Shown here: positions 1 through 62,918 of the stretch, piece after piece
How positions within the stretch are numbered: the stretch's first letter is position 1
How the letters are laid out: every line of letters begins with the position of its first letter
Assembly: GCA_963796685.1 (NCBI GenBank)
Contig: CAWCMR010000016.1
Coordinates: 1-62,918, forward strand
Direction: 5' to 3'
Length of the DNA stretch: 62,918 nt
Source: an uncultured delta proteobacterium
Lineage (GTDB): Bacteria; Myxococcota_A; Polyangia; Fen-1088
Position numbers and translations under genes: made by a program
Notes under the pieces: model-generated
Databases searched by the model: none
The model's input: only the letters and a program-made list of their open reading frames with translations
Told to the model about the DNA's origin: nothing

Positions 1-25
1 TCTCCCCGCTTCGCGGGGCGAGGTG
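1..25. repeat. REP-like palindromic element (partial, cut by window edge)
   Basis: tctccccgcttcgcggggcgaggtg hairpin; near-identical to 41271-41295 and related (reverse complement) to 4053-4103. Confidence 0.7.
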
Positions 26-67
26 AACCTTCCGAGTACTTCGCAAGCTCTCGATTCTGCACAGCAT

Positions 68-93
68 TCAACCCGTTCGGTGCTCTAGGACAC
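68..93. repeat. 26-bp direct repeat copy 1 (att-like site or MITE/IS terminus)
   Basis: tcaacccgttcggtgctcta (68-87) is identical to 42865-42884; 25/26 identity over 68-93 vs 42865-42890. Confidence 0.75.
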
Positions 94-181
94 CGCGCCA
101 GCGTCAACCTCGCTCGCTGGAAGCGACTCGCGGGATTCCCGTTCCCGTCGAGCAGCACGGCGAGTAACATCTTCACCGGCC

Positions 182-3100
182 GTGGCAGACGTATCGAAAC
201 GTAGCGTTCTCTCGGTCCTGATCAAGGGACGGTTGGAAGATCTCGGGCGAAACTTTGGCGTTTCTGTCCCAACCACGGGGACAAAGGATGCCCAGGTGGC
301 CGTCCTGGCGGATTCGCCACTGGACTTGCCGAGCATCCTTGGGCGGCTAAGGCGGGATGAGTTGCGGTCGGCCTGTCGTGCGCACGGGCTGGATGCCACG
401 GGGCGTGGACGCGGCGACCTGATGGCGCGATTGGCCGGACCGGGACTGGCCACGGGAGCGCGCGAAGGTGAGCCAGCGTGGCAGCGCTTGCACCAGGCTG
501 ACGGCCTGCCGCGCGAGGGCCAGATCGTGCAAGTCCGGCACCGGCAGTATTTGGTCACCGGGGTCACCACACCAGAGCTCGGCGAAGACAGGTCAGGACA
601 AACCCTGGTCAGCCTGGTCTGTCTCGACGACGATGCAGCTGGGCGGCGGCTCGAAGTCCTGTGGGAGCGGGAGCTGGGCGCGCGAGTATTCACGCCCGAG
701 GAACGTGGGCTTGGCGACCGGCTCGATCCGCCACGCCAGTTCGCCGCCTACCTGCATGCCTTGAAGTGGGGCTGCGTGACCGCCACGGATGCGCGGCTTT
801 TTCAGGCGCCGTTTCGCGCGGGGGTGAAGGTTCTCGACCACCAGATGGTACCGCTTCGTAAGGCGCTGGAATTGCCGCGCGTGAATCTCTTCCTGGCCGA
901 CGACGTCGGCTTGGGCAAGACCATCGAGGCGGGGCTCATCTTGCAGGAGCTGATTCTGCGCCAGCGCGTGGATCAGGCGTTGATCATCTGCCCGGCAGCC
1001 TTGGCCTTGCAGTGGCGAGCCGAGATGGAGAAGCGGTTCGGCATCCGTTTCGAGATCTACAACCGCGACTTCGTGGTGCGCCGCCGCGAGGAGCGCGGCT
1101 TCGGCGTGAATCCCTGGACCACTTTTCCACGCTTCATCATCTCGTACCAGACCCTGCGCCGGCCCGAGTATCGAGAGCCCCTCCTGCGTCACTTGGATCA
1201 GCGCGCGCCCAAGAGCCTGCTCATCATGGACGAGGCGCACACGGCGGCGCCCGCGTCGGCATCGAAGTACGCGGTCGATTCTAACGTCACCCATGTCGTG
1301 CGCGAGGTGGCGCCCAAGTTCGAGCATCGCCTATTCCTCTCGGCCACCCCGCACAACGGCCACTCGAACAGTTTCTCGTCGCTCCTGGAAATCCTCGATC
1401 CGCAGCGATTCACTCGCGGCGTGCCTGTCTCCGGTCCCAAGCAACTCGAACCGGTGATGGTCCGGCGCCTGAAGGGCGAGTTGCGCGAGCTGGGCATCGA
1501 GGGCTATCCGTTGCGGCGGGTGATTCAGATAGACCTCACGCACGGGCCGGGTGGCTGGCAGCAACGCCACATTGTCGACGGCCGCGGGACAGCGCCGGGT
1601 GCGGTCGGAGAGGGCTCCGACGCCGAGATCGAGCTTTCCGCTCTCCTAGCCCAGTATTCATCCCTGCTAAAACAGAAGAACCGCCGCAGCAGGTTGGTGA
1701 TCGCCAATCTGCAAAAGCGGTTGCTCTCCAGCATCGAGGCTTTCGCCCGCACCCTGGCCGTTCACGCCAAGAGCGTTGGCACCCGCGCGGACAAGGCAAC
1801 CGCGACCGGCCCTACGCCAGACGACAGCGAATACGGTGAGGACGAGGCGACCTCGGACGAGCGCTTCGACGCGCAGATGTTCATGTTCTCCGGCGCCCTC
1901 GCGGCCCCTAGCACCGACGCGCGCGCCTTGCTGGAACGCATGACCGGCCTGGCGGAACAGAACCGCCGCGCGCCCGGCCCCAAGGTGCTGGCCCTGCTCG
2001 ACTGGATTCGCCGCAACCAGTGTCCGGCAGTCCAGCTTGGTGGAGCGGCTCGCGCTCGCGTGCCAGCGCCGTGGACCGACCGGCGGGTCATCGTCTTCAC
2101 CGAGTATGCGGACACCAAACGCTATCTCGCCACCATCCTGCGCGCTGCTTTCGACGGCACGGCCGACGGCGATCTGCGCCTGATGGAATTCCACGGCGGC
2201 ATGTCCGACCGCCAGCGCGAAGAGGTCCAGCGCGCGTTCAACGGGCCGCCGGAGCAGTATCCCGTGCGAATCCTGCTCGCCACCGACGCAGCTCGCGAGG
2301 GCGTGAACCTGCAGGGTTACTGCGCGGACATCTTCCACTTCGATGTGCCTTGGAACCCCGCCCGGCTTGAACAGCGCAACGGCCGCGTGGATCGAACCCT
2401 GCAACGGGAGAAGGAAGTTCGCTGCCACTACTTCGTCTACCCGCAGCGAGCTGAGGACCACGTGCTGCAAGTCCTGATCGAAAAGGTCGAGCGCATCCGC
2501 CGCGACCTGGGCACCCTGGGCGAGGTCGTCGCCGAACGCCTGGCCGAGGTGCTGGAAGAGGGCATCGGCCCCAACACGGAAGCCCGCCTGGACGAGGCCG
2601 AGCGCATCGACGATCTGAAGACCAGCGCAACCCGCGACCTTGAATCCGTACACGCCGTCCAGAAGGCCCGCGAGGACATCGACCTCGTGGCCAACATCCT
2701 GAACGACTCGCGCAAGGTCATGGACTACGAGCCCGGTCTCCTTCGCGAGGCCATCGACGTGGGTCTCGGCCTCGGCGGCGGGGCCTCGCTCATTCCCACC
2801 GCGACGCCGCACACCTTCAACCTGCCCGAGCTCGGCGACACCTGGCAAACCACCTTGGACGCCTTCCGCCCGCCGCGCGAGCGTGACGAGAGCTTCGATG
2901 AATGGCGCAAGCACCCGCTGCGGCCGGTGACCTTCGTTTCGCCCGAGCACCTGACCGATGAGGTCGTGCAACTTCACCTGCAACATCCCTTCGTCCAGCG
3001 CGTGCTGTCGCGTTTCCGCGCGCAGGGTTGGGCGGCGCACGACCTCGGCCGCGTGACCGTTCTGCGCAACCAGAGGGACTCCCTCGTTCGCGTCATCGGC

Positions 3101-3688
3101 ATTGGCCGACTATCGCTGTTCGGCCCGGGCGCCACCAGGCTGCACGAAGAAATGATCCTGGTCGCCGCCCACTGGCTCGACAATCGGGCCGACGGCCGCC
3201 TCAAACCGTTCGCCGAGGAGGCCGACCGCAAGGCCATCGCCGATCTGGAACGCCTTCTCGCCGAGGCCCCCCAGCAGCCCGAGATCAGCGACACCGTCCA
3301 GCGCCGCCTGCAGCAGGCCGCGTCCGCGGATTTCAGCGATCTTTGGCAGCACATCCAGGCCGAAGGCGAGAGCCGCGAGCACGACGCCGCCGAGAAGCTA
3401 CGCCTCCGAGCCCGCACCGAGTCCGACGCCCTGAAGAAGATCCTCACCGACCAGCGCGACGCCATCAAACAGACCCTGCAAGGGCAACAACTTTCCTTCG
3501 GCTTCACCGAGGCTGACAAGATCCAGCGCATCCAATTCGAGCAAGACCGCAAGCACATGAGCGCCCGCCTCGATCAGATCGACCGCGAGATCCAAACCGA
3601 GCCCCGAGAAATCGAAGCGCTCTACCAGGTCGTCCTCAGGCGTCTTGAACCCGTCGGCCTCGTTTACCTGTGGCCCGCAACGAGATGA
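182..3688 (+). CDS. drmD: DISARM SNF2-like helicase DrmD, with N-terminal SAP-like extension
   Basis: SF2/SNF2 motifs ADDVGLGKTIEAG, DEAH, LSATPHNG, TDAAREGVNLQ, PWNPARLEQRNGRVDR; directly upstream of an adenine MTase and in the same locus as drmABC. Confidence 0.9.
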   Translation: MADVSKRSVLSVLIKGRLEDLGRNFGVSVPTTGTKDAQVAVLADSPLDLPSILGRLRRDELRSACRAHGLDATGRGRGDLMARLAGPGLATGAREGEPAWQRLHQADGLPREGQIVQVRHRQYLVTGVTTPELGEDRSGQTLVSLVCLDDDAAGRRLEVLWERELGARVFTPEERGLGDRLDPPRQFAAYLHALKWGCVTATDARLFQAPFRAGVKVLDHQMVPLRKALELPRVNLFLADDVGLGKTIEAGLILQELILRQRVDQALIICPAALALQWRAEMEKRFGIRFEIYNRDFVVRRREERGFGVNPWTTFPRFIISYQTLRRPEYREPLLRHLDQRAPKSLLIMDEAHTAAPASASKYAVDSNVTHVVREVAPKFEHRLFLSATPHNGHSNSFSSLLEILDPQRFTRGVPVSGPKQLEPVMVRRLKGELRELGIEGYPLRRVIQIDLTHGPGGWQQRHIVDGRGTAPGAVGEGSDAEIELSALLAQYSSLLKQKNRRSRLVIANLQKRLLSSIEAFARTLAVHAKSVGTRADKATATGPTPDDSEYGEDEATSDERFDAQMFMFSGALAAPSTDARALLERMTGLAEQNRRAPGPKVLALLDWIRRNQCPAVQLGGAARARVPAPWTDRRVIVFTEYADTKRYLATILRAAFDGTADGDLRLMEFHGGMSDRQREEVQRAFNGPPEQYPVRILLATDAAREGVNLQGYCADIFHFDVPWNPARLEQRNGRVDRTLQREKEVRCHYFVYPQRAEDHVLQVLIEKVERIRRDLGTLGEVVAERLAEVLEEGIGPNTEARLDEAERIDDLKTSATRDLESVHAVQKAREDIDLVANILNDSRKVMDYEPGLLREAIDVGLGLGGGASLIPTATPHTFNLPELGDTWQTTLDAFRPPRERDESFDEWRKHPLRPVTFVSPEHLTDEVVQLHLQHPFVQRVLSRFRAQGWAAHDLGRVTVLRNQRDSLVRVIGIGRLSLFGPGATRLHEEMILVAAHWLDNRADGRLKPFAEEADRKAIADLERLLAEAPQQPEISDTVQRRLQQAASADFSDLWQHIQAEGESREHDAAEKLRLRARTESDALKKILTDQRDAIKQTLQGQQLSFGFTEADKIQRIQFEQDRKHMSARLDQIDREIQTEPREIEALYQVVLRRLEPVGLVYLWPATR

Positions 3689-3691
3689 CCC

Positions 3692-6600
3692 ATGTCCGAC
3701 ATCGAGATTGATTTTCACAAGACCTGGCTCGGCTTCGTTCAGCCGGTCGAGGGCCTGGTTTTCTCGATCCCGGTCCTGCTCGACGCCGGTTGCATGGAGC
3801 GCAAGCCCGTCGCCCTCCAGCAACGCCTGCGCGAGCTCGCCCCCGCCGTCAGCGACGACCCCGGCGCCGCCCGCCAGCTCGCCGACCTCGACCGATTTCT
3901 CACCGACATCCTCGACCTGCCCCCCGACCTCTTCGACCGCGCCGACGCCCTTCCCCCCGACCTATCCCTCTACGTCCCCGAAGGCCGCCAAGACCTCCGC
4001 CCCACCCTCGCCCTGCGAAAGCAGCCCCAAACCGAATCCCCCGACCAAGGGTCCCCTCGCCCCGCAAGCGAAGCGCAGCGGGGAGAGGGACAGGGTGAGG
4101 GGGATCTCCTCCCCGACGACACCACCCCCGCCAGCCGCGCCGGTGCCGCCTACGAAATGCTCATCTGGTCCCTCCCCCCCGGTCTCGACCTCGACAAGCC
4201 CGAGATCGCCACCGGCCCCTGGGAATACGCGCCCGCGGCCAAGCTCGATCGCCTCCTGCGCGCCACTCGCGTGCCCATCGGGCTGCTGACCAACCATCAA
4301 TGCCTCCGCCTCATCTACGCCCCGCACGGCGAGGCGACCGGCTCCATCACCTTCTCGCTCGCCACCATGGCCGACGCCGGCGGGCGGCCAGTGCTCGACG
4401 CCTTCGCTACCCTGCTCTCCGCCGGCCGATTCTTTGCCGTTTCCCCCGAACGCCAGCTTCCCCAGATCCTGCGCGACAGCCGCCGCCGCCAGGCCAACGT
4501 CACCAACCAGCTTGCCGACCAGGTCCGCCAGGCCCTGGAATTCCTACTGCGCGGTTTCGAGTCCGCCGCCGACCGCGACAAAACCGGCACCCTCGACGAG
4601 GCCCTGGCCCGCGACGACGACCACGTCTACGGCGGCCTACTGACCGTCCTTCTGCGCCTGGTGTTTCTCCTCTACGCCGAGGATCGCGAGCTTCTGCCCA
4701 TCGGCGACAGCCGCTATTCCCGCCACTATTCGGTGCTGGGCTTGTTCGAGCAGTTGCAAGACGACCACGCCAACTTCCCCGACACCATGGTGCGCCGGTT
4801 CGGCGCCTGGCCGCGCCTGCTGGCCCTGTTCCGCATCGTGTTCGAAGGCGCGCAGCACGGACCCCTGGTCTTGCCCGCCCGCCGCGGCGACCTGTTCGAC
4901 CCCGCCCGCTACCCCTTCCTGGAAGGCTGGCCCGCGACCGGCGGCGCCCCCGTCGACACCGTGGCCCGCGCCAGCGTGCAGGTGCCCAGCGTCGACGACG
5001 AATCGATCTACCGCGTGCTCGAGAAGCTGCTCTACCTCGACCACCAGCGCCTGTCCTATCGCGCCCTCGACGTCGAGCAGATCGGCAGCGTGTACGAGGC
5101 CCTGATGGGCTTCCACGTCGTGCGCGTCCCCTCGCGCGCGGTGTGCGTGCGCGGCCCGCGCGTCTGGGTGCCTGTGACCGACCTGCTGGAAGTCGCGCCC
5201 GATCGCCGCGCCGCCTGGCTGGAGGACGAGGCCGGCGTCGAAAAGAGCGCCCTCAAGAAGGCCGGCGCCGACATCAAGGCCGCCAAGACCGAGGACGAGC
5301 TGCATCGCCGCCCTGCAAACCATCCAGGCCCGCGACACCGAGGTGGCGCGCCCGCTGCAAATCGTCCTGCAACCCGGTGTCGAGCGCCGCCGCACCAGCT
5401 CGCACTACACCCCGCGCTCGCTGTCCGAGCCCATCGTGCGGCGAACCCTAGAGCCGCTCATCGGCGCCATGACTCAAGTAGACGGCACCCCTCCCTCCGA
5501 GCGCCTACTCGACCTCAAGATCTGCGACCCGGCCATGGGCTCGGGCGCGTTCCTGGTGGCCGCTTGCCGCTTCTTGGCCGACCAGGTGGTGGCCGCGTGG
5601 ACGCGCGAGGGCCGCATGGAGGCCGTTGCCTCCGCCACCGAGGACGTCGTGACGCAAGCCCGCCGCCTGGTCGCCCAGCGCTGCCTGTACGGCGTAGACA
5701 AGAACCCCTTCGCCGTCAGTCTGGCCAAGCTGTCCCTGTGGCTGGTGACCCTGGCCAAGGACGAGCCCTTCACCTTCGTCGACCACGCCCTTCGCCACGG
5801 CGACTCGCTGGTCGGCCTGTCGCTCGATCAAATCCGAGCCTTCCACTGGAAACCCGAAAGCCAGCTTGAGCTGGTGGGCAAAGAGATCGAGACCGCCATC
5901 GACGAGGCCCTGGCCCTGCGCCTACGCATTCTCGACTTGGCACGCGACCACGGCAGCGCCATCACACGCGAGAAAGAGCGCCTGCTCTGGGACGCCGAGG
6001 ACGCCCTCGACCGCGTGCGCGTGATCGCGGATCTGGTCGTGGGCGCGTTCTTCGTCGCGGACGGCGACAAGGCCCGACAGGCCGAGCGCAACCGCCGTAT
6101 GGATCTCGTCACCACCTGGCTGCGCGATGGTGGCCCCGTTCCCGCCGAGCTGCGCGACCTGTGCGACGAGCTTCGCCAAGATGGCGAGGGACGCAAGGGC
6201 CTCCCGCCCTTTCACTGGATGATCGAATACCCCGAGGTCTTCTACGGTGAGCGCCCCGATCCCCTGGACAAGGATCACGTGAATCGAGCGGCGTGGATGG
6301 ATGCGTTTGTGGGGAATCCACCGTTTGCCGGCAAGAACGGCATCAGTGCCGCTGGCGGCGATGCGTACCTTCCCTGGCTACAACAGATCCACCCAGGCAG
6401 CCACGGCAACGCCGACCTCTGCGCGCACTTCTTCCGCCGCGCCGACTTCCTGTTAGGCGAGCACGGCACTATCGGCCTCATTGCCACGAACACCATTGCT
6501 CAGGGCGATACCCGCAGCACCGGCTTGCAGAACATAGTCAACGGCGGTAGCGCCATCTACGACGCCGTCCGCAGTATGAAATGGCCTGGTGAGGCCAACG

Positions 6601-7778
6601 TCTCCGTATCCGTTGTCCACATGGCCAAGGGCCACCTGGCCAGTGTCTCCGGTTTGCGGCGGCGGCTGGACGGGATCGAGGTCGCGGCGATCAACTCGCG
6701 CCTGCGGCCCAAGCCCGAGCGACCTGACCCGCATCCTCTCGCCGAGAACGCGGGCCTGAGCTTTGTCGGGAGCTACGTCCTTGGAATGGGCTTCATCCTT
6801 ACGCCCGATGAGCGGGACGCACTGATTCGCAAGAACAAGCGCAATGCCGAGCGGATCTTTCTTTACGTCGGTGGCGAGGATCTAAATACCAGTCCAACGC
6901 TGTCCAGTGATCGGTACGTGATCAACTTTGGCGACCTGCCGCTGGCGGAGGCAGAGAAGTGGCCGGACCTGGTCGCAATTCTGCGACAAAAAGTCAAACC
7001 GGAACGGGACAGGAACAACCGGAAGGCATATCGAGACTACTGGTGGCATTTCGGAGAAAAACGGCCGGAACTCTACGAAACGCTCAAGGGCAGAACGCGG
7101 TGCCTGGTAACATCGGGCATCAGCAAGCATCGCATTTTCGCGTTGTCGCCGACGGACCGAATCTTTAGCCACAACGTCTACGTTTTCCCGCTGGATGCGA
7201 ACACGCATTTCGCGGTTCTCCAGTCGCGCGCGCACATTGCGTGGACATCTCTTCTAGCTTCCGGGTTAGAGGACCGAGGTGGCTACCGTCCTTCCGACTG
7301 CTTCGACACCTTCCCATTCCCCGCCGCCGAGACCCTGACCCCCACCGGCGACCTCGAAGCCATCGGCACCCGTCTCTACGAAACCCGCGCCCACCTGATG
7401 GTCGAGCGCAACCAGGGCCTGACGACCAGCTACAACCAGCTCAAAGACCCCGCCTGCGACGACCCCGAGATCCTCGCCCTCCGCCGCCTCCACGAAGACC
7501 TCGACCGGGCAGTCCTCGCCGCCTACCACTGGTCCGACATCCCCGTCCCCCCATTCGAAACACCCACCACCCCCGCAGCCCGCACCGCCCAAGAATCCTT
7601 CGAAGACGAAATTATAGACCGCCTCTTCGCCCTCAACGCCGACCGGGCAGAAAAGGAACGTCTGCAAGGCGCCGGGGTTCGGCCCGCCTCAAAGTCTCGC
7701 AAATCGTCGAAAGCCCACGGAGGCGATGTACAGCTCAGTTTCGATTCGGAGCCGACGAGCAGGAAGGGCAAGCGATGA
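3692..7778 (+). CDS. drmMI: DISARM class I N6-adenine DNA methyltransferase DrmMI (Type IIG/MmeI-like architecture); +1 frameshift near 5303
   Basis: ORF 3692 joins ORF 5343-7778 if one base is removed at ~5303 (..EDEL-IAALQTIQARDTEVARPL..); IGSVYEAL, HYTPRSL, DPAMGSGAFL (motif I), GNPPF (motif IV), C-terminal target-recognition region. Confidence 0.85.
4053..4103. repeat. REP-like palindromic element inserted in frame inside drmMI
   Basis: cccctcgccccgc..gcggggagaggg..gggtgagggg; reverse complement resembles the intergenic copy at 41239-41295; translated as part of GSPRPASEAQRGEGQGEG. Confidence 0.65.
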
Positions 7779-9154
7779 CCTCCCTCGAAGAAGCCCGTCA
7801 AGCACTCGACCGCGCGGTGGAGGAAATCCGGTCGATCGAGATACCCGATCCCAAGAATCACCGACTTGTCGAGAGAGCAGCAAGAGCGGCTTTCGGTGGG
7901 GTATGCCGACTGATCGCTCTGATCCAGAAGAACCTCCACCTGGCTCGCGCGGCCGAGGAGTCGTCCTCTGACTACCGTCGGGAGGAGGCCCGTCTTCATG
8001 CGGAGGAGCGAAGCGCGCTGCTGCGACTGCGAAGGATCAGGAACGCGATTGTCGCCAAGTGCCAGAGTCTGGATCCATCGGTGCAAGTCACGGACCAGAC
8101 CGACGGCTCCAAGCTGGTCTCTGGGTTTGACGAATTCCTCGAAAAGGGGCTGAAGAAGCTGGGGCAGGATGATTCCTTTTTTTCGAGCGGCAAGCACAAG
8201 GCAACCGAACGACTATGGAATGTACTGGATTATGTAGACGAACATGAACCCCGGCTTGATCGCTGGAAGGAGGGGTGCCGAGCCAGCTCGATGAACCTGG
8301 GGCAGCTTCGTCGCGCTCGACATGTTCTGGACGAGAGCAGCCCCGGCAAGAGGTGGCTGCGGCTTGTCGACGTACCGGTCGCGGCCAACCCTCCCGAAGG
8401 TCCCCAGTTATGGCTGAGCGAATCCAACAGCTGGGAACCTCCGGCGCTGGGTCCGCTCTACAAGCTGGTCCACCACCAGCGATTCCTTGACGAGCCAGAG
8501 TGCAGGAGGGCTTGCGATTGGCTGTCGGACTTGCGAACGAGCCTGCATGCCGTTGCAAGCGACTTCCATGCCCGGCTTGGTCGGCGAGCGTCCATCGCCT
8601 GGATCCTGGAACGTTACGCGCGCCGTTGCCGACGCCTTCGGCGAAACGAATTGAGAGAGATGCTGGAGGAGCTTGCGCCGACCGAGAAACGAGAGCTTGC
8701 ACTGACCCGCGATGCAGCCGTGTTCCTGTTCGACCATGGCTTCGAGGTGCTGACCGAGCAATCTGAGGGAACTCACCGCTATGACATCATTGGAGATCAG
8801 CTTCTTGTCGAAGCTAAGATCTACGATGGCAGGCGTCGCGGTCTGGCTGCCGTCGCGGAAGGGCTATCACAAATCCACCAGTACGCGAACACGCTGGCCG
8901 ACGGAGGAGTACACGTCGAGCCGGTTCTTCTCGTCTTCCGCCTTGGCGGCCCGCGCGCGACGCCAGTGTTGGAGTACAAGATCGGTAACCTCCCCGTAAC
9001 CATCGCTCACGTCGATCTGGGAACAAGCGTCGATAGCGGCAGCAATTCGCCACCACCAGAACCCGACATCACCGAGGCGATCATCGCAGCCAAACTTGCA
9101 CGCATGACGAGTGCTCCTGGAAGAAGAACCAAGAAGGGACATCGAGGCGGGTAG
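7775..9154 (+). CDS. Hypothetical protein with helical N-terminus and C-terminal PD-(D/E)xK restriction-endonuclease-like domain
   Basis: ATG at 7775 overlaps the drmMI stop (ATGA); C-terminal E..(RYD)..LLVEAK..GLSQIHQY fits PD-(D/E)xK plus QxxxY. Confidence 0.65.
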   Translation: MTSLEEARQALDRAVEEIRSIEIPDPKNHRLVERAARAAFGGVCRLIALIQKNLHLARAAEESSSDYRREEARLHAEERSALLRLRRIRNAIVAKCQSLDPSVQVTDQTDGSKLVSGFDEFLEKGLKKLGQDDSFFSSGKHKATERLWNVLDYVDEHEPRLDRWKEGCRASSMNLGQLRRARHVLDESSPGKRWLRLVDVPVAANPPEGPQLWLSESNSWEPPALGPLYKLVHHQRFLDEPECRRACDWLSDLRTSLHAVASDFHARLGRRASIAWILERYARRCRRLRRNELREMLEELAPTEKRELALTRDAAVFLFDHGFEVLTEQSEGTHRYDIIGDQLLVEAKIYDGRRRGLAAVAEGLSQIHQYANTLADGGVHVEPVLLVFRLGGPRATPVLEYKIGNLPVTIAHVDLGTSVDSGSNSPPPEPDITEAIIAAKLARMTSAPGRRTKKGHRGG

Positions 9155-9157
9155 ATC

Positions 9158-9889
9158 ATGGGTACGCTGTTTTCCACCGACATACCAATCGTTCAGGACC
9201 TGACCGATCACGGCGATGTTCCGGTCGTGCACACCGGCTGTGCGGTCTACAGCATCGACAGCGCAGGTAGGCGCTGGGTCCGCAAGCGCGAATCAAACAC
9301 CGGCGTCGAGGAGCTCCTCGCCGAGATGATCGGCTGGCTGCTGGCGCGCAGGTTGCTCGTTCCGGTTCCCGAGGCTGGCGTGTTTGTTGTCGGGAATGAT
9401 CGGTCATGGCTCAGCGCCGAGATTCAAGATGTCCTGCACTGGGATTCGTCGCGGGCTCCCTTCGTGACCAACATGGCCGGGCTGGGTGCCATGATGGCCC
9501 TCGATACGATGATCCTGAATGAGGACCGGCATGCGGGAAACATCCTGCTTCAGCCTTTCCCGGACCAACTTCACCTGAAGGTATGGGCGGTCGACCACGG
9601 AAGCGCCTTGGTAGGTTGGCCGAGCGACTACGTGGCGCGGCGGGGGCAAATCCCTGATCCGCGAAACCTTGCGCCCGGGCTGCCGATGGATCTTGTGCAG
9701 GACGGCGCCATGGAAGCGGCGGAAAAGGCGACTTACCTGGTCTTGCAGGACATACTTGCTCTCGTAAGGGAGGCTTGCACCAACGCCGCGGAGCAGAAGA
9801 TTGACGAAATCGTAAGCGTTTTGGCAGAGCGCTGCGCGAATGCCAGGGCACTTGTCGAGAGCTACCTCAAGCGTATAAGAGGGGGCTGA
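9158..9889 (+). CDS. HipA-like (HipA_2-type) kinase
   Basis: WVRK, LLAEMIGWLLARRLLVPVP, LDTMILNEDRHAGNILL catalytic loop, VDHG metal-binding motif; 243 aa. Confidence 0.8.
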   Translation: MGTLFSTDIPIVQDLTDHGDVPVVHTGCAVYSIDSAGRRWVRKRESNTGVEELLAEMIGWLLARRLLVPVPEAGVFVVGNDRSWLSAEIQDVLHWDSSRAPFVTNMAGLGAMMALDTMILNEDRHAGNILLQPFPDQLHLKVWAVDHGSALVGWPSDYVARRGQIPDPRNLAPGLPMDLVQDGAMEAAEKATYLVLQDILALVREACTNAAEQKIDEIVSVLAERCANARALVESYLKRIRGG

Positions 9890-9891
9890 CC

Positions 9892-10734
9892 ATGATCGCG
9901 AGATACCGAGTTGTCCATTTCGTGCCCGACCCGTTCACCGGGGCGCGAATTCCGCTGGCCGCCATCGTGGCCGGGGGCGGTGGTGTGTCGATAGCGTCAG
10001 CCGGTCACGTTCCCGGGGCCGTGTGCCTGGGCCGACCTTCAACCTATGCGGCGATGCAAATGGTTCTCGAGTCGCTTTCCGCCGTCGAGAGTCTCGATGT
10101 CCTGCCGGTGGCGATCGGCCCCCATGCGGTGCTCGATGTTGAGCGCCAGATTCCCGGTGACGTCGCGGATCCCGTGCGATGGGTCGTCGAGAATGTGCTA
10201 CCGCGAACCGACGAGGCGCAGCCTGCTCGTGCCGCCAAGAGCCATCATCGAGACACGCAAGGGTTCCGCCTTTTTGAAACCTGGAAGGTTTCGCAGTACG
10301 TACATCAGCGATTTCAGCCGGACGAGCATTGGGCAGGCATGCGGGTAGGCGTGCCGCGGAAGCTCGGGTCCATATCGCACTGGGTTGGTGCTTCCAAGGT
10401 GGGCATTCTCCTCATGGAGCCGCTGATCCCGACTCGATCAGGATTCCAACGGGAGCTCGTCGAGGTGTACCAGCGGTTCGCCGGCTATCGTGCCTTTCTC
10501 GACCGGGGCGGCGCACCCGAGGAGGCGAAGCAGCACACCAAGCTATGTGTCTACGTCCTTCCTGGCGGGAAATCAGGGGACCGCAGTAGCGCCCTCGGCG
10601 CGTTCGCCGACGTCGAAGCTGTTACGATCGATACCGAAAGCGATTCAGCCCAAAGATCGTTCGTCGAGGAGATCCGAGCCCTGGGCCGCGCGGCCGAGCC
10701 GCAGACCGACCTATCGGATCCGCAGACGAACTAG
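9892..10734 (+). CDS. DUF3037-like partner of the HipA-like kinase
   Basis: N-terminal YRVVHFVPDPFTGARIPLAAIV resembles the DUF3037 motif; starts 2 nt after the kinase stop, the usual gene order for this pair. Confidence 0.6.
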   Translation: MIARYRVVHFVPDPFTGARIPLAAIVAGGGGVSIASAGHVPGAVCLGRPSTYAAMQMVLESLSAVESLDVLPVAIGPHAVLDVERQIPGDVADPVRWVVENVLPRTDEAQPARAAKSHHRDTQGFRLFETWKVSQYVHQRFQPDEHWAGMRVGVPRKLGSISHWVGASKVGILLMEPLIPTRSGFQRELVEVYQRFAGYRAFLDRGGAPEEAKQHTKLCVYVLPGGKSGDRSSALGAFADVEAVTIDTESDSAQRSFVEEIRALGRAAEPQTDLSDPQTN

Positions 10735-10741
10735 AGACGGG

Positions 10742-11056
10742 CTACCGTCTCGCTGCCTTCTTGCTTGCCCGAGGCCGGACGACGAGCGCCCCGCTCGAAT
10801 CCACGGATCCGCCACGGGCGAGCTTTCCCGCCACGGCACCGATTGACAGCCTGCGACTTCGATTCGCTAGCTCGCCCAGCGTCGTTACCTCGACATGGTT
10901 TCGGTTTAACCTGCCCTGTTCATCAATGAGACCGATCTTGACCAGCCGCTGGAAGCCCTTGAGCGGTGGGACCTTCTTCGCCTTCGCGAGCGCGCGCAGG
11001 CTCTGCCGCACAATGCGGTCCACTGGATCGGCCGATGCCACCGAAGCTCTGATCAT
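10742..11056 (-). CDS. Small basic protein, candidate antitoxin
   Basis: 104 aa with LVKIGLIDEQGRL motif, immediately downstream of the ART-like gene on the same strand. Confidence 0.45.
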   Translation of the reverse strand: MIRASVASADPVDRIVRQSLRALAKAKKVPPLKGFQRLVKIGLIDEQGRLNRNHVEVTTLGELANRSRRLSIGAVAGKLARGGSVDSSGALVVRPRASKKAARR

Positions 11057-11102
11057 GGCTTCAGCGTACCTCTCGCGCGCGAGGATTGCCAGGGTCCAGG
11101 CG

Positions 11103-11687
11103 TCATGGCTCGCCCCGTGGCTTGAACAGTCCGCAAATGGCCCCGGGTCGTCTCACCGCAAGCTGAATATGTGTCTCCCGACGGATGAGGGCCTCCGGGA
11201 AAGCAGGGGCGCCCTCTTCGAAGGCTCCGCGGACGATACTGTACCGCTCGCGTAGACCTGGATCGCTCAACAGCGAGTTGATGACGAGGCAGTCAAGGTG
11301 GTGCCGCTTGCGTTCGGACTTCTCATTGCCGGGAAGCTGCGAGCCGGCGGCGGCATATTGCGCCGCGAGCACTCGATGGGCCTGCCCCAGCATCTCGGTA
11401 AACCTGACATCGGTAAGGTCCAGAACGTCGTTCCCAAGAAGGATGATCGCGCCGACCACTGCGGGCCTCGCCCTTCTCCCTTTGGCCGTCGCCCTCCTTG
11501 CCCGGTCCTCAGCCCACCGTCTTGCCCGGCCGGGACCATGTTCCCAAAAGTAGATGCCCTCACCAAGCCAATCCCACGCGTTCTTACTGACCGGCCAGTC
11601 CTCGACGGACCTGCGTCCGGTCAGCAAATCGGAGGCCAAAGGCTCCAGGCACCCATGGTATCCGACAACGACTCGGGGAAAGTTCAT
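11103..11687 (-). CDS. ADP-ribosyltransferase-fold (DUF3990-like) putative toxin
   Basis: GYHG, DWLGEGIYFWE, LDCLVIN and THIQLAV motifs match the H-Y-[E/Q] ART pattern; 194 aa. Confidence 0.65.
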   Translation of the reverse strand: MNFPRVVVGYHGCLEPLASDLLTGRRSVEDWPVSKNAWDWLGEGIYFWEHGPGRARRWAEDRARRATAKGRRARPAVVGAIILLGNDVLDLTDVRFTEMLGQAHRVLAAQYAAAGSQLPGNEKSERKRHHLDCLVINSLLSDPGLRERYSIVRGAFEEGAPAFPEALIRRETHIQLAVRRPGAICGLFKPRGEP

Positions 11688-11761
11688 CGCAGAACCGAAC
11701 GATACGCCGTCTGACGGTCCGATTGCCAGTTTCGCGAGACTGCGTCGAGCAGGTAGGCCAT
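11684..11761 (-). pseudogene. Stub of a DUF4411-like PIN-domain gene (MAYLLDA...)
   Basis: ATG directly follows the ImmA stop (TAG ATG); encodes MAYLLDAVSRNWQSDRQTAYRSVLR*; its TGA overlaps the ART-like ATG. Confidence 0.55.
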
Positions 11762-12904
11762 CTACGCGACACCGAGGTTCTGGCCCAGCTTGTGGAGTGT
11801 CTCGACCTTCGAGATCCCAAGCATGCGCATGGCATCGCGGAACAGGGTCTGACCCTCCAGCGTGTTGGACAACAACGCGCGCGTGAAGCGCTTACTCGTT
11901 CGCGCCGCTTGGGTCAGGTAGAAGTTGCCTCCGCCCCCTTTCTCGCGCGCGAGCAGCCGGCTCAACTCCGCCTCGAATGCGTCGAAAAAGGCCGCCTTGC
12001 TCAGAACTCGAGCATCACGGAGCCGGCGAATGACGACCAGCGTGCTGACCTTGAACCTTCTGGCCAGGCGGGTGGTCTCGCCGTCCAACGGGACCTTGGG
12101 CTGGTGCTCGGCTCGGAGAGCCGCCAGCGGTACCAAAAGCTCGGCCGCGACTTGGTTGCACCAGCGCTCAGTCTCGCGGTCCGGCACGTCTCGCACCGTG
12201 GCGTCCGAGACGCCGGACTGGCCAATCCACAGGTGCGCCAGCTCGTGCGCGAGCGTGAACATCTGAGCTGCCTTGGTGTCGGCGCCGTTGATGAAGACCA
12301 GCGGGGCCATCGGGTCAGAGAGCGCGAAGCCCCGGAACTCGTCGGGATCGAGCTTCCGACTGTTGTTGTTCAACACCACGCCGCTGCACATGACCATCAC
12401 ACCAGCCATCTCGGTTTGGCCGATGAAGTCACGGAGAGCGTCAGTCCAGGTTGGGCAAGCGGCGCGGGCAGCGAGGTCAAAGCCCAGCGTTTGCCGCATC
12501 GACTCGGCGACGGCCACGACGTCGTGCTTGACGGTGACGGAACCGACAAAGGCGCTTGGCGCGACCCCGGCTGTGATGGCGAAGTCCCGGTACCAGCTCT
12601 GACGTTCCTGGCAGATGTAGATGGTCTCAAGCAGATTCGGACTGGGTCGGGCCGGCGGCTGGTCACCGATGGTACGGAAGTCCGGCAGCGGCAGCGTATC
12701 GACAGGCGGCTCGGGTAGAAAGAAGTATCCGACCGGCGTCAACGTCGCCTTCGCCAGGGCTTCCAACTGCTTCAGCGTCGGCTGGGCGGTGCCGCTCTCC
12801 CAGTCGGGCAGCTTCGCGAAGCGCTCCGTGAGCGCGGCCAGGGGTATCCCGGCGCGATCACGCGCCCAGCGAAACAAGGCAGGGCTAACCTCGGCGCGAA
12901 GCAT
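11762..12904 (-). CDS. Xre-HTH plus ImmA/IrrE (M78) metallopeptidase
   Basis: N-terminal HTH (RWARDRAG..WESGTAQPTLKQLE), FRGFAL, FTLAHELAHLW HExxH, ERWCNQVAAELLVP; likely start ATG 12904. Confidence 0.88.
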   Translation of the reverse strand: MLRAEVSPALFRWARDRAGIPLAALTERFAKLPDWESGTAQPTLKQLEALAKATLTPVGYFFLPEPPVDTLPLPDFRTIGDQPPARPSPNLLETIYICQERQSWYRDFAITAGVAPSAFVGSVTVKHDVVAVAESMRQTLGFDLAARAACPTWTDALRDFIGQTEMAGVMVMCSGVVLNNNSRKLDPDEFRGFALSDPMAPLVFINGADTKAAQMFTLAHELAHLWIGQSGVSDATVRDVPDRETERWCNQVAAELLVPLAALRAEHQPKVPLDGETTRLARRFKVSTLVVIRRLRDARVLSKAAFFDAFEAELSRLLAREKGGGGNFYLTQAARTSKRFTRALLSNTLEGQTLFRDAMRMLGISKVETLHKLGQNLGVA

Positions 12905-12989
12905 GGGACAGACAGATAGTATCCTGGCGGGGGACACGGAAGCCAGAAGTCGGCTACCCGCGCGGTAGCCATTCCAGTAGAATGTCCTT

Positions 12990-13679
12990 ATGCGGCGGAA
13001 ATTCCTTGGCGACGCTCTCGACTTTTGGAAGGGATCGATGCTGAGAGCGATGGGCCCCGGCACGCCCCTTCGCGTGGCAGCGATGATTCCAGACCACGAA
13101 CCCTGGACGGATGAGGAAAAGGCGACCTATGCAGACTTGTTGGGTCTGCATGTGGACGATGTCGAGTTCAACCAGTTCACGACCGAGCAGCGGAAAATCT
13201 ACTTCTTGCGTCTTCGCCTGGCGAACCAGGACGCAGACTTTTTCCTGGACCCCGACACGGGGCTAGCTACGTCGAAGAAAGAGAAGAAGGCTGACCACCA
13301 GCACGCCAGCCCAGCCGAGGTGAGGAGGCTCCTGGCCGATGGGAACGTTGTGGCCATCTACCAGCACAGCCGCCACGAAAAGGCCTGGCTCCTGAAATCC
13401 GCCGAACCTTTCCGCGATGTCCATGTCGTTGGCTGCGAATGCACCCACGCCGGGATGCTATTCGTCACTCGAAGCCGAAATCGGGCGTTGAAGGTGCGCG
13501 ACGCGCTTGCCGACAGATTGGGTGCGGCAAGAATGAGGGTGTGGCTGCTCGGCCCCAGGCTGAAAGCGTTCGTTCGCGAGGCCATTGAGAGTGAACAGAT
13601 TACGCTCGGCCGAGGCGCGGAGATCTTGGGCCTCGACCTGTCGGAGATGCGGAAACTGACGGCATCTTGGGTCCGATAG
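12990..13679 (+). CDS. Hypothetical protein (GD..D..K / FLDPDTGL / YQH family) with ImmA-type C-terminal HTH tail
   Basis: 229-aa ORF; family-like motifs FLGDALDFWKG, FFLDPDTGL, IYQH; ends in EQITLGRGAEILGLDLSEMRKLTASWV. Confidence 0.55.
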   Translation: MRRKFLGDALDFWKGSMLRAMGPGTPLRVAAMIPDHEPWTDEEKATYADLLGLHVDDVEFNQFTTEQRKIYFLRLRLANQDADFFLDPDTGLATSKKEKKADHQHASPAEVRRLLADGNVVAIYQHSRHEKAWLLKSAEPFRDVHVVGCECTHAGMLFVTRSRNRALKVRDALADRLGAARMRVWLLGPRLKAFVREAIESEQITLGRGAEILGLDLSEMRKLTASWVR

Positions 13680-13847
13680 CCCGCCACGACCAAGATTCGG
13701 TCTTCGCAAAGTCTGTTTGCCCCTGCAGTGGTCGACTCGTGAGCGATGATGCGAATTCTCGGCAGGTGGTCGGCAACTCGTGCTTGCGAACCACGTACCC
13801 AGCGATCTAGGCTGGCCGAACTGAGGTAGCAACAATGGAAGGGGAGA

Positions 13848-14918
13848 ATGATGGGCAACCAAGACAGCATTGAATCGAAGAAGGCTGACCTTGAAGTTGA
13901 GAAGCTTCGGCTGGAAATAGCCATTCTAAAGCGTGACCCGTGGCGTATCGGCGTAAGCATCTTGGTGCCCATTGTCGCAGCGGCCTTGGCTGCCGTCGTT
14001 GCCCTCTTCCTCTATAACCGACAGGTCAGGGACAATCAGACCAAGGCGGATCAGCACCGGATTGAGGCACTCGTAGGTAGCGTTGAGCTCACTGGCGATC
14101 TCGACACTCCTCTTACGAGCTTGGCACAGCTTGAACTGGAGCGCAGTTCCGATTTGGCTTCTTTCGCCAGATACTTGCCGACGCTGGGAGCCCGTTGCAT
14201 TCAGGCACTCAGGAACATCCAGAGAGTGAATGCGGATCCAAAGGAGAAAGGATTCGTTGCGGCACAGGAAAGAAAGTCGAAGCTTTGCGAAATAGCGAGG
14301 CGGCTCAAGGAGCTTGGTGCTTGTGTCGGCGAAGATCCCGTCAAGGACTGCCGCACAGAGGGCGGCAGCGGAATACTGGGAGCTGAGAGGGGAGCCACGG
14401 CTGCCGAGCCAGCTCCCAAGCTCCTCGACGCAGTCACTCTCCCCGGGGCCGTTTCGGACGTTCATCTGGCGAACACTCAGCAAGATGGCAGTCGCAATTC
14501 GTCACCACAAATTGCTGCGTCTTCTCCACCAAGGGTCTGGAGCATCAGTCAGGCTGACGGATCGAACACGGGTGCTGGTTGCACGTGCAGGTACCCCACG
14601 AACATCATTGGCAAGGCTGTGGACTTGCGCGCAGGCGAGACGGTTTGGCTGATGGTCAAATCCCATGTGGATGGGCTTACATATCCCCAGCCAGGTCCGC
14701 TCACTGTCGAACAGAACGGTGTCGTCCAACTCGGCGCCGCGTGGCCGGGCACACCGAAGGAAGGGTGCGAGCAGTCGTTCACGTTCATACTTGCACGTGC
14801 GAGCCGAGGAGCAACCAAGCAACTTCGGGAGATGCATAGGAATTTCAAGGGCTTCACCTCGGGACCTCATGGCTACCGGGAGGAAGCATCTTTCGGTCCT
14901 TGTAAACGAAGATGCTGA
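13848..14918 (+). CDS. Hypothetical single-pass membrane protein with Cys-containing beta-rich C-terminal domain
   Basis: GA-rich RBS; TM segment IGVSILVPIVAAALAAVVALFLY; visibly lower GC than flanking genes. Confidence 0.55.
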   Translation: MMGNQDSIESKKADLEVEKLRLEIAILKRDPWRIGVSILVPIVAAALAAVVALFLYNRQVRDNQTKADQHRIEALVGSVELTGDLDTPLTSLAQLELERSSDLASFARYLPTLGARCIQALRNIQRVNADPKEKGFVAAQERKSKLCEIARRLKELGACVGEDPVKDCRTEGGSGILGAERGATAAEPAPKLLDAVTLPGAVSDVHLANTQQDGSRNSSPQIAASSPPRVWSISQADGSNTGAGCTCRYPTNIIGKAVDLRAGETVWLMVKSHVDGLTYPQPGPLTVEQNGVVQLGAAWPGTPKEGCEQSFTFILARASRGATKQLREMHRNFKGFTSGPHGYREEASFGPCKRRC

Positions 14919-15045
14919 GCCACCTGTTTTCGACGAGTCAATCTCCTTTGTGGGCGCCCCTGACCTCTACGACCATGGAACCGCCGGATATCGCGGTTGA
15001 CAACGAAGAGACCCGCGACAGGACTTGGCGTATCATCGTCGCAAA

Positions 15046-18000
15046 ATGGCAGCGTCTCAGCCCGTCGAAGTCCGCCAGCACTTGATCGCAGCGCTCCGGG
15101 CCGATCTCGTCGGGCCGTTTCTCCCCGAAGCCAGCGACGGCTCCCGCTCCGAGGAAGTGCTGCCCGTACCACCTTCCCGCTGGTACCTGTGCGGCTTTCT
15201 CGCGCCAGAGCAAGGGCGAGAGCCCGAGGTTCAGGTCGAGGAGGGCGAGCTTGGCGAGGGTGACGACGACGAGGAGGCCAGCGCCAGCGCGGATCCCGAG
15301 CCCAAGCGAAAAAGCCTTCTCCCGGCATCACTTGGCATGTCGGTCTTCATTCCCGACGGGAATGCTAGGGATGTCATCACCGCCCGGGTGACCTTCGCCG
15401 ACTACGAGGCAGTTGATGGTCCTGAGAGCGGCGAGGGATCCGCGCGTGCTCGAAAGTGGTATTGGCGGCGACTGCCTCGCGGCCCTGTCGAGGTTGACGT
15501 TCCCGTCGATCCCAAGATTCTAGCCAACGGTGTCCCACTGCTAGGCTTCCCAGAACTGGTTCTGACCGGCGTCGTCGAGAAGGTCGCGGCTCCATGCTTT
15601 TCGAACGGTGCGAGGGCGCTGTCCTTGTTTCTGGTCAACCGGCGCCAACCTGCACCGCAGGGTCGAGAGGATGAGGCGTACATCTTCCAGGTCGAGCTGG
15701 AAATCGCGAACGTGAAGGGGTTCATCCCAAGGCCGAATCTGAGGGGCGAGAGCGCGGACGACATTGATGAACGGGTAGCGGATTTGCAGTTCAGGAACCA
15801 GTTCGAGTACGTGGTTGGGCACGGCATCGCGGCCGAGCCGGTCGAGAAGGGAGGCCACGTGGTTGCCGTCAGGTCTACCTGGCTGCCCACCGCGACCGTG
15901 ACGAGGGTGAAGACCCGGGACGACATCAAGGACGTGACCGTCGCCATGGAGGATCTGGCTGCCCTTCCAGACGCCACCACTGCGCGGCTGAAGTTGGCGC
16001 CATTACTCGCGCACTATGCCGGCTGGATAAAGGACCAAAGGGCGACCTCGTTGGATACCGACGGGCGTCGAGAGACCCTACAGGCGCTCGTGCTCAAGGC
16101 CGAGCGTGCTCGCAAGCGAATCGATGCGGGAATTGACCTTCTGGCACGGGATCCGCTGGCCTTCGATGCGTTCAGGATTGCGAACCAAGCCATGGCCGAT
16201 GCGGCCTACCGGCGCAGCCCGGATCGCTACACGGATGGCAGGAAGCCCGAATGGCGTCTATTCCAGTTGGCGTTTGTGTTGCTCTCGTTGCCCGGACTGG
16301 CCGACGAGACGCATGAAGACCGCGAAACGGTCGAGCTCATCTTCTTCCCGACGGGCGGCGGCAAGACCGAGGCATACCTCGGGGTGATCGCGTTCAACTT
16401 GGTCCTGCGCCGGCTGCGCGGCCAGGGGCGGCCAGACGGCGGGCTTGGTACCTCGGTTCTCCTGCGCTACACGCTTCGGCTGCTGACGCTTGACCAACTT
16501 GGCCGCGCTGCGACCCTGATCTGTGCTCTGGAGTTGATTCGCAAGGCGGATGCTCGGCTTGGCAAGGTGCGATTCTCCCTCGGTCTGTGGGTTGGCAAGT
16601 CCGCTACGGCGAACACGCTCGAGGATGTCGCCAAGCGCATCACGGAATATCGAAACAGCAATTCGCCGGTGGCGCAGTCGCCGTTTCCGTTGCCCGCCTG
16701 CCCGTGGTGCGGAAGACCGCTTGGCAAGGACAGCCTGGAGCTCAAGCCCAACAAGACGCGCCCGCAAGAGGTTTTGATTGGCTGCTCGGACTTTCGCTGT
16801 GACTTCGCGGCGTCGAAGAATCGCGAGGGGCTGCCTGTCTTGTTCGTCGACGAGCAGATCTATCGCGAGCTGCCATCCTTCGTCGTCGCCACCGTCGACA
16901 AATTCGCCATGCTGCCCTGGCGCGGTGAAACGGGCGCCTTCTTCGGCCGCGTCCACTCGCGAGACGGTCGTCGCTTCTTTGGCCCGATGGACGGCGCGGT
17001 GCCGCCACCACAGTCCGAGAAACTGCCCGAGGGACTACTGCCGCCGGATTTGATCGTGCAAGACGAGCTCCATCTCATCTCGGGACCGCTCGGCACGATG
17101 GTTGGGCTTTACGAGACCGCCATCGAGGGCTTGTGCATGCGTACGCGCCCGGACGGCAGCAAGGTCAGGCCCAAGATCATTGCATCCACGGCCACGGTGC
17201 GCCGGGCAGAGAGCCAGATCCAGGCCCTGTTCGGGCGGGCCGGCGTGGACGTGTTCCCACCGAACGGCGTGGACCAATCCGAATCCTTCTTTGCCACCGT
17301 GGATACCGAAAACCCAGGGCGTGAGTATCTGGGCGTCGCGGCTCCTGGCCGTGCGGTGAAGGCGATCTTGTTGCGGGTGTACGCGGCGCTGTTGGGAGCA
17401 TCCCAGCGCCACTTCGATCCCAAGGGCGAGGGCGAACAGGCAGCCGACCCGTACATGACCGTGGTGGGGTATTTCAACAGCTTGCGCGAGCTTGGTGGGA
17501 TGCGCCGCCTGGTCGAGGACGAGGTTCTGCGGCGCTGCCAGAAGATCGAGGAGCGCCGACCCGAGGACTTCAAGGGACCGCACCCATGGGTGGCCAATCG
17601 CGATATCAGGCCTGAACCCGTCGAGCTGACCAGCCGCGAGAGCACCTATATGATCAGCAAGGCCAAGGAGCTGCTTGGCCGCCACCACACCGACGATGAG
17701 CACGTCGACGTGGCCCTGGCCAGCAACATGATCTCGGTGGGCGTGGACATCGAGCGCCTGGGACTGATGGTCGTGGCTGGCCAGCCCAAGACGACCAGCG
17801 AGTACATCCAGGCGTCGAGCCGCGTGGGCCGCGATGTGAAGCGGCCGGGCCTGGTCGTCACGGTCATGAACGTGCACCGGCCGCGCGACCGTTCCCACTA
17901 CGAGCGCTTTCGCACCTACCACGAGAGCTTCTATCGATTCGTCGAGGCGACCAGCGTGACGCCATTCTCGGGGCCGGCCATCGATCGCGGCCTTTGCGGG

Positions 18001-18450
18001 ACGTTGGTGGCCTTGGTCCGATTGGGTACGCCGGCACTGACGCCGCCCACGGCGGTCAGGATGCTCGAGGCCGTACGGGAGACTGCTGGCAATGCTGCGG
18101 TGGCGGCCATCGCCGACAAGGCGCGAAGCCAGCCACGCCGAGGTGACGCCGCGGATGGAGACCGGCTGGGTGATGAGATCCATGGACGTTGTAAGCACCT
18201 GCTGGACACCTGGCAGAAGATCGTGCGCAGGTCGGCCGAGGCAGGAGGCGAACGGGTGTATTCGGCCTATGACGTTGATTGCAGGAACGACAAGGCTCTC
18301 TTGCACACGATCCTGGACGCGGATCCGGCGTTCATGGCCGAGGGCGAAGAGGATTTCTCGGCAGCCACGTCCATGCGCGATGTCGAGCCATCGGTACATT
18401 TCTGGATCGAGCGACAGCGCCTCGGGACGAAGGGACCAACCCATGGCTAA
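15046..18450 (+). CDS. drmA: DISARM helicase DrmA
   Basis: WRLFQLAF, FPTGGGKTEAY, RYTLRLLTLDQ, QDELHLISGPLG, ASTATVR, SNMISVGVDIERLGLM, YIQASSRVGR, RPRDRSHYERF. Confidence 0.93.
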   Translation: MAASQPVEVRQHLIAALRADLVGPFLPEASDGSRSEEVLPVPPSRWYLCGFLAPEQGREPEVQVEEGELGEGDDDEEASASADPEPKRKSLLPASLGMSVFIPDGNARDVITARVTFADYEAVDGPESGEGSARARKWYWRRLPRGPVEVDVPVDPKILANGVPLLGFPELVLTGVVEKVAAPCFSNGARALSLFLVNRRQPAPQGREDEAYIFQVELEIANVKGFIPRPNLRGESADDIDERVADLQFRNQFEYVVGHGIAAEPVEKGGHVVAVRSTWLPTATVTRVKTRDDIKDVTVAMEDLAALPDATTARLKLAPLLAHYAGWIKDQRATSLDTDGRRETLQALVLKAERARKRIDAGIDLLARDPLAFDAFRIANQAMADAAYRRSPDRYTDGRKPEWRLFQLAFVLLSLPGLADETHEDRETVELIFFPTGGGKTEAYLGVIAFNLVLRRLRGQGRPDGGLGTSVLLRYTLRLLTLDQLGRAATLICALELIRKADARLGKVRFSLGLWVGKSATANTLEDVAKRITEYRNSNSPVAQSPFPLPACPWCGRPLGKDSLELKPNKTRPQEVLIGCSDFRCDFAASKNREGLPVLFVDEQIYRELPSFVVATVDKFAMLPWRGETGAFFGRVHSRDGRRFFGPMDGAVPPPQSEKLPEGLLPPDLIVQDELHLISGPLGTMVGLYETAIEGLCMRTRPDGSKVRPKIIASTATVRRAESQIQALFGRAGVDVFPPNGVDQSESFFATVDTENPGREYLGVAAPGRAVKAILLRVYAALLGASQRHFDPKGEGEQAADPYMTVVGYFNSLRELGGMRRLVEDEVLRRCQKIEERRPEDFKGPHPWVANRDIRPEPVELTSRESTYMISKAKELLGRHHTDDEHVDVALASNMISVGVDIERLGLMVVAGQPKTTSEYIQASSRVGRDVKRPGLVVTVMNVHRPRDRSHYERFRTYHESFYRFVEATSVTPFSGPAIDRGLCGTLVALVRLGTPALTPPTAVRMLEAVRETAGNAAVAAIADKARSQPRRGDAADGDRLGDEIHGRCKHLLDTWQKIVRRSAEAGGERVYSAYDVDCRNDKALLHTILDADPAFMAEGEEDFSAATSMRDVEPSVHFWIERQRLGTKGPTHG

Positions 18451-20287
18451 CAAGTGGCGCGGCGGCGCCTACAACCCGCACCTCGAACCTGACGGGAAGG
18501 TTCGGCAGAGCCAGGCGGCATCCACCTTTGGCCCCGGCGCGATGATTGACCTGGTTCACGATGCGGTCGTCATCGGCGGGCTGGATTTCTGGCGCTACGA
18601 CGACAAACCGGGACGAGCGATCTCCGAGCCGCGCCTACGCGATGCCATCGCCAGTCGCCTTGAGCAGCAGGGTCGCACGATCCGTGATGAGGATTCGTTC
18701 CGGTTGCCGCCACTAGGCGACGACCATGAACCGCGTCGGAACTGCGGCATCGAAGTGTTGGAATTTCCCAGGTGGTTCGTCTGTCAGAACCGGGACTGCC
18801 GAGCGCTGGTTCAAAGCGGTGAATTGGTTCGTAAGAGCGACAAGTACATCCATTCGTGCGACGGACGCGAGAGCTCCCCTTGCGTACCCGTGCGCTTCGT
18901 GATGGCCTGCAAAAATGGCCACCTGGAAGAATTCCCCTGGACCGATTTCGTCCATGGACGGCAGGGCCGCCCACGCTGCCCGTCACCATCGCTGCGGCTG
19001 CACGAAGGCGGCACCGGTGACTTTTCCGAAGTCGAGGTCCGCTGTGCCTGTGGCGCCAGCAGGCCCGTGTCGAAGGCACTGGTTCCGCAGGCGAATCCGA
19101 TGTGCAGCGGCCAACGCCCGTGGTTGGGACGCGAGGGACAAGAGCCGTGCGGAGAGAGCCTACGGCTTCTCGTGCGCACCGCCAGCAACAGCTATTTCCC
19201 GCAGGTGGTCAGTGCTCTGTCGATCCCCGAGCCCGAGCAAGAGCTCCACGATGCGGTTCGCGAGAACTGGAGCACCTTGCAGATAACCAACGAAGCGACG
19301 CTCTCGGTCCTTCGCCAGATCCCGAAGATCCAGTTCGCGTTCGAGGGGCGCGGCGATGCCGAGATCCTCAAGACCATCGACGATATTCGCCAGGGCAAGC
19401 AGCCACAACGGGACGCCCTTCGCACGGCGGAGTTCAAGCAGTTTGCGGGGTCGCTTATTGAGCGGACGGGGGACCTACCGCCGCCCAAGGGCCACTACTT
19501 CTTCGCGCGAACCTTCAAGCCTGCAAGCGGACTGCCGGTTGGCATCAGCAGACTGGTTCTCGCGCATCGCCTACGTGAGGTTCGCGTCCAGGTGGGCCTC
19601 ACCCGACTGGAGTCCGCCACTCCCGATCTGCAAGGCGAGTACGATCTGGGCGTGACCACCGCGCCGCTCGGACTGCAGACCGACTGGCTTCCAGCGACGG
19701 AGGTGCGCGGCGAAGGCATCTTCATCGAGCTGGATGAGGCGGCAGTTCAGCGCTGGGAAGACCGGCCCTCGGTACTCGAGCGAAGCCGCGAGCTGTACGA
19801 GGGTTTCCAACAGTGGCCCGATGGCAGCAAAGTCGACTTTCCCGGCGCACGCTTCTACCTGCTGCATTCCTTGTCTCACTTGCTGATGACGGCACTGTCC
19901 GTCGAATGCGGATATGGAGCCAGCGCGCTGACGGAGCGGATCTACTGCGCGCCAGCCACCGATCCGACGCCGATGGCCGCGATCCTGATCAGCACGGGCA
20001 GCACCGGCACGGAAGGCACCCTCGGTGGTCTGGTCGAACAGGGCCGCCACCTACGCGCGCACCTGCAGCGGGCCTTCGACATGGGGAAGCTTTGCTCGAA
20101 CGATCCGGTCTGCGCCAGCCACAAGCCATCCAGCTTGACCGAGCGCTATCTGGAAGGTGCCGCCTGTCACGGCTGTCTTTTCGTCGCCGAGTGCTCATGC
20201 GAGCGTTTCAACAAATACCTCGACCGCGCGTTGGTCGTGCCCGCGCTCGGACATGATGGGGTGGCTTTCTTCCCCGAGCGCCCATGA
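18443..20287 (+). CDS. drmB: DISARM DUF1998 protein DrmB
   Basis: ATG 18443 overlaps drmA end; RQSQ..TFGPGAMIDL, VRFVMACKNGHLEEFPW, LLHSLSHLL, GTLGGL, CSNDPVC..GAACHGC. Confidence 0.93.
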   Translation: MANKWRGGAYNPHLEPDGKVRQSQAASTFGPGAMIDLVHDAVVIGGLDFWRYDDKPGRAISEPRLRDAIASRLEQQGRTIRDEDSFRLPPLGDDHEPRRNCGIEVLEFPRWFVCQNRDCRALVQSGELVRKSDKYIHSCDGRESSPCVPVRFVMACKNGHLEEFPWTDFVHGRQGRPRCPSPSLRLHEGGTGDFSEVEVRCACGASRPVSKALVPQANPMCSGQRPWLGREGQEPCGESLRLLVRTASNSYFPQVVSALSIPEPEQELHDAVRENWSTLQITNEATLSVLRQIPKIQFAFEGRGDAEILKTIDDIRQGKQPQRDALRTAEFKQFAGSLIERTGDLPPPKGHYFFARTFKPASGLPVGISRLVLAHRLREVRVQVGLTRLESATPDLQGEYDLGVTTAPLGLQTDWLPATEVRGEGIFIELDEAAVQRWEDRPSVLERSRELYEGFQQWPDGSKVDFPGARFYLLHSLSHLLMTALSVECGYGASALTERIYCAPATDPTPMAAILISTGSTGTEGTLGGLVEQGRHLRAHLQRAFDMGKLCSNDPVCASHKPSSLTERYLEGAACHGCLFVAECSCERFNKYLDRALVVPALGHDGVAFFPERP

Positions 20288-21039
20288 CGATGCGCGTGCC
20301 GGGCCTGCTGGATCTGTCCTGCTTGGAGCTGGAGACCATCGCACGTGCCGTACGCCAAGGGATCGTCGCATCCCCACTGACGACAGCCGGCCTTGCCCAA
20401 CTATCGGTCGACGTCCGCGGTAGTTCCCTCGTAGGTCTCGATGGCCGAGCCGTGCTCGCCGTGATCGATGCCGTGTTGGCAGAGCGCCGTCGTCCCGAAG
20501 CAGTCACCGCCGACCTGGTTTGGACGGGGCCCGACGTGGCAGGCAGCACCGCCCGCGACACCGCGGTGGTCGTCCGCGAGCTCTTCTCCCGCGCTCAGCA
20601 TAGCGTCCTGGTGGCGGGCTTCTCATTCGACCACGGTGCCGACATTTTCGAGCCCCTTCACCGCGCGATGAAGGAACGCGCGGTCGAGGCATCCATCTTC
20701 TTGGATCTTCCACGCGCACCTCGCACCGAGGCCGACGTTACCACCCACGCCCGCCGCGAGATCGACGACTTCCTCATCAAGAACTGGCCCTTCGGCTCCC
20801 CCATCCCGCGCCTCTACTACGACCCGCGCACCATCGAGCCCACCTCGACCGCCAGCCTGCACGCCAAGTGCATCGTCGTGGACGATTGCCGCGCCCTCGT
20901 CACGTCCGCCAACTTCACCAGCCGAGGCCAGGAACGCAACGTCGAGGTCGGCGTGCTGGTGGAAAGCGAGAAGTTTGCCCGAGAGCTTGTCCACCAGTGG
21001 CGGAACGCGGCGGAGGCGGGGGTGTTCAAGGGCGTGTAG
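20284..21039 (+). CDS. drmC: DISARM phospholipase-D-family nuclease DrmC
   Basis: LVWTGP, HKD motif LHAKCIVVD, TSANFT..NVEVG; ATGA overlap with drmB. Confidence 0.9.
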   Translation: MTMRVPGLLDLSCLELETIARAVRQGIVASPLTTAGLAQLSVDVRGSSLVGLDGRAVLAVIDAVLAERRRPEAVTADLVWTGPDVAGSTARDTAVVVRELFSRAQHSVLVAGFSFDHGADIFEPLHRAMKERAVEASIFLDLPRAPRTEADVTTHARREIDDFLIKNWPFGSPIPRLYYDPRTIEPTSTASLHAKCIVVDDCRALVTSANFTSRGQERNVEVGVLVESEKFARELVHQWRNAAEAGVFKGV

Positions 21040-21095
21040 GAAGGGGCGTTTGCAATCGACGGGATTCTCTCCTCTGGTAGCTCAGCACGGTGTCG

Positions 21096-22419
21096 TCACC
21101 CGTGGCTGCGGCGGCGACGCAAGAGCGTCGCACTGATGAGGACAAACGCCAGCAGGGTGGGACCGAGTGGGCTCGCCCCGGTTGCGGTGCTGCAGCCTGC
21201 ACCCGGACTGTGCGCCCGTGGTGCCGCCGCCCGAGGTCCCGCCGGTCGTCGCGGTCTCGCTCGAACCCGCGGTTCCACCGGAAGAGGTCTCCCCGCCCGA
21301 GCCGGCCGCGCTCGTCACACCGCCCGCTCCCGTGGTGCCGCCGGAAGCGGCCGTGCCGCCCGATGCGGTCGTGCCGCCCGACGCAGTCGTGCCCCCGGCA
21401 CTGTTGCCACCCGTCGCGGTGGTGCCGCCCGAACCCGACCTTCCGCCGAGGCCCGAGCTTCCGCCCTGGCTCGAGCTTCCGCCCTGGCCCGAGCTTCCGC
21501 CCTGGCCCGAGCTACCGCCCGAGCCGCCGCTGCCGGTGCTACCGCCCGAGCCGCTGGCGCCGCCGGACGCGGTCGTGCCGCCAGTACCGTTGCCACCCGT
21601 GGAGGTGACGCCGCCCGAGCCCGCGCTTCCGCCCGAGCCGCTGCTACCTCCGGCGCTGTTGTCGACCGGTGGCGTACCTGGGCTGCCCGTGGCACCGTCG
21701 GCGGTCAGCGACAACACGGCGATTCCGTTCACGAAGGAGACGTTCTGCGGGTTGTGGGTCGACAGGTTGAAAGGCGAGGCCCAATTGCCGACTGCCCACC
21801 CGGAGGGAACGCCGGACGACTGGAAATCCTCGCGCCACTCGACGTTGAAGTTGCCGTTGTCGTACGACGAGTATTGCACCCAGCTTATGTATTGGTGCAC
21901 GGGCAAGGTCGTCTTGCTGATGTCTCCCCCGAAGCTCGAGTTGCCAGGCCAGATGTTGAAGTGGATGGTCATACCGGCGGACGCGTTTTGGGCATAGGCG
22001 GTGGCGTCCGCGCCGGTGTCCCGGCGGATCTCCTTCCCGTCGACCGACCAGGCGATGTAGGTCGGTGTCCATTCGAACCGGTAGTCGTGGTATCCGGTAC
22101 AGGTACCACTCAGGGCAGGGGTCTGTTGGTGCTGGCTCTTGGGATTGCCGTAGATGTTGTTGATCTGCATGCGGCAGTCGGCGCCAACCTTCTCGTAGTC
22201 CAGCTCGTTCCAGTAGGCATTGGCCGCGTCGGAGCCCTCCTTCCAAAGAAAGAACGAGCTGACCACGCCGTCGCCCGGGGCGAATTGGATACGCGCATCG
22301 AACCGCCCATAGAAATAGGCCTTCGTACCGTACAGCTCTGCACTGGCCATGCCCATGGCCGAGGCGGGAACGAGAGCGGTCGCAACGGCAAGCGCGAGCA
22401 GCACCGATTTTGAACGCAT
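21096..22419 (-). CDS. Secreted GH16 beta-glucanase (lichenase-like) with Gly/Ser linker and MYXO-CTERM-like anchor; +1 frameshift near 21197
   Basis: Signal peptide MRSKSVLLALAVATALVPASA; GVVSSFF and WNELDYE (ExDxE); removing one base gives SGCSCSTA-hydrophobic-RRRR tail. Confidence 0.82.
21455..21508. repeat. Three 18-bp coding tandem repeats in the GH16 linker
   Basis: gagcttccgccctggc(c/t)c x3 encoding (G/S)QGGSS units. Confidence 0.8.
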
Positions 22420-22499
22420 GTGCAAACCATGAGCGTCCCGGCCGGGCTTTCCAAGAGGGCCCGCGGAGGAATCCCAAGAAATGCGAAGCTTGAATCCGC

Positions 22500-23897
22500 C
22501 TACACGGCGCCACGCCTGGCTTCCAGACGCACGCGGATCGTGCACATCGCGTCGCGGGTAAGCGGATAGCGTCGCAGGGCAAAGGCGGCGAGAAGCGCGG
22601 CCGCCGCCGGCACCACCGCGAAAAGGATGCGCAGCCCCATGATGGTCGTCGGATCCTGCACTGCCTTGCGCGCGTCGAATCCTACCAGCTCGATCAGGGG
22701 ACCGGTGACGAGCAAGGTAGCGGTGGTACCGAATTTCAGCATGTAGGAAAGGATCGAGGCGAAGGTGCCCTCGCGACGTCTCCCGCCCGCAAGCTCGTCG
22801 AAATCGACGACGTCGGCCAGCATGGAAGGCAGCAGCACCCAGAAAAAGCCCGAGGTAGCGATTCCGAACAGGCCATGACAGACGGCTGAAAGAATGGGTG
22901 CCGTCGGGGTGTAGAGCACGAAGCTCGAGACCAAAGCGATGCTGCAGCCGTAGAGCGCCCACTGTACGGCTTGGCGTTTGCCGATTCTGCGCGCCAACCA
23001 GACCGCAAAAGGAATGCAAGCCGCCCCCAGGATACTGTAAGCAGTGCCGGCAAGGCCGCCGTAGAACGCGGCCAGACCCGGGCTCCCGGCGAGCACGTGG
23101 TAGTAGAGCACGTACCAGCTCAAGGCGCCCACCATCGAGGTCGGCACGGCAAAGAGGACGAGCACCAGCAAGAGGATGCGGAACGGCTGACACTGGAACG
23201 CCTGTCGGGTCATCGTCCAGAAGCCCATCCGCTCTTGTTGTCGGGCCAACGGGTAGTAGCGCTCGCCGACGAAGAGAACGCTGCCGATCCCGGCCAGGAT
23301 CATCACTCCCCCGGCGAGCGCGCCCGCCCACCTCGCGCCGCGGGCAAGGTTGGGCACTCCGTCGGTGTCTGCGAACCAGGGCCGCGCGGCGAACCACCAG
23401 GCCCAAGCATTCGCGACGCCGGCGAGCGTTTGCACGACGCCTCGCCACGACATCACGGCCGTGCGCTCGTCGGTGTCCGGGGTCAGCTCGGCCCCCAAGC
23501 TCTGATACGGCATATTGTAGCAGCTGAGCATGGGGGCGTAGCCGCACGCCGTGAGGAGCACGAACCAGAACAGCGTGGACACGCTCCACGTTCGTGAGGC
23601 GGCGAACAAGCAGGGCAGCGCCGCGCCCGCGAGCAGCGAGCCGACGAGCACATAGGGTCGTCGCCTCCCCCAGCGGGTACGCGTGTTGTCCGAACGCCAT
23701 CCGAAGTACGAATCGGTGAACCCGTCGGTCAGGCGGGCGGTCGCCTGGGTGAGCCCGAGCAGCGACGGAGACAGGTGAAGGAAGCCGACGAACACCGGCT
23801 GCATCAGGCCGAAGTAGAGCCAGTGGCCAAAGATGTCGATGGTTCCGCCGAAGGCATAGGCTGCCTTTTCGAGCGGACGAAGCCGTGGCCGGGTCAA
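22500..23897 (-). CDS. GPH-family (MelB-like) MFS sugar transporter
   Basis: SDNTRTRWGRRRPYVL, PYQSLGAELTPDTDERT, SMLADVVDFDEL..GRRREG; probable TTG start overlapping the AraC stop. Confidence 0.88.
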   Translation of the reverse strand: MTRPRLRPLEKAAYAFGGTIDIFGHWLYFGLMQPVFVGFLHLSPSLLGLTQATARLTDGFTDSYFGWRSDNTRTRWGRRRPYVLVGSLLAGAALPCLFAASRTWSVSTLFWFVLLTACGYAPMLSCYNMPYQSLGAELTPDTDERTAVMSWRGVVQTLAGVANAWAWWFAARPWFADTDGVPNLARGARWAGALAGGVMILAGIGSVLFVGERYYPLARQQERMGFWTMTRQAFQCQPFRILLLVLVLFAVPTSMVGALSWYVLYYHVLAGSPGLAAFYGGLAGTAYSILGAACIPFAVWLARRIGKRQAVQWALYGCSIALVSSFVLYTPTAPILSAVCHGLFGIATSGFFWVLLPSMLADVVDFDELAGGRRREGTFASILSYMLKFGTTATLLVTGPLIELVGFDARKAVQDPTTIMGLRILFAVVPAAAALLAAFALRRYPLTRDAMCTIRVRLEARRGAV

Positions 23898-24739
23898 GGA
23901 TCGTAGGCCTGCTGCATCTGCTCTCGCAGCCCCGCATGGAAGAAACGTCGAGGCGAGCACCCGAGCTCGGCCTGGAAGATACGGTGGCACTGCGAATACG
24001 ACCCGAAACCCGATGCTTGGGCAGCCGAGGCGAGCGTGCTGCCACCAAGGTCCATGAGCCGGATCAAGCGCAACAAGCGCAAGCGCGTGCGGTAGCGGGC
24101 GAAGGTCATGCCCAGGTCGCGGTGAAAGTAGCGGCTGATCTCGGAATCGGCGGTCTTGAGCCGAGCCGAGAGCAACTGCAACCCGAGGTCGGGCGCTCGG
24201 TTGATGGCAGACAGGGATCGACGCGTGAGCACGTGCATTGCGGAGATGGGGCGCGCCCTGCAGCGCCACCCCAGCCAGTGGGCTTGCTCCCACAGCTCCG
24301 CGCACGGCTGGTCGACGCCATCCCGATCCACGATGGCCGAGGCGCGCCCGATCAAGCGACGAAACTCGTCGGGCGCCACGCGAAGGCAGAACGGGACCAC
24401 GGCATCGTCGGGCTCGGCACGCAAAACATCCGACGAGAAGGTCGGCTCCATGCCGATGGCGTACAGGTACAGGTCCGGCGACGCTTCGATGAGAACGTGA
24501 TCCTGACCCGGCGGAAAGCCGAGAAGATCGCCCTGTGAGACGGTGACCACGGCCTCGCCGACGCCGAAGGTCGCGTGCCCGGAGGCGATGAGGTTGAGCT
24601 CGGGCTCGATGTGGAAGTGGCGGGGACGCCGCCCCCAGTTGATCGGCGAGTACTTCCAGACGAAGGCACGTGATCTCCCCGCGGTGGGAAGGAAGGCCTG
24701 ATGGATGGCTCGCCGGACGGCGCTCATGTCACGCACCAT
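23894..24739 (-). CDS. AraC-family transcriptional regulator
   Basis: Cupin HFHIEPELNL; C-terminal double HTH ISRYFHRDLGMTF..YRTRLRL..SGFGSYSQCHRIF..GCSPR. Confidence 0.88.
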   Translation of the reverse strand: MVRDMSAVRRAIHQAFLPTAGRSRAFVWKYSPINWGRRPRHFHIEPELNLIASGHATFGVGEAVVTVSQGDLLGFPPGQDHVLIEASPDLYLYAIGMEPTFSSDVLRAEPDDAVVPFCLRVAPDEFRRLIGRASAIVDRDGVDQPCAELWEQAHWLGWRCRARPISAMHVLTRRSLSAINRAPDLGLQLLSARLKTADSEISRYFHRDLGMTFARYRTRLRLLRLIRLMDLGGSTLASAAQASGFGSYSQCHRIFQAELGCSPRRFFHAGLREQMQQAYDP

Positions 24740-24863
24740 TAATAGTACAATAACCAACTGCGCGTGCTGCTGCGATTTCCCGATAACCGCATTGGTTTTG
24801 CCACGGCGCTCACCGACCTGGGGGTCGCGAGCGAGGACGCGCTTGACGGCCCAATCGCGGTGT

Positions 24864-27074
24864 CTAGCCGAGACGTTGGTTGGAAACCCCGCGTTGCGCG
24901 GGTGGATCGAGGCCCAGCAGCTCATGGGCTCGCAGGTGCTGGGGCAGGAGCGAATCGAGGCGACCAAATCGCCACAAGGCGGCCAACGCCACGAGAACCA
25001 GGAGAAACAGGTAGAGCTTCCAGTGGCTCTTCTTCTCCGCGAAGGGATCGCGAAGCTCGCGCCGAGATCCGCGCGGCAGCGTCGCCACCCGGGTCAGCGC
25101 GGCCCCGAAGGGAATGTTGATCCGCGCCATGGCGTTCACCGACCAGCCGTTGGAGTCGAGAATCGGCCCCACATTGCGCTGGCGCAGCTTCAGCCACGCG
25201 ATCAGCATGGCCGGGCCCGAGATGGCCAGGAAAAGCCCGCAAAGGCCGATCGGCATCCACGCCCCCAACCCGAAGAACATGGCCAGGACACTGGTCAGAA
25301 ATGTCGCCAGCCCGCCCACCGCGACGCCGATGGCGGCCACGGTTCCCACGTCGATCTTCTTCGGCTCCGGCTTCCTATTCGCGGCCTCGATCCCCAATTT
25401 GTCGCCATGGGCGGTCGCGGTGGCCGCCGCTTGGACCTTCTTGCGAGCTTCATCGTCGGCGGCCGAGGCGCGCTTGGCGACTTGCTCTTCGATCATGCGT
25501 ATGAAGCTTTTGTAGGGCGACCAGAAGGCCTGGCGAATGCTGATGGGGTTCTCGACGATGCGGGTGACGGTGGCGTCCCAATCGTTGCCCTGGTAGTCGA
25601 CGAACACGCCGTTACGCCCGACCATCAGGTTGTCGGTTTCGCCCCCGGTAACCGCGGCGACGATGCTGCGTTTCTCGCCCGACTTGCGCGTGCAGTCGCA
25701 GTACAAGAGATAGGCCCGCGCCAGGCCCGCGAGGCTGGCGTGTTTGGCGGAGTCCGCGACGGAGAGGCACAAGTCGCAACTCCGCCCATCGATGAACAAG
25801 GTTCCGATTTGAAAGATGGACCTGCGCGTGCGGTAGAACTCCGAGAAGGAAACGAAGTTGTGCAGCAGGCGCACCAAATCCCGGTGCAGGCGGATCATCT
25901 TCTCCACTTGTTCGAGCTGTTGCAGCTGGTCGCCGCCGGCCTGATCCTGGGCGACGAGCTCGGTGATGGTCTTGCGCGCGTTCCCGGCCAAGAGCTCGCG
26001 CAGGCGCCCGGACGGCAGGGTGGAGACCGCCGTGGTTGGTTTGGCCGCTTGCCAGGCCAGATAAGGGCCCATGCGATTCTTGACCGTGGCCCAATCGGCT
26101 TCGGTGAGCGAGGATTTGCCGGGACCGAGGATGGGCACGAGGACCGCTTCCGACAGGGTCGCCATGCGCGCAACCCACGCGGGATTCAGACCATCGCCAA
26201 GAGGTAGCGCGCGGTTCGCGGCGATGGGCGCGAGCGGCAGTTGCGCGATCTCGTCCGCATCGGCGCTGAGGGTCTTGGGCCCCAGCGCCAGCAGAGCGGC
26301 CTCGGAGGCATTGAGCGCGCTCGCCGCGCGACCATCGAACGAGGCCATGCGGCAGCGAACGAAATAGTCGTCGAGCTTGGCGCGCACGTTGGCCAGGGCC
26401 TCGGCCGCTGCCGCCGTCCCCGGTCCGGCCACCGACGCGGAGCCGTCCTTTTCGCCCTTGTCGAGCCAGGCGACGAGGGTCCCGGCCTCGTCGAAGAACT
26501 TGTCGATAAGCGGCAAATCGATGCCCGTCTTGCCACTGCGGTCGGGCTTGGAACCAAGCGCGGCCATGATGTCGCGCACGACCTGCGCCGTGCCCTCGTC
26601 ACCGGCGGACTCGGGTGGCAAGACCCCGTCGCCGTTGAAGCGCGTGGCGGAGAGGATCTTCGCCGTGTCGGCGATATCGGCGAGGGAAATGGCGTCGGCC
26701 TCGGGACGACCCAGGCTTCCCAGGACGCGGCGTGCCTCGTCGAGCAGCTCCTTGCCGAGTGCCGTTTCCTCGTTGATGGCGGCCAGTGATACCTTGTCCT
26801 CGCGACGAAACACGTCGTTGACGTTGCGGAAGGCATCGCGTGCCCAGTGCACCGCCGCCAGCACCTCGGCCGGCCGGATGTGCCCGTCGTGATCGGTGTC
26901 AATCAGGTCGAGGGTTCGGCTGTCGAATTCGAGGCCGTGGGTGGGGCAGGAAAGCGCCACCCACAGTTTCTGATCCAGCTCGTCGAGGTGAGCGAGGTCG
27001 TCACCATCGGCCAGCACGACCTGATCGACGGCGCCGGCCCTGAAGAATCTCCATCGGTACTTGAGCTTAGCCAT
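24864..27074 (-). CDS. Conserved hypothetical membrane protein with EF-hand-like motif
   Basis: DTDHDGHIRPAE EF-hand-like loop; helical body; C-terminal TM segments; host-like codon usage. Confidence 0.75.
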   Translation of the reverse strand: MAKLKYRWRFFRAGAVDQVVLADGDDLAHLDELDQKLWVALSCPTHGLEFDSRTLDLIDTDHDGHIRPAEVLAAVHWARDAFRNVNDVFRREDKVSLAAINEETALGKELLDEARRVLGSLGRPEADAISLADIADTAKILSATRFNGDGVLPPESAGDEGTAQVVRDIMAALGSKPDRSGKTGIDLPLIDKFFDEAGTLVAWLDKGEKDGSASVAGPGTAAAAEALANVRAKLDDYFVRCRMASFDGRAASALNASEAALLALGPKTLSADADEIAQLPLAPIAANRALPLGDGLNPAWVARMATLSEAVLVPILGPGKSSLTEADWATVKNRMGPYLAWQAAKPTTAVSTLPSGRLRELLAGNARKTITELVAQDQAGGDQLQQLEQVEKMIRLHRDLVRLLHNFVSFSEFYRTRRSIFQIGTLFIDGRSCDLCLSVADSAKHASLAGLARAYLLYCDCTRKSGEKRSIVAAVTGGETDNLMVGRNGVFVDYQGNDWDATVTRIVENPISIRQAFWSPYKSFIRMIEEQVAKRASAADDEARKKVQAAATATAHGDKLGIEAANRKPEPKKIDVGTVAAIGVAVGGLATFLTSVLAMFFGLGAWMPIGLCGLFLAISGPAMLIAWLKLRQRNVGPILDSNGWSVNAMARINIPFGAALTRVATLPRGSRRELRDPFAEKKSHWKLYLFLLVLVALAALWRFGRLDSLLPQHLRAHELLGLDPPAQRGVSNQRLG

Positions 27075-27202
27075 GGCCACATCACCCGCGAAGAAGGTTG
27101 TCTGGAAGAAGGTGTCGAGAAAGGTCGTTTCGGTAAGCGCGTCACGGCTCGCGAAGGCAATCAATGTGGATCCCTCCAAGGACACCTGTCAAGGTGGTCG
27201 CC

Positions 27203-28105
27203 ATGAAGATGCAGGCGTGGTTTCTCTTCCTCGGATTGTCGGCGGGGGCCCTTGCAGGCTGTGCGATGCTCAACAACCTGAACCTTCCCGGTGGCAACGC
27301 GGCGGCTGCCTTGAAGCCGCCCGGGATCACGTACGAGGGCGCATCGCTGGTTCAGTCCCCCTCGCACAAGATGCTCGCGGCCTACTACTGTCCCGAGGTG
27401 GCGAACCTGCCCATGGGCAGCTCGGGTGTCGTCTGCCGAGGCTTCTTTGGCCCGCGCCCCGCGCCCGAGCAGCTGGTCTTCGCCTTCGATCTGAGGTTCA
27501 AGATCAGCAACCCGAACAAGGTTCCCGTGCCCTTGGCCAGCGTTTTGACCGCCGCCACGGTGTTCCCGGCCACCACCCACCAGGCGCTGGGCGCGGTCTG
27601 TACGCAACTATGCCCCGAGGGCCAACCCGGCTGTGGCGCCGATCCGAATGCCTGCCAGGCGTCGTCGCGCGACATCCGCTCGCTCAGCGACTTCGGTGGG
27701 GCCGCGGCGAGCTTCTTGATCTCGCAGGGCTTGGCCGTGGCCGCGGGACAGAAGCCCACCTTCGTCGCCCCCAGGGTGTCGGCGGCGGCAGAGCTCGATG
27801 TCAGCGTTCGCTTCTCGTTCGGCCCGCAGCAGCTCCTGGGTGTGCTCAAGCAACTGGCCATTCAGTCCGCCGACCAGCTCAAGGCCGGGAGCATGCCGAC
27901 CTTCCAAATCCCCTTCAGGCTGGAAGGAACGGTCTTCTTCGATGCCGGCTCTCTCGGTCGCATCCCCGTGGCATTCGGACCCGTGACCGGCACGTGGCAG
28001 GTCCCCACGGGCGGGCTGATTCCGGCCGTCGCCGCAACCGCCGCGCCGACCGTTTCTCCTGCGCCTGCCGCGCGTCCGGCTGGCCGGGCGCCGCCTGCTC
28101 TTTGA
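27203..28105 (+). CDS. Lipoprotein, LEA-2/WHy-like domain
   Basis: Lipobox LAGC; FKISNPNKVPVPL motif typical of LEA-2 domains. Confidence 0.65.
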   Translation: MKMQAWFLFLGLSAGALAGCAMLNNLNLPGGNAAAALKPPGITYEGASLVQSPSHKMLAAYYCPEVANLPMGSSGVVCRGFFGPRPAPEQLVFAFDLRFKISNPNKVPVPLASVLTAATVFPATTHQALGAVCTQLCPEGQPGCGADPNACQASSRDIRSLSDFGGAAASFLISQGLAVAAGQKPTFVAPRVSAAAELDVSVRFSFGPQQLLGVLKQLAIQSADQLKAGSMPTFQIPFRLEGTVFFDAGSLGRIPVAFGPVTGTWQVPTGGLIPAVAATAAPTVSPAPAARPAGRAPPAL

Positions 28106-28151
28106 CCTCGGCCCGGCCGAGGGACGTTGGGCTGCGACGGGCGGCTCGGCT

Positions 28152-28181
28152 AAAAAAACGAGCCCGACGGTCGGGCTCGTT
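28152..28181 (-). terminator. Rho-independent terminator
   Basis: Stem aacgagcccga/tcgggctcgtt with A7 on the left (U-tract on minus strand), downstream of 28211-28771. Confidence 0.8.
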
Positions 28182-28210
28182 GAGTTGGCTTGTGAAGGGT
28201 GGCGCAGCGA

Positions 28211-28771
28211 CTAGGAACCACAGGCCGGCGGCACCAACGTGGTGACCGCAGACTTCTGCATGGTCCAGGTCCAAGTCGACGTGCAGGTGCCGGCCGCGGG
28301 AACGTCCGTGGCCGCGCAGGTCGGCCCGAACGCGGACTCGGTCTCTGTCACCGTGACCGTGAATTGGTTGTTTGCGGTCATCTCCAGCACCGTGTTGTCG
28401 GTCTGGTGCCACGTACACGTGGTCCCGGCGAGCGTCGGATCTCCAACGCGCACCAGGGTTCCCTCGTTGTTCGCGATCACGCCGCCACCGAGCGAGCCAT
28501 CGGTGCCAAGAGCAACGCTTGCCGTGGTGGCATCGTAGCTCATGGGAAGGCTCTGGCCGACGAGCGTGTCGACCCCAAGCCCGCAGCCGTCGCTGAATCC
28601 GGGCGCGATGGAGGTGATGGTGTAGCAGTTGTCGCCGGCCGACAGGCCGAAGAGGGTGATGCCGGCCGTATCCGAGGTACCACTATCCAAGATATCCGTG
28701 GTGTTGCTGCCGCATCCGACGACGACGGGCGCAGCCATCAGCGCAAGAGCGAGGAGGAAGTTCTTCTTCAT
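28211..28771 (-). CDS. Cys/Thr-rich lipoprotein
   Basis: MKKNFLLALALMAAPVVVGC signal/lipobox. Confidence 0.7.
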   Translation of the reverse strand: MKKNFLLALALMAAPVVVGCGSNTTDILDSGTSDTAGITLFGLSAGDNCYTITSIAPGFSDGCGLGVDTLVGQSLPMSYDATTASVALGTDGSLGGGVIANNEGTLVRVGDPTLAGTTCTWHQTDNTVLEMTANNQFTVTVTETESAFGPTCAATDVPAAGTCTSTWTWTMQKSAVTTLVPPACGS

Positions 28772-28789
28772 GGTGATTCCCACGTCCGA

Positions 28790-29185
28790 CTAGAAGTGCT
28801 TTCGGCCGCTCTTGGCCTCGGTGGCGGGACCGGTCGTTGCGGCGGGAGGCAGGGGCGCGGCAGGCGCGGCCTTGGCTTCCGTCTTCGCGGCCTTCTTGCC
28901 CTTCTTGGCGGGGGGCTCCGGCTTCTTCTCCTCCGCGGGGGCTGGCGCAGGCGCCGGCGCGGTAGCGGCGGCAAGCTTCGCCTGAAGGTCGGTGACCTGG
29001 GCCTTGAGCGCTACGATTTGGCTATTGCTGGCGGCCAGCTGAGCCTTGAGACCATCGCGCTCGGTCGTCATGGCGGCCAGATCGGCAGTGGCCTTGTCGA
29101 GCGCTGGCTTGGACTGATCGCAGGCGGCCAACGTGGTGAGCGAGGCAAGAGCCACGAGTCCCAAAATGTTCTTGAACGAGTGCAT
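28790..29185 (-). CDS. Small coiled-coil lipoprotein with Ala/Pro/Lys-rich tail
   Basis: RBS aggag; MHSFKNILGLVALASLTTLAAC lipobox; heptad-like segment. Confidence 0.72.
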   Translation of the reverse strand: MHSFKNILGLVALASLTTLAACDQSKPALDKATADLAAMTTERDGLKAQLAASNSQIVALKAQVTDLQAKLAAATAPAPAPAPAEEKKPEPPAKKGKKAAKTEAKAAPAAPLPPAATTGPATEAKSGRKHF

Positions 29186-29394
29186 GTTCTTCTCCTGATG
29201 TGTGGTGGTTTGGTAAAGGCGTCGACAGAGCGTCTTCGCGTAACAGACGTCGAGACCTGCGTTTCTATTCAGTGGAACGTTCGACCCCTCGATGCGCACT
29301 GCGCCATGCATCAAGGAGAAAAAAAGCCTTGGCACTATACGGCACTTCTTTGCTCTCGGGGCGGGAATTTGGCCAGCCGGTTTCGCACGCTGTT

Positions 29395-29820
29395 TCACAG
29401 CCCATTCGGCAATGTGCAGTTCCAGATTCCCCCGGCGGTCGCGAAGCCGATGTGCAGAATCGAAGCCCAACGTTCCAGCCGATGGTGGCTCGTGCGGTGG
29501 AAGACGTAGGATACGCCGATAGAAAGTGCCACACCGGTGGCCTCGATGACGGCGAAGAGCGGCCGATTGTCCACTGTATCGTTGTCCAGCAACCATTCCC
29601 TGAGGTGCTTCTCGCGGAACTTGCGCGTGGAGAAGTAGTCGAAGCTCCGCGCGGCGGCCAGGCCTGAAAACAACGCCAGATTTTGCCAGTCCCAGAAGGG
29701 ATGGATCGCGAGCGGCGGCGCAGGGACGGACGAGAGCGCGAGCTCGGGCCGCGGGAGGGTGGCCTGGTCCACGGGGGCGGTGGCCAGGGTGGCCGCGATG
29801 AGGGGAAGAAGAGCAATCAC
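29395..29820 (-). CDS. Hypothetical exported/membrane protein
   Basis: 141 aa; signal-like N-terminus and hydrophobic segments. Confidence 0.5.
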   Translation of the reverse strand: MIALLPLIAATLATAPVDQATLPRPELALSSVPAPPLAIHPFWDWQNLALFSGLAAARSFDYFSTRKFREKHLREWLLDNDTVDNRPLFAVIEATGVALSIGVSYVFHRTSHHRLERWASILHIGFATAGGIWNCTLPNGL

Positions 29821-29880
29821 CCGCAGAACATAGAACAGACCCCCGACGCACCACCATTCATTCGGGTGGGATCGCCGAAG

Positions 29881-30651
29881 TCAGGCAGGTCGACCCTTTG
29901 TCGCGCGCGTTTCCTCCGCCTCGGCCAGACGGAACCCGATGCCGCGCACCGTTTGCAGCAGATCGGCCCCCTCGCCCAGCTTGTCGCGAAGGCGCTTGAC
30001 GTGCGTGTCGACCGTCCGGCTGGAAACCTCGGGGTGGTATCCCCAGACCTCAATCAAAAGGTTGCGCCGCGTGCACATGCGCCCGGGCGCGTGCATGAGA
30101 TGAAGGATCAAGCGCATTTCGAGCGCACTGACGCGAACCTCCCGTCCACCGACGAACACGCGGTGCGACTCTTCGTCCACGGTCAGGCTGCCCACCGTCA
30201 GGTGATCGGGTTTGGCGAGCCGGCCGGTACCGACCCCTGCGAGAGCCAGCTCGCGCGTCTTGAGTCTGGCCTCGATGCGCAGGATCAGCTCGCGCACGTT
30301 GAAGGGTTTCACGACATAGTCGTCGGCCCCAGCCTCGAACCCGGCAATCCGATCGGCATCGTCCACGCGCGCCGAAAGGATCACGACCACGGCGCGCTCG
30401 GCCTCGGGCATCTGGTGAATGCGCCGACAGATGTCCAGTCCGGAGATGTCCGGCAGCATGACATCGAGCAAGACCAGATCGGGGTCGAACGCCTCGATGA
30501 GGCGAAGCCCGCTTTGGCCCCGATCGGCGGCTCGAACATCGTACCCGGATGCCTTCAGCGCGTATCCCAGGGAATGGCATAGATCCGCCTCGTCCTCGAC
30601 GATGAGCAGTCGAGCTCGGCGAGCTGCTGGTGATTCCTCGGGTACAGCCAT
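29881..30651 (-). CDS. phoB: OmpR/PhoB-family response regulator
   Basis: Receiver (LIVEDE, LLDVMLP, GADDYVVKPF) plus winged helix SRTVDTHVKRLRDKLG..TVRGIGF; sits in the pst/phoR cluster. Confidence 0.85.
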   Translation of the reverse strand: MAVPEESPAARRARLLIVEDEADLCHSLGYALKASGYDVRAADRGQSGLRLIEAFDPDLVLLDVMLPDISGLDICRRIHQMPEAERAVVVILSARVDDADRIAGFEAGADDYVVKPFNVRELILRIEARLKTRELALAGVGTGRLAKPDHLTVGSLTVDEESHRVFVGGREVRVSALEMRLILHLMHAPGRMCTRRNLLIEVWGYHPEVSSRTVDTHVKRLRDKLGEGADLLQTVRGIGFRLAEAEETRATKGRPA

Positions 30652-30679
30652 CGTTGGTCCAGGATGCAGATGGCCCGTC

Positions 30680-31507
30680 CTAATGGATGGGGAAGTAGCC
30701 GACCTTGGTGACGATCTGCTGCCCCACGGGCGAGAGCGTCCAATCGATGAAAGCCTTCATCTCGCCGGCCGGCTTGTTGCGCAGGTAGAAGAAGAGCGGG
30801 CGAGACAGCGGGTAGGTGCCGTTCTGGACGTTGGCCAGGTCGGGCGAGACCGCGGGGCTCGAGGCGTCCTTCTTGACCTCGAGCACGTGGATGCCCTTGG
30901 CGTAGGCGGCGCCGCCATACCCGATGCCATTCCTCTCCTTGGACACCGCATTCACGACCGCGGCGGTACCCGGCATGCTTTGCGCCCGCACCGAGTAGTC
31001 CGCGTTCTTGAGCACGTGCTCCTTGAAGAAGACGTAGGTGCCCGAGCTGTTCTCGCGCGAGTAGAGGATGATCTTCGCGTCCTTGCCGCCCACTTCCTTC
31101 CAGTTGGTCACCTTGCCCGTGAAGATCAGGCGAAGCTGATCCATGTTCAATTCCTTCACGGGATTGGCGGCGTTCACGTACACCGACAAACCATCGCGCG
31201 CCACGGGAATCTCCTCGCCCGCTGTCTGGTAGCGCTGGCGCAGGTTGTTCTTCTCCGCCTCGCTCATGGTGCGCGACGCCTGGCAGATGTCGGTGGTTCC
31301 GTTGATGAGAGCGCTGATGCCCGTGCCCGAGCCGCCGCCGGTCACCTGGATGGTCGTGCCGGGCGTCTTGGCCATGTACTGCTCGGCCCAGCGCTGCCCC
31401 AGGATGACCATGGTATCCGACCCCTTGATGGTGATGGTGCCGGCCTGCGCAGCCGTGGGGACGGCCAGGACGCAGGTGAACAAGAGAGCTCTCGAAGACA
31501 TCTTCAT
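30680..31507 (-). CDS. pstS: Phosphate ABC transporter substrate-binding protein
   Basis: Signal peptide; IKGSDTM, GGGSGTGI, SRENSSGTY, YPLSRPLF. Confidence 0.92.
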   Translation of the reverse strand: MKMSSRALLFTCVLAVPTAAQAGTITIKGSDTMVILGQRWAEQYMAKTPGTTIQVTGGGSGTGISALINGTTDICQASRTMSEAEKNNLRQRYQTAGEEIPVARDGLSVYVNAANPVKELNMDQLRLIFTGKVTNWKEVGGKDAKIILYSRENSSGTYVFFKEHVLKNADYSVRAQSMPGTAAVVNAVSKERNGIGYGGAAYAKGIHVLEVKKDASSPAVSPDLANVQNGTYPLSRPLFFYLRNKPAGEMKAFIDWTLSPVGQQIVTKVGYFPIH

Positions 31508-31553
31508 CGATGTGTCCTTTCGTCGTTCGGGAAACCGCGAGGTGTCGAGCGAG

Positions 31554-31587
31554 AATGTAGACGGACTCCGTGACAGTCTCGTGACGG
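31554..31587 (-). promoter_or_regulatory. Pho box plus -10 element of the pstS promoter
   Basis: Minus strand CCGTCAC-gaga-CTGTCAC (31587-31570), followed 10 bp later by TACATT (31559-31554). Confidence 0.75.
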
Positions 31588-31810
31588 TGTCGCAACTTCC
31601 TTGCGTCGTCGCCCAGGGTCCTCCGTCCCGGGCACCGGCCGTGCCTCGCCGGGAAAAGGGAAGCTCATGGGATTCTTTTCCTGGTGGACGAACGTTCGCA
31701 CCAGCGACATTCTCCATGATTCACCTTCCCATGGCTCCGCCCCCTTTCATCGCTATGCAACCCGCGCCAGGCACCGCCCGTTCGCCAAGCAATCCGAAGC
31801 GGAGCTGCCC

Positions 31811-33575
31811 ATGCGGATAGGGGCGCGTGGCAAGTTGTTCCTGGTTACGCTGGCTTTGCTCGTCGTGTCCCTGATTACCGCCGAGATCTACTTGCTCCCC
31901 GCCGTCGAGTACGACCTGACCGAGCGTATCCGGCAAGACCTCTACGTGCGCTTGCACCTCGTGGCCGAGCGGGCGGCGAGCTATGCCCGGTCGACGGACA
32001 CCAGCGGCGATTGGGATCACTTGGCGGACCGACTCGGCACGATCGCACAAGCTCGCGTGACCTTCATCCGGGAGGATGGCCGCGTGATCGGCGATTCGGA
32101 GGTCCTGGCCGAAAACCTCGGCACGCTGGAGAACCACCGCGAGCGTCCCGAGGTGGCCGCGGCCTTCGAAGGACACCCGACCGACAACATCCGCTACTCG
32201 GCCACCACGCAAAAACGCATGCTCTACGCCGCCACCCTGGTGCCGGGCAACTCCAAGATTGTCGCGCGCGTGAGCTTGCCCCTGTCCTGGGTGGATCAGG
32301 CCAAGACCAAGACGCGGACCCTGCTTCTCGGCGGGGCCCTGGTGGCGTTGTTGGCTGCGGTGCTGCTGTCGTCCGCGGCGGCGGTTATCCTGTCGCGCGG
32401 CCTGCGCGGGCTGACCGCCGTCGCGCGCCGCATGGCGGGCGGAGAAGCTCGAGGCGCGCAGCCGCCTCGAATCGGCAGACGAGATTGGCGAGCTCGGACG
32501 AACCTTGGACCACCTGGCGGCCAATCTCTCGCGCTCGGTGCGCGAGCTGCGCGACGATCGCGACCTGCTCGGCCGCATCCTCGAGTCCATGCGCGAAGGC
32601 GTCCTGGTCATGGACGGCGAGCACCGCATCCTGCTGGCCAATCCGTCCCTGCGAGAGATGCTGCTGCTCGACTCGGACGTGACGGGGCGTTCGACCATCG
32701 AGGTCATCCGCAACGCCGAGCTGCAATCCATCGTCGAGAAGGCCATCGCCGCGAACGAGCCGATGTTGGGCGAAATCGAGGTCGGCGGCATCAAACCGCG
32801 TCGCCTCCTGGTCCATGCGGCGCGCCTGTCGGGCGAGCCGCGCGCGCTCTTGCTGGTGCTGTTCGACGTGACCGAAACGCGCCGTCTCGAAACCGTGCGC
32901 CGGGATTTCGTGGCCAACGTGTCGCACGAATTGCGCACACCGGTGGCGTCCGTGCGCTCCGCGGCGGAAACCCTGCGCATGGCCATCGAGCACGACCCCC
33001 ATGCCGCCGCCCAATTCATCGATATCATCGAACGCAACGGCAGGCGCCTGGGCGAGCTCATCAACGACCTTCTCGACTTGTCACGCATCGAGGCGAAAGA
33101 GTACCGCTTGAAGGTCGAGACCTCGGATCTACGTCCGCTGTGCGAGAAGACCGTGTCCATCTTCGCCGAGCGCGCCTCGTCGCGAAACATGCACCTTGCC
33201 GTGGATATCCCGGACGGCTTTCCGCCCGCCCTGGTCGACGCGAGTGCCTTCGACCGAATCCTGACCAACCTGGTCGACAACGCCCTCAAGTACTGCCCCG
33301 ATGGGGCCGGCGTCTCGGTGGGCGCACGTGAATCGGGGGCGAAGGTTCAAGTCATCGTGTCGGACAGCGGGCCGGGGATCGACGCCAAGCATCTGCCGCG
33401 CCTCTTCGAGCGTTTCTACCGGGTGGACAACGGCCGGTCGCGCGACATGGGCGGAACCGGCCTGGGCCTATCCATCGTCAAGCACCTGGTCGAGGCCATG
33501 GGTGGCGAGGTCAGCGTGGAGAGCCTGCCCGGCAAGGGCTCGACCTTCGCGTTCACCTTGTCCCGCCCCGAATAG
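31811..33575 (+). CDS. phoR: Phosphate-regulon sensor histidine kinase; +1 frameshift near 32444
   Basis: Two TMs, HAMP restored by removing one base (LEARSRLESADEIGEL), PAS, DFVANVSHELRTP, NLVDNALKY, FERFYRVD..GGTGLGLSIVKH. Confidence 0.88.
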
Positions 33576-33613
33576 CCCGCGTCAGCGGGTACGAAGCCCG
33601 CGGGTCGCGCCCC

Positions 33614-33631
33614 TTGTCACACAACTGTCAC
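33614..33631 (+). promoter_or_regulatory. Pho box upstream of pstC
   Basis: TTGTCAC-acaa-CTGTCAC direct repeat with 11-bp period. Confidence 0.75.
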
Positions 33632-33682
33632 AATAGCGAGGCTCGGCCGCCATGTCGATCTGGCAGTGTTCATCGACCGAGC

Positions 33683-34780
33683 ATGAATGGCAATGACCTC
33701 GAACCGGCCCGACCGATCCCCGAACCCGCGCTCGACTCGTCACCCCAATCCAAAGCCCCAGGCCCGATGAACGCGCCGGCCAGCGACCTTGCCTTCGAGA
33801 ATCCACCACCCGCCGCGCAGAAGCGCCCGCGTAGACTGGAAAGTCGCCCGCCACCTCTCGCCGAGCGCGCCACCGAGCTGTCGATTCGTGTGCTCGCCTA
33901 CTCGGCGGTGGCGGCGATCGTTCTCATCTTCATCTTCATCGCCAAAGAGGCGTGGCCGCTTCTCACCAGCGCGTCGATTCACCGCGAAGTGACCCTGGCC
34001 AAGATGTGGTTCGCCCAGCAATGGCCCGGCTACGATGCGCCCGAGCACGTGTGGCAGCCGGTGTCCGAGATCCCCAAGTACGGGGTTTGGCCGCTCGTCG
34101 TCGGGACCATCAAGGTCACCCTGATCGCCATGCTGGTCGCGGTGCCGCTGGCCATCGGCGCCGCCGTGTTCGTCTCGCAATACGCCGGACGGCGCACGCG
34201 TGAAGTCGTGAAGCCCGCCATCGAGTTTCTGGCGGGAGTTCCCTCGGTGGTGCTGGGCTTCTTCGCCCTGATGGTCATGGCGTCCTGGTTCCAGGACATC
34301 TTCGGATTCGACTCGCGTCTCAACGCCGTCGTCGCGGGCGTGGCCCTGTCGTTCGCGGTCATCCCCGTCGTGTTCACGGTTTGCGAGGAGGCGCTGGGCG
34401 CGGTTCCGCGCAGCTATGTCGAAGCGTCGGCCGCCCTCGGTGCGGCCCGCTGGCAGACCATCACCCGCGTCGTCGTTCCCGCCGCCGCACCGGGCATCCT
34501 GGCCAGCATCGCGCTCGGGCTCGGCCGCGCCTTCGGGGAAACCATGATCGTGCTCATGGCCTCGGGCAACGCCGCGATCCTGTCGGTCAATCCCGCCGAT
34601 TCGGTGCGCACCCTTTCCGCCACCATCGCCGCCGAGCTGGCCGAGGTCGTGTTCGGCGGACCGCACTACACGGTCCTGTTCGCACTGGCGGTGTTGCTGT
34701 TCATCGTCACCTTCGGCATCAATTTCCTCGGCGACCAGGCCATCGCGCGCATGAAGCGCAAGATGGGGGTGGCCTCGTGA
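33683..34780 (+). CDS. pstC: Phosphate ABC transporter permease PstC
   Basis: [21 protein letters not shown] motif, [16 protein letters not shown]; start uncertain (33683 or 33767). Confidence 0.9.
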
Positions 34781-35710
34781 AACGAAAGTCGCTGCGTCCG
34801 TCACGCTGGCCCCACTCCGGCGACGTCGTGCTGTGGCTCGCCACCGGGCTCGCCACCCTGCTCGTCCTGGTGATTCTGCTCGTCATCCTTTTCGACGTGG
34901 TCAGGAACGGCACCCCGCGACTGACGCTCGGGTTTCTCACCAAGGCGCCCACCGATGGCATGACCGCCGGCGGGATCTTTCCCGCCATCTTCGGCACCGT
35001 GGCGATGGTCGTCTTGATGACCATCGCCGCGCTTCCCGCCGGCGTGGCCACCGCCATCTACCTGCACGAGTACGCCCGGCCGACCGGGTGGGCCACGCGC
35101 ACGGTTCGCATCGCCGTGAACAACCTGGCCGGCGTACCGTCCATCGTGTTCGGCCTGTTCGGCCTCGGGTTCTTCGTCCAATTCGTAGGCGGCGGCATGG
35201 ACAAGGTCTTCTACGGCGGCCACAAGGTCTTCGGGCAGCCGGCCCTGATCTGGGCCGCCCTGACCATGGCCATCCTGACCCTGCCGGTGGTCATCGTCGC
35301 CACCGAGGAGGCCCTCTCGAACGTCTCGCCCGACGTACGCCTGGCCTCGGCCGCGCTCGGCGCCACCAAGTTCCAGACCATCGCCCGCGTGGTCCTTCCC
35401 CAGGCAGTTCCCGGCATTCTGACCGGCGCCATCCTGGCCATCAGCCGCGGCGCGGGCGAGGTCGCCCCCATCCTCTTCACCGGGGTCGCCTACTTCCTGC
35501 CCACCCTGCCCCACACGCTGCACGATCAATTCATGCAGCTCGGCTACCACGTCTACGTGCTCGCCACCCAGTCGCCGGACGTGGACGCCACGCGCCCGCT
35601 CCTCTACGCGACGGTGCTCGTTCTTCTCATCCTGACCTTCGCGCTCAACGCTTCCGCCATCCTGGTTCGCTCACGCATGCGACGACACCTATCGAGAAGC
35701 TCGCGGATGA
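34777..35710 (+). CDS. pstA: Phosphate ABC transporter permease PstA (stop read through because of a probable +1 insertion near 35685)
   Basis: GTG overlaps pstC stop; [36 protein letters not shown]; removing one base gives ..MRRTYREARG* ending in an ATGA overlap with pstB. Confidence 0.88.
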
Positions 35711-36498
35711 TCCTGCAAATGGCAATGCCCCTCGAAGATTCGCCCACCGGGAGCCTCGGCGTCCGGCAACTTTCGGTCTACTACGGCGACAAGAAGGCCC
35801 TCGGCCCTGTCACCATGACCATTCCCGGCAAGCAAGTGACCGCCCTCATCGGTCCGTCGGGCTGCGGCAAGTCGACGTTCTTGCGCTCGCTCAACCGCAT
35901 GAACGAGCTGATCCCGGGCTGCCGCGTCGAGGGTACGGTCAAGCTGGACGACGAATCCATCTACGGCCAGGGCGTCGACCCGGTGGCCGTGCGTCGCCGC
36001 ATCGGCATGGTGTTTCAGAAGTCGAACCCCTTCCCGAAATCGATCTACGACAACGTGGCCTACGGCTTGCGTCTGTTGGGCATGGACGACCGCAGCGAGC
36101 TCGGCGGCCGCGTCGAAAGCGCGCTCAAGCGTGCGGCCCTGTGGAAAGAGGTGGAAGATCGCCTGCACGAAAGCGCCCTTGGTCTGTCGGGCGGCCAGCA
36201 ACAGCGCCTGTGCATCGCGCGCGCCCTGGCCGTCGAGCCCGACGTCCTCTTGATGGACGAGCCGGCCTCGGCCCTGGATCCCATCGCCACCGCGCACATC
36301 GAAGAGCTGATTCACGAGCTGGCCAGCGAGTACACCGTGGTCATCGTGACCCACAACATGCAGCAGGCCGCGCGCGTCTCGCACAACACCGCGTTCTTTT
36401 ACATGGGCGACCTCATTGAATTCGACACCACGCAAGTCATCTTTACCAAACCCAGTCAATCCCGCACCGAGGACTACATCACCGGCCGCTTCGGATAG
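35707..36498 (+). CDS. pstB: Phosphate ABC transporter ATPase PstB
   Basis: [49 protein letters not shown]. Confidence 0.95.
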
Positions 36499-36515
36499 CG
36501 GCGAGGACATACACC

Positions 36516-37232
36516 ATGTTTGGACGTGAGCACACCGACAGAGAGTACGAGCACGAATTGCGCCAGTTGCGCGAGCAACTGCTGGTCATGGGCAGCCACG
36601 TCGAGAGCATCATCGGCGACAGCATCCAGGCGCTCACCGACCGCGACAGCAAGCTGGCCGACCGGACCATCACCGCGGACAAGGTCGTCAACCGCATGGA
36701 GGTCGAGCTCGACGGCCTGTGCTTGCAGATCCTGGCGCGGCGACAGCCCGTGGCCTCCGACCTGCGCTTCATCACCCTGGTCCTCAAGGTGGTGACCGAC
36801 CTCGAACGCATCGCCGACCTGGGCGTGAACATTTGCGAGCGCGTGCTCAAGCTCAACACCGAGCCCCAGCTCAAACCCTACGTCGACATTCCCCACATGG
36901 GCCGCGAGGCCCAGGCCATGCTGCGCGAGGTGCTGGACGCGTTCGTGGCCAAGGACGCCGACCGTGCGCGCAAGATCATCGAGCGCGACGAGGTCGTCGA
37001 CGCGCTCTACGCCCAGGTCTTCCGCGAGCTGCTCACCTTCATGATGGAGAGCGGGCACAACGTGTACCGGGCCACGCGCCTGCAGTCCATCGCCAAGTAC
37101 CTCGAACGCATGGCCGACCACACCACGAACCTGGCCGAGATGGTCATCTTCATGGTCGACGGTCAGGACGTGCGTCACCTGACCAGCCGCGAAGACGCCG
37201 ACGAAGCCGCCCGCCGCCGCGATCACAATTAG
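36516..37232 (+). CDS. phoU: Phosphate signalling protein PhoU
   Basis: RRQPVASDLR, DLERIAD, KYLERMADHTTNLAE. Confidence 0.93.
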   Translation: MFGREHTDREYEHELRQLREQLLVMGSHVESIIGDSIQALTDRDSKLADRTITADKVVNRMEVELDGLCLQILARRQPVASDLRFITLVLKVVTDLERIADLGVNICERVLKLNTEPQLKPYVDIPHMGREAQAMLREVLDAFVAKDADRARKIIERDEVVDALYAQVFRELLTFMMESGHNVYRATRLQSIAKYLERMADHTTNLAEMVIFMVDGQDVRHLTSREDADEAARRRDHN

Positions 37233-37246
37233 GCGATTCACCGCTT

Positions 37247-37268
37247 GGCCCGAGCGGCCCCTCGGGCC
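37247..37268. terminator. Hairpin between convergent genes
   Basis: ggcccgag-6nt-ctcgggcc just after the phoU stop; no U-tract. Confidence 0.45.
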
Positions 37269-37271
37269 GTT

Positions 37272-37859
37272 CTACGGCGCCGAACAGATCGTGTAGCCCG
37301 AACCCTGGTAGCAACCACCGCCGACGGTACCGGCGGGGCACACGCACGAGCACGGATCCCCGCACCCGTCGGCGAGGCCACGGCATTGCGGGGTAGGCAG
37401 CGGATCGGTGCATCCCGGCCGAAAAGCCGCTCCGCCGTAGCTGCTGCACGAATCGACAGGGACCAATCCAAAGCCACATGCACCGCCATCGTCCTGAGCC
37501 AAGCACCGCGGTACCGGACCGCCGCCCATCAGAACACAGGCCTGGCCCGAGCCGCAGGCGGCGGCATCCCCACAGGTCTGGGCAGCGAGATCCACCGCCG
37601 GGTCCACAGCTGGCGGGACATCCCGGCCAGCATCTTGGATGTCCGCCGCGTCGCTCGTGCACAGTTGATCTGGCAGGCCACTGCCATTGCCATCGGGACA
37701 GGCAACCTGCCCTCCCCCATCCGGCGTACCACCGCCCGTCCCGAAAATTCCGCCGCTTCCAACGCCGCCACGGTCGACCGGCCGGAGGGTCATCGGCCGC
37801 CGACTGCTACAAGCGTGCAGAAGCGCGAGAGCTACAAATCCAAACCACGATCGTCTCAT
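37272..37859 (-). CDS. Cys-rich lipoprotein
   Basis: MRRSWFGFVALALLHAC lipobox-like; Gly/Cys-rich body. Confidence 0.6.
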   Translation of the reverse strand: MRRSWFGFVALALLHACSSRRPMTLRPVDRGGVGSGGIFGTGGGTPDGGGQVACPDGNGSGLPDQLCTSDAADIQDAGRDVPPAVDPAVDLAAQTCGDAAACGSGQACVLMGGGPVPRCLAQDDGGACGFGLVPVDSCSSYGGAAFRPGCTDPLPTPQCRGLADGCGDPCSCVCPAGTVGGGCYQGSGYTICSAP

Positions 37860-38040
37860 CGTGTCTTTTCCGCGTCTGGCCGCGATGCAATTCATTCTGC
37901 GCTCTTGGTCGCTGGCGACAAGTGTCGGAGCGCACTTGGGGTACCCGGACACTGCAACCTGCTCTACCCTGGGCAGCCGAGGCCGAGGGTTCGCGGGCTT
38001 GACATGCCGAGATTGTCGGCAGCCAGAGGGTAGAAGTTTT

Positions 38041-39451
38041 GGCTCTCCTGACATCTTCGTAAGGGGAGATCTCGTAGGTGCGACGCACGTCGCCGACGGA
38101 GATGTGGGCGGCATGAGTTTCGGGTGAGGTGGAGACGAAGTGCGCACGGGCACCTGGGGTATCGTGTGGCTTGTCTAGAACCCACAAGCCCAGGAGCCCA
38201 TGCGCGCAACCACCCTATTCCGAAACCTACTCCAATTTCCACATACCCGTGTCCTGGCGGTCGAATTCGATCTGCTTGGCATATTGGTGCACGTGGCGCC
38301 AACGACGACCGTTCCCTACTGCTCAGGCTGCGGATGTCGGGTCCATGACGTGTTCGATGCTCGGGCTCGGAACTGGCGGCATCTGGACGCGTGCGGGATG
38401 GAGGTTCTTCTGCGCTACACCCTGCGCAGGGTTGACTGTCCTCGGTGCGGCGTGGTCATCGAGATGGTCCCTTGGGCCGAGCCGAAGGTCGGCTTCACGC
38501 GTGACTTCGAGGACCACGTGGCCTATCTGGCCCAACAAGCAAGCCAGACGATGGTGGCCGAAACCATGCGCATCGCGTGGCGCACCGTCGGCGCCATCAT
38601 CCAGCGGGTGGTGCCGCGGCACCGAGATCCTAGCCTTCTCCTCGAGGACCTCGAACACATCGGCGTCGACGAGTTGTCGTACCGGCGGCACCATGAGTAC
38701 GTCACCGTCGTTGTCGACCACGTCTCGCAGCGGGTCGTCTGGGCCCACGAGGGCAAGAACGCTGCGACGCTCGGCTGCTTCTTCGACGCTCTCGGCCCGG
38801 AACGAACCAGCAAGCTCAAGACCGTCACCATCGACATGTCCGCGGCCTACATCGACGCGGTCACCTCGCGAGCGCCACAAGCGCAGATCGTCTTCGACCG
38901 CTTCCACGTTCAGAGACTCGTGCAGGAAGCACTCGACGAGCTCCGGCGTGCGGAGGTCCGACTCCTGGAGGACACCGACGAACGCGGGCAACTGAAGAAG
39001 ACCAAGTACCTTCTGCTCAAGAATCCGTGGAACCTATCCAGGGCCGAGTCTGAGAGGCTGTCGACCCTCCCGAAGACCAATGCCCGACTCTATCGCGGCT
39101 ACCTGCTCAAGATCGCCATCTGCGACATCCTCGGTCGTCGCCAGGTCAACGTCGTCAAACAGAAGCTCGAAGAATGGATCAGTTGGGCCAGGCGATCCAG
39201 ACTACCTTCCTTCAAGAAGGTCGCCGCGACCATCAAGAAATACCTGGACGGCATCGTGGCCATTGTCGCCACAGGGCTCAATAACGGAAGAACCGAGGGC
39301 CTTAATGGCAAGATCAGGGTCATCACCCGCAGGGCCTATGGCTTCCACAACGCTCAAGCCCTCATTGGCTTCATCTTCCTCTGCTGCTCAGGCGTTGTCC
39401 TTCATCCCGTCTTCAAGGTGCCCGCGCTTCCATGAAGATGTCAGGAGAGCC
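38041..39451 (+). mobile_element. ISL3-family insertion sequence (1411 bp)
   Basis: 18-bp perfect terminal inverted repeats ggctctcctgacatcttc; single transposase; flanks (gaagtttt / tgaaattt) are not a matching target duplication. Confidence 0.92.
38200..39435 (+). CDS. ISL3-family transposase
   Basis: Zinc ribbon CSGC..CPRC, IGVDE, TIDMS, FDRFHV, NGRTEGLNGKIRVITRRAYGF. Confidence 0.95.
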   Translation: MRATTLFRNLLQFPHTRVLAVEFDLLGILVHVAPTTTVPYCSGCGCRVHDVFDARARNWRHLDACGMEVLLRYTLRRVDCPRCGVVIEMVPWAEPKVGFTRDFEDHVAYLAQQASQTMVAETMRIAWRTVGAIIQRVVPRHRDPSLLLEDLEHIGVDELSYRRHHEYVTVVVDHVSQRVVWAHEGKNAATLGCFFDALGPERTSKLKTVTIDMSAAYIDAVTSRAPQAQIVFDRFHVQRLVQEALDELRRAEVRLLEDTDERGQLKKTKYLLLKNPWNLSRAESERLSTLPKTNARLYRGYLLKIAICDILGRRQVNVVKQKLEEWISWARRSRLPSFKKVAATIKKYLDGIVAIVATGLNNGRTEGLNGKIRVITRRAYGFHNAQALIGFIFLCCSGVVLHPVFKVPALP

Positions 39452-40820
39452 TGAAATTTTGTGTGATGACTCAGAGGCTTCCAGACAAGCCTATCTGGAC
39501 TTCCGCCACAAGTATGACTACCCGATTAGCAGGGCGAGCTATGTGAGCCTTTCGCCACCGCACAATGAGTTCTTTGGCTATATGGTGGATCGACAGATCG
39601 GAAAAGGTCTATTTGGGCGCGTGTATCACGCTCTTGATCAACAGGGCAACTCGGTCGCGATAAAGATCTTGAAAGATGATGTTCGAGAGAATCCAAAGCT
39701 CCTGTCTGCATTTCGCAGGGGTGTTCGTTCTATGGAAATACTTTCCGACAACAAGATTCCCGGAATGGTCCCATACTTGCTTTCGTTTGAGATTCCGACA
39801 TGCGTGATTAAGGACTATGTTGATGGACCGAATCTGGACGCCGCAATTGCCTCAGGTCGAATTGGGGATTGGTCCAGTAAGCTGCGTGTCGCTTGGTCTC
39901 TTGTAGGGATAATAAGAGCTGGTCATTTACTTCCAGAACGGGTTTTGCACCGCGATCTTCGCCCGCAGAACATTATGCTCCGCGAGTCGCATTTAGGTGA
40001 ACCACCAGAAGTTGTTGTCTTGGACTTTGACCTTTCCTGGCATAAGGACGCGGCGGAGAAATCGGTAGATCTGGGGAGCGCGGCGGCACTCGCATACGCT
40101 GCTCCAGAGCAGCTTCATCCCGTACCCGGTGTCTCCACCAGAAATGCATTGGTGGACTCGTTTGGAATCGGAATGACCCTTTTTCACTTGTTCTCTGGAG
40201 AGTCACCAACGCCCGGTGACTACAAGAGACATGAGTGGCACGACACTGTTCGGAGTAAACTGTTTCGCTACTCTTGTCGGGATTGGCGATCCTTGCCCGC
40301 TCGCCTCGCCGGACTCATCTTTAGGTCGACGCGTGTCGAGCAAGCACGCAGGTGTGACTGCTCAGCGATCGAACGGGAGTTGGAACGTCTCCTTGTCGCC
40401 ACCACGCAACCCGATCAAGTGCAAGCGGCTGAATTGTGGGCAGACGAGTTAGCTGCGCGTTCGTGGGGTATTGAGAACTACAAATGGAGTCACGATGGTC
40501 TCCTTGCTCGCAAAGTCTTTGCCAACGGTGTGGGGATAACCCTACGCGGCGATGAGAATGCTCGAACGGTATTTCTCGAGTCGAGTTGGTCGTCCGCTGG
40601 GGAGGACAACTGGCGAAATGTTGGCAAATTCCTACAAAGCGCAGCTGAAAGGTCAGTTTCGATCCTGAAATCTGGAGCTTGGCAGGAGGTGCGCAAAGAA
40701 AGGGGAGAAAAGAGTCTCAGGATCGAGGCCAAGATCCCAGTCAACGTACTTCAATCAGGGCGCATGTCGGACGCATCTCGGGGTGTGAGTGATCTCGCGA
40801 ACGCGCTGTCTCTCTTTTGA
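39432..40820 (+). CDS. Ser/Thr protein kinase, 5'-truncated by ISL3 (first codons supplied by the IS end)
   Basis: GKGLFGRV, VAIK, LHRDLRPQNIML, LDFDLS, YAAPEQ; visibly lower GC; MKMSGE(P) is encoded within the right TIR. Confidence 0.75.
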   Translation: MKMSGEPEILCDDSEASRQAYLDFRHKYDYPISRASYVSLSPPHNEFFGYMVDRQIGKGLFGRVYHALDQQGNSVAIKILKDDVRENPKLLSAFRRGVRSMEILSDNKIPGMVPYLLSFEIPTCVIKDYVDGPNLDAAIASGRIGDWSSKLRVAWSLVGIIRAGHLLPERVLHRDLRPQNIMLRESHLGEPPEVVVLDFDLSWHKDAAEKSVDLGSAAALAYAAPEQLHPVPGVSTRNALVDSFGIGMTLFHLFSGESPTPGDYKRHEWHDTVRSKLFRYSCRDWRSLPARLAGLIFRSTRVEQARRCDCSAIERELERLLVATTQPDQVQAAELWADELAARSWGIENYKWSHDGLLARKVFANGVGITLRGDENARTVFLESSWSSAGEDNWRNVGKFLQSAAERSVSILKSGAWQEVRKERGEKSLRIEAKIPVNVLQSGRMSDASRGVSDLANALSLF

Positions 40821-41210
40821 CTCCATGGGCAGCCGTGTCCTCCGAGACCAACGCGGCCACCGCCCAGTCATGGTCCGGTCGACTCCCATCCCACAGCAGC
40901 ACGTTCGTCTCCGCCCCGATGTCCAGCCCGCGCTCTTCCGCCCACTCGCGCAGAAGCGCCACCGCATCTTCGCTGGCCTCGCGCGCCGGTACCGCAAGTA
41001 CTTCCCGTCCATCCGGCGCCCTGAAGGCAATTCACCGTTGGCCGTCCGGGCGACCGACCAACCGCCTTGGTGGACCAGGTGGTGATGGTGCATGCACAGC
41101 AGGGAAAGGTTGTTCATGGTGGTGGGTCCGCCGTGCCTTCCAGTGCTGGATGTGGTGGCCGTGCAGAAAGCGGTCGTGGGTACAGCCGGGGAAGGTGTAA
41201 CCGGGGTCAC
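40821..41210 (-). pseudogene. C-terminal remnant of an HNH endonuclease (DUF222-type)
   Basis: FPGCTHDRFLHGHHIQHWK/HGGPTTMNNLSLLCMHHHHLVH across two frameshifts; no N-terminus; boundaries approximate. Confidence 0.7.
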
Positions 41211-41238
41211 GGAGAGTGAGGGCTCGGCGTCCGGGGAG

Positions 41239-41295
41239 CCCCTCACCCGACGCGCTTCGCGCACTCGACCTCTCCCCGCTGCGCGGGGCGAGGTG
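41239..41295. repeat. REP-like palindromic element
   Basis: cccctcacccg..cgcttcgcg..cctctccccgctgcgcggggcgaggtg; matches 1-25 and the reverse complement of 4053-4103. Confidence 0.7.
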
Positions 41296-41458
41296 TTTCT
41301 AGCCAATTCCTCGACGGTAAACCTGGACAATACTATACACTTGTGCAGTTCCTATGGCAATGCGAATTGGAGCAGGAAAGGGTTCGATATTGTGGGGGCT
41401 GCCAAGCCGTGGAAAACCCCACGCCTGGCGCAGCTGGTGCTCTATACTTGCGTTGCAG

Positions 41459-41668
41459 ATGGCCTCAGCCACTTCCCCGGCCCGGCGCGTTTCCCGGATA
41501 TTCCGCGGTGGCACGCGTCCGCCTGAGAACGACCTTGTGCCGGGGACCGCTGCCGAACGCATGCAGATGATGTGGCCGCTGACGCTGGATGCGTGGGCGT
41601 TTCGTGGAGAACCGATTGAACCGCGACTACAACGACATACTGTCCGCATTGTGCGCGGAAGGCGCTGA
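41459..41668 (+). CDS. Small protein paired with nucleotidyltransferase
   Basis: 69 aa ..GTAAERMQMMWPLTLDAWAFRGEPIEPRLQRH..; overlaps the downstream NTase start. Confidence 0.55.
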   Translation: MASATSPARRVSRIFRGGTRPPENDLVPGTAAERMQMMWPLTLDAWAFRGEPIEPRLQRHTVRIVRGRR

Positions 41669-42110
41669 ATTCCTGATCGTCGGGGCTTACGCGGTCGGCG
41701 TGCACGGCATTCCCCGCGCCACGGGTGACATCGATATTTGGGTACGGCCGACCAGCGAAAATGCTACGCGGGTCATGCGGGCATTGAAACGCTTTGGCGC
41801 CGCACTCCTTGATCTGACCGAAGAAGACCTCGCGACGACCGACACGGTTTTCCAGATGGGCGTGGCTCCAAGTCGCATCGACATGATCACGGGGATCAGC
41901 GGAATGACCTTCGAGCGGGCCTGGCCCTCGCGCGTGACTGTTGCCATCGAGGGGCTGACGGTGCCCGTGATCGGAAGAGAGGATCTTCTCCTCAACAAGG
42001 CTGCTTCAGGCCGCCCCAAGGATCTGGCTGACCTGGCTGCGCTTGGGACAGGCCAGGCGACGAAGAAGCCGAACAAGTCGGGCCGCGGCCGACGAGGGCG
42101 ACGGGGGTGA
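41616..42110 (+). CDS. Minimal nucleotidyltransferase (Pol-beta superfamily)
   Basis: VGAYAVGVHGIPRATGDIDIW, NKAASGRPKDLADL; probable TTG start. Confidence 0.8.
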   Translation: MNRDYNDILSALCAEGAEFLIVGAYAVGVHGIPRATGDIDIWVRPTSENATRVMRALKRFGAALLDLTEEDLATTDTVFQMGVAPSRIDMITGISGMTFERAWPSRVTVAIEGLTVPVIGREDLLLNKAASGRPKDLADLAALGTGQATKKPNKSGRGRRGRRG

Positions 42111-42130
42111 CCGTGCGCCACGGAAAGTCC

Positions 42131-42164
42131 AAAACCAGGCGGCGCCCACGCGGGACGCCGCCTG
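42131..42164 (-). terminator. Probable terminator between convergent units
   Basis: caggcggcg..cgccgcctg stem preceded by aaaa. Confidence 0.55.
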
Positions 42165-42238
42165 ATTGTCGGGTCAGGCCTTGCGCGCCTCGATGACGCC
42201 GAAGGGCGACGGAGTCTGCACCACGCGAGACAGTGCAT

Positions 42239-42810
42239 TCATGACCGCTTCTCCGCCATGATCATCGTGGAGGGCATGCCCACGCTCGGTGTGAATTCGA
42301 CGCCTTTGAGGCCGGCCTCGGCAAGCCAGCGCCGGAAATCGGTTTCCGTGTAGGTCGAGCCCTTGCGGGTCCAGGCCAGCATGGTGGTGCGGAAGAGCGC
42401 GGCCATGGGGTTGGCCAGGGCGGCGTCGTAGACGAAGTCGTTGATGGCGATCCGACCGCCCGGGGCGAGCGCCGTGGCCACCTTCTTGGTCAGCCCCGAA
42501 CAGGTCGCGTCGTCGAAGTGGTGGTAGACGTGACTGAGCACGATCAAATCGTAAGGGCCGAGGTAGTCCGCTTCGAATAGATTGCCTTCGATGTACTGCA
42601 CGCGGGAAGTGTTGGCGCCCAGGCGATCGGCCCATTTCCTCGTCTCGACGAGGACGTTGGGCCAATCGAGCGAGGTAACGTGCACTTTGGGGCTCTTCGC
42701 CAGGGTCAGCCCGTAGATGCCGCTGCCGGCCGCGATGTCGAGCACGCGCACCTTCGCTTTGCCGCCCATCCACTGGCCAAGCATCGAGGCGCTGCTGCGG
42801 GCAAAGGTTT
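42239..42810 (-). pseudogene. Class I SAM-dependent (O-)methyltransferase, N-terminally truncated
   Basis: VLDIAAGSG, EGNLF, LSHVYHHF, LAPGGR; lacks a dimerisation N-terminus and a credible start before the repeat at 42865. Confidence 0.7.
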
Positions 42811-42864
42811 CCCCCGACGAGCAACAAAGGGACGCGACGCAACTGCGCAATTTCACGACGGGAG

Positions 42865-42890
42865 TCAACCCGTTCGGTGCTCTACGACAC
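42865..42890. repeat. 26-bp direct repeat copy 2, overlapping the ppk1 stop codon
   Basis: tcaacccgttcggtgctctacgacac vs copy at 68-93. Confidence 0.75.
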
Positions 42891-45131
42891 GAGCACGGGC
42901 GGCGGCGTCCGGATGGACGGCACGTCGCCTTCGGGCGATCGGGCGTGGGTCGGCTTGGCGAGCACGAAGACGGGTCCGCCCAAGGGCGTTTCCTTGTGTG
43001 CGCTCGGGGTCGCCAGCTCCTGGCTGCGTTTGCGCGCCATGGCCACGAAGCTTTCCTGGCTGCGCACCCGTGGGGCGTCCTTGTCCGGAGCCACGCGCTG
43101 GTAGGTACCGTCCGGAAGCAACACGCGCGCGCGCACGTTGTCGGCCAACTGGGTGGCCAGAATCTCTTTCAAGATGCGCGCACGCAGGGTTTCGTCGTCG
43201 ATGGGAAACATGACCTCGATCCGGCGCACGAAATTGCGCGGCATCCAATCGGCCGACGAAAGGTAGACCTCGTTCTTGCCGCCGGCCTCGAAGTAGAAGA
43301 TGCGCGCGTGCTCGAGGAAGCGATCCACCGTGCTGGTCACGCGGATGTTTTCGCTTTGTCCCCGGATACCGGGCTGCAGGCAACAGATGCCCCGCACGAG
43401 CAGGTCGATGCGCACGCTCTGCTGCGAGGCCCGGTAGAGCGCGCGGATGACGTCCGGATCGACCAGGGAATTCATCTTGGCGATGATGTGTCCCTTGTCG
43501 CCGAAGGTGCTTTCGCGCGCGATGAGCTCGAGGATGCGCTCCTTGAGCCCGAGCGGCGCCACCGTGAATCGCTTCCACGAGGGCGGCGCAGAATACCCCG
43601 TGATCAGGTTGAACAAGGCCCCGGCGTCGTCGGCAAAGTCCTCGCGCGCGGTGAGATAGGAGAGGTCGCTGTACACACGCGCGGTCGCCGGGTTGTAATT
43701 GCCGGTGGACAGGTGGACGTATCGGCGGATCACGCCGAGCTCGCGACGAACCACCAGCGCGACCTTGCAATGGGTCTTGAACCCTATCAGGCCGTAGACC
43801 ACGTGGACGCCCGACTCTTCCAGCACGCGCGCCCACGCGATGTTGCGGCCTTCGTCGAAGCGCGCCTTGATCTCCACCACCGCGGTGACCTGCTTGCCGT
43901 TCTCCGCCGCGCGGATGAGCGCGCTGATGACGGGCGAATCCGCGCTGGTCCGGTACAGCGTCTGCTTGATGGCCAGCACGTCGGGGTCGTCGGCCGCCTC
44001 GGACACGAAATCGACGACGTGATCGAACGACTCGTAGGGGTGGTGCAGAAGGATGTCGCGCTCGGCGAGGGTCTTGAAGATCTCGCCTTCGTGCAACTGG
44101 GGAACCATCTGGGGCGCGAAGGGCTCGTCGTGGAAATCGCCCAGCAGCGGATGGTTGGCAAGCGGGGCCAGGTCGCCCATGCGCAGGGGGCCGTCCACGC
44201 GATACACGTCGGAGGGCTCGAGGCGCAAGGCCCCGCGCAGAAAGGCCTCGACCTCGGTGGGTGCGTCGCTGGCGACTTCCAAGCGCACCGCCTGCCCGCG
44301 CTCGCGCTTGCGCAACTCGCGCTGAATGGTCTTGAGCAGATCGTCCGCCTCGTCCTCGTCGATGGACAGATCGAAATTGCGCGTAACGCGAAACGGGCTG
44401 CACCCGACCACGCGAAAGCCCGGGAAGAGATCGCCCACGTCCATGGCGATCAGATCTTCCAGCAGGATGAACGCGGCCTGTCCTTCGCGGGCCGGCTCGA
44501 CCTCCACCAATCGGGGCAGCACGCCGGGAACCTGCACCACGGCGAAGATGATTTGCCGACGGGCGACGCGCTGGCGTTCCTTGTGTAGAAGAATGGCCAG
44601 GTTCAAGCTGCGATTGCGTAGCGTGGGAAAGGGATGTCCCTGATCCACGGCAAGCGGCGTGAGCACGGGCCACACGTCGCGGGCAAAGCGGACTTGCAAG
44701 GCGGAGCGCTGGCTCCCGGTGAGGTCGCCGGGCCTGACGAACTGGATTCCCGCCTTGTTCGCCAGCTTGGGCGCGATGTCCCCGCGCCAATTCTGGTACA
44801 GCGTCCGAATCATGTCGTGGGTGCGCGTGCTGATGCGAGCCAGCTGTTCGACGGGCGGCATGCCGTCGGCGTTCACGTCGACCACCCCGCCCGCGACCAA
44901 TTGCTTGAGCCCGGCCACGCGGACCATGAAGAACTCGTCGAGGTTGCTGGCGACGATGGCCTGGAACTTCAGCCGCTCGGCCAACTGAACCGTGGTGTCG
45001 CACGCCTCTTCGAGGACGCGGGCATTGAATTCCAACCAGGAGAGCTCGCGGTTAAAGAAGGTCCCCGGCTGGCTGTCGACCTGTTCCGCAACCGCCTGCG
45101 ATTTCTCCTTATTGGAAGCCCGGGAAGTCAA
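42882..45131 (-). CDS. ppk1: Polyphosphate kinase 1
   Basis: FNRELSWLEFNARVL, SNLDEFFMVRV, LLHHPYESF, KQTLYRT, KTHCK, STGNYN, RFLEHARI, SSADWMPRN. Confidence 0.97.
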   Translation of the reverse strand: MTSRASNKEKSQAVAEQVDSQPGTFFNRELSWLEFNARVLEEACDTTVQLAERLKFQAIVASNLDEFFMVRVAGLKQLVAGGVVDVNADGMPPVEQLARISTRTHDMIRTLYQNWRGDIAPKLANKAGIQFVRPGDLTGSQRSALQVRFARDVWPVLTPLAVDQGHPFPTLRNRSLNLAILLHKERQRVARRQIIFAVVQVPGVLPRLVEVEPAREGQAAFILLEDLIAMDVGDLFPGFRVVGCSPFRVTRNFDLSIDEDEADDLLKTIQRELRKRERGQAVRLEVASDAPTEVEAFLRGALRLEPSDVYRVDGPLRMGDLAPLANHPLLGDFHDEPFAPQMVPQLHEGEIFKTLAERDILLHHPYESFDHVVDFVSEAADDPDVLAIKQTLYRTSADSPVISALIRAAENGKQVTAVVEIKARFDEGRNIAWARVLEESGVHVVYGLIGFKTHCKVALVVRRELGVIRRYVHLSTGNYNPATARVYSDLSYLTAREDFADDAGALFNLITGYSAPPSWKRFTVAPLGLKERILELIARESTFGDKGHIIAKMNSLVDPDVIRALYRASQQSVRIDLLVRGICCLQPGIRGQSENIRVTSTVDRFLEHARIFYFEAGGKNEVYLSSADWMPRNFVRRIEVMFPIDDETLRARILKEILATQLADNVRARVLLPDGTYQRVAPDKDAPRVRSQESFVAMARKRSQELATPSAHKETPLGGPVFVLAKPTHARSPEGDVPSIRTPPPVLVS

Positions 45132-45164
45132 GGCCGGTAAGTCTGGCCCGCGGTTCGAGCGATG

Positions 45165-46730
45165 TCATGTGACAATTCTGCGACGATTCTTCGGCCCCAA
45201 GCCCCTGGCGTGATTCTTCGAGAGCGCGGCCGCCACGACCAGCCTGGTGGAGAAAACCCTATGGAAAAGCTGGGCTTCATGCCCCACGTCCCACAATTCG
45301 AGATCCGCCGGCCCCTGGGTTTGCAGCCGCAGCACGGCTTTTCCATCCGTAACCTCGGCGCGTATATTGCTTATGGGCTGCGCGTGGCTGCGGTCCAGGG
45401 CGTCCGCGACCCGCAGTAGCGTGGCCAGCTTGCGCACATAACGCGCCTCGCTGGTCGAGAGGCCCTCCATGCCAGGATGGTGCAGATCGGGGGGACTGCG
45501 GCGATGGAAACGGGCGATGCGCGCCACGATGTCGCGTTCGCGATCCGCGAGACCCGGAATATCGCCGTTGCGCACGAGGTACTCGGTGTGACGGTGATGC
45601 TTCTGGTAGCTCACCGAATGGCCGATGTCGTGCAACACCGCCGCGACCTCGAGGTAGGGACGCACCGCCATGGGCAAGCGGTGCAGCCCCGCCAGTTGAT
45701 CGAACATGGCGATGGCAAGCCTGGCGACCTGCATGGCGTGGGCCTCGTCGAAGAAGAAGCGCCTGCCCATGGTGCGCGCAGCGTCGATCAGCGACGAATC
45801 GTCCGCATCGCGGAAACGCCTGCGCACCAGATCCACGAGCACCCCGTGCCGCAAACCCCGATCGACCGCGGTGACCGCGTGCAGCGAAAGATGATGGGCC
45901 AGCGCCTCCAAGATCACGGCACCGGCCACGATGACGTCGGCGCGCCGGGTGTCGAAACGCTGGTGACGTTCGTCGGGATCCATGCGCGCCAGCTTCTCCA
46001 CGGCGTGCGAGATCTGTTCGGCCGTGGCGTGCGCCGTGCCCTCGGCTGCGGCCATGCCGATGATGGCCCGGATCGAGCCCGAGCTGCCCAGCGCCACGCG
46101 CGGGAAGCCACGGATCCCTGGCGGCAGCGAATCCTCCACGGCCTCGCGCGCGAACTCGCGCAGCAGGCGAAGCTGCTTCGTGGACACATCGCGATGACTC
46201 TTGAAGATCTCGGTCAAGCGAACGGAGCCGATGGCCACGCTCCACAATTTCGAGGGTTGGTCGCCGATGGCGCCAGCCACCTCGGTCGAGCCGCCGCCGA
46301 TGTCGAGGCAAAGCGAACGCGCCTTGGGGGGCCGCCCGGACAGTACGCCCAGACACATGAGGCGCGCTTCCTCCTTGCCCGAGATGGCTTCGAGCTCCAG
46401 ACCCGCCTCGCGCTTGACCCGGCGGATGATGTCTTCGCGATTCTTGGCCTCGCGCAAGGCGCTGGTGCCCACGGCGCGCACGCGTGCCTGGTGCCGCTTG
46501 CAAATGATGGCGTAGCGGCGCAGGACGCCCACCAGACGGTCGACGACGATCGGGGGAATGAAGCCGGTCTGGAACAGTCCCTCGCCGGGGCGAACGGGAT
46601 CGCGCTCCTGGCGCACCGACTCGATGCTGCCGTCGGAAAAGCCGCGCGCGATTTCCAGGCGAACGGCATTGGCGCCGACATCGATGGCCGCAATCAGGGT
46701 TTCGGTCGCTTTGGGTTTCATCCTGGACAC
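45165..46730 (-). CDS. ppx: Exopolyphosphatase Ppx/GppA with HD domain
   Basis: AAIDVGANAVR, GTSALREAKN, ISGKEEAR, DIGGGSTE, LHDIG. Confidence 0.92.
   Translation of the reverse strand: MSRMKPKATETLIAAIDVGANAVRLEIARGFSDGSIESVRQERDPVRPGEGLFQTGFIPPIVVDRLVGVLRRYAIICKRHQARVRAVGTSALREAKNREDIIRRVKREAGLELEAISGKEEARLMCLGVLSGRPPKARSLCLDIGGGSTEVAGAIGDQPSKLWSVAIGSVRLTEIFKSHRDVSTKQLRLLREFAREAVEDSLPPGIRGFPRVALGSSGSIRAIIGMAAAEGTAHATAEQISHAVEKLARMDPDERHQRFDTRRADVIVAGAVILEALAHHLSLHAVTAVDRGLRHGVLVDLVRRRFRDADDSSLIDAARTMGRRFFFDEAHAMQVARLAIAMFDQLAGLHRLPMAVRPYLEVAAVLHDIGHSVSYQKHHRHTEYLVRNGDIPGLADRERDIVARIARFHRRSPPDLHHPGMEGLSTSEARYVRKLATLLRVADALDRSHAQPISNIRAEVTDGKAVLRLQTQGPADLELWDVGHEAQLFHRVFSTRLVVAAALSKNHARGLGPKNRRRIVT
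45169..45186 (-). promoter_or_regulatory. Pho-box-like site upstream of ppk1, inside the ppx 3' end
   Basis: Minus strand TCGTCGC-agaa-TTGTCAC with 11-bp period; first half-site degenerate. Confidence 0.45.
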
Positions 46731-46739
46731 GATTTCGGG

Positions 46740-47603
46740 CTAGGCCCCCGCCAACTTGCGGCGCAACTTGTGCAGCGCCGCTTGGCGCTCTTTCGAGACC
46801 TCGGGATAGCTCAAATCCAGCTCGGCCATGCGCTGGGTGATGATCTCCGCCACGGCGACGCGCGTGTACCATTTGTTGTCCGCGGGAACGGCGTACCACG
46901 GGGCGTGCTTGGTGCTCGTGTTTTGCAGCATGTCCTCGTAGGCCTTCATGTAGTCGTTCCACAGCGCTCGCTCGGCCACGTCGGATTCGGCGAATTTCCA
47001 GTTCTTGCTCGGCTTGTCGAGGCGCTTGAGCAGGCGCTTGAGCTGGGCGTCTCGCGAAACGTTGAGGAAGATCTTGATGGGCACCACGGCGTTGTTGACC
47101 AGATAGCGCTCCACCGCATTGATGTCCTCGAAACGGCGCCGCCACACGTCTTTCCTGCACGGCTCGGGAAGACTCTGCTTGTCGAGGAATTGAGGGTGCA
47201 CCCGCACCACCAGCACCTCTTCATAGTAGGAACGGTTGAAGATTCCGATGCGCCCGCGCTCGGGCATGTTCTTCATGTAGCGCCACATGAAGTCGTGATC
47301 GAGCTCCTCGCGCGACGGCTCCTTGAAGCTCACCACCTGGCAACCTTGTGGGTTCACGCCCGACATGACGAACTTGATTGTGCTGTCCTTGCCGGCGGCA
47401 TCCATGGCCTGCAGCACGACCAGCACGGCCCACTTGTCCTGCGCGTAGAGCTTGTCCTGCATCTCGGCCAAGGAATTCCGGCACTTCTCCAGCATGGAGA
47501 GGCCTTCCTTCTCGTCGCGAACGCCCTCGGTGCTGTCGGTGGGAAGCTTCTCCACCGAGAGCTTCTTGCCGCTGCTCGGGACCAGAAAGTGCTGGATGTT
47601 CAT
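46740..47603 (-). CDS. ppk2: Polyphosphate kinase 2 family protein
   Basis: QAMDAAGKDSTIK, FNRSYYEEVLVVRVH, APWYAVPADNKW; start ATG 47603. Confidence 0.92.
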   Translation of the reverse strand: MNIQHFLVPSSGKKLSVEKLPTDSTEGVRDEKEGLSMLEKCRNSLAEMQDKLYAQDKWAVLVVLQAMDAAGKDSTIKFVMSGVNPQGCQVVSFKEPSREELDHDFMWRYMKNMPERGRIGIFNRSYYEEVLVVRVHPQFLDKQSLPEPCRKDVWRRRFEDINAVERYLVNNAVVPIKIFLNVSRDAQLKRLLKRLDKPSKNWKFAESDVAERALWNDYMKAYEDMLQNTSTKHAPWYAVPADNKWYTRVAVAEIITQRMAELDLSYPEVSKERQAALHKLRRKLAGA

Positions 47604-47652
47604 GATGGCCTCGCTCGGGGAAATGGAATGAAGAGAATGTCCTACTCGGTGC

Positions 47653-50022
47653 TCAAGGCAAGAGGGGCGGATCGGCTTTTTGCGCCAGCTCCAGAGCGTA
47701 CCCCGGAAACCACGTCCCCGCGGCAGGATCGACCATGCCCCAAAGCGGGTCGAAGTGCTTCTGGCTATCGCCGACGATACCCCAAGGATTGTACCGTTCG
47801 TAGCTCCACGCCCGCGCGCCTCCCGCGACGTCGCACGATCCGTCCGATTCTCCGACGGTCTTGATCCACAGGTACGCGTCCAACAGATCCACGCCCGTCG
47901 CGGTGGTGGGCCGCACGCCAAGCCCCGTGCCCGGTGGGTTGCACCAGGCGCCCGCGGCCAGGCCACGGATGACGGCATCGGGCTGGGCAAAGGGCGCCTC
48001 GGCGTAGCGAGCGGTATCGAGCGGACCCCGTCCGCTGCGGCCGGTGTCGATCACGAAGTGGGCAAGCGCGGCCGAATCCGCGGTGACGTTTTTCGCGTAC
48101 CACGCCTCCGTTTGTGCCCAGGCAGCCTCGTCGCCCGCGCTCTCGTCCATGGGTTGACTGGCGCAGCGGCGAAAGGCGCCGGGGGTCCCTGCCTCGTTCC
48201 TGCCCAGGGTCGCGTACCTCAGACACTTCGAGATCCAGGTGGCGTAACGGATGGAATGCCGGACGAGCTGAAAATTCGAGACATTGACGGCAAAGCCCTG
48301 CGCCCCGAGCACGCCGCTGCGGTACAGACGGTAGGCAGCCTCGCCCACGGGCAACCAGGCGGCATGGGTGCCGTCGAGATAGACCAGCGCATGGGGAGCC
48401 AGCTTGGCCAAGCTGGCCGTGGCGTATCGGATCTGCGCGTAGGCTTCGTCGGCGGTGGCCCCCGGCGCCGGTATCATCTTGCCGCGGCCATCGGTCACGG
48501 TGGGCCGGCACGAGTCGGCGGTGCCGTCGAGGCTGGTGCTGTAGGGAATCATGCCCGTGCTGTCGGGTTCCAGGATCACCAGCGCGCGCTCGTTGCCGAG
48601 GCCGCGCGCGAACCCGTCGATCCACGCCTGGTAGGCGGCCGTGTTCTGGGCCCCCCCCGCGCTGAAGCCCGCGCAGTCGCGGTAGGGCCGGTTGCTGGCG
48701 ACCAGCACGCGCAGGGCGAGATCCCGCGCGGCTCTGACCATGGCATTGCTCACGGCGCCCTGGACCTCCTCGGGCGTGCCCTTGGAAAACCAGATGGCCT
48801 GCGGAACCGCTTCCATAGCCGTGATGGCCGCCGCCTCTCGCCCCGCGTTCGACTTCGCCAGGGCCGCGATCTGCTCGACCGCGCCCGGATTGGGCGGCGG
48901 CACGAAGAGACGGGTGCCGGTGGGATAGGACCGTCGCGCGATGTCGGGCGCCTTGTGCCGCGCGGGAAGAAGAGCGAGGACAAGAGCGAGGACGAGCGCA
49001 AGCGCAACCGCCGCCGCCGAGGCGACGATATAGACGCCTGCGCGGCGGTGCTCGAGCAGACCGGGTCCGAGGCCGACGTCCTTGTCGTCGTCATGGCGGG
49101 CGGAACCCGCGACGGTGGTCGCGTTGGCCTCGCGTGCGTCGCTCGGCGACGGCCACACCTCGCGCTTGGCGAAGGGCGCAAGCTCCTGGGCAAAGGCCTC
49201 GACCGAGTCCGGGCGTTCGCGTGGCTCGGAGCTGAGCGCGCGGTTCACGCTCGCGGTCAGGGCCTCGGGAAGCCCGAGGTCGCTGCCGTCGAGAGGCAGC
49301 GCGGGCTGCGTGCAGATGTGGTGAAGGATGGCGTTGTGCGAATCCCCGGGGTGGGGCTTCTTCCCCGAGAGCAGCTCGTAGAGAACGGCGCCGAGCCCGT
49401 AAATGTCGGTGCGATGATCCACCGTCTTCTCGCCGCGCGCCTGCTCGGGCGAGAGGTAGGCGGGCGTGCCCAGGATGGTCCCCGTGCGCGTCTCCGCGCT
49501 TTGGACCGCCTCCAGCTTCGCGATGCCGAAGTCGAGCACCTTGACCAGATCGGTTCCGTCCTCGCGGCGGCACACGAAGAGGTTCTGCGGGTTGAGGTCG
49601 CGGTGGACGATCCCGGCCTTGTGCGCCACCCCCACCCCGCGGCACGCCTGCGCGACGATGTCCGTGGCGCGCGACACGGGCAGGCGTCGGCTGCGGTCCA
49701 TGAGAACGCGCAGGCTCTCGCCGGCCAGGTACTCCATGACGATGTAGGGCGAGCCGCTCTCGGCGATGCCGAAGTCGACGGCGGCGGCGATGTTCTCGCT
49801 TTCGAGCTCGCCCGCGGTCTGAGCTTCGCGCTGAAAACGCGCCAGGCTCTCCCGTTGCGACGCCAGCTCGGCGTGCAGCAGCTTGACCGCGAATCGTCGT
49901 TTGACCACGGTGTGCTGGGCCTCGTACACGGCGCCCATGCCACCCGAAGCAAGAAAGCGAACCAGCCGGTATTTTCCCCCGACGATTTCCCCGACCTTGA
50001 TGTTGTAGGGCGCGCCCGTCAC
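47653..50022 (-). CDS. Ser/Thr protein kinase - transmembrane helix - GH6 glycoside hydrolase domain fusion
   Basis: GTG start overlapping upstream TGA; kinase GGMGAVY, AVK, VHRDLNPQN, DFG, GTPAYLSPEQ; TM VYIVASAAAVALALVLALVLALL; GH6 RDC, ILEPD, NVSNF, FVIDTGR, WCNPPG.GLG, DAYLWIK..GESDG, AGTWF. Confidence 0.85.
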   Translation of the reverse strand: MTGAPYNIKVGEIVGGKYRLVRFLASGGMGAVYEAQHTVVKRRFAVKLLHAELASQRESLARFQREAQTAGELESENIAAAVDFGIAESGSPYIVMEYLAGESLRVLMDRSRRLPVSRATDIVAQACRGVGVAHKAGIVHRDLNPQNLFVCRREDGTDLVKVLDFGIAKLEAVQSAETRTGTILGTPAYLSPEQARGEKTVDHRTDIYGLGAVLYELLSGKKPHPGDSHNAILHHICTQPALPLDGSDLGLPEALTASVNRALSSEPRERPDSVEAFAQELAPFAKREVWPSPSDAREANATTVAGSARHDDDKDVGLGPGLLEHRRAGVYIVASAAAVALALVLALVLALLPARHKAPDIARRSYPTGTRLFVPPPNPGAVEQIAALAKSNAGREAAAITAMEAVPQAIWFSKGTPEEVQGAVSNAMVRAARDLALRVLVASNRPYRDCAGFSAGGAQNTAAYQAWIDGFARGLGNERALVILEPDSTGMIPYSTSLDGTADSCRPTVTDGRGKMIPAPGATADEAYAQIRYATASLAKLAPHALVYLDGTHAAWLPVGEAAYRLYRSGVLGAQGFAVNVSNFQLVRHSIRYATWISKCLRYATLGRNEAGTPGAFRRCASQPMDESAGDEAAWAQTEAWYAKNVTADSAALAHFVIDTGRSGRGPLDTARYAEAPFAQPDAVIRGLAAGAWCNPPGTGLGVRPTTATGVDLLDAYLWIKTVGESDGSCDVAGGARAWSYERYNPWGIVGDSQKHFDPLWGMVDPAAGTWFPGYALELAQKADPPLLP

Positions 50023-51393
50023 TTGCGCGCGCCCTCCCCGCCTCGAATGGCCCCGAGATCCACCGCGTGGCTCTCCATGAGGCGGTAGGCACGCTGGCGG
50101 GTGATGCCGAGCATGGCAGCGGCGCGTGCCACATTCCCGCCCGCGGCACGTAGCGCGGCCAGCAGGGCGGGCAACTCGACCGTCTCGCCACCGGCGCGCC
50201 CCGGCTCGGCGTGGGAGCTGCCCTTGCCGGCAGGCGCGGCAGCGCTTGGTTCGGCGGCCGGCGTGCCGATACGCGCGGGAAGGTGCTCGGCACGCAGCAG
50301 GGATTCGCCGGGATGAAGCACCAGGAGCTGGCGGATCAGCCTGCACCAGCTCGCGTACGTTGAAGGGCCAGTCGTGGACGCACAGCCGTTCGACCAGGTC
50401 GCACTCGACCGCGGGCGCCCGCCCCTTGGTCCATTCCCGCAGCAGGTGCGAAAACAGTTGAGGAACGTCTTCTTTGCGTTGGCGCAGCGGCGGCAAACGC
50501 ACGGTGATACCATCCAGGCGGGCCAGCAGATCGGCGCGAAAGCGGCCCTCGCGTACGGCGTCCATCAGCGGTTGCTGGCTGGCCACCACGATGCGCACGT
50601 CCACCGGCACCGGTCGGGTCTCGCCGAGCGGCTGCACCTCCCCTTCCTGCAGCACGCGTAGAAGCTTGGCCTGCAAGGGGAGCGGCAGATCCGACACCTC
50701 GTCGAGCAGCAGGGTCCCGCCCTGGGCGCTGCGAAAGAATCCCGGACTGGCTCGATCCGCGCCGGTGAAAGCGCCTCGACGGTAGCCGAACAGCTCGCCC
50801 TCGGCCAAGCCCTCGGGAAGGGCGGCGCAATTGACCGCGACCAGGGGCCCGGGACGGCCGCTCCAGGCGTGCACGCCGCGGGTGACCATCTCCTTGCCCG
50901 TCCCGGTCTCGCCCTCGAGCACGATGGTGAGGTTGCTCGGAGCCACCTGCCGCAGGGGCGCGAGGGCGGCTTGCAGAACGGCGCCGCCCAGCAACCCTGG
51001 CGCGATCTCGGTGAAGGCGCCCGGCAAGGCCACCACCACCCCCACCCAGCCCCCGACGCGAACTACGTCGGCGCAGCCCAGCTCGGCCGACGCCACGGTC
51101 TGGCCGTTCACGCGAATGCCGTTGCGACTGCCGAGATCCTCGAGGCGGAACACCGAGGCTCCTGCAGCTCGCCGGATGGCCGCATGCCGCCTGGAGACGT
51201 CGTTTCCGTCCAGACGAATGGCGCACGCAGGATCCCGGCCGACGAGCCATTCACCCTCGCCTTGCGACTGCAACGGCACGGCGGGAAGGTCGGCGCGCGG
51301 GAACAGCCACGCCAGGGCAAGCGTCTCCTTGCCATCGCCACGCCGGGGAACGTTGGCTTCCGTGATGGTGGTGGTCCCCGCGTCTTGGCCCAT
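50019..51393 (-). CDS. FHA-domain sigma54-dependent enhancer-binding protein; +1 frameshift near 50341
   Basis: FHA VGR..VSRRHA..DLGSRNG; GETGTGKE, GAFTGA, LLLDEV, WPFNVREL; Fis-HTH GGNVARAAAMLGITRQRAYRLM restored by removing one base; start 51393 or 51411. Confidence 0.87.
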
Positions 51394-51500
51394 GGCGATC
51401 CCCGATCTCATACCATAGCTGCGGCCTAGCTGGTTTCGCACTTCGAGTCGTCAGCGAAGAGGTTGATGATTCCGCGAAGCCGATAGGCTTGGCGCACAAT

Positions 51501-51535
51501 CATGAAAACATAACTCTAGACATTATATTTTCATG
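51501..51535. promoter_or_regulatory. AT-rich imperfect palindrome (operator-like)
   Basis: catgaaaacataa-ctctagaca-ttatattttcatg, arms match 12/13, 16 bp before the ATPase ATG. Confidence 0.55.
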
Positions 51536-51551
51536 GTACTGTCGAACCATC

Positions 51552-52709
51552 ATGATCGACCGATCGGACCATGTGGATAGACTTCGTTGGCTCCTTCGGA
51601 CTTTTCCTGTCGTCGCCATCATCGGTGCACGACAGGTGGGCAAGACCTGGTTGGCGGGACATCTTGCCGCGCAAGTCGGGAGAAACGTCACGCGCTTCGA
51701 TCTGGAGAACCCATCGGATCTCGCCCTGCTCGCCGACCCCCTGCTCGCCTTGGAGCACCTGCGCGGGCTCGTCGTCATCGACGAGATCCAGCGACGTCCA
51801 GAGCTCTTTCCGGTTCTGCGCGTGCTCGCGGATCGACCCCGGCGCCCGGCCCGCTTCCTGATCCTGGGTAGCGCGACGCGCGATCTGCTGCAGCAGTCGT
51901 CCGAATCGCTGGCCGGTCGCATCGCCTACCACGAGCTGGGCGGGTTCACTCTCGCGGAGGCCGGGGCCGCGCGTTTGCAGCGGCTATGGCAGCGGGGAGG
52001 GTTCCCTCGCTCGTACCTGGCCGCCAGCGAGGCCGCCAGCGTCGTCTGGCGCGAGGAGTTCGTCGCTACCTTCGTCGAGCGGGACCTGCGCGCGCTCGGT
52101 TTCGATCTTCCTCCCGCCACCCTGGGTCGATTCTGGAGCATGTTGGCGCATTATCATGGCCAGATCTGGAACGGGGCCGAGCTCGCGCAGGCATTTGCGG
52201 TTTCGCAGCCGACGGTGAAGCGCTACCTCGATGCGCTGACCGGGACGTTCATGGTCAGGCAACTTCGGCCCTGGTCGGAGAATCTGGCCAAGCGTCAGGT
52301 CAGGACCCCAAAAATCTACCTGGGGGACAGCGGAATTCTCCACTCGCTTCTTGGCATCCGCGATCGAACGGCTCTTGAAAGGCATCCCAAAATTGGTGCC
52401 TCGTGGGAGGGATTCATGCTGGAGCAGATCGCACGACACCTCGGCGCGGTTGCCGATGAGTGCCACTTCTGGGCGACGCACCAAGGGGCCGAGCTGGATC
52501 TCCTCGTGGTACGCGGGCACACGCGCCGCGCCTTCGAGATCAAGCGCACGACCACTCCGGCCATCACCAAGTCCATGCGCATCGCCATGGCCGACCTGGG
52601 AGTCGATGCCCTCGACGTCATCCACGCCGGCACGAATACCTACCGGTTGGCGCCCAATATCAGAGCCGTGGCGGCAACCAGAGTCCTCGAAGACATCGAA
52701 AAACTGTAG
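51552..52709 (+). CDS. AAA_14 ATPase with DUF4143 / C-terminal nuclease-like domain
   Basis: GARQVGKT, VVIDEIQ, ESLAGRI, RGGFP, PKIYLGDSG, GASWEG, AELDLL..FEIK. Confidence 0.88.
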   Translation: MIDRSDHVDRLRWLLRTFPVVAIIGARQVGKTWLAGHLAAQVGRNVTRFDLENPSDLALLADPLLALEHLRGLVVIDEIQRRPELFPVLRVLADRPRRPARFLILGSATRDLLQQSSESLAGRIAYHELGGFTLAEAGAARLQRLWQRGGFPRSYLAASEAASVVWREEFVATFVERDLRALGFDLPPATLGRFWSMLAHYHGQIWNGAELAQAFAVSQPTVKRYLDALTGTFMVRQLRPWSENLAKRQVRTPKIYLGDSGILHSLLGIRDRTALERHPKIGASWEGFMLEQIARHLGAVADECHFWATHQGAELDLLVVRGHTRRAFEIKRTTTPAITKSMRIAMADLGVDALDVIHAGTNTYRLAPNIRAVAATRVLEDIEKL

Positions 52710-52778
52710 CACCGTCGGCGTTGGCCGAGGCTGTTTGCCGACTCCTTCAGACGCCAAAAGCGATGTGCCGAACCAGGA

Positions 52779-53447
52779 TCAACCCTCCTGCGCGCTCGCG
52801 CGCAATCGACGAATCGCCTCGGCCACACCTTCCGGGGCGCGGAAGATCGCGGCGCCCGCCACCAAAAGGTGCGCCCCTGCCTTGACCACGGAACCGGCGG
52901 TTGCCGGCGCGACACCGCCGTCGACTTCGAGCGCGCAGCCGAGCTTGCGCTCCTCGATCATCTTGCGCAGTTGCGCCACCTTGGGTAGCACGCTGGCGAT
53001 GAAGGTCTGCCCGCCGAAGCCCGGGTTCACGGTCATGACCAGGATTTGATCCAGATCGCCGAGGACGCCCTCCAGGGTCGAAACGGGCGTGGCGGGATTG
53101 ATGACCACCGTGGCCTTCTTGCCGAGCGCGTGGATCTGCTGGATGGTGCTGTGCAGGTGCGGGCAGGTCTCCTGGTGGACCTGGATGTTGTCCGCGCCGG
53201 CCTTGGCAAATTCCGGGATGTAGCGCTCGGGCTCGACGATCATCAGGTGGGCTTCGACGATTGCCTTCGTGCATCGCCTGGCCGCCGCCACCATCAAAGG
53301 TCCGAAGGTGATGTTGGGCACGAAGCGTCCGTCCATCACGTCGACATGGAAGCGCTCGACGCCCGCCGCTTCGGCCTCCTGCATGTGGGCCCCGAGCCGC
53401 GTGAAATCCGCCGCGAGAATAGAAGCCGATATTTCTACCTTGGTCAT
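52779..53447 (-). CDS. rpe: Ribulose-phosphate 3-epimerase
   Basis: SILAADF, HVDVMDGRFVPNITFG, MTVNPGFGGQ, EVDGG. Confidence 0.96.
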   Translation of the reverse strand: MTKVEISASILAADFTRLGAHMQEAEAAGVERFHVDVMDGRFVPNITFGPLMVAAARRCTKAIVEAHLMIVEPERYIPEFAKAGADNIQVHQETCPHLHSTIQQIHALGKKATVVINPATPVSTLEGVLGDLDQILVMTVNPGFGGQTFIASVLPKVAQLRKMIEERKLGCALEVDGGVAPATAGSVVKAGAHLLVAGAAIFRAPEGVAEAIRRLRASAQEG

Positions 53448-53549
53448 GTGCAACGGACTATGCCGCCTGCGCGCCCCACCTTCAACTGGAGAGAGCGCGC
53501 CTAATCCCGCGACAAGGAGAGCGACAGCGACGACCACGACCTTCCGCGG

Positions 53550-55436
53550 CTATCGCGGGATGATGGCTCTGCGCTCTCGCCTCACCGGCGCAGCCGGTGG
53601 AGCCGAAGCCGGGGCTGCCACCGGTGGCGGTGGCGGCGGCAGGGGATCGGGCACGAGGGGACCGGGGCGCTTGCGAAACACCGCCCAGTTTCCGGACTGG
53701 GCCAAAAGCTCGACCGAGCGATGGTAACCCTTGAACAGATCGAAGCCCGGCGGAAGACTGCGCACGAAAAAGTAGTCGAAGATCGGCAACATCTTCGCAG
53801 GGGAAAAACTCGCCGGGTCCCATGGGGACGGGAAGAAATCCGGCGCCACCTTCAGGCGGCACGGCATGACTCGCAGGCCGCAATAGGTCGGAGGCACCAT
53901 GCTGCCCAAGGCCGGGCGCATGGCCGGGTAGAAACCGGGCAGCCCGAGGATCGCGGATTCGACCTGCATCACGGCCGAGCGACGCTCGAAAACCAGCCCC
54001 AGGGCCTTGCCCCCGGGCGGCGTCTTGGCCACCACGTCCACGAAGCCCGCGATCTCGGCGCCGTAGGCGCGGTAATGAAGGTAAAGCTGCCGGCCGTAGA
54101 GAACGCCGAAGACCAAGGCGGGCACGGGCAGCAACACGGCAAAGAGCCCGCGCAAACGCAACAGCCCGGCTGGTACGAGAAGCAGGAACATGAGCAGCAC
54201 CAGCACGGAGAAGCGCGGAAAGAACGTCATCAACTCCAACTCTTGCAGGTGATGGGGCAGCGCCAAGTACGCCGTAAGCGCGCCCAAGAAAGCCACCAAC
54301 CCCGCCAGCCGCATGCGACGCTTGCGCATGGCCCGCGCCTCCAGGGGCGCGTTCGCCGCCCGCCACGCCAGAGCACCCACCAGCATGTAGGCGACCATGA
54401 TCAGACAAAGCCCCCTGCAGGCATCCACATTGGTCTCGTCGACGAAGGCGCGCATGGCGTGCGATGGAATCAGCACGATGCGATTCCACAGGTCCACGAG
54501 CAGCTTCTGACGCCCCAAGTCCTCCAGCCGGTGGTGCTTGAGATAGGCCCAGGCCAGGGCGGGCGTCAGCCTTGCCCGCCCTGCCACCGGCGGGGTTCCG
54601 AGGTGCCAGTAGACCAAGCCGGCAAAGGCCGGTACGAGCGCCGTCGCGGCCAAGAGCCGGCGGCGAATAGGGGCCGCCGCAAGCACGGCGAAAACCAGCG
54701 CCGCGCACACGCCGTAGAGAAAATTCTGCAGGTGGCAAAGAAACAGCAGAATGGCGACCGCAGCCGTGGCGAACCAGCGCGCCCAGAAGGTGCGGGGGCG
54801 ATCGCTGTGGGCCAGCTTCGTCATTTGGGCCAGGAGCCAGAGCACCACGGGCAACGACAGGGCGAAGGTGACGAATCCGTAGTGCAGGGTGAGGTTGTAG
54901 GCCAGCGGAAAGGCGAGCAGGGCCGGGATGCGGCTGCGCCGGCAAGCCGCCAGCAACGAAGCCATGGCCAGGGGTAGCCCCGCCACGTAGAGGATGATGA
55001 TGAGCTTGTGCGCGGCGAGCAGGCCCATGATCTTGCCGAGGACGACCAGGGCCACGAAGTGCGCGGCGTAAGGGGCGATGCGCAGGCCACCTTCATAATA
55101 GGGCGCGTAAGGCGAGACGGCCCGGCCCACCTTGGACAGCATGTCGGCGGCGGCCATGTGGAAGGGCAGGTCGAGCCCGGGCAAAAGGCGCGTGGCGAAG
55201 AGCGGCGCCAGGAAGAACGGCAAGAGGAGCGCGTAGCAGACACCGAAACACCAGACATCGGGGACGTTGGCGGAAAGCACCCAGGCCCAAGCCCGTCCGA
55301 GCCTGGGTTTCCAGGGCTCGGGTTCGGATGGCCTGTCCGGACTGTCCGAGTCCGAGACCGCGAGGTTCCTTGATACTTGTGTCCACGACGAAAGCCGCGT
55401 GCCAAGGCGCGTCTGAAGGTGCCCTGACAGACGCAC
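53550..55436 (-). CDS. Polytopic membrane protein (possible GT-C-like glycosyltransferase); start uncertain
   Basis: More than 10 hydrophobic segments, early loop LPGLDLPFH, Pro-rich tail. Confidence 0.6.
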   Translation of the reverse strand: MRLSGHLQTRLGTRLSSWTQVSRNLAVSDSDSPDRPSEPEPWKPRLGRAWAWVLSANVPDVWCFGVCYALLLPFFLAPLFATRLLPGLDLPFHMAAADMLSKVGRAVSPYAPYYEGGLRIAPYAAHFVALVVLGKIMGLLAAHKLIIILYVAGLPLAMASLLAACRRSRIPALLAFPLAYNLTLHYGFVTFALSLPVVLWLLAQMTKLAHSDRPRTFWARWFATAAVAILLFLCHLQNFLYGVCAALVFAVLAAAPIRRRLLAATALVPAFAGLVYWHLGTPPVAGRARLTPALAWAYLKHHRLEDLGRQKLLVDLWNRIVLIPSHAMRAFVDETNVDACRGLCLIMVAYMLVGALAWRAANAPLEARAMRKRRMRLAGLVAFLGALTAYLALPHHLQELELMTFFPRFSVLVLLMFLLLVPAGLLRLRGLFAVLLPVPALVFGVLYGRQLYLHYRAYGAEIAGFVDVVAKTPPGGKALGLVFERRSAVMQVESAILGLPGFYPAMRPALGSMVPPTYCGLRVMPCRLKVAPDFFPSPWDPASFSPAKMLPIFDYFFVRSLPPGFDLFKGYHRSVELLAQSGNWAVFRKRPGPLVPDPLPPPPPPVAAPASAPPAAPVRRERRAIIPR

Positions 55437-55512
55437 CGCAGGCGATCTTGCGCAGCGGCCCCTGTATACAACGATTCGCGCTCAAACATGGTATAGAGTC
55501 CGCCAACTCGCC

Positions 55513-56258
55513 ATGGGTCTGTTCGATATCTTTTCCAAAGAGAAGCGAGAGGAACGCGCGCGCGCCGGAAACATCCAGCGTACGATGAACAAGTATTCCC
55601 AGACCGGGGATCGCTACAAAGCCATGGAGGCCCTGGCCATCGAGGGATCGGACGAGGCGCTCTATGGCCTCATGCGACGCTTCGGCATGATGTACGACAA
55701 GTCCATCGAGGACGAGCAAGAGAAGGAATGGGTCTTCGACACCCTGGTCAGCAAGGGGGAAGCGGCGCTGCCCGCGGTCAAGCGCTACCTGGCGGCCGCG
55801 GATTCCGTCTCGTGGCCCCTGCGCGTCTTGCAGAAGATCGCCCCCAGCAAGGACGTGGAGGTGGAGGTCATCGCCGAGGCGCTGGCCCGTCACGAGCCCG
55901 GCTACGAGCGCGACCCCACGAAGAAGATCCAGCTCATCCGCCACCTCGGGTTGATGAAGCACAAGCGCGCGGCCGAGCTGGTTTCTCCCTACCTTGGCGA
56001 CATGGATGAAGGCGTGCGCTTCGCCACTGTTGAGGCGCTGCTCGGGCTCAAGAACGAGGAAGCGGCCCGCGACAAGCTGCTGGAGCTCTTCGTTTCGGAC
56101 GGCGAGGAAAGCCTGCGCCTGCGCATCCGCATGGCCGAAGGCTTCGCCGAGCTCGGCTGGCTGGTGCAGGGCCGCCGCGGTGGCGTCGAGAAGAAACTGC
56201 CCGACGGATTCCAACTCGACCGGGAAGGTCACATCCTGAAACTCAAGAAGCCCGAGTA

Positions 56259-56259
<1 letters not shown>
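55513..56259 (+). CDS. HEAT-repeat protein
   Basis: Helical repeats such as [16 protein letters not shown]; TAATG overlap with carB. Confidence 0.75.
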
Positions 56260-59553
<3,294 letters not shown>

Positions 59554-59561
<8 letters not shown>

Positions 59562-60045
59562 TCGTTTTCCCATGACCCCGGCGGGGCAAAAGAAACTACG
59601 CGACGAGCTCAAGCGCCTGCGCGAGGTCGAGCGGCCGAAGAACGTTCAAGATATCGAAATCGCGCGCGCCCACGGCGACATCTCCGAGAACGCCGAGTAC
59701 TCGGCCGCCAAGGAGCGGCAGGCCTTCCTCGAGGGCCGCATCCGCGAGGTGGAGGGCACCATCGCGCTTTCCGAGGTCATCGATCCGGGCAAGCTGTCCG
59801 GCACGCGCGTGGTCTTCGGCGCCACGGTCCGGCTGGCGGACACCGAATCCGGCGACGAGACCGTGTACAGCATCGTGGGCGACCACGAAGGCGACATCAA
59901 AGAAGGCCGCATCGCCATCTCGGCGCCGCTGGCGCGTGCCCTCATCGGCCGCGAGCAGGGCGACACGGTGACCTTGCGTACCGGCAAGGGCTCGCGCGAG
60001 TACCAGATCCAGGAGATCAAGTTCATCCCGGTCGAGGACGTCTAG
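59554..60045 (+). CDS. greA: Transcription elongation factor GreA
   Basis: [31 protein letters not shown]; conserved carB-greA order. Confidence 0.95.
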
Positions 60046-60061
60046 CGACCGTTCGCCATCG

Positions 60062-60670
60062 ATGACCCGCATCCAGGCTGTCGTCCTCGATCTCGGCAAC
60101 GTCCTCGTCTTCCACGACGATCTCGTCCTGTTTCAGCGCATGTCGGCCTGGGGCGGTGCCGATCCCGAGCACATCCACAAGCGCATGCTCGGGCTGTGGG
60201 ATGCCATCAACCGCGGCGACCTGGCGGGCGACGAGCTTCGCCGCACCATCTGCCAGGTGGCCGGGTCGGAGGCCCCCATGGAGCCCGCGCCCTTCTTCGC
60301 CCTGTGGAACTGCCATTTCCGCGTCCACCATGAGGTGCTTCCCATGGTCGAGGCCTTGCTTGGCCGGGTGAAGCTGGTGCTCCTATCCAACGTGAACGAG
60401 ATGCACTGGCGTTTCGTGCGCCCGCTCATCCCGCTGTTCGAGCGCTTCGACGACCTGGTGATTTCGTGCGAGCTGCGCATGGCCAAGCCCGACCCCGAGA
60501 TCTTCCAGGCCACCCTCGCCCGCTCGGGACTGCGCGCCGAGGAAACGGCCTACTTCGACGATGTCTTGCGCTATGTCGAGGTGGCACGCGAGCTGGGGAT
60601 CCACGCACGCGTGTTCACGGACGCGCCGACCTTTCGCGCCCAGCTCGCTGAGCTGGGCATCTCGGTCTAG
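60062..60670 (+). CDS. HAD-superfamily hydrolase
   Basis: LDLGNVL, LLSN, KPDPEIF, YFDD. Confidence 0.88.
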   Translation: MTRIQAVVLDLGNVLVFHDDLVLFQRMSAWGGADPEHIHKRMLGLWDAINRGDLAGDELRRTICQVAGSEAPMEPAPFFALWNCHFRVHHEVLPMVEALLGRVKLVLLSNVNEMHWRFVRPLIPLFERFDDLVISCELRMAKPDPEIFQATLARSGLRAEETAYFDDVLRYVEVARELGIHARVFTDAPTFRAQLAELGISV

Positions 60671-61029
60671 TCGATCCCGCCGACTTCCCCGCCGACTTCC
60701 CCGCCGACTTCCACACCCTCGCCCGCTTCGAGGTCGGCGGAAACCTCGCTGGTTGCACTGTCGATGGAGCTCATGGGGGAAGAATCGGGCTCGCTATCCA
60801 GAGTCGACGACATGGCCTCGTCATTCGTCTCGGGCACAGAGGCATCGGCTGTGAAACACGACACGTGGCACGTCCCGTTGCCGCTTATGCCGTTGCAGCA
60901 AATAAGCCCGCTGCCGCAATCCGAGCTGACCTGGCAGCGCCCGCCTTCGTTCTGGCCGCAGGCCGCGAAAAAGAGAAGGCCGGCCGTCAGGCCGAGAAGG
61001 CGGGTCGGTAGGCCAAGAGTCCGTTGCAT
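60667..61029 (-). CDS. Small Cys-rich lipoprotein with acidic tail
   Basis: LLFFAAC lipobox; GGRCQVSSDCGSGLICC. Confidence 0.65.
   Translation of the reverse strand: MQRTLGLPTRLLGLTAGLLFFAACGQNEGGRCQVSSDCGSGLICCNGISGNGTCHVSCFTADASVPETNDEAMSSTLDSEPDSSPMSSIDSATSEVSADLEAGEGVEVGGEVGGEVGGID
60676..60711. repeat. 12-bp tandem repeat x3 (coding EVGG)
   Basis: cccgccgacttc x3. Confidence 0.8.
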
Positions 61030-61091
61030 CGGGGGCTGGCTTACCATCCTCGCCCGCTTTCGTAAAGCCCGGTCCGTGCTAGTTTCGGCCT

Positions 61092-62918
61092 ATGTCACGC
61101 CGCGACCCCACCATGCTCTCGTCCATTGCGCTGGCTGCCGCCCTGCTTGCGGCTTTCGCTCTTCACGCCGGCCCGAGCAGGAAGACAACCCAGCAAGAGC
61201 GCACGGCACGCGCCTTTCTCGAAACCGTGAGCGGCCTCGTACAGCCGCTGCACACCGTGGCCAACCAAGCCGCCTGGACAGCCTCGACCGACGTGACCCC
61301 CGAGCACACGGCTACCCGCACCGCCGCGGAAAAGGCCCTGGCCTCGGTCACGGGCTCGAAGCTGGTGATCGAGAAGACGCGGGCGCTGCTCAAGCAGAAA
61401 GACGACCTCGATCCCCTGTCGGTCCGCCAGCTCGACAAGCTGCTGCTCGCCGCCGCCGACAACCCGGCCACCATCCCCGACGTTGTCGTCAAGCGCATCG
61501 AGGCCGAGGCCCGCCAGTCCGCGATTCTCGACGGCTACACCTTCTGTCTGCAAACCAATCGAGCCGGCGCCTGCGTGCGGCCGACCTCGGCCAACGACAT
61601 CGACGACCTGCTTCGCAAGTCGCGCAACCTCAAGGAACGCGAACGGGCTTGGACGGCGTCGAAGGAGATCGGGCGCAAGCTCAAGCCCGGCCTGGTCGAG
61701 CTGCAGGGCTTGCGCAACCAGGTCGCGCGCGCGATGGGCTACTCCTCGTTCTTCGCCCTGCAGGTCGCCGACTACGGCATGACCGCGGCCGAGATGATGG
61801 CCCTCATGGACGGCCTGCTGACCGCGGTTGCGCCCATCTACGACGGCCTGCACTGCTTCGCCAAGCACGCCCTGGCCGAACGCTACAAGCAGTCGGTGCC
61901 GCGCCTGATCCCGGCACACTGGATCGGCAACCGCTGGGCGCAATCGTGGCCGGGCCTCATCGACGGCGCCAACCTGGATCCCTTCTTCAAGAACAAGAGT
62001 CGCGAGCTACATCGTGCGCACCGCCGAGGACTTCTACGTCTCGCTCGGCTTTCCGCGCCTGCCCGAGAGTTTTTGGCAAAAATCCGATCTCTTCCCGGTA
62101 GACCGGGGATCGGCCCGCAAGAAGAACAGCCACGCCTCGGCCTGGGACATCGACGGCGAGGGCGACGTCCGCTCCTTCATGAGCGTCGAGCCCAACCAGC
62201 AGTGGTTCGGCACCGCCCACCACGAGCTCGGCCACATCTATTACTACCTGTCCTACACCCGACCCGAGGTGCCGTTCCTTCTGCGCGCGGGCGCCAACCG
62301 CGCCTTTCACGAGGCCGTCGGCGAGCTGGCCCGTCTTGCCAGCGAGCAGATGCCCTACCTGCGCAAGCTGGGCGTCGTCCGGCAAGGGCAAGAGCCCGAC
62401 CCGGCGGGCTGGCTGCTTCAGTCCGGCCTGGACTCGATCGTCTTCCTGCCTTTCGCGGCCGGTACCATGACCCACTTCGAGCACGACCTCTACGAAGACG
62501 AGCTGCCGCCCTCGGAGTGGCAAGCGCGCTGGTGGCAGTACGTCTCGCGCTACCAGGGCGTACAGGCGCCCAAGGCCCGCGGCGAGGATCTCTGCGACGC
62601 CTGCACCAAGACCCACATCAACGACGATCCGGCGCAGTACTACGACTACGCCCTGGCCAACCTCATCAAGTTCCAGCTGCACGACCACATCTGCACCAAG
62701 ATCCTCAAGCAGGACGTGCACGCCTGCGACTACTCGGGCAACCAGGAGGTCGGACGCTTCTTGCAGACAATCCTGTCCAAGGGCGCTACCCGCGACTGGC
62801 GCGAGGTCATGCGCGAGGCAACAGGCGAGGACATCGGGCCGCGCGCCATGCTCGCCTACTTCCAGCCACTGGTGGCGGATCTGGAGAAGCGCAACCTGGG
62901 CCTCGACTGTTCGCGCTG
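61092..62918 (+). CDS. M2 family (ACE-like) peptidyl-dipeptidase; +1 frameshift near 62007; runs off the window
   Basis: Read directly (absent from ORF track): signal peptide, IPAHWIGNRWAQSW, HASAWD, AHHELGHIYY (HExxH), GANRAFHEAVGE. Confidence 0.88.
   Translation, partial: MSRRDPTMLSSIALAAALLAAFALHAGPSRKTTQQERTARAFLETVSGLVQPLHTVANQAAWTASTDVTPEHTATRTAAEKALASVTGSKLVIEKTRALLKQKDDLDPLSVRQLDKLLLAAADNPATIPDVVVKRIEAEARQSAILDGYTFCLQTNRAGACVRPTSANDIDDLLRKSRNLKERERAWTASKEIGRKLKPGLVELQGLRNQVARAMGYSSFFALQVADYGMTAAEMMALMDGLLTAVAPIYDGLHCFAKHALAERYKQSVPRLIPAHWIGNRWAQSWPGLIDGANLDPFFKNKSRELHRAHRRGLLRLARLSAPAREFLAKIRSLPGRPGIGPQEEQPRLGLGHRRRGRRPLLHERRAQPAVVRHRPPRARPHLLLPVLHPTRGAVPSARGRQPRLSRGRRRAGPSCQRADALPAQAGRRPARARARPGGLAASVRPGLDRLPAFRGRYHDPLRARPLRRRAAALGVASALVAVRLALPGRTGAQGPRRGSLRRLHQDPHQRRSGAVLRLRPGQPHQVPAARPHLHQDPQAGRARLRLLGQPGGRTLLADNPVQGRYPRLARGHARGNRRGHRAARHARLLPATGGGSGEAQPGPRLFAL

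What the first reader, a model, noticed from the sequence alone, without database searches (positions are those of the whole stretch)
7775..10734. Nuclease / HipA-like kinase / DUF3037-like triad translationally coupled into a DISARM operon
Seen: three genes follow drmMI with an ATGA overlap and 3-nt and 2-nt gaps, so they are probably on the drmD-drmMI transcript. Gene 1 has a PD-(D/E)xK plus QxxxY-like motif behind an unrecognised helical domain; gene 2 has intact HipA-type kinase motifs; gene 3 has a DUF3037-like N-terminus. Established: class I DISARM is drmD, MI, A, B, C and does not include these genes; HipA-like kinases often pair with DUF3037. Inference: a phosphorylation-controlled nuclease/toxin module acting as a back-up or guard for DISARM (for example abortive infection when DISARM is inhibited). 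I do not know of a described three-gene system of this form.
Basis: partly seen in the sequence, partly recalled or inferred. Interest (0 to 1): 0.82.

Follow-up and report, generated by a model that had tools for sequence, protein, structure and literature searches.

The report
Defence genes nested inside DISARM operon
Three tightly packed genes sit inside a DISARM anti-phage operon, but they look like two separate defence modules, a divergent HipA-like kinase with its DUF3037-like partner and an uncharacterised nuclease, lodged in a slot that holds different cargo in related bacteria.

Summary
Three co-oriented genes (7775-9154, 9158-9889, 9892-10734) follow drmMI with an ATGA overlap, a 3-nt gap and a 2-nt gap. 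Gene 1 has a helical N-terminal region and a C-terminal PD-(D/E)xK domain. Gene 2 is a full-length homologue of HipA_2 kinases (hhalign 99.3%). Gene 3 is DUF3037-like, but below every curated threshold.

The reading as one three-gene system is only partly supported. The kinase and gene 3 are adjacent in 19 of 20 related loci, and the twentieth has no DNA downstream. They resemble the validated HipA-like/DUF3037 defence system (DS-6/HipAD, PDC-M66). Gene 1 accompanies them only in one DISARM-embedded sub-clade and has decayed to a remnant in two loci. Its wider family has at least 646 clusters. It lacks the pair in 12 of 12 other contexts, one of them between hsdS and hsdR of a Type I R-M operon.

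The drmMI|drmA junction is a variable cargo slot: 9 loci show both flanks, 4 carry this trio and 5 carry other genes. Best reading: two nested modules. Gene 1 may be a PrrC-like guard of restriction-type systems.

The parts
182..3688 (+). drmD (SNF2 helicase of class I DISARM); context
   Evidence: PADLOC DrmD PDLC02621, E 0, 1032.7 bits; Pfam SNF2-rel_dom and Helicase_C
3692..7778 (+). drmMI (type IIG-like N6-adenine methyltransferase). Split in the window into two frames (3692-5869 and 5343-7778) by a 1-nt insertion at about 5302
   Evidence: PADLOC DrmMI PDLC02643 matches profile positions 8-508 and 543-1334 in the two ORFs. Single ORF in L001, L038 and L130. The 1-nt gap shows against L038 and L001. 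The extra base is absent from a DNA contig of run X3 and an RNA-library contig of run X19
7775..9154 (+). Gene 1: 459-aa predicted endonuclease. Hypervariable helical N-terminal region (1-300) plus conserved PD-(D/E)xK domain (303-446; E307, D337, E346-x-K348, Q366-xxx-Y370) and a basic C-terminal tail
   Evidence: No Pfam, NCBIfam or PADLOC hit. Alignments A2 and A8. AF2 pLDDT 88.5, pTM 0.84. Foldseek top rows McrC 6hz4_N E 0.035 and EndoMS 5gke E 0.069. VIA: McrC Z 8.3 over 287-421 and AF1548 Z 7.8 over 306-415. N-terminal identity 17-31% against C-terminal 50-85% in most relatives
9158..9889 (+). Gene 2: 243-aa HipA_2-type (PI3/4-kinase-like) Ser/Thr kinase; predicted toxin/effector of the pair
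   Evidence: Pfam PI3_PI4_kinase 26.8 bits (cut-off 27.1) and HipA_2 13.6 bits (cut-off 27). hhalign A1 against 16 HipA_2/PDC-M66A kinases: probability 99.3%, E 2e-20, 226 columns. Invariant K43, E56, D123-R-H125 and D146
9892..10734 (+). Gene 3: 280-aa two-domain protein. DUF3037-like N-domain (1-105) and a restriction-endonuclease-like C-domain (about 106-270) without a canonical catalytic triad; predicted antitoxin/sensor of the kinase
   Evidence: No Pfam or PADLOC hit. hhalign against DUF3037: E 0.0025, probability 12%. ESM Atlas: 28 of 30 hits carry PF11236. AF2 pLDDT 83.6. VIA: PspGI Z 8.9, BstEII 8.5, Cfr10I 8.4, BsoBI 8.1. Always directly downstream of the kinase
10742..13063 (-). Convergent minus-strand cargo: RmrA-like HTH + ImmA/IrrE peptidase (11762-13063) followed by conserved ORFs 11103-11687 (194 aa) and 10742-11056 (104 aa). 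A separate RosmerTA-like module in the same slot
   Evidence: Pfam Peptidase_M78 E 6.7e-18. PADLOC RmrA E 1.1e-17. Conserved in L042 (82.5%) and L001
15025..21039 (+). drmA (15025-18450), drmB (ORF 18092-20287, true start not fixed) and drmC (20284-21039): the core of DISARM, downstream of the cargo slot
   Evidence: PADLOC DrmA E 2.8e-268, DrmB E 4.5e-77, DrmC E 4e-65

Best explanation
The three genes are real and are probably co-transcribed with drmD-drmMI. They are best read as two independent defence modules lodged, with a RosmerTA-like module, in a variable cargo slot between drmMI and drmA of a class I DISARM operon.

Module A is gene 2 plus gene 3, a divergent subfamily of the HipA-like kinase/DUF3037 system (DS-6/HipAD, PDC-M66). 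By homology (inferred), the kinase is a growth-arresting toxin. It is held inactive by the DUF3037-like partner, whose nuclease-like C-domain may bind DNA or a phage cue. Infection releases the kinase, which phosphorylates an essential target and aborts the infection.

Module B is gene 1, a stand-alone DNA endonuclease of a large uncharacterised family. It has a McrC-like PD-(D/E)xK catalytic domain (shown by motif and model). Inferred: this domain is gated by a fast-evolving helical N-terminal domain that senses the trigger. Gene 1 is translationally coupled to the methyltransferase gene and may act as a second line when the restriction-type system fails.
For: - Pair conservation. The kinase plus gene 3 are adjacent in 19 of 20 loci with strong kinase hits, and the twentieth (L043) ends 116 nt after the kinase. 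Gene 3's start overlaps or abuts the kinase stop in 11 of the 12 loci examined; in L050 the conserved start lies 41 nt after the stop.
- Kinase homology. Full-length homology to HipA_2/PDC-M66A kinases.
- Canonical arrangement. Canonical HipA_2 kinases in the same phylum sit directly upstream of PF11236 proteins.
- Gene 3. ESM features point to DUF3037 in 28 of 30 hits, with 210-214 of 256 features shared.
- Literature, passages read. Deleting the HipA-like kinase abolishes defence and deleting DUF3037 is toxic (PMC12548924). A DS-6A catalytic mutant loses defence (PMC13092281).
- Gene 1 independence. It is upstream only where the kinase is at least 72% identical to the window's (L001, L038-L041, L130). 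It is a remnant (HMM positions 404-464) in L042/L043 and absent from 8 loci with at least 300 nt upstream. There was no gene-1-family match in the Archangium minus genome, which has the pair.
- Gene 1 family. 646 representatives at E<=1e-3, mostly full length. None of 12 other contexts has a kinase or gene 3 hit.
- Cargo slot. Of 9 DISARM loci with both flanks visible, 4 hold the trio and 5 hold 1.3-9 kb of other genes.
- Mosaicism. Window against L038: drmA 96%, kinase 91%, gene 3 72.5%, gene 1 44%.
Against: - The 3-nt gene 1/gene 2 spacing is kept in 6 of 7 loci, and gene 1 is retained next to the pair even where its N-domain has been exchanged. That would also fit a functional link.
- Gene 3 fails every curated threshold: Pfam PF11236, PADLOC PDC-M66B and hhalign probability of only 12%. 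Its DUF3037 membership therefore rests on a language-model lead plus gene order.
- Gene 2 is below the Pfam HipA_2 cut-off.
- Only 12 contexts of a family of at least 646 clusters were seen. ORFs in the loci were called by a crude longest-ORF rule.
- No expression or phenotype data exist. RNA-library contigs bridging the gene 2/gene 3 junction (X19, X20) do not prove transcription.
- It is unknown whether the pair in L042/L043 still works without gene 1.
Confidence: 0.6

Rival explanations
1. Integrated triad. The kinase, the DUF3037-like protein and the nuclease form one system in which phosphorylation, or release from the complex, switches on the gene 1 nuclease.
For: Tight packing: 3-nt and 2-nt gaps. 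The gene 1/gene 2 3-nt gap is conserved in 6 of 7 loci. The trio is inherited together in window, L001, L038-L041 and L130. The published DS-6B partner carries a second domain (DUF1829) besides DUF3037 (PMC13092281 passage), and gene 3's C-domain has a nuclease-like fold. Nuclease-like parts therefore do accompany this kinase family.
Against: - The pair occurs without gene 1 in 8 loci with upstream DNA and in one whole genome.
- Gene 1 decayed in L042/L043 while the pair stayed intact.
- 12 of 12 other gene-1-family contexts lack the pair.
- The gene 1 N-domain differs greatly (44% identity overall) between loci whose kinases are 91% identical. This is hard to fit with a dedicated docking surface.
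Confidence: 0.13
2. Gene 1 is a PrrC-like guard of restriction-type systems. It would be held latent by the DISARM (or Type I R-M) methyltransferase/specificity complex and unleashed when a phage anti-restriction protein disables that complex. The kinase pair would be unrelated cargo.
For: - ATGA overlap of the drmMI stop and the gene 1 start in 4 of 4 loci, even where the gene 1 N-domain is exchanged.
- In L132 a gene-1-family gene lies between hsdS and hsdR, with overlapping junctions, in an hsdM-hsdS-X-hsdR operon. This is the position that prrC holds in the prr locus: 'embedded in this operon' is from a PMC3874165 passage; the exact prr gene order is recalled.
- The hypervariable N-domain fits a surface under arms-race selection.
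Against: - 10 of 12 other contexts show no adjacent R-M genes; some are next to IS elements or a CBASS operon.
- Five DISARM loci of the same bacterial family lack gene 1.
- No evidence of physical association. The window's drmMI carries a frameshift.
Confidence: 0.22
3. The genes are plain addiction or selfish modules (a toxin-antitoxin pair and a nuclease of a mobile element) with no role in phage defence, carried passively in a recombination hot spot.
For: Mosaic, variable slot content. Some gene-1-family genes are next to transposases (L129, L137). Several pair loci (L003, L047, L053) have no defence genes nearby.
Against: Homologous kinase/DUF3037 systems defend against phage experimentally. 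The contexts are enriched in defence genes: DISARM, an HsdR fragment (L044), HEPN/MNT (L050), AbiJ-like, RmrA-like and CBASS.
Confidence: 0.05

Closest known systems
HipA-like kinase + DUF3037 system (DS-6 / HipAD; PADLOC candidate PDC-M66; the pair beside Retron-Sda1)
   Same: A two-gene operon with a roughly 240-285-aa HipA_2-type kinase directly followed, with overlapping stop and start, by a partner whose N-terminus is DUF3037-like and which carries a second C-terminal domain. The kinase catalytic motifs are intact. The pair is often found in defence islands (papers).
   Different: Neither protein reaches the Pfam (PF20613, PF11236) or PADLOC (PDC-M66A/B) thresholds. Gene 3's C-domain gave no DUF1829 hit and has a restriction-endonuclease-like fold. 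In this sub-clade the pair is preceded by a nuclease gene and embedded in DISARM. Function is untested.
HipBA / HipBST toxin-antitoxin kinases
   Same: The same kinase superfamily and the same toxin-plus-neutraliser logic (inferred).
   Different: Gene 2 is half the size of HipA. No HipB-like HTH antitoxin is present. The order is kinase first, partner second. The kinase target is unknown.
McrC and other PD-(D/E)xK restriction nucleases
   Same: The gene 1 C-domain has the E...D...ExK...QxxxY motif set and an alpha-beta-beta-beta-alpha-beta core. McrC is the best structural match for that domain (Foldseek E 0.035, probability 0.99; VIA Z 8.3, rmsd 5.0, 129 residues aligned).
   Different: The scores are modest. 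There is no McrB-like GTPase partner. The 300-residue helical N-terminal region matches only generic helical bundles (Z up to 11.4, below the tool's own caution line of about 13 for helical folds). There is no Pfam family for the protein.
PrrC anticodon nuclease embedded in the EcoprrI Type Ic R-M operon
   Same: A latent effector gene embedded inside a restriction-type operon next to the methyltransferase/specificity genes: gene 1 after drmMI, and its relative between hsdS and hsdR in L132 (PMC3874165 passage).
   Different: The fold and predicted substrate differ: a PD-(D/E)xK DNA nuclease here, an ABC-ATPase-like anticodon nuclease there. Association with the host complex is untested. Most relatives are not in R-M operons.
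RosmerTA (RmrT/RmrA)
   Same: The minus-strand gene 11762-13063 matches the RmrA models (HTH + ImmA/IrrE peptidase; E 1.1e-17).
   Different: It is not part of the trio. Its toxin partner was not identified; the two downstream ORFs have no family hit apart from a weak PD-T4-9_A match (E 7e-5).

Membership tests
HipA_2 kinase family (Pfam PF20613) | Score at or above the Pfam gathering threshold (27 bits) | tested here: not met
   13.6 bits, E 0.041, residues 37-80 only. PI3_PI4_kinase scores 26.8 against a cut-off of 27.1.
HipA_2 kinase family (Pfam PF20613) | Full-length profile homology to bona fide members | tested here: met
   hhalign A1 against A7 (16 kinases): probability 99.3%, E 2e-20, 226 aligned columns. 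Of the 16, 6 were scanned against Pfam (5 of them pass PF20613) and 5 against PADLOC (4 match PDC-M66A at E<=1e-4). The rest were included by adjacency to a PF11236 protein or by a local kinase-profile hit.
HipA_2 kinase family (Pfam PF20613) | Catalytic loop D-x-H-x-x-N, Mg-binding D, ATP-binding K/E pair | tested here: met
   K43, E56, D123, R124, H125 and D146 are invariant and N128 is at least 90% conserved in 23 sequences.
DUF3037 (Pfam PF11236) | Match to the Pfam model | tested here: not met
   No hit at E<=10. A whole-genome six-frame search found 0 matches, while 9 of 301 genomes of the phylum matched.
DUF3037 (Pfam PF11236) | Remote homology of the N-terminal domain | tested here: inconclusive
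   hhalign A3 against 9 PF11236 proteins: E 0.0025, probability 12%, 96 columns at the equivalent N-terminal position. ESM Atlas: 28 of 30 nearest clusters carry PF11236, score 0.93.
DUF3037 (Pfam PF11236) | Gene directly downstream of, and overlapping, a HipA_2 kinase gene | tested here: met
   19 of 20 loci. Starts at -4 to +3 nt from the kinase stop in 11 of the 12 loci examined; +41 nt at the conserved start in L050. The same arrangement holds for true PF11236 genes.
PADLOC PDC-M66 (HipA-like + DUF3037 candidate system) | Matches to models PDC-M66A and PDC-M66B | tested here: not met
   P0002 hits only PDC-M03A weakly (E 1.1e-4, catalytic loop). P0003 has no hit at E<=1.
DS-6 / HipAD defence system | Kinase-dependent phage defence; toxicity when the partner is removed | not testable with these tools
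   Known only for the published systems.
PD-(D/E)xK nuclease superfamily (gene 1) | Catalytic D...(D/E)xK motif on a beta-hairpin, with upstream E and downstream QxxxY | tested here: met
   E307, D337 and K348 invariant and E346 and Q366 nearly invariant in 66 diverse relatives. Y370 is nearly invariant in the 23 closer relatives. The residues lie on strands 334-340 and 343-351 and helix 356-376 of the model.
PD-(D/E)xK nuclease superfamily (gene 1) | Structural match of the domain to solved members | tested here: met
   Foldseek: McrC, EndoMS, a CdiA-CT toxin domain, SfsA (E 0.035-0.4, probability 0.84-1.0). VIA: McrC Z 8.3 and AF1548 Z 7.8. The scores are modest.
PD-(D/E)xK nuclease superfamily (gene 1) | Match to a curated Pfam PDDEXK family | tested here: not met
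   P0001 has none. 1 of 30 sampled relatives reaches PDDEXK_4 (22.6 against 22.3 bits).
Class I DISARM | drmD, drmMI, drmA, drmB and drmC present in this order | tested here: met
   PADLOC hits for all five. The composition is as in the 10.1101/2021.12.28.474362 passage.
Class I DISARM | Intact drmMI reading frame | tested here: not met
   1-nt insertion at about 5302 compared with L038 and L001. Public contigs lack it, so it may be an assembly error.
PrrC-like guard of an R-M system (gene 1) | Effector gene embedded in the restriction operon | tested here: met
   ATGA overlap with drmMI in 4 of 4 loci. A relative lies between hsdS and hsdR in L132. However, 10 of 12 other contexts are not in R-M operons.
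PrrC-like guard of an R-M system (gene 1) | Latency through binding to the R-M complex and activation by an anti-restriction factor | not testable with these tools
   No computation run here addresses an interaction of gene 1 with the DISARM or R-M proteins.

The most novel reading that the evidence does not exclude
Gene 1 founds an unrecognised family (at least 646 clusters at 50% identity) of 'restriction-operon guard' nucleases. It would be translationally coupled to the methyltransferase/specificity genes of DISARM and Type I R-M systems. A McrC-like PD-(D/E)xK domain would be held latent by a hypervariable helical domain that monitors the integrity of the restriction complex, or binds phage anti-restriction proteins, and would destroy DNA when the first line is disarmed. 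This is a DNA-level analogue of PrrC. More broadly, the drmMI|drmA junction would be a dedicated docking slot where DISARM recruits interchangeable back-up modules (the HipAD-like pair, a RosmerTA-like module, an AbiJ-like gene).
Probability: 0.22. Interest if true: 0.8.

Novelty: new variant of a known kind. Interest (0 to 1): 0.52.

Why it matters
The kinase/DUF3037 defence system was validated only recently. This locus shows a divergent subfamily that current Pfam and PADLOC models miss, so censuses of that system undercount it.

Gene 1 belongs to a sizeable, unnamed nuclease family. Its domain-level evolution (a nearly frozen catalytic domain and an N-domain at 17-31% identity) looks like an immune sensor-effector. 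Its embedding in DISARM and Type I R-M operons gives a concrete, testable candidate for a second-line guard of restriction systems.

The drmMI|drmA junction holds different cargo in 9 of 9 related loci. This suggests that DISARM operons themselves act as small defence islands, which matters for how such systems are delimited and cloned.

Tried and rejected
- Complex prediction with the kinase, gene 3 and gene 1 (gene 1 as partner) returned 'no answer', score 0.00. It is not used either way.
- PDB sequence searches gave nothing usable for the kinase (actin-fragmin kinase, E 0.24), gene 1 or gene 3.
- Rfam scan of 7000-15500 at E<=0.1: 0 matches, so no retron-like ncRNA of a known family is beside the kinase pair.
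- The gene 1 N-domain matched only generic helical bundles (Z up to 11.4), so no fold is assigned. It was not folded alone.
- I first read the gene-1-like gene in L106 as the CBASS effector, because it follows a CD-NTase (PADLOC E 2e-107). I rejected this after finding an ORF (8418-9182) between them with two hydrophobic helices and a beta-rich part. That ORF is the likelier effector; its resemblance to 2TM effectors is recalled, not tested.
- hhalign of gene 3 against the roughly 310-aa partners of alphaproteobacterial HipA_2 kinases (A4): probability 2.7%. A4 against DUF3037: probability 0.5%. No link shown.
- The gene-1-family profile found 0 of 401 genomes in the phylum of G402. tblastn of three family members against 72,556 plasmids found one plasmid only.
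- RNA evidence: the laid RNA-library contigs gave no cover over most of gene 1 (7815-9820), and contigs cannot show transcripts.
- Literature searches for a described nuclease + HipA-like + DUF3037 trio ('DUF3037'; 'HipA/phage defense/kinase/DUF3037') found none. 'HipAD' as a whole word returned only unrelated papers, so the primary HipAD paper was not seen. bioRxiv supplements and the HTML neighbourhood files of PMC12548924 were not read and could show such trios.

Full report
**Observation.** The window carries a class I DISARM locus on the + strand: drmD 182-3688, drmMI 3692-7778, drmA 15025-18450, drmB (ORF 18092-20287) and drmC 20284-21039 (PADLOC; Pfam). About 7.25 kb of other genes lie between drmMI and drmA. 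The first three are the finding. Gene 1 (7775-9154, 459 aa) starts with an ATG that overlaps the drmMI stop (ATGA). Gene 2 (9158-9889, 243 aa) follows after 3 nt, and gene 3 (9892-10734, 280 aa) after 2 nt. No promoter-like site lies in 7000-15500, and only one weak terminator-like site lies inside the trio. All three proteins have full-length homologues: 23, 23 and 14 clusters at 90% identity among 5.8 billion proteins.

**Gene 2.** Pfam gives PI3_PI4_kinase at 26.8 bits (cut-off 27.1) and HipA_2 at 13.6 bits (cut-off 27). PADLOC gives only a weak PDC-M03A match on the catalytic loop. A profile of 23 relatives aligns over 226 columns with a profile of 16 HipA_2/PDC-M66A-type kinases at probability 99.3%, E 2e-20. 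K43, E56, D123-R-H125 and D146 are invariant and N128 is nearly so. Gene 2 is an intact, divergent HipA_2-type kinase.

**Gene 3.**
- Sequence libraries. It has no Pfam, NCBIfam or PADLOC hit. The PF11236 model finds nothing in the whole genome, while it finds 9 of 301 genomes of the phylum.
- Weak homology signals. The N-terminus (RYRVVHFVPDPFTGxRIP...) aligns with the start of true DUF3037 proteins only weakly (hhalign E 0.0025, probability 12%). Of the 30 nearest ESM-Atlas clusters, 28 carry PF11236, at score 0.93 with 210-214 of 256 features shared, and they are of similar length (253-303 aa).
- Model. The AF2 model (pLDDT 83.6, pTM 0.54) has two domains. The C-domain (about 106-270) matches restriction endonucleases best: PspGI Z 8.9, BstEII 8.5, Cfr10I 8.4 and BsoBI 8.1, with EndoMS and Cdn1 in Foldseek. 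These scores are borderline but the matches are consistent.
- Catalysis. Only one acidic residue (E176) is conserved in the C-domain, so I infer a non-catalytic or non-canonical nuclease-like domain.

**The pair is the conserved unit.**
- Across genome and metagenome contigs, 20 loci have a strong kinase hit. In 19 of them a gene 3 homologue lies directly downstream; the twentieth contig ends 116 nt after the kinase.
- In 11 of the 12 loci examined the start of gene 3 overlaps or abuts the kinase stop; in L050 the conserved start lies 41 nt after it.
- Canonical HipA_2 kinases of the same phylum lie directly upstream of PF11236 genes in the same way and match PDC-M66A/B.
- The literature (passages read) shows that this architecture is a validated defence system. 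In the Retron-Sda1 operon, deleting the HipA-like kinase abolished defence and deleting DUF3037 was toxic (PMC12548924). DS-6 (renamed HipAD) needs the kinase catalytic residue, and its partner carries DUF3037 plus DUF1829 (PMC13092281).

**Gene 1.**
- Sequence and model. There is no curated family. The model is confident (pLDDT 88.5, pTM 0.84): helices to residue 300, then an alpha/beta domain. That domain carries E307, D337, E346-x-K348 and Q366-xxx-Y370. E307, D337 and K348 are invariant and E346 and Q366 nearly invariant in 66 diverse relatives; Y370 is nearly invariant in the 23 closer relatives. Its best structural matches are McrC, EndoMS and AF1548.
- N-domain. It matches only generic helical bundles.
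- Uneven evolution. In most relatives the N-terminal 265 residues are 17-31% identical while residues 266-430 are 50-85% identical. Between the window and L038, drmA is 96% identical, the kinase 91%, gene 3 72.5% and gene 1 44%.
- Family size. 646 representatives at E<=1e-3 and 372 at E<=1e-10, mostly full length. Of 30 sampled, 1 reaches PDDEXK_4 and none matches a PADLOC nuclease model.

**Is it a triad?**
- Gene 1 lies upstream of the pair only in the sub-clade whose kinases are 72-94% identical to the window's: L001, L038, L039, L040, L041 and L130.
- In L042/L043 (kinase 66%) only the last 60 or so codons of gene 1 survive, behind an AbiJ-like gene. The pair is intact there.
- Eight more distant loci with at least 300 nt of upstream DNA have no gene 1. 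The Archangium minus genome, which has the pair, gave no gene-1-family match.
- Conversely, 15 of 401 genomes of the class hold gene-1-family genes. In 12 of 12 contexts outside the sub-clade (L106-L108, L129, L131-L138), no kinase or gene 3 homologue is nearby.
- Those contexts include a position between hsdS and hsdR of a Type I R-M operon (L132), just after a CBASS operon with CapP (L106), a plasmid island with SIR2 and restriction genes, and sites next to transposases.

**The slot.** DrmA occurs in 19 of 89 genomes of the family. Nine DISARM loci show both drmMI and drmA. Four hold the trio (window, L001, L038, L130). Five hold 1.3-9 kb of other genes with no gene 1, 2 or 3 homologue (L151, L153, L154, L156, L157). 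After the trio the window carries a convergent RmrA-like (RosmerTA antitoxin-type) gene and two conserved small ORFs. The junction is therefore a variable cargo site, and the trio is one of several alternative loads.

**What remains of the guard idea.** The ATGA overlap of drmMI and gene 1 is kept in 4 of 4 loci, even where the N-domain of gene 1 is exchanged, and the 3-nt gene 1/gene 2 gap is kept in 6 of 7. Together with the hsdS-X-hsdR relative, this recalls prrC, which is embedded in the EcoprrI operon (PMC3874165 passage). I rate a PrrC-like guard role for gene 1 at about 0.22 and an integrated kinase-nuclease triad at about 0.13.

**Limits.**
- ORFs in the fetched loci were called by a longest-ORF rule.
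- Only 12 outside contexts of a large family were seen.
- There is no phenotype, and expression evidence is only RNA-library contigs that bridge the gene 2/gene 3 junction in two runs.
- The primary HipAD paper was not found in the library.

**Verdict.** A real, well-described locus. Its most likely nature is a nested pair of defence modules: a new, model-escaping variant of the HipA-like/DUF3037 system, plus a member of an unnamed nuclease family, both in a DISARM cargo slot.

Noticed in passing
window 5290-5310 (drmMI): A 1-nt insertion at about 5302, compared with L038 and L001, splits drmMI into ORFs 3692-5869 and 5343-7778. A DNA contig of run X3 (otherwise identical over 5243-5410) and an RNA-library contig of run X19 lack the extra base. 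L130 from the same genus has a single ORF. This is either an assembly error or a recent inactivation.
   Followed up: partly
window 10742-13063, minus strand: A convergent three-gene block: an RmrA-like HTH + ImmA/IrrE peptidase (PADLOC RmrA E 1.1e-17), then a 194-aa ORF (weak PD-T4-9_A match, E 7e-5) and a 104-aa ORF. It is conserved in L042 and partly in L001, L130 and L155. Possibly a RosmerTA-like system whose toxin is unrecognised.
   Followed up: partly
window 13064-15024: GC falls to about 0.58 (0.65 elsewhere). The ORFs 12990-13679 and 13848-14918 (+) and 13358-13972 and 13926-14483 (-) have no family hit and almost no counterpart in L001 or L038. The coding strand is undecided.
   Followed up: no
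L151, L153, L154, L156, L157 (DISARM loci of the same bacterial family): The drmMI|drmA junction holds 1.3 to 9 kb of unrelated genes in every locus seen (9 of 9 with both flanks). DISARM class I in this lineage seems to have an internal cargo hot spot.
   Followed up: partly
L132 6062-13625 (minus strand): A gene-1-family gene (9255-10577) is embedded with overlapping junctions between hsdS (10574-11755) and hsdR (6062-9265), downstream of hsdM, in a Type I R-M operon. By recall, this is the position of prrC in the prr locus.
   Followed up: partly
L106 3791-10623: A CBASS locus: a CapP-like gene (PADLOC E 2.4e-51), a CD-NTase (E 2e-107) and an unannotated ORF 8418-9182 with two hydrophobic helices, probably the effector. 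A gene-1-family gene follows 35 nt later.
   Followed up: partly
L042 887-1880 and L043: In a related DISARM fragment an AbiJ-like gene (Abi_C, PADLOC AbiJ E 5e-19) has replaced most of gene 1, leaving a 3' remnant in front of an intact kinase/gene 3 pair.
   Followed up: yes
L038 1386-4541: A 1051-aa Peptidase_S41 + PDZ protein gene lies between drmD and drmMI in an otherwise 92-96% identical DISARM locus. This is a second variable point in the operon.
   Followed up: no
L005-L027 (alphaproteobacterial loci), e.g. L005 9725-11487: HipA_2 kinases that pass the Pfam threshold are followed, with a 4-nt overlap, by a conserved partner of about 310 aa (alignment A4). The partner has no Pfam or PADLOC hit and no detectable link to DUF3037 (hhalign probability 0.5%). 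It is another unnamed partner family of this kinase type.
   Followed up: partly
window 18092-18450: The longest drmB ORF overlaps drmA by 359 nt, and the PADLOC match starts at residue 136. The real drmB start is probably near the drmA stop. Not checked.
   Followed up: no

Follow-up and report, generated by a model that had tools for sequence, protein, structure and literature searches.

Probable fusion of an orphaned Xre-M78 regulator gene to a CmdTA-like toxin-partner cassette in the cargo region of a DISARM locus

Two unrelated modules of the toxin-antitoxin type appear to have been joined between drmMI and drmA of a DISARM locus in the window, the whole 62,918-nt stretch of DNA, from a soil bacterium, that was analyzed. 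The interpretation judged probable is that an orphaned RosmerTA-like regulator was fused, in a DISARM cargo hotspot, to a CmdTA-like pair that is autonomous and lacks a chaperone, and that the joining occurred by illegitimate (microhomology) recombination or by deletion. The first module would have been an Xre-HTH/M78 gene of the HTH-DUF955 + DUF4411 type that lost its PIN gene and was left as an orphan regulator or antitoxin. The second would comprise a 194-aa H-Y-E ADP-ribosyltransferase (ART) and its small cognate partner, joined together with 57 nt of their own leader. Partner swapping between modules has mostly been deduced from gene-neighborhood networks. Here modules within DISARM cargo recombined with each other and the event is retained at nucleotide resolution: both parents were identified, they meet in a 3-nt microhomology, and a sister genome displays the next step, the loss of the orphan peptidase. 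The locus thus gives a concrete picture of cargo reshuffling inside DISARM-type loci.

The junction and its setting in the DISARM locus

The locus consists of drmD (182-3688, plus strand; PADLOC DrmD, E=0), drmMI (3692-7778, plus strand; DrmMI, 4.5e-127 and 1.8e-265), ~7 kb of cargo, and then drmA, drmB and drmC (15025..21039, plus strand; DrmA, 2.8e-268; DrmB, 4.5e-77; DrmC, 4e-65). All five core genes of a class 1 DISARM locus were matched, which bears out the initial annotation in placing the module inside DISARM. An additional G near position 5302 interrupts drmMI; this is a single-base difference to G404, an independently assembled genome of the same genus. The four open reading frames of interest lie on the minus strand at the coordinates annotated initially, and both the MAYLLDA start of the shortest and its ATGA overlap with the toxin gene were confirmed.

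The closest homologues of the peptidase encoded in the window are found in loci L002 and L003 (85% amino acid and 80% nucleotide identity), in each of which a full-length DUF4411 PIN gene of 164 aa lies directly 3′ (Pfam, 5e-52 and 4e-53). Nucleotide alignment by blastn extended over 1.16–1.18 kb with 80% identity, from position 12924 to 11742 where the homology stopped. The PIN genes of L002 and L003 begin with the same 20 nt that constitute the 5′ remnant of the DUF4411 toxin gene in the window (11742..11761, minus strand), and only the first 20–21 nt of the gene survive there. As this tract is the terminal part of the long alignment, the MAYLLDA match is not due to chance, and the earlier proposal that the PIN gene was lost after seven codons holds. 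From position 11744 onward the window DNA instead corresponds to a cassette of L042, a related DISARM island, and matches its leader, toxin and partner, with DNA homology from 11744 to 10859 (blastn) and homology extending as far as residue 95 in the small protein. Positions 11742-11744 (CGC) fit both parents and therefore form a junction with a 3-nt microhomology, beyond which no repeat common to the joined tracts was found in the alignment. In L042 the cassette lies at a distance of 2.4 kb, on the opposite side of this peptidase gene. Thus, the ART pair is indeed joined to the PIN remnant, but its description as captured was not sustained, as deletion or relocation within the island may have sufficed.

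A chimeric join produced during metagenome assembly is considered highly improbable as the origin of the junction. The source genome is a binned assembly (88.6% complete, 6.5% contamination) and the peptidase region occurs in more than one variant in the X1 run, both of which would favor such an artefact. However, the junction is bridged by contigs from three separate studies, namely X1 record 1 (10500-12046), X5 record 12 (11685-11835, 0 mismatches) and X7 record 26 (11396-11818), and G404 carries an identical junction over 161 nt. The lack of any shared repeat other than the microhomology also argues against misassembly.

The peptidase gene and its neighbors

The gene at 11762..12904 (minus strand) encodes an intact Xre-HTH/M78 protein of 380 aa (ImmA/IrrE, RmrA-like) with a HELAH zinc motif. 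The protein matched Peptidase_M78 in Pfam (5.2e-18) and RmrA in PADLOC (6.8e-18), with the HTH_3 match reaching only 0.071. The L002 and L003 peptidases are collinear with it from end to end (84–85% amino acid identity) and keep the HExxH motif. On the M78 and RmrA matches, the gene possesses the antitoxin architecture of RosmerTA, an N-terminal HTH followed by an M78 zinc peptidase, as set out in the accounts of RosmerTA and of the three-domain HTH-DUF955(M78) + DUF4411 PIN type (Millman 2022 preprint; Ernits 2023, PMC10440598; Matelska 2017, PMC5499597). The homologues with a PIN gene downstream extend this likeness. In contrast to RosmerTA, in which a cognate toxin of the same operon is neutralized by the peptidase, the native DUF4411 toxin gene in the window is cut to 20 nt, and what follows the peptidase gene is a complete toxin-partner pair of another family rather than a lone toxin.

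A DUF4411 PIN gene lies directly 3′ of the peptidase homologue in 12 of 19 informative loci, in agreement with the initial annotation and with the association of HTH-DUF955 and DUF4411 PIN genes described in PMC5499597. The PIN gene is degraded in a further six of these loci and doubtful in one. It is frameshifted beside the peptidase gene in G432 and absent from that position in G429, and PIN decay beside peptidases of this type is thus recurrent and common. No DUF4411 gene was found elsewhere in the window's own assembly (88.6% complete) in a search that recovered its positive control from G401 and G402. The peptidase gene itself shows a pN/pS of about 0.11 between the window and G404, indicative of past purifying selection. 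As the gene is also intact in the window, there is room for a retained function.

An element, GGATACTATC, is positioned 11–20 nt 5′ of the peptidase ATG (12915..12924, minus strand) and is kept as GGGATA[C/G]TATC in alignments of the window, L042, L002 and L003. It is a candidate -10 region or operator of an Xre-controlled promoter. Scans of the window and L042 with consensus sigma-70 promoter and terminator patterns, which are uninformative for a high-GC organism, returned no promoter. Thus, a promoter or operator function of the element is putative, and so is co-transcription of the downstream genes from it.

In the divergent neighbor at 12990..13679 (plus strand), a 210-aa gene is fused in frame to the final 41 aa of another Xre-M78 gene. 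Residues 2-187 of the product are 57% identical to L042 5255-5884, and residues 188-228 share 76% identity with the C-terminus of the RmrA-like gene 4008-5141 of L042. By this alignment, the fusion is the trace left by a 1.2-kb deletion. The 210-aa protein matched only unnamed clusters in the ESM Atlas. Cross-neutralization of this fused neighbor by the surviving peptidase was considered; identity between the two peptidases is only 26%. The cargo differs among the window, G404, G429 and L042.

The CmdT-like toxin family and its small partner

The gene at 11103..11687 (minus strand) encodes the 194-aa toxin candidate, in which YHG occupies residues 10-12, GIYFWE residues 44-49 and HIQ residues 173-175. 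The AF2 model (pLDDT 95.9) matched 35 PDB chains at Z≥5 (VIA, 7.8–5.1), essentially all of which are ART folds. These were led by a cyanophage ejectosome protein, tankyrase, diphtheria toxin, NatT, MbcT and PARPs, and further structural matches included exotoxin A, ParT, an Xre-RES toxin and DarT. Foldseek E-values were weak, the best being 3e-3. On the basis of the model, an ADP-ribosyltransferase fold is assigned confidently, in keeping with the ART-like character proposed initially. Across 75 sequences H11 and E158 never vary, Y46 is at least 90% conserved, and the three residues occupy the expected strands of the model, which suggests that H11, Y46 and E158 constitute the catalytic triad of the H-Y-E (diphtheria toxin/PARP) clade. 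In PADLOC the protein matched PD-T4-9_A (7.3e-5) over residues 6-64 only, i.e., the N-terminal ~60 residues, and 60 of 75 family members matched the same model (best 1.8e-9). PD-T4-9 corresponds to CmdTAC, the toxin of which is described as an mRNA ART with an H-Y-[E,D,Q] motif (Vassallo 2022, PMC9519451; Vassallo 2024, PMC11618068), and the T-A-C gene order given in the former suggests that PD-T4-9_A is CmdT. Judged by these matches, the 194-aa protein is probably a distant relative of CmdT. Searches of Pfam and NCBIfam returned nothing for the toxin or the small partner, a search of PDB sequences with the toxin gave chance matches only, and no homologue of the toxin was found in the phage genomes searched. 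The toxin family comprises 1838 clusters at 50% identity (E≤1e-3), occurs also on conjugative plasmids and is annotated as hypothetical everywhere. The window toxin is full length and keeps every conserved residue of the family.

The small basic protein of 104 aa (10742..11056, minus strand), with the motif LVKIGLIDEQGRL, is an antitoxin candidate on grounds of pairing, alignment and modeling. The AF2 model has helices at residues 11-27 and 31-41 with pLDDT of about 88–91 and a low-confidence C-terminal tail with pLDDT of 54–66. The protein matched nothing in Pfam, PADLOC or NCBIfam and yielded no usable match in the ESM Atlas. It is full length and keeps all of the conserved residues of the partner family, a member of which adjoins the toxin gene in 63 of 78 loci (downstream in the same orientation in 45, convergent downstream in 17 and upstream in one), so that its designation as a conserved toxin partner is well borne out. 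In 11 of the 15 loci without a partner the downstream flank is <300 nt. On the Rhizobium plasmid pRL8 a partner lies upstream of the toxin with a 4-nt overlap. Prediction of a complex of toxin and partner scored 0.00, a value that says nothing either way. In the window the gene that follows the 104-aa gene is convergent, with 7 nt between the two stop codons.

M78 genes seldom accompany the family elsewhere. A tblastn search with the peptidase found none next to the ART in 19 phylum-sample loci, a match occurred in L042 only among 58 metagenome ART loci, Peptidase_M78 had no match among 150 flanking ORFs from 27 ART loci, and no M78 gene was directly upstream of the ART in the 77 loci other than the window. 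Toxin and partner are best explained, from gene content, as an autonomous, self-contained pair.

The cassette resembles CmdTAC, which is also the subject of a preprint by Mets (2024), in that a putative H-Y-E ART of about 190 aa is encoded first and followed by a small second ORF, in that exotoxin A domain III is the best toxin match in Foldseek, as reported for CmdT, and in that the model of the partner has two N-terminal helices and a tail of poor order, in keeping with descriptions of CmdA. In contrast, neither a SecB-like chaperone gene nor a PD-T4-9_C match was present in any neighbor scanned, no sequence similarity of the partner to PD-T4-9_B could be detected, and the similarity to CmdT is distant (7e-5) and confined to the N-terminal third. 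Moreover, across the toxin family the partner may be downstream, convergent or upstream. The ART fold is common to DarTG, ParST, MbcTA and Xre-RES/NatRT, no single one of which is set apart by the Z scores, but their antitoxins are macrodomain, Xre-type or MbcA-type proteins and the window partner is none of these. No description of an M78-ART pairing was found in the literature searched; the supplements to the CmdTAC and NetFlax studies may list related toxin families. Overall, the proteins belong to a large CmdT-like ART family with a conserved small partner, no chaperone, and no Pfam model or annotation, and are a tractable candidate for a new family of RNA- or DNA-modifying toxin-antitoxin or abortive infection systems.

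By analogy with CmdT, the ART may use NAD+ to ADP-ribosylate nucleic acid, with single-stranded RNA as the target, and thereby block translation and cause abortive infection, and the small protein would bind and neutralize it as CmdA does.

Translational coupling and control of the cassette

Peptidase and toxin genes are separated by a chimeric 25-codon ORF (11684..11761, minus strand; MAYLLDAVSRNWQSDRQTAYRSVLR), recognized from the ORF list and alignments. Its ATG (11759-11761) directly follows the peptidase TAG and its TGA overlaps the toxin ATG. The first seven codons are those of the lost DUF4411 PIN gene. The remaining 18 run, in a frame open by chance, through the toxin cassette's native leader, a tract of 57 nt (11688..11744, minus strand; blastn homology to L042 begins at 11744). 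The peptide had no Pfam match and, with homology to DUF4411 limited to seven codons, does not amount to the DUF4411 domain (PF14367), which is PIN-like, ~160 aa long and equipped with four acidic active-site residues. The leader has TCGG in place of the GAGG Shine-Dalgarno motif present in all six of the closest toxin relatives, a loss that fits either coupling or silencing. Random fusions were simulated with the 155-nt upstream region of L042 at different cut points and phases. The stop of the upstream ORF fell between -10 and +4 of the toxin ATG in 76 of the 465 fusions. The ATGA coupling is real but could have arisen by chance, and, as about one random fusion in six gives coupling, the overlap is weak evidence for the earlier assertion that translational coupling was kept. 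The possibility that a conserved gene upstream is coupled to the toxin, suggested by a +1 frame open for 25–100 codons in relatives, was rejected because the translations are unrelated and of low complexity and because the frame lacks a start codon in L042, where it likewise stays open for 25 codons.

After the fusion, the pair might be co-transcribed from the Xre-controlled promoter and the toxin, devoid of a Shine-Dalgarno motif, might be translated by re-initiation after the 25-codon ORF. The initial annotation went further in proposing a possible peptidase-regulated ART defense module. In such a functional rewiring the Xre-M78 protein would sense infection and free the toxin, for example by cleaving the partner tail, or would repress the operon through its HTH. 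The operon-like layout with TAG-ATG and ATGA overlaps, the plausible dependence of the toxin on upstream translation once GAGG was lost, the intact peptidase, the long low-confidence C-terminal tail of the partner in this subclade, and the L042 cassette which also abuts an Xre-M78 gene, albeit convergently, are all compatible with such a scheme. RosmerTA antitoxins, moreover, undergo toxin partner swapping and pair with many toxin types (PMC10440598). However, the pair brings its own partner and elsewhere exists without M78 genes, and coupling is no rare outcome of fusion. Furthermore, a 140-nt deletion corresponding to positions 12302-12441 shifts the frame and splits the peptidase gene of G404, which, at the level of sequence, shows the gene to be dispensable in that sister genome, whereas the toxin (98.5% identical, three conservative residue differences), the small partner (100%) and the 25-codon ORF (identical) are all intact. 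With the peptidase of G404 disrupted, neutralization of the toxin by the peptidase is unsupported. Rewiring is accordingly regarded as quite unlikely; the peptidase would not be needed to restrain the toxin and probably does not control it. The broader proposal of a warhead swap, in which a RosmerTA-type Xre-M78 regulator governs a CmdT-like nucleic-acid ART, with control exerted by shared transcription, re-initiation after the 25-codon ORF and perhaps cleavage of the partner tail, is equally doubtful. Adjacency and start/stop overlaps are not proof of a functional system.

Alternatively, the pair may be inert debris in decaying cargo, silent after the loss of promoter and ribosome-binding site, the methylase gene being frameshifted too, an explanation that is unlikely, though somewhat less so than rewiring. 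Only 57 nt of native leader remain without GAGG, and the island bears other scars in the form of the PIN remnant, the fused gene at 12990, the drmMI frameshift and the peptidase deletion in G404. An X7 contig of about 93–94% identity, which is a lead only, joins 11167 to 11780 and omits most of the toxin gene. Contrary to this explanation, the toxin and partner ORFs retain their full length and conserved residues, the toxin is also intact in G404, and in P0151, a 93%-identical toxin homologue, the changes are concentrated in a variable loop. Moreover, the Shine-Dalgarno motif is missing from many genes in the sample of this phylum. Between the window and G404 the toxin gene has one synonymous and three non-synonymous changes, numbers for which dN/dS is uninformative. 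Thus, fusion of an orphaned regulator gene to a self-contained toxin-partner pair is the reading preferred.

Against this reading, the cassette is directly next to an Xre-M78 gene in both the window and L042, a recurrence that could signify more than common descent.

Gene organization and the recombination junction

Between drmMI and drmA, a class 1 DISARM locus with strong PADLOC matches to DrmD, DrmMI, DrmA, DrmB and DrmC carries ~7 kb of cargo that includes a minus-strand block of four ORFs. An Xre/M78 peptidase gene of 380 aa (11762-12904; Pfam Peptidase_M78, 5.2e-18; PADLOC RmrA, 6.8e-18) is followed by a 25-codon mini-ORF (11684-11761; peptide MAYLLDAVSRNWQSDRQTAYRSVLR) whose ATG abuts the peptidase TAG without a gap and whose TGA overlaps the ATG of the toxin gene (194 aa; 11103-11687). 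The small basic gene (104 aa; 10742-11056) lies 46 nt past the toxin gene, and its stop codon is 7 nt away from that of a convergent gene. Three plus-strand cargo genes (9158-10734 and 7709-9154), all conserved in the same-genus genome G404, specify a 243-aa PI3/PI4-kinase/HipA-like protein (Pfam, 6e-6; PADLOC PDC-M03A, 1e-4) and proteins of 280 and 481 aa to which no family was assigned; in G404 a second, deleted copy of the 280-aa gene, comprising residues 1-23 and 226-280, lies about 4 kb off. The drmMI gene (3692-7778) comprises two overlapping ORFs with one extra G at about 5302 compared to the single frame in G404; the methylase gene of DISARM is a genuine pseudogene here unless the extra base is an assembly error.

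Species genomes scanned with the peptidase as query yielded 21 loci, of which 19 were kept; the two discarded were L014, in which the start of the locus is broken, and L021, with a match of only 19 residues. A full-length DUF4411-like PIN gene was present in 12 of the 19, starting -3 to +6 nt from the peptidase stop codon, and in six the gene was degraded: cut down to 109 aa (L001), reduced to the first 65 residues (L007) or last 22 residues (L017), frameshifted (L010 and L012), or only faint (L011). Locus L009 was doubtful. The nearest loci, L002 and L003 (84-85% protein and 80% DNA identity to the window), possess PIN genes that begin MAYLLDAD and match DUF4411 across the entire Pfam profile (5e-52 and 4e-53). 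Exactly this pairing has been described, with fused HTH-DUF955 genes that have DUF4411.1 downstream (PMC5499597). The window is homologous to L002/L003 at the DNA level from 12924 to 11742, ending 20 nt inside the PIN gene; the PIN remnant in the window is real. DUF4411 was not found in the window's own assembly (88.6% complete) by a search that was positive in the L002 and L003 genomes.

The other parent was represented among 58 loci recovered from metagenomes with the 194-aa protein as query. In one of these, the related DISARM island L042, DNA homology with the window covers both the toxin and small genes and extends 57 nt ahead of the toxin ATG, to 11744. Thus, the two tracts meet at 11742-11744, where CGC is shared with both parents, in a clean microhomology junction. 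The structural reading in the initial annotation, that a PIN gene was cut and an ART (ADP-ribosyltransferase) pair joined in its place, is confirmed and now resolved to the nucleotide. An assembly artefact was ruled out by Logan contigs from three studies that cross the junction, X1 record 1 (10500-12046, 7 mismatches), X5 record 12 (11685-11835, no mismatches) and X7 record 26 (11396-11818, 15 mismatches), and by 161 nt around the junction that are identical in G404. Separately, in the 453-nt contig X7 record 24 (about 93-94% identity; joint 11167/11780) the peptidase 3′ end is followed by 45 other letters and then by the final 65 nt of the toxin gene and the beginning of the small gene. This single contig, a lead only, may derive from a relative that has lost the toxin by deletion.

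Over its last 18 codons, the mini-ORF reads across the cassette leader in a frame that is open by chance; in L042 this frame is likewise open but has no start codon. When random cut points and phases were simulated on the L042 leader, the upstream ORF ended -10 to +4 of the toxin ATG in 76 of 465 fusions. Therefore, although the overlap proposed initially as retained translational coupling is present, the start/stop arrangement is no strong evidence of selection. The bases 8-11 nt ahead of the toxin start show a notable change, from GAGG in the six closest relatives (L042-L047, with L044-L046 near-identical to one another) to TCGG in the window and G404.

A candidate ART-like toxin family and its small partner

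Homologues of the toxin number 1838 representative clusters at E<=1e-3 and 790 at 1e-10, every one annotated at source as hypothetical and with no Pfam domain. They occur on 59 plasmid records, including those of Pseudomonas, Rhizobium and many conjugative plasmids; none was found on phage records. Residues H11, W40, G42, G44, R54, D132 and E158 are invariant across 75 aligned members, and Y46, F47, W48, E49, R153, H173 and Q175 are at least 90% conserved. The AF2 model of the 194-aa protein is confident (pLDDT 95.9). Foldseek searches of the PDB produced weak E-values (best 3e-3) with exotoxin A, NatT and PARPs, and an exhaustive structural aligner retrieved 35 chains with Z>=5, essentially all ARTs, among them diphtheria toxin, tankyrase, NatT, MbcT, ParT, cholix and PARPs. 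The top Z of 7.8 falls in a range (7-8) that is middling by the aligner's own note, and the homogeneity of the match list is the real argument for the anticipated ART fold. PADLOC profile PD-T4-9_A matched 60 of the 75 members (best 1.8e-9) and the window toxin over residues 6-64 (7.3e-5). PD-T4-9 corresponds to CmdTAC, in which the toxin CmdT, an H-Y-[E,D,Q] ART, modifies GA in single-stranded RNA (PMC9519451, PMC11618068).

An iterative profile seeded by the window small protein was applied to 78 loci (the window, 19 from the phylum sample and 58 from metagenomes), and 63 of them have a relative adjoining the toxin: downstream on the same strand in 45, downstream and convergent in 17, and upstream in one. 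In 11 of the 15 loci without a partner, the downstream flank is <300 nt long. A 59-aa member precedes the toxin, with a 4-nt overlap, on Rhizobium plasmid pRL8. That the pairing is kept through changes in gene order is a signature pointing to a functional pair. Two tandem partner copies follow one toxin gene in L029, L035, L040 and L058. In its AF2 model, the partner forms two N-terminal helices (pLDDT about 88-91), the conserved G-x-x-x-x-x-G-x-L turn and a tail modelled with low confidence; it resembles CmdA as described, but without detected sequence similarity.

Relationship between the peptidase and the toxin pair

Regulation of the toxin pair by the peptidase, as proposed initially, was unsupported. 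In tblastn searches with the window peptidase, the 19 phylum-sample toxin loci gave no credible match (best E 0.088) and L042 was the only one of the 58 metagenome loci with a hit. In Pfam scans, Peptidase_M78 matched none of 150 flanking ORFs (from 180 candidates of >=150 aa within 1.5 kb; 27 of 34 chosen loci covered). Toxin flanks vary, and include housekeeping genes, resolvases, Fic, HicA, TumE, GmrSD and MmeI-type genes. Moreover, G404 is collinear with the window at 9242-12301 (98.1% identity); its junction and small gene are identical to those of the window, and its toxin has three conservative changes. A 140-nt stretch, 12302-12441, is deleted in G404, which leaves the peptidase gene split ahead of HExxH. 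Thus, an intact peptidase gene is not needed for the toxin pair to be tolerated, and the peptidase cannot be a required antitoxin; an activator role for the peptidase is compatible with the G404 arrangement. A joint matching the deletion (contig C30 of G404, about 9160) is also in run X1, which holds the undeleted form too, and so both alleles co-occur. The locus most likely consists of a RosmerTA-like regulator that has been orphaned and, fused to it, an autonomous CmdTA-like pair with no chaperone; the regulator may now drive this pair transcriptionally. The case preserves a recombination scar and exposes a large unannotated toxin-partner family.

Rearrangement of the island

The drmMI-drmA cargo differs in each relative examined. 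The order in L042 is drmA, a DUF433 gene, homologues of the toxin (193 aa, 73% identity) and small gene (102 aa), a convergent second Xre-M78 gene (RmrA, 1.3e-33) with a 210-aa gene upstream, and a divergent peptidase gene (76% identity to that in the window). The pair and second module therefore sit between the peptidase gene and DUF433/drmA; in the window and G404 the pair is on the other side of the peptidase gene. In the related genome G429, the peptidase gene is beside DUF433 and drmA, and no PIN gene, toxin pair or second peptidase module was found in the island. The G429 gene (L109, contig C15, 35-1362), having lost both PIN and its own stop codon, forms a 397-aa ORF that faces two convergent genes (247 and 200 aa) of no assigned family.

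The divergent, plus-strand neighbour of the peptidase gene in the window (12990-13679) is an in-frame fusion of the 210-aa gene, whose product is of no known family, with the last 41 residues of the second Xre-M78 gene, which is intact in L042 (4008-5887, minus strand, including the 210-aa gene). This fusion is a 1.2-kb deletion scar. The second RosmerTA-like module of the island has thus lost its peptidase and the first its toxin. Because cargo is reshuffled among relatives and this scar is present, the pair, envisaged initially as captured, may have been relocated or deletion-fused within the island rather than acquired from afar. The central segment 9242-12301 (280-aa gene, small gene, toxin, junction and peptidase 3′ half) differs by <1% between the window and G404 compared to 4-7% in the flanks, a pattern suggesting that the two lineages exchanged this segment recently.

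Follow-up and report, generated by a model that had tools for sequence, protein, structure and literature searches.

Jelsbak, Givskov and Kaiser reportedly described, in PNAS 102:3010 of 2005, FHA–AAA+–HTH sigma54 activators of Myxococcus xanthus in connection with fruiting-body development. These FHA-EBPs are thought to receive input from Ser/Thr kinases, and we know of no cognate sensor ectodomain or carbohydrate link for them. In the PknH–EmbR pair of Mycobacterium tuberculosis, EmbR is a SARP-type regulator and the PknH ectodomain, for which we know of no ligand, is not known to have a CAZyme fold. The hybrid two-component sensors (HTCS) encoded in polysaccharide-utilisation loci of Bacteroides signal through a His-Asp phosphorelay to an AraC-type output. 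Among the RsgI anti-sigma-I factors of Clostridium thermocellum, RsgI6 has a C-terminal GH10 module; published work states that this module is 57% identical to Xyn10D, that it has very low activity but retains polysaccharide binding, and that sigma-I6 drives xylanase promoters (PMC4711584).

The window analysed here comprises 62,918 nucleotides of DNA, the source of which is described as an uncultured soil myxobacterium. It carries a gene pair encoding a kinase–GH6 receptor and an FHA-EBP, and no description of such a system was found in print. The interpretation towards which we lean from the sequence is that a periplasmic former GH6 glucanase serves as the ligand-binding sensor of a one-component-like receptor Ser/Thr kinase, which would drive sigma54-dependent cellulase genes.

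Receptor kinase gene and GH6 ectodomain

The receptor kinase gene occupies positions 47,653–50,022 of the reverse strand and reads, from a GTG start, as an open frame of 789 aa in which a Hanks kinase, a transmembrane helix, a GH6 domain and a C-terminal extension follow one another. Pfam matches were obtained for Pkinase (PF00069) at residues 19–239 (E 6.9e-39, 134 bits), PK_Tyr_Ser-Thr at residues 21–272 and GH6 (PF01341) at residues 389–733 (E 5e-52). Only kinase-type families and GH6 were matched, RsgI_N being absent from the 789-aa protein. Kyte-Doolittle windows of 19 residues exceed 1.6 only at starts 327–340 in the whole protein, and the single transmembrane helix is placed at residues 330–354 (48,961–49,035, reverse strand). 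Open frame, Pfam and hydropathy therefore agree with the preliminary description, which had placed a kinase, one transmembrane segment and GH6 in one unbroken frame; the assembly contains no stop between kinase and GH6.

The kinase domain (residues 19–272; 49,207–49,968, reverse strand) has the features by which Hanks-type Ser/Thr kinases are recognised, namely the ATP-binding Lys (K47), the alpha-C Glu (E66), the HRD Asp (D142) and the Asn (N147) of HRDLNPQN, the DFG Asp (D164) and SPE at the APE position, and these last three motifs are kept across the family. The activation loop contains T178, T180 and T186. Among 86 fused homologues, K47, E66, T178, T186, APE, D206 and R270 are each retained in 84–86. 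Three positive residues precede the transmembrane helix and five follow it, a distribution that does not favour an N-in topology; this topology is adopted because no signal peptide precedes the 325-aa kinase and because the ectodomain cysteines are conserved, the six of them (Cys450, 505, 600, 620, 694 and 730) being invariant or nearly so among homologues. The GH6 domain is accordingly predicted to be periplasmic.

The GH6 domain (47,824–48,858, reverse strand) scores 178.1 bits against PF01341, for which the curated cut-off is 27, whereas canonical GH6 copies score 343–352 bits. An AlphaFold model of ectodomain residues 371–789 (pLDDT 91.7) has bacterial GH6 endoglucanases as its top Foldseek matches, with TM by target of 0.83–0.88; the comparison with 1up0 (E 4e-22, TM by target 0.85) shows the distorted alpha/beta-barrel fold of GH6. 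TM by query against the solved endoglucanases is only ∼0.6, and relative to them the ectodomain has three insertions and a C-terminal extension, ∼130 extra residues.

The conserved Tyr of GH6 enzymes is said, in work by Koivula in 1996 and Larsson in 2005, to distort the sugar ring at subsite -1. We take Tyr73 of Thermobifida fusca Cel6A (TfCel6A) to correspond to Tyr169 of Trichoderma reesei Cel6A (TrCel6A), and D117 of the former to be equivalent to D221 of the latter. This Tyr of active GH6 enzymes is not kept in the receptor. A residue-for-residue, ungapped alignment to 1tml (Tyr) and 2boe (Ser), of the kind that the preliminary description had called for, places Ser443 (codon 48,694–48,696, reverse strand) in its column. 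Ser is the residue of the engineered Y73S chains 2boe, 2bof and 2bog, whereas wild-type 1tml and 2bod carry Tyr73; the title of 2bof names a cellotetraose complex, and PDB titles among the fold matches name both Y73S and Y169F mutants. Asp449 of the RDC motif aligns with D79, and Asp487 of EPD (codon 48,562–48,564, reverse strand) stands at the place of the catalytic acid D117, which is retained. Equivalents of R78, D79, D117, K259 and D265 are all present, such that the three catalytic Asp are kept and only the Tyr is lost from a catalytic centre of six residues. The motifs quoted earlier for this domain (VASNRPYRDC, LEPDS, GESDG and DTGRSG) can all be read in the translation.

Family distribution and catalytic-centre residues

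The Pkinase plus GH6 architecture recurs among homologues, 75 of the 120 best database matches having both PF00069 and PF01341 at similar length. Judged by record title, all fused forms seen belong to metagenome-assembled genomes that carry the label Polyangia, Myxococcales or just proteobacterium. Within the class, 24 of 301 genomes gave a match to the subfamily, and within the source organism's own family 19 of 46 did so. The two closest database proteins share 92–94% identity with the GH6 part of the receptor, in which every family-conserved residue is kept. In 12 of 14 non-redundant kinase–GH6 loci, the gene immediately upstream, in the same orientation, encodes an FHA-EBP. Kinase paralogues without GH6 (on contig C13 of the source genome and at related locus L069) also have an EBP of this type as their partner, and the GH6 domain is therefore not needed in every such module.

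An IQ-TREE tree was constructed from 158 GH6 domains that were at most 85% alike, and all 55 kinase-fused sequences grouped within a single 70-leaf clade (SH-aLRT 99). The catalytic centre was scored at six residues (Y73, R78, D79, D117, K259 and D265, T. fusca numbering); the full set is present in 22 of the 70 leaves of this clade versus 87 of 88 outside it. Parsimony counts at least 10 changes, and 17 distinct degenerate states are seen. Of the kinase-bearing members, 15 of 55 have the full set, and many full-set clade members are found near the clade base in the FastTree leaf order. Tyr occupies the Tyr73 column in 111 of 120 non-fused homologues versus 28 of 86 fused ones, and Asp occupies the D117 column in 118 of 120 versus 73 of 86, with the catalytic acid replaced by N, H, G or S in 13 fused members; K259 and D265 are each replaced in 7 of the 86. 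By comparison, 71 columns conserved at ≥93% in 114 stand-alone GH6 domains have a median conservation of 0.98 in the 86 fused domains. The steepest drops occur at positions 119, 157, 73, 353 and 68, at all five of which the Ser443 protein is derived, and the most-changed residues line the catalytic centre. In these sequences, catalytic-centre residues have decayed only in the fused clade, with the rest of the fold and the key residues of kinase and FHA domain staying conserved.

These observations bear on an alternative that we consider unlikely, in which GH6 is first of all an active, membrane-anchored periplasmic cellodextrinase or endoglucanase, a "trigger enzyme" whose kinase reports turnover or an unrelated input. 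The modelled fold is confidently that of GH6, five of the six residues are in place in the Ser443 protein and all six are in nearly a third of the clade (22 of 70), as this alternative would have it. Moreover, one report sets out the roles of the catalytic acid D221 and of D175, the Asp of RDC, in TrCel6A, with D79 as the D175 analogue, and gives 2–3% residual activity for D175A, from which single losses need not abolish catalysis (PMC6091422). However, the replacements of the catalytic acid, K259 and D265 in fused members mean that the common function of the family cannot need hydrolysis; only the fused clade shows the decay, and Ser443 reproduces an engineered mutation whose entry 2bof is, by its title, occupied by an oligosaccharide. 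The sensor interpretation is therefore preferred, with the qualification that, since all catalytic Asp are kept here and full sets persist within the clade, catalysis may continue and even be part of the signal.

Upstream sigma54 activator

The FHA–AAA+ (GAFTGA)–Fis-HTH sigma54 activator gene (50,019–51,393, reverse strand) is present in two frames in the assembly. Its start is taken as M17 of the long frame (Met at 51,393), which aligns with the start of a paralogue. The FHA domain (51,052–51,249, reverse strand; Pfam E 8e-15, 55.5 bits) contains R53, S67, H70 and N91, numbered from Met 51,393, which do not vary among the 13 aligned EBPs and which we take to be the phosphothreonine-binding residues. 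The match to Sigma54_activat (PF00158; E 1e-54, 185 bits) includes the loop YRRGAFTGA.

It had been claimed that a single intact FHA–AAA+–HTH gene overlaps the kinase start. The overlap was confirmed, as the kinase GTG (50,022–50,020) and the TGA of the HTH frame (50,021–50,019) form a GTGA at 50,019–50,022 of the reverse strand, and translational coupling is probable from this arrangement; at related loci L036 and L047, the EBP match likewise ends on the base where the kinase match begins. The single intact gene was not. FHA, Sigma54_activat and the first 50 of 87 AAA lid positions share the frame of the kinase, in a 1262-aa frame at 47,653–51,441, whereas the Fis-type HTH (AAMLGITRQRAYRLME; 50,094–50,186, reverse strand; HTH_8, E 2.8e-8) sits out of frame with the AAA+ module in a separate frame at 50,019–50,513. 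Sequence, frames and relatives place one extra base at about 50,340 (reverse strand), between AAA+ lid and HTH, in ...GTG CAG G CTG ATC..., where the reading passes from RELVQ to LIRQLLVLH. As assembled, the protein therefore has the FHA domain and GAFTGA AAA+ module expected of such an EBP and lacks an in-frame C-terminal HTH.

Of 13 non-redundant related loci, 12 have lid and HTH in a single continuous frame, and in soil run X2 one 164-base contig from a ∼94%-alike relative has exactly one letter fewer at 50,340. Apart from the extra base, neither part of the activator contains a stop, and the parts are 78–80% identical to orthologues. The activator of related locus L059 has a frame change at a different place in the gene, a sign that single-base breaks of this sort may arise from errors in assembly; the one-base frameshift in the window may be one of these.

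Sigma54 promoters and palindromes

Sigma54 sites were defined as TGGCAC-N5-TTGCW with at most one mismatch. At 8 of 13 related loci, the 160 nt that follow the kinase–GH6 stop contain such a site in the same orientation, and 2 further loci have two-mismatch sites. A palindrome, CGGACGTCCG, often paired, lies 70–200 nt upstream of the sigma54 sites in 10 of the 13 loci; because these loci are mutually homologous and share descent, the motif counts represent conservation and not independent events. The gene after the promoter codes for GH6 at 6 of the 10 promoter-bearing loci, the canonical lipoprotein at 4 of these and a subfamily member at the other 2. A PEGA/TPR protein follows at one locus and small unknown proteins at the last 3, so that GH6 enzymes are the commonest downstream product and prevail among the products that could be named.

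In the window, the place of the relatives' promoter and target gene is held by a PPK2 gene (46,740–47,603, reverse strand; Pfam PPK2 1e-64) that starts 50 nt after the kinase–GH6 stop, and no sigma54-like site or palindrome was found near the module within the window. An ISL3 transposase gene is located 8 kb from the module. The 7.31-Mb source genome encodes rpoN and contains 192 sigma54-like sites, only 12 exact copies of CGGACGTCCG and only two exact tandem pairs. The first pair lies 73–83 nt upstream of a sigma54 site preceding a GH6 lipoprotein gene on contig C8; this lipoprotein is 77–81% identical to the GH6 encoded downstream of the kinase in L036, L037, L038 and L047. The second pair, on C13, adjoins the gene of a paralogous FHA-EBP and a cluster with two GH6 genes, and here too a -24/-12 promoter accompanies the enhancer. 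The C13 FHA-EBP is 65% identical to the window activator, with the RQRAYRLME stretch of the HTH identical, and C13 holds a complete paralogous set of FHA-EBP, kinase and regulon. Genome-wide, a palindrome-like site 40–320 nt upstream of a sigma54-like site occurs at chance level (4 of 192 versus 3.3 expected); the palindrome–promoter signal lies in the identity of the genes that bear it and in the exact tandem pairs. In the source genome, module and target lie apart, since the orthologous gene for the GH6 lipoprotein is on C8, where enhancer and promoter are retained.

The identity of the downstream genes also bears on whether the same signalling design could serve another glycan ligand, for instance a beta-glucan of mixed linkage or another kind, exopolysaccharide made by the cell itself, or wall fragments of prey or fungi. 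The low PF01341 score, the insertions and extension with their low TM by query, and the concentration of the strongest changes around the catalytic centre all mark a divergent GH6 subfamily, of which we know no characterised member, and the PEGA/TPR and small unknown proteins are non-cellulase products. Nevertheless, GH6 enzymes predominate after the promoters, GH5 and GH9 matches are also found in the source genome, and to our knowledge all GH6 enzymes act on beta-1,4 or mixed-linkage glucans, and we regard this alternative as improbable. That the module is a decaying remnant, with a real frameshift, activator and adjacent target lost and signalling through the C13 paralogues only, is very doubtful, for although the extra base, the target GH6 on another contig with PPK2 in its place, the complete C13 set and the nearby transposase fit it, the 789-aa frame is intact with its GH6 close to the nearest proteins and no family-conserved residue lost, the activator parts are otherwise stop-free and similar to orthologues, the L059 break may point to assembly errors, and the C8 enhancer and promoter are intact.

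Proposed mechanism

The preliminary description had envisaged a chain from an attenuated GH6 sensor through kinase and FHA-EBP to sigma54, and this sensor reading is supported by the conserved architecture and gene pairing, the clade-specific decay and the promoters with their palindromes. Cello-oligosaccharides, soluble beta-1,4-glucan fragments freed by the true cellulases of the cell, would enter the periplasm and lodge in the GH6 cleft largely or wholly uncleaved, as we propose, owing to the Ser that stands in place of the ring-straining Tyr of subsite -1. A filled cleft would switch on the cytoplasmic Hanks kinase, which would autophosphorylate its own threonines, and the FHA domain of the activator encoded upstream would dock on these phosphothreonines. 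The activator would then assemble on paired CGGACGTCCG enhancers and open the sigma54 promoters of GH6 cellulase genes and of nearby genes for secreted proteins or lipoproteins, the outcome being positive feedback on cellulose breakdown. We infer the topology, the ligand, the docking of FHA on the kinase, the binding to the enhancer and the sense in which the genes are regulated; a different beta-glucan could be the ligand. In a two-membrane cell, the GH6 domain would meet soluble periplasmic oligosaccharides and not cellulose fibres.

More broadly, the proposal that this is an undescribed class of receptor kinases may about equally well prove right or wrong. In such a class, a CAZyme catalytic domain would have been recruited once as ectodomain and then have lost catalytic residues repeatedly while keeping its binding cleft, and together with the coupled FHA-EBP, the CGGACGTCCG enhancer and sigma54 promoters it would form a cellulase-switching circuit in uncultured Polyangia. 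If so, the fused clade would be a natural enzyme-to-receptor series, in which intact, Tyr-less and acid-less forms coexist, and the circuit that switches on cellulases in these bacteria would be complete and readable.

Comparison with known systems

The receptor ectodomain shares its fold with T. fusca Cel6A (1tml) and M. tuberculosis CelA1 (1up0), with which the RDC, EPD and ESDG motifs align; however, these are secreted enzymes with Tyr73, whereas the domain here is fused to a kinase and has Ser. The M. xanthus FHA-EBPs have in common with the window activator the FHA–AAA+–HTH layout, sigma54 and a myxobacterial host. Unlike the window activator, EmbR is not a sigma54 AAA+ activator, although PknH–EmbR likewise joins a Hanks kinase that spans the membrane and has its sensor domain outside the cell to an FHA transcription regulator (PMC8636726, PMC9239209). 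The Bacteroides HTCS resemble the proposed system in that recognition of oligosaccharide breakdown products in the periplasm turns on the matching degradative genes (PMC3404733). Their sensor domain, unlike the GH6 ectodomain, is not enzyme-derived.

RsgI6 of C. thermocellum is similarly described as a membrane regulator whose extracytoplasmic GH-family sensor module controls genes for enzymes of the same kind (PMC4711584). In the RsgI system, regulated proteolysis sets an alternative sigma factor free as the output (PMC10328401). RsgI operates in a Gram-positive cell, in which the module can touch the polymer, whereas the cell here is diderm. Here, in contrast, the sensor is GH6, RsgI_N is absent and the output would be a Hanks kinase with an FHA-EBP and sigma54. 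By analogy, the kinase–GH6 receptor may work like an RsgI sensor without being a member of the RsgI family.

Architecture and distribution of the kinase-GH6 receptor

The minus-strand gene at 47653-50022 was confirmed as one uninterrupted open frame of 789 aa with a GTG start, in which, as the preliminary description had proposed, a kinase, one TM helix and a GH6 domain follow each other. Pfam matches were obtained to Pkinase over residues 19-239 (E 6.9e-39), to PK_Tyr_Ser-Thr over residues 21-272 and to GH6 over residues 389-733 (E 5e-52), and the sole strongly hydrophobic stretch of the protein, residues 330-354, lies between the kinase and GH6 domains. The kinase has the usual catalytic residues (K47, E66, HRDLNPQN, DFG and SPE), and the GH6 motifs reported earlier (SNRPYRDC, EPD, GESDG and DTGRSG) were all found in the translation. 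Because the kinase is N-terminal and has no signal peptide, the single TM helix should place the GH6 domain in the periplasm. Six conserved Cys in the ectodomain are compatible with this location, and the balance of charges flanking the helix (three positive before, five after) is of no help for topology.

When the GH6 part was searched against a protein database, 1337 of 8000 scored candidates reached E <= 0.001. PF00069 and PF01341 occurred together in 75 of the best 120 of these 1337 matches, in proteins of 645-948 aa, and the architecture search suggested beforehand thus shows the kinase-GH6 protein to be a real feature and a conserved family. No paper on such a protein was found in the literature searched. 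Where the source gives a name for these matches, it is "endoglucanase" or "glycoside hydrolase family 6 protein". Of 301 genomes of the class, 24 gave a match to the subfamily, and 19 of these 24 are among the 46 genomes of the window's own family. In the GTDB species set, fused forms are found only in metagenome-assembled genomes titled Polyangia, Myxococcales or proteobacterium, and stand-alone members of the same GH6 subfamily are found in Actinomycetes, Acidobacteria, Chloroflexota and Polyangia. The genome to which the window belongs encodes five GH6 genes, three canonical (343-352 bits), one stand-alone member of the subfamily (216 bits) and one fused to the kinase. It also matches GH9 in 6 places and GH5 in 11, and the kinase motif was absent from the 10 long GH5/GH9 frames checked.

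In seven loci from Streptomyces and Kitasatospora (L116, L117 and L120-L124, ~6870-9140), a second GH6, ~30% identical to the query, immediately precedes the stand-alone subfamily GH6, and the two kinds therefore also stand in tandem outside the myxobacteria. In six of the kinase-GH6 loci (L039, L043, L058, L059, L069 and L098), which represent a more divergent, strongly degenerate branch (e.g. YHDN.. states), the frame extends 80-115 codons past the GH6 match and therefore includes an additional C-terminal piece.

Local decay of the GH6 catalytic centre

The closest solved sequences and folds are bacterial endoglucanases, namely M. tuberculosis Cel6 (1up0), a compost GH6 (6fao) and T. fusca Cel6A. 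An AlphaFold model built from a 67-row alignment (mean pLDDT 91.7) gave TM scores to these of 0.83-0.88 by target and ~0.6 by query, the latter being low because three insertions and a C-terminal extension add ~130 residues to the domain. Residues 30-121 of the GH6 domain align without gaps to residues 30-121 of the T. fusca enzyme, and the numbering is therefore the same. Equivalents of D79, D117, D156 (D180), K259 (K351) and D265 (D357) are kept in the window's GH6. At the position of Tyr73 the alignment to T. fusca Cel6A has Ser, which bears out the replacement of the usual GH6 Tyr noted beforehand. Tyr is found in the wild-type chain (1tml/2bod), and Ser is also present in chains 2boe, 2bof and 2bog, titled "mutant Y73S", one of them "in complex with cellotetrose". 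Tyr73 is said by Larsson et al. 2005 to strain the -1 sugar, which the Ser mutant reportedly leaves relaxed. D221 of TrCel6A is the acid, and D175, the analogue of TfCel6A D79, is the proton acceptor via a water wire (PMC6091422).

To compare fused and non-fused domains, 215 sequences were collected (120 proteins from the database, 94 frames of fetched loci and that of the window), from which 206 distinct GH6 domains were obtained, 86 with a kinase in frame and 120 without. Tyr73 is present in 28 of 86 fused domains (others N 24, S 22, F 8, H 2, A 1 and Q 1) versus 111 of 120 non-fused, and the acid D117 in 73 of 86 (others N 9, H 2, G 1 and S 1) versus 118 of 120. K259 and D265 are each kept in 79 of 86 fused and 118 of 120 non-fused domains. 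An IQ-TREE phylogeny of 158 GH6 domains, at most 85% alike and with the catalytic columns excluded, placed all 55 fused sequences in one clade of 70 leaves (SH-aLRT 99), the remaining 15 leaves of which are mostly N-truncated records starting in the kinase C-lobe or at the TM helix. In 22 of 70 members of this clade, versus 87 of 88 domains outside it, all six catalytic-centre residues are kept. Parsimony requires at least 10 changes within the clade, among whose members 17 distinct degenerate states are seen.

This decay is confined locally within the GH6 domain. Across the 71 columns with at least 93% conservation in 114 stand-alone domains, median conservation among the fused domains is 0.98, and the five biggest drops fall at positions 119 (two residues past the acid), 157, 73, 353 (between K259 and D265) and 68, at all of which the window's protein has a derived residue. 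Kinase positions K47, E66, T178, T186, APE, D206 and R270, none of which played a part in defining the fused group, are kept in 84-86 of 86 fused proteins. The simplest reading of these alignments is a single fusion, after which selection would have ceased to act on hydrolysis but continued on the fold, the cleft and the signalling parts. Many of the clade members that keep all six residues are placed close to the clade's base by the FastTree leaf order, and their existence indicates that an active ectodomain is compatible with the kinase-GH6 architecture.

The upstream FHA-sigma54 activator

At 12 of 14 non-redundant loci, the immediate upstream neighbour of the kinase-GH6 gene, in the same orientation, is a gene for an FHA-AAA+-Fis HTH sigma54 activator (FHA-EBP). 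In L041/L069 the FHA-EBP is ~1.5 kb off on the opposite strand and paired with a GH6-less kinase, and in L045 none was seen in the 5.7 kb available. Residues R53, S67, H70 and N91 of the FHA domain are invariant in 13 of 13 activators. In the window, the kinase start codon GTG and the TGA that ends the preceding HTH frame share bases as GTGA, just as described from the sequence, and in L036 and L047 the activator match ends at the exact base where the kinase match begins. The description of FHA, AAA+ and HTH as a single gene did not hold here, the activator being divided between two frames. The FHA domain, the sigma54-interaction domain and the first 50 of 87 lid positions share the frame of the kinase, which explains an open frame of 1262 aa at 47653-51441, and HTH_8 reads in a different frame at 50019-50513. 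The break corresponds to one surplus base in the assembly at ~50340 (...GAG CTG GTG CAG G CTG ATC CGC...), which may be either an assembly error or a real mutation.

The N- and C-parts of the activator are in a single frame in 12 of 13 non-redundant related loci. In the exception, L059, which comes from a metagenome-assembled genome, the orthologous activator (5394-6423) switches near 6031 from frame 3 to frame 1, away from the site of the break in the window. Among the sequencing runs listed, no RNA run and only four soil DNA runs, all of one study, contained part of the window's words (0.06-0.10). The four were searched at 90% likeness; the contigs obtained were short and mostly of 90-95% relatives, the window's own strain was not among them, and none crossed the kinase-GH6 junction or covered the whole stretch. 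One contig of 164 bases from run X2, from a relative ~94% alike, has one letter fewer exactly at 50340. The activator likely starts at the Met at 51393, which aligns with residue 1 of its paralogue and coincides with the end of the region as first delimited.

Sigma54 sites and a paired palindrome beside related modules

Sigma54 sites were searched with the pattern TGGCAC-N5-TTGCW, with GG and GC held fixed. The 7.31-Mb own genome contains 192 sites at one mismatch or fewer and 13 at zero, and ~0.002 sites at one mismatch or fewer are expected per 160 nt of one strand. A site at one mismatch or fewer, on the coding strand and within 160 nt past the kinase-GH6 stop, was found in 8 of 13 related loci (L036, L037, L038, L039, L043, L047, L059 and L098). 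L069 and L084 have 2-mismatch sites and L049 a poor one only, and no site was present within these 160 nt in L045 and L058. The next gene downstream encodes a canonical GH6 with a lipoprotein signal in L036 (PF01341, 343 bits), L037, L038 and L047, a stand-alone subfamily GH6 in L069 and L084, a PEGA/TPR protein in L039 and a small secreted protein of no family in L043, L059 and L098.

Alignment of these regions brought out the self-complementary sequence CGGACGTCCG, often in two copies 10-24 nt apart, located 70-200 nt upstream of the -24/-12 site. Ten of 13 related loci have it upstream of a sigma54 site, and its start is four bases past the kinase stop codon in L036, L038 and L047. A second pair, which faces a divergent sigma54 site, precedes the activator gene in L039 and L049.

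A displaced predicted target and a paralogous module in the same genome

Neither a sigma54 site nor the palindrome was found near the module in the window. Downstream of the kinase-GH6 gene, also on the minus strand, are genes for polyphosphate metabolism, PPK2, Ppx/GppA and PPK1 (42882-47603); PPK2 starts 50 nt past the kinase-GH6 stop and, given this gap and the shared strand, is perhaps co-transcribed. The sole sigma54-like site of the window, TGGCGCGCAGGTTGCT (9342-9357, plus strand, one mismatch), falls within the predicted frame 9158-9889, which shows a weak PI3/PI4-kinase-like match. The window also contains a probable defence/restriction island at 182-21039 (an SNF2-type helicase, an MmeI-like methylase with a target-recognition domain, an IrrE/M78 peptidase and a PLD-like protein) and an ISL3 transposase at 38200-39435, variable DNA near a module that has lost its neighbouring target.

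Exact copies of the palindrome number 12 in the own genome versus 27 expected from base composition, and two copies at one mismatch or fewer within 45 nt occur at four places, two of them exact pairs. The first exact pair (C8:754050 and 754060, on another contig) is 73-83 nt upstream of the sigma54 site TGGTACGCGCCTTGCT, the same 16 bases as in L038. A GH6 lipoprotein with the Tyr present (MRHFAV...LSLAAC; VVYDLPNRDC) begins ~60 nt past this site and shares 77-81% identity with the GH6 that follows the kinase in L036, L037, L038 and L047. C8 and these relatives also have TGACCGCGGACGTCCG in common, the TGA of which is the kinase stop codon in the relatives. From this identity and the shared sequence, the target has therefore parted from its sensor, either in this lineage or by assembly. 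Directly before the enhancer and sigma54 promoter of the C8 lipoprotein gene stands a minus-strand gene for a DNA-binding protein of HU/IHF type (Bac_DNA_binding, E 2.4e-11; L128:7223-7750).

The second exact pair (C13:547453 and 547477) is within the 3' end of a paralogous GH6-less Hanks kinase of 487 aa with a TM helix, 67% identical to the window's kinase and 76% to that of L039, with ~130 aa of low complexity where the GH6 domain would stand. A complete FHA-EBP (465 aa, 65% identical), in whose HTH the stretch RQRAYRLME recurs, is encoded by a gene that overlaps that of the kinase. This module is at G000:C13:547339-550196 (L126:15340-16803; L130:800-2197; minus strand in both loci). Downstream of the kinase are a 2-mismatch sigma54-like site and genes for a TPR/PEGA protein and three lipoproteins of 242, 306 and 709 aa without Pfam family (L126:10327-15333, minus strand). 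The 709-aa lipoprotein has neither a Pfam nor a PDB sequence match, and its GNEPD and LTEMN motifs are reminiscent of clan GH-A hydrolases. Further along C13, another sigma54-like site with one palindrome-like copy precedes the stand-alone subfamily GH6, and a canonical GH6 is found a few genes beyond, with an MFS transporter on the opposite strand in between. The genome also encodes rpoN.

In the genome scan for sigma54 promoters that the preliminary description had suggested, a palindrome at one mismatch or fewer lies upstream of 4 of 192 sigma54-like sites versus 3.3 expected, which is not above chance. Two of these four are GH6 promoters. Two other palindrome clusters, on C11 and C26, were set aside, as they have at best a 2-mismatch sigma54-like site, and none of the genes named nearby is a carbohydrate gene.

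Proposed signalling path and related systems

From the observed anatomy of the module and its comparative patterns, we infer a ligand, a docking step, DNA binding and a direction of effect. A domain in the diderm periplasm would meet soluble oligosaccharides rather than fibres; cello-oligosaccharides would fill the cleft of the catalytically weakened GH6, and its occupancy would activate the kinase. The phosphothreonines of the kinase would recruit and activate the FHA-EBP, which would bind the paired palindromes, and sigma54 transcription of GH6 enzymes and accessory envelope proteins would follow. The original idea of an attenuated GH6 domain acting as a sensor that feeds sigma54 is supported by the comparative evidence, qualified by the frameshift and the displaced target, and is extended by the predicted regulon.

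To our knowledge, cellulose sensing and cellulase induction are poorly known in Gram-negative soil bacteria, and in myxobacteria especially. Here every element of the proposed path, from the sensor, kinase and phospho-reader through the activator, enhancer and promoter to the target enzyme, is legible in the sequence, each step is open to ordinary biochemistry, and the clade offers a graded natural series for the transition from enzyme to receptor. As the public sources that give the fused proteins a name list them as endoglucanases or GH6 proteins, name-based counts of cellulases would, on this reading, take in sensors. If the proposal is true, Ser/Thr kinase with sigma54 would join RsgI/sigma-I, Bacteroides HTCS and LacI-type repressors among designs for polysaccharide sensing.

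The module combines known kinds of component, namely receptor Hanks kinases, FHA-EBPs and enzyme-derived polysaccharide sensors. Its nearest signalling relatives are PknH-EmbR and the FHA-EBPs of M. xanthus. The nearest concept to the kinase-GH6 sensor is RsgI6 of C. thermocellum, which is described as having a GH10 module of very low activity that binds xylan and cellulose, and as controlling xylanase genes via sigma-I6 (PMC4711584).
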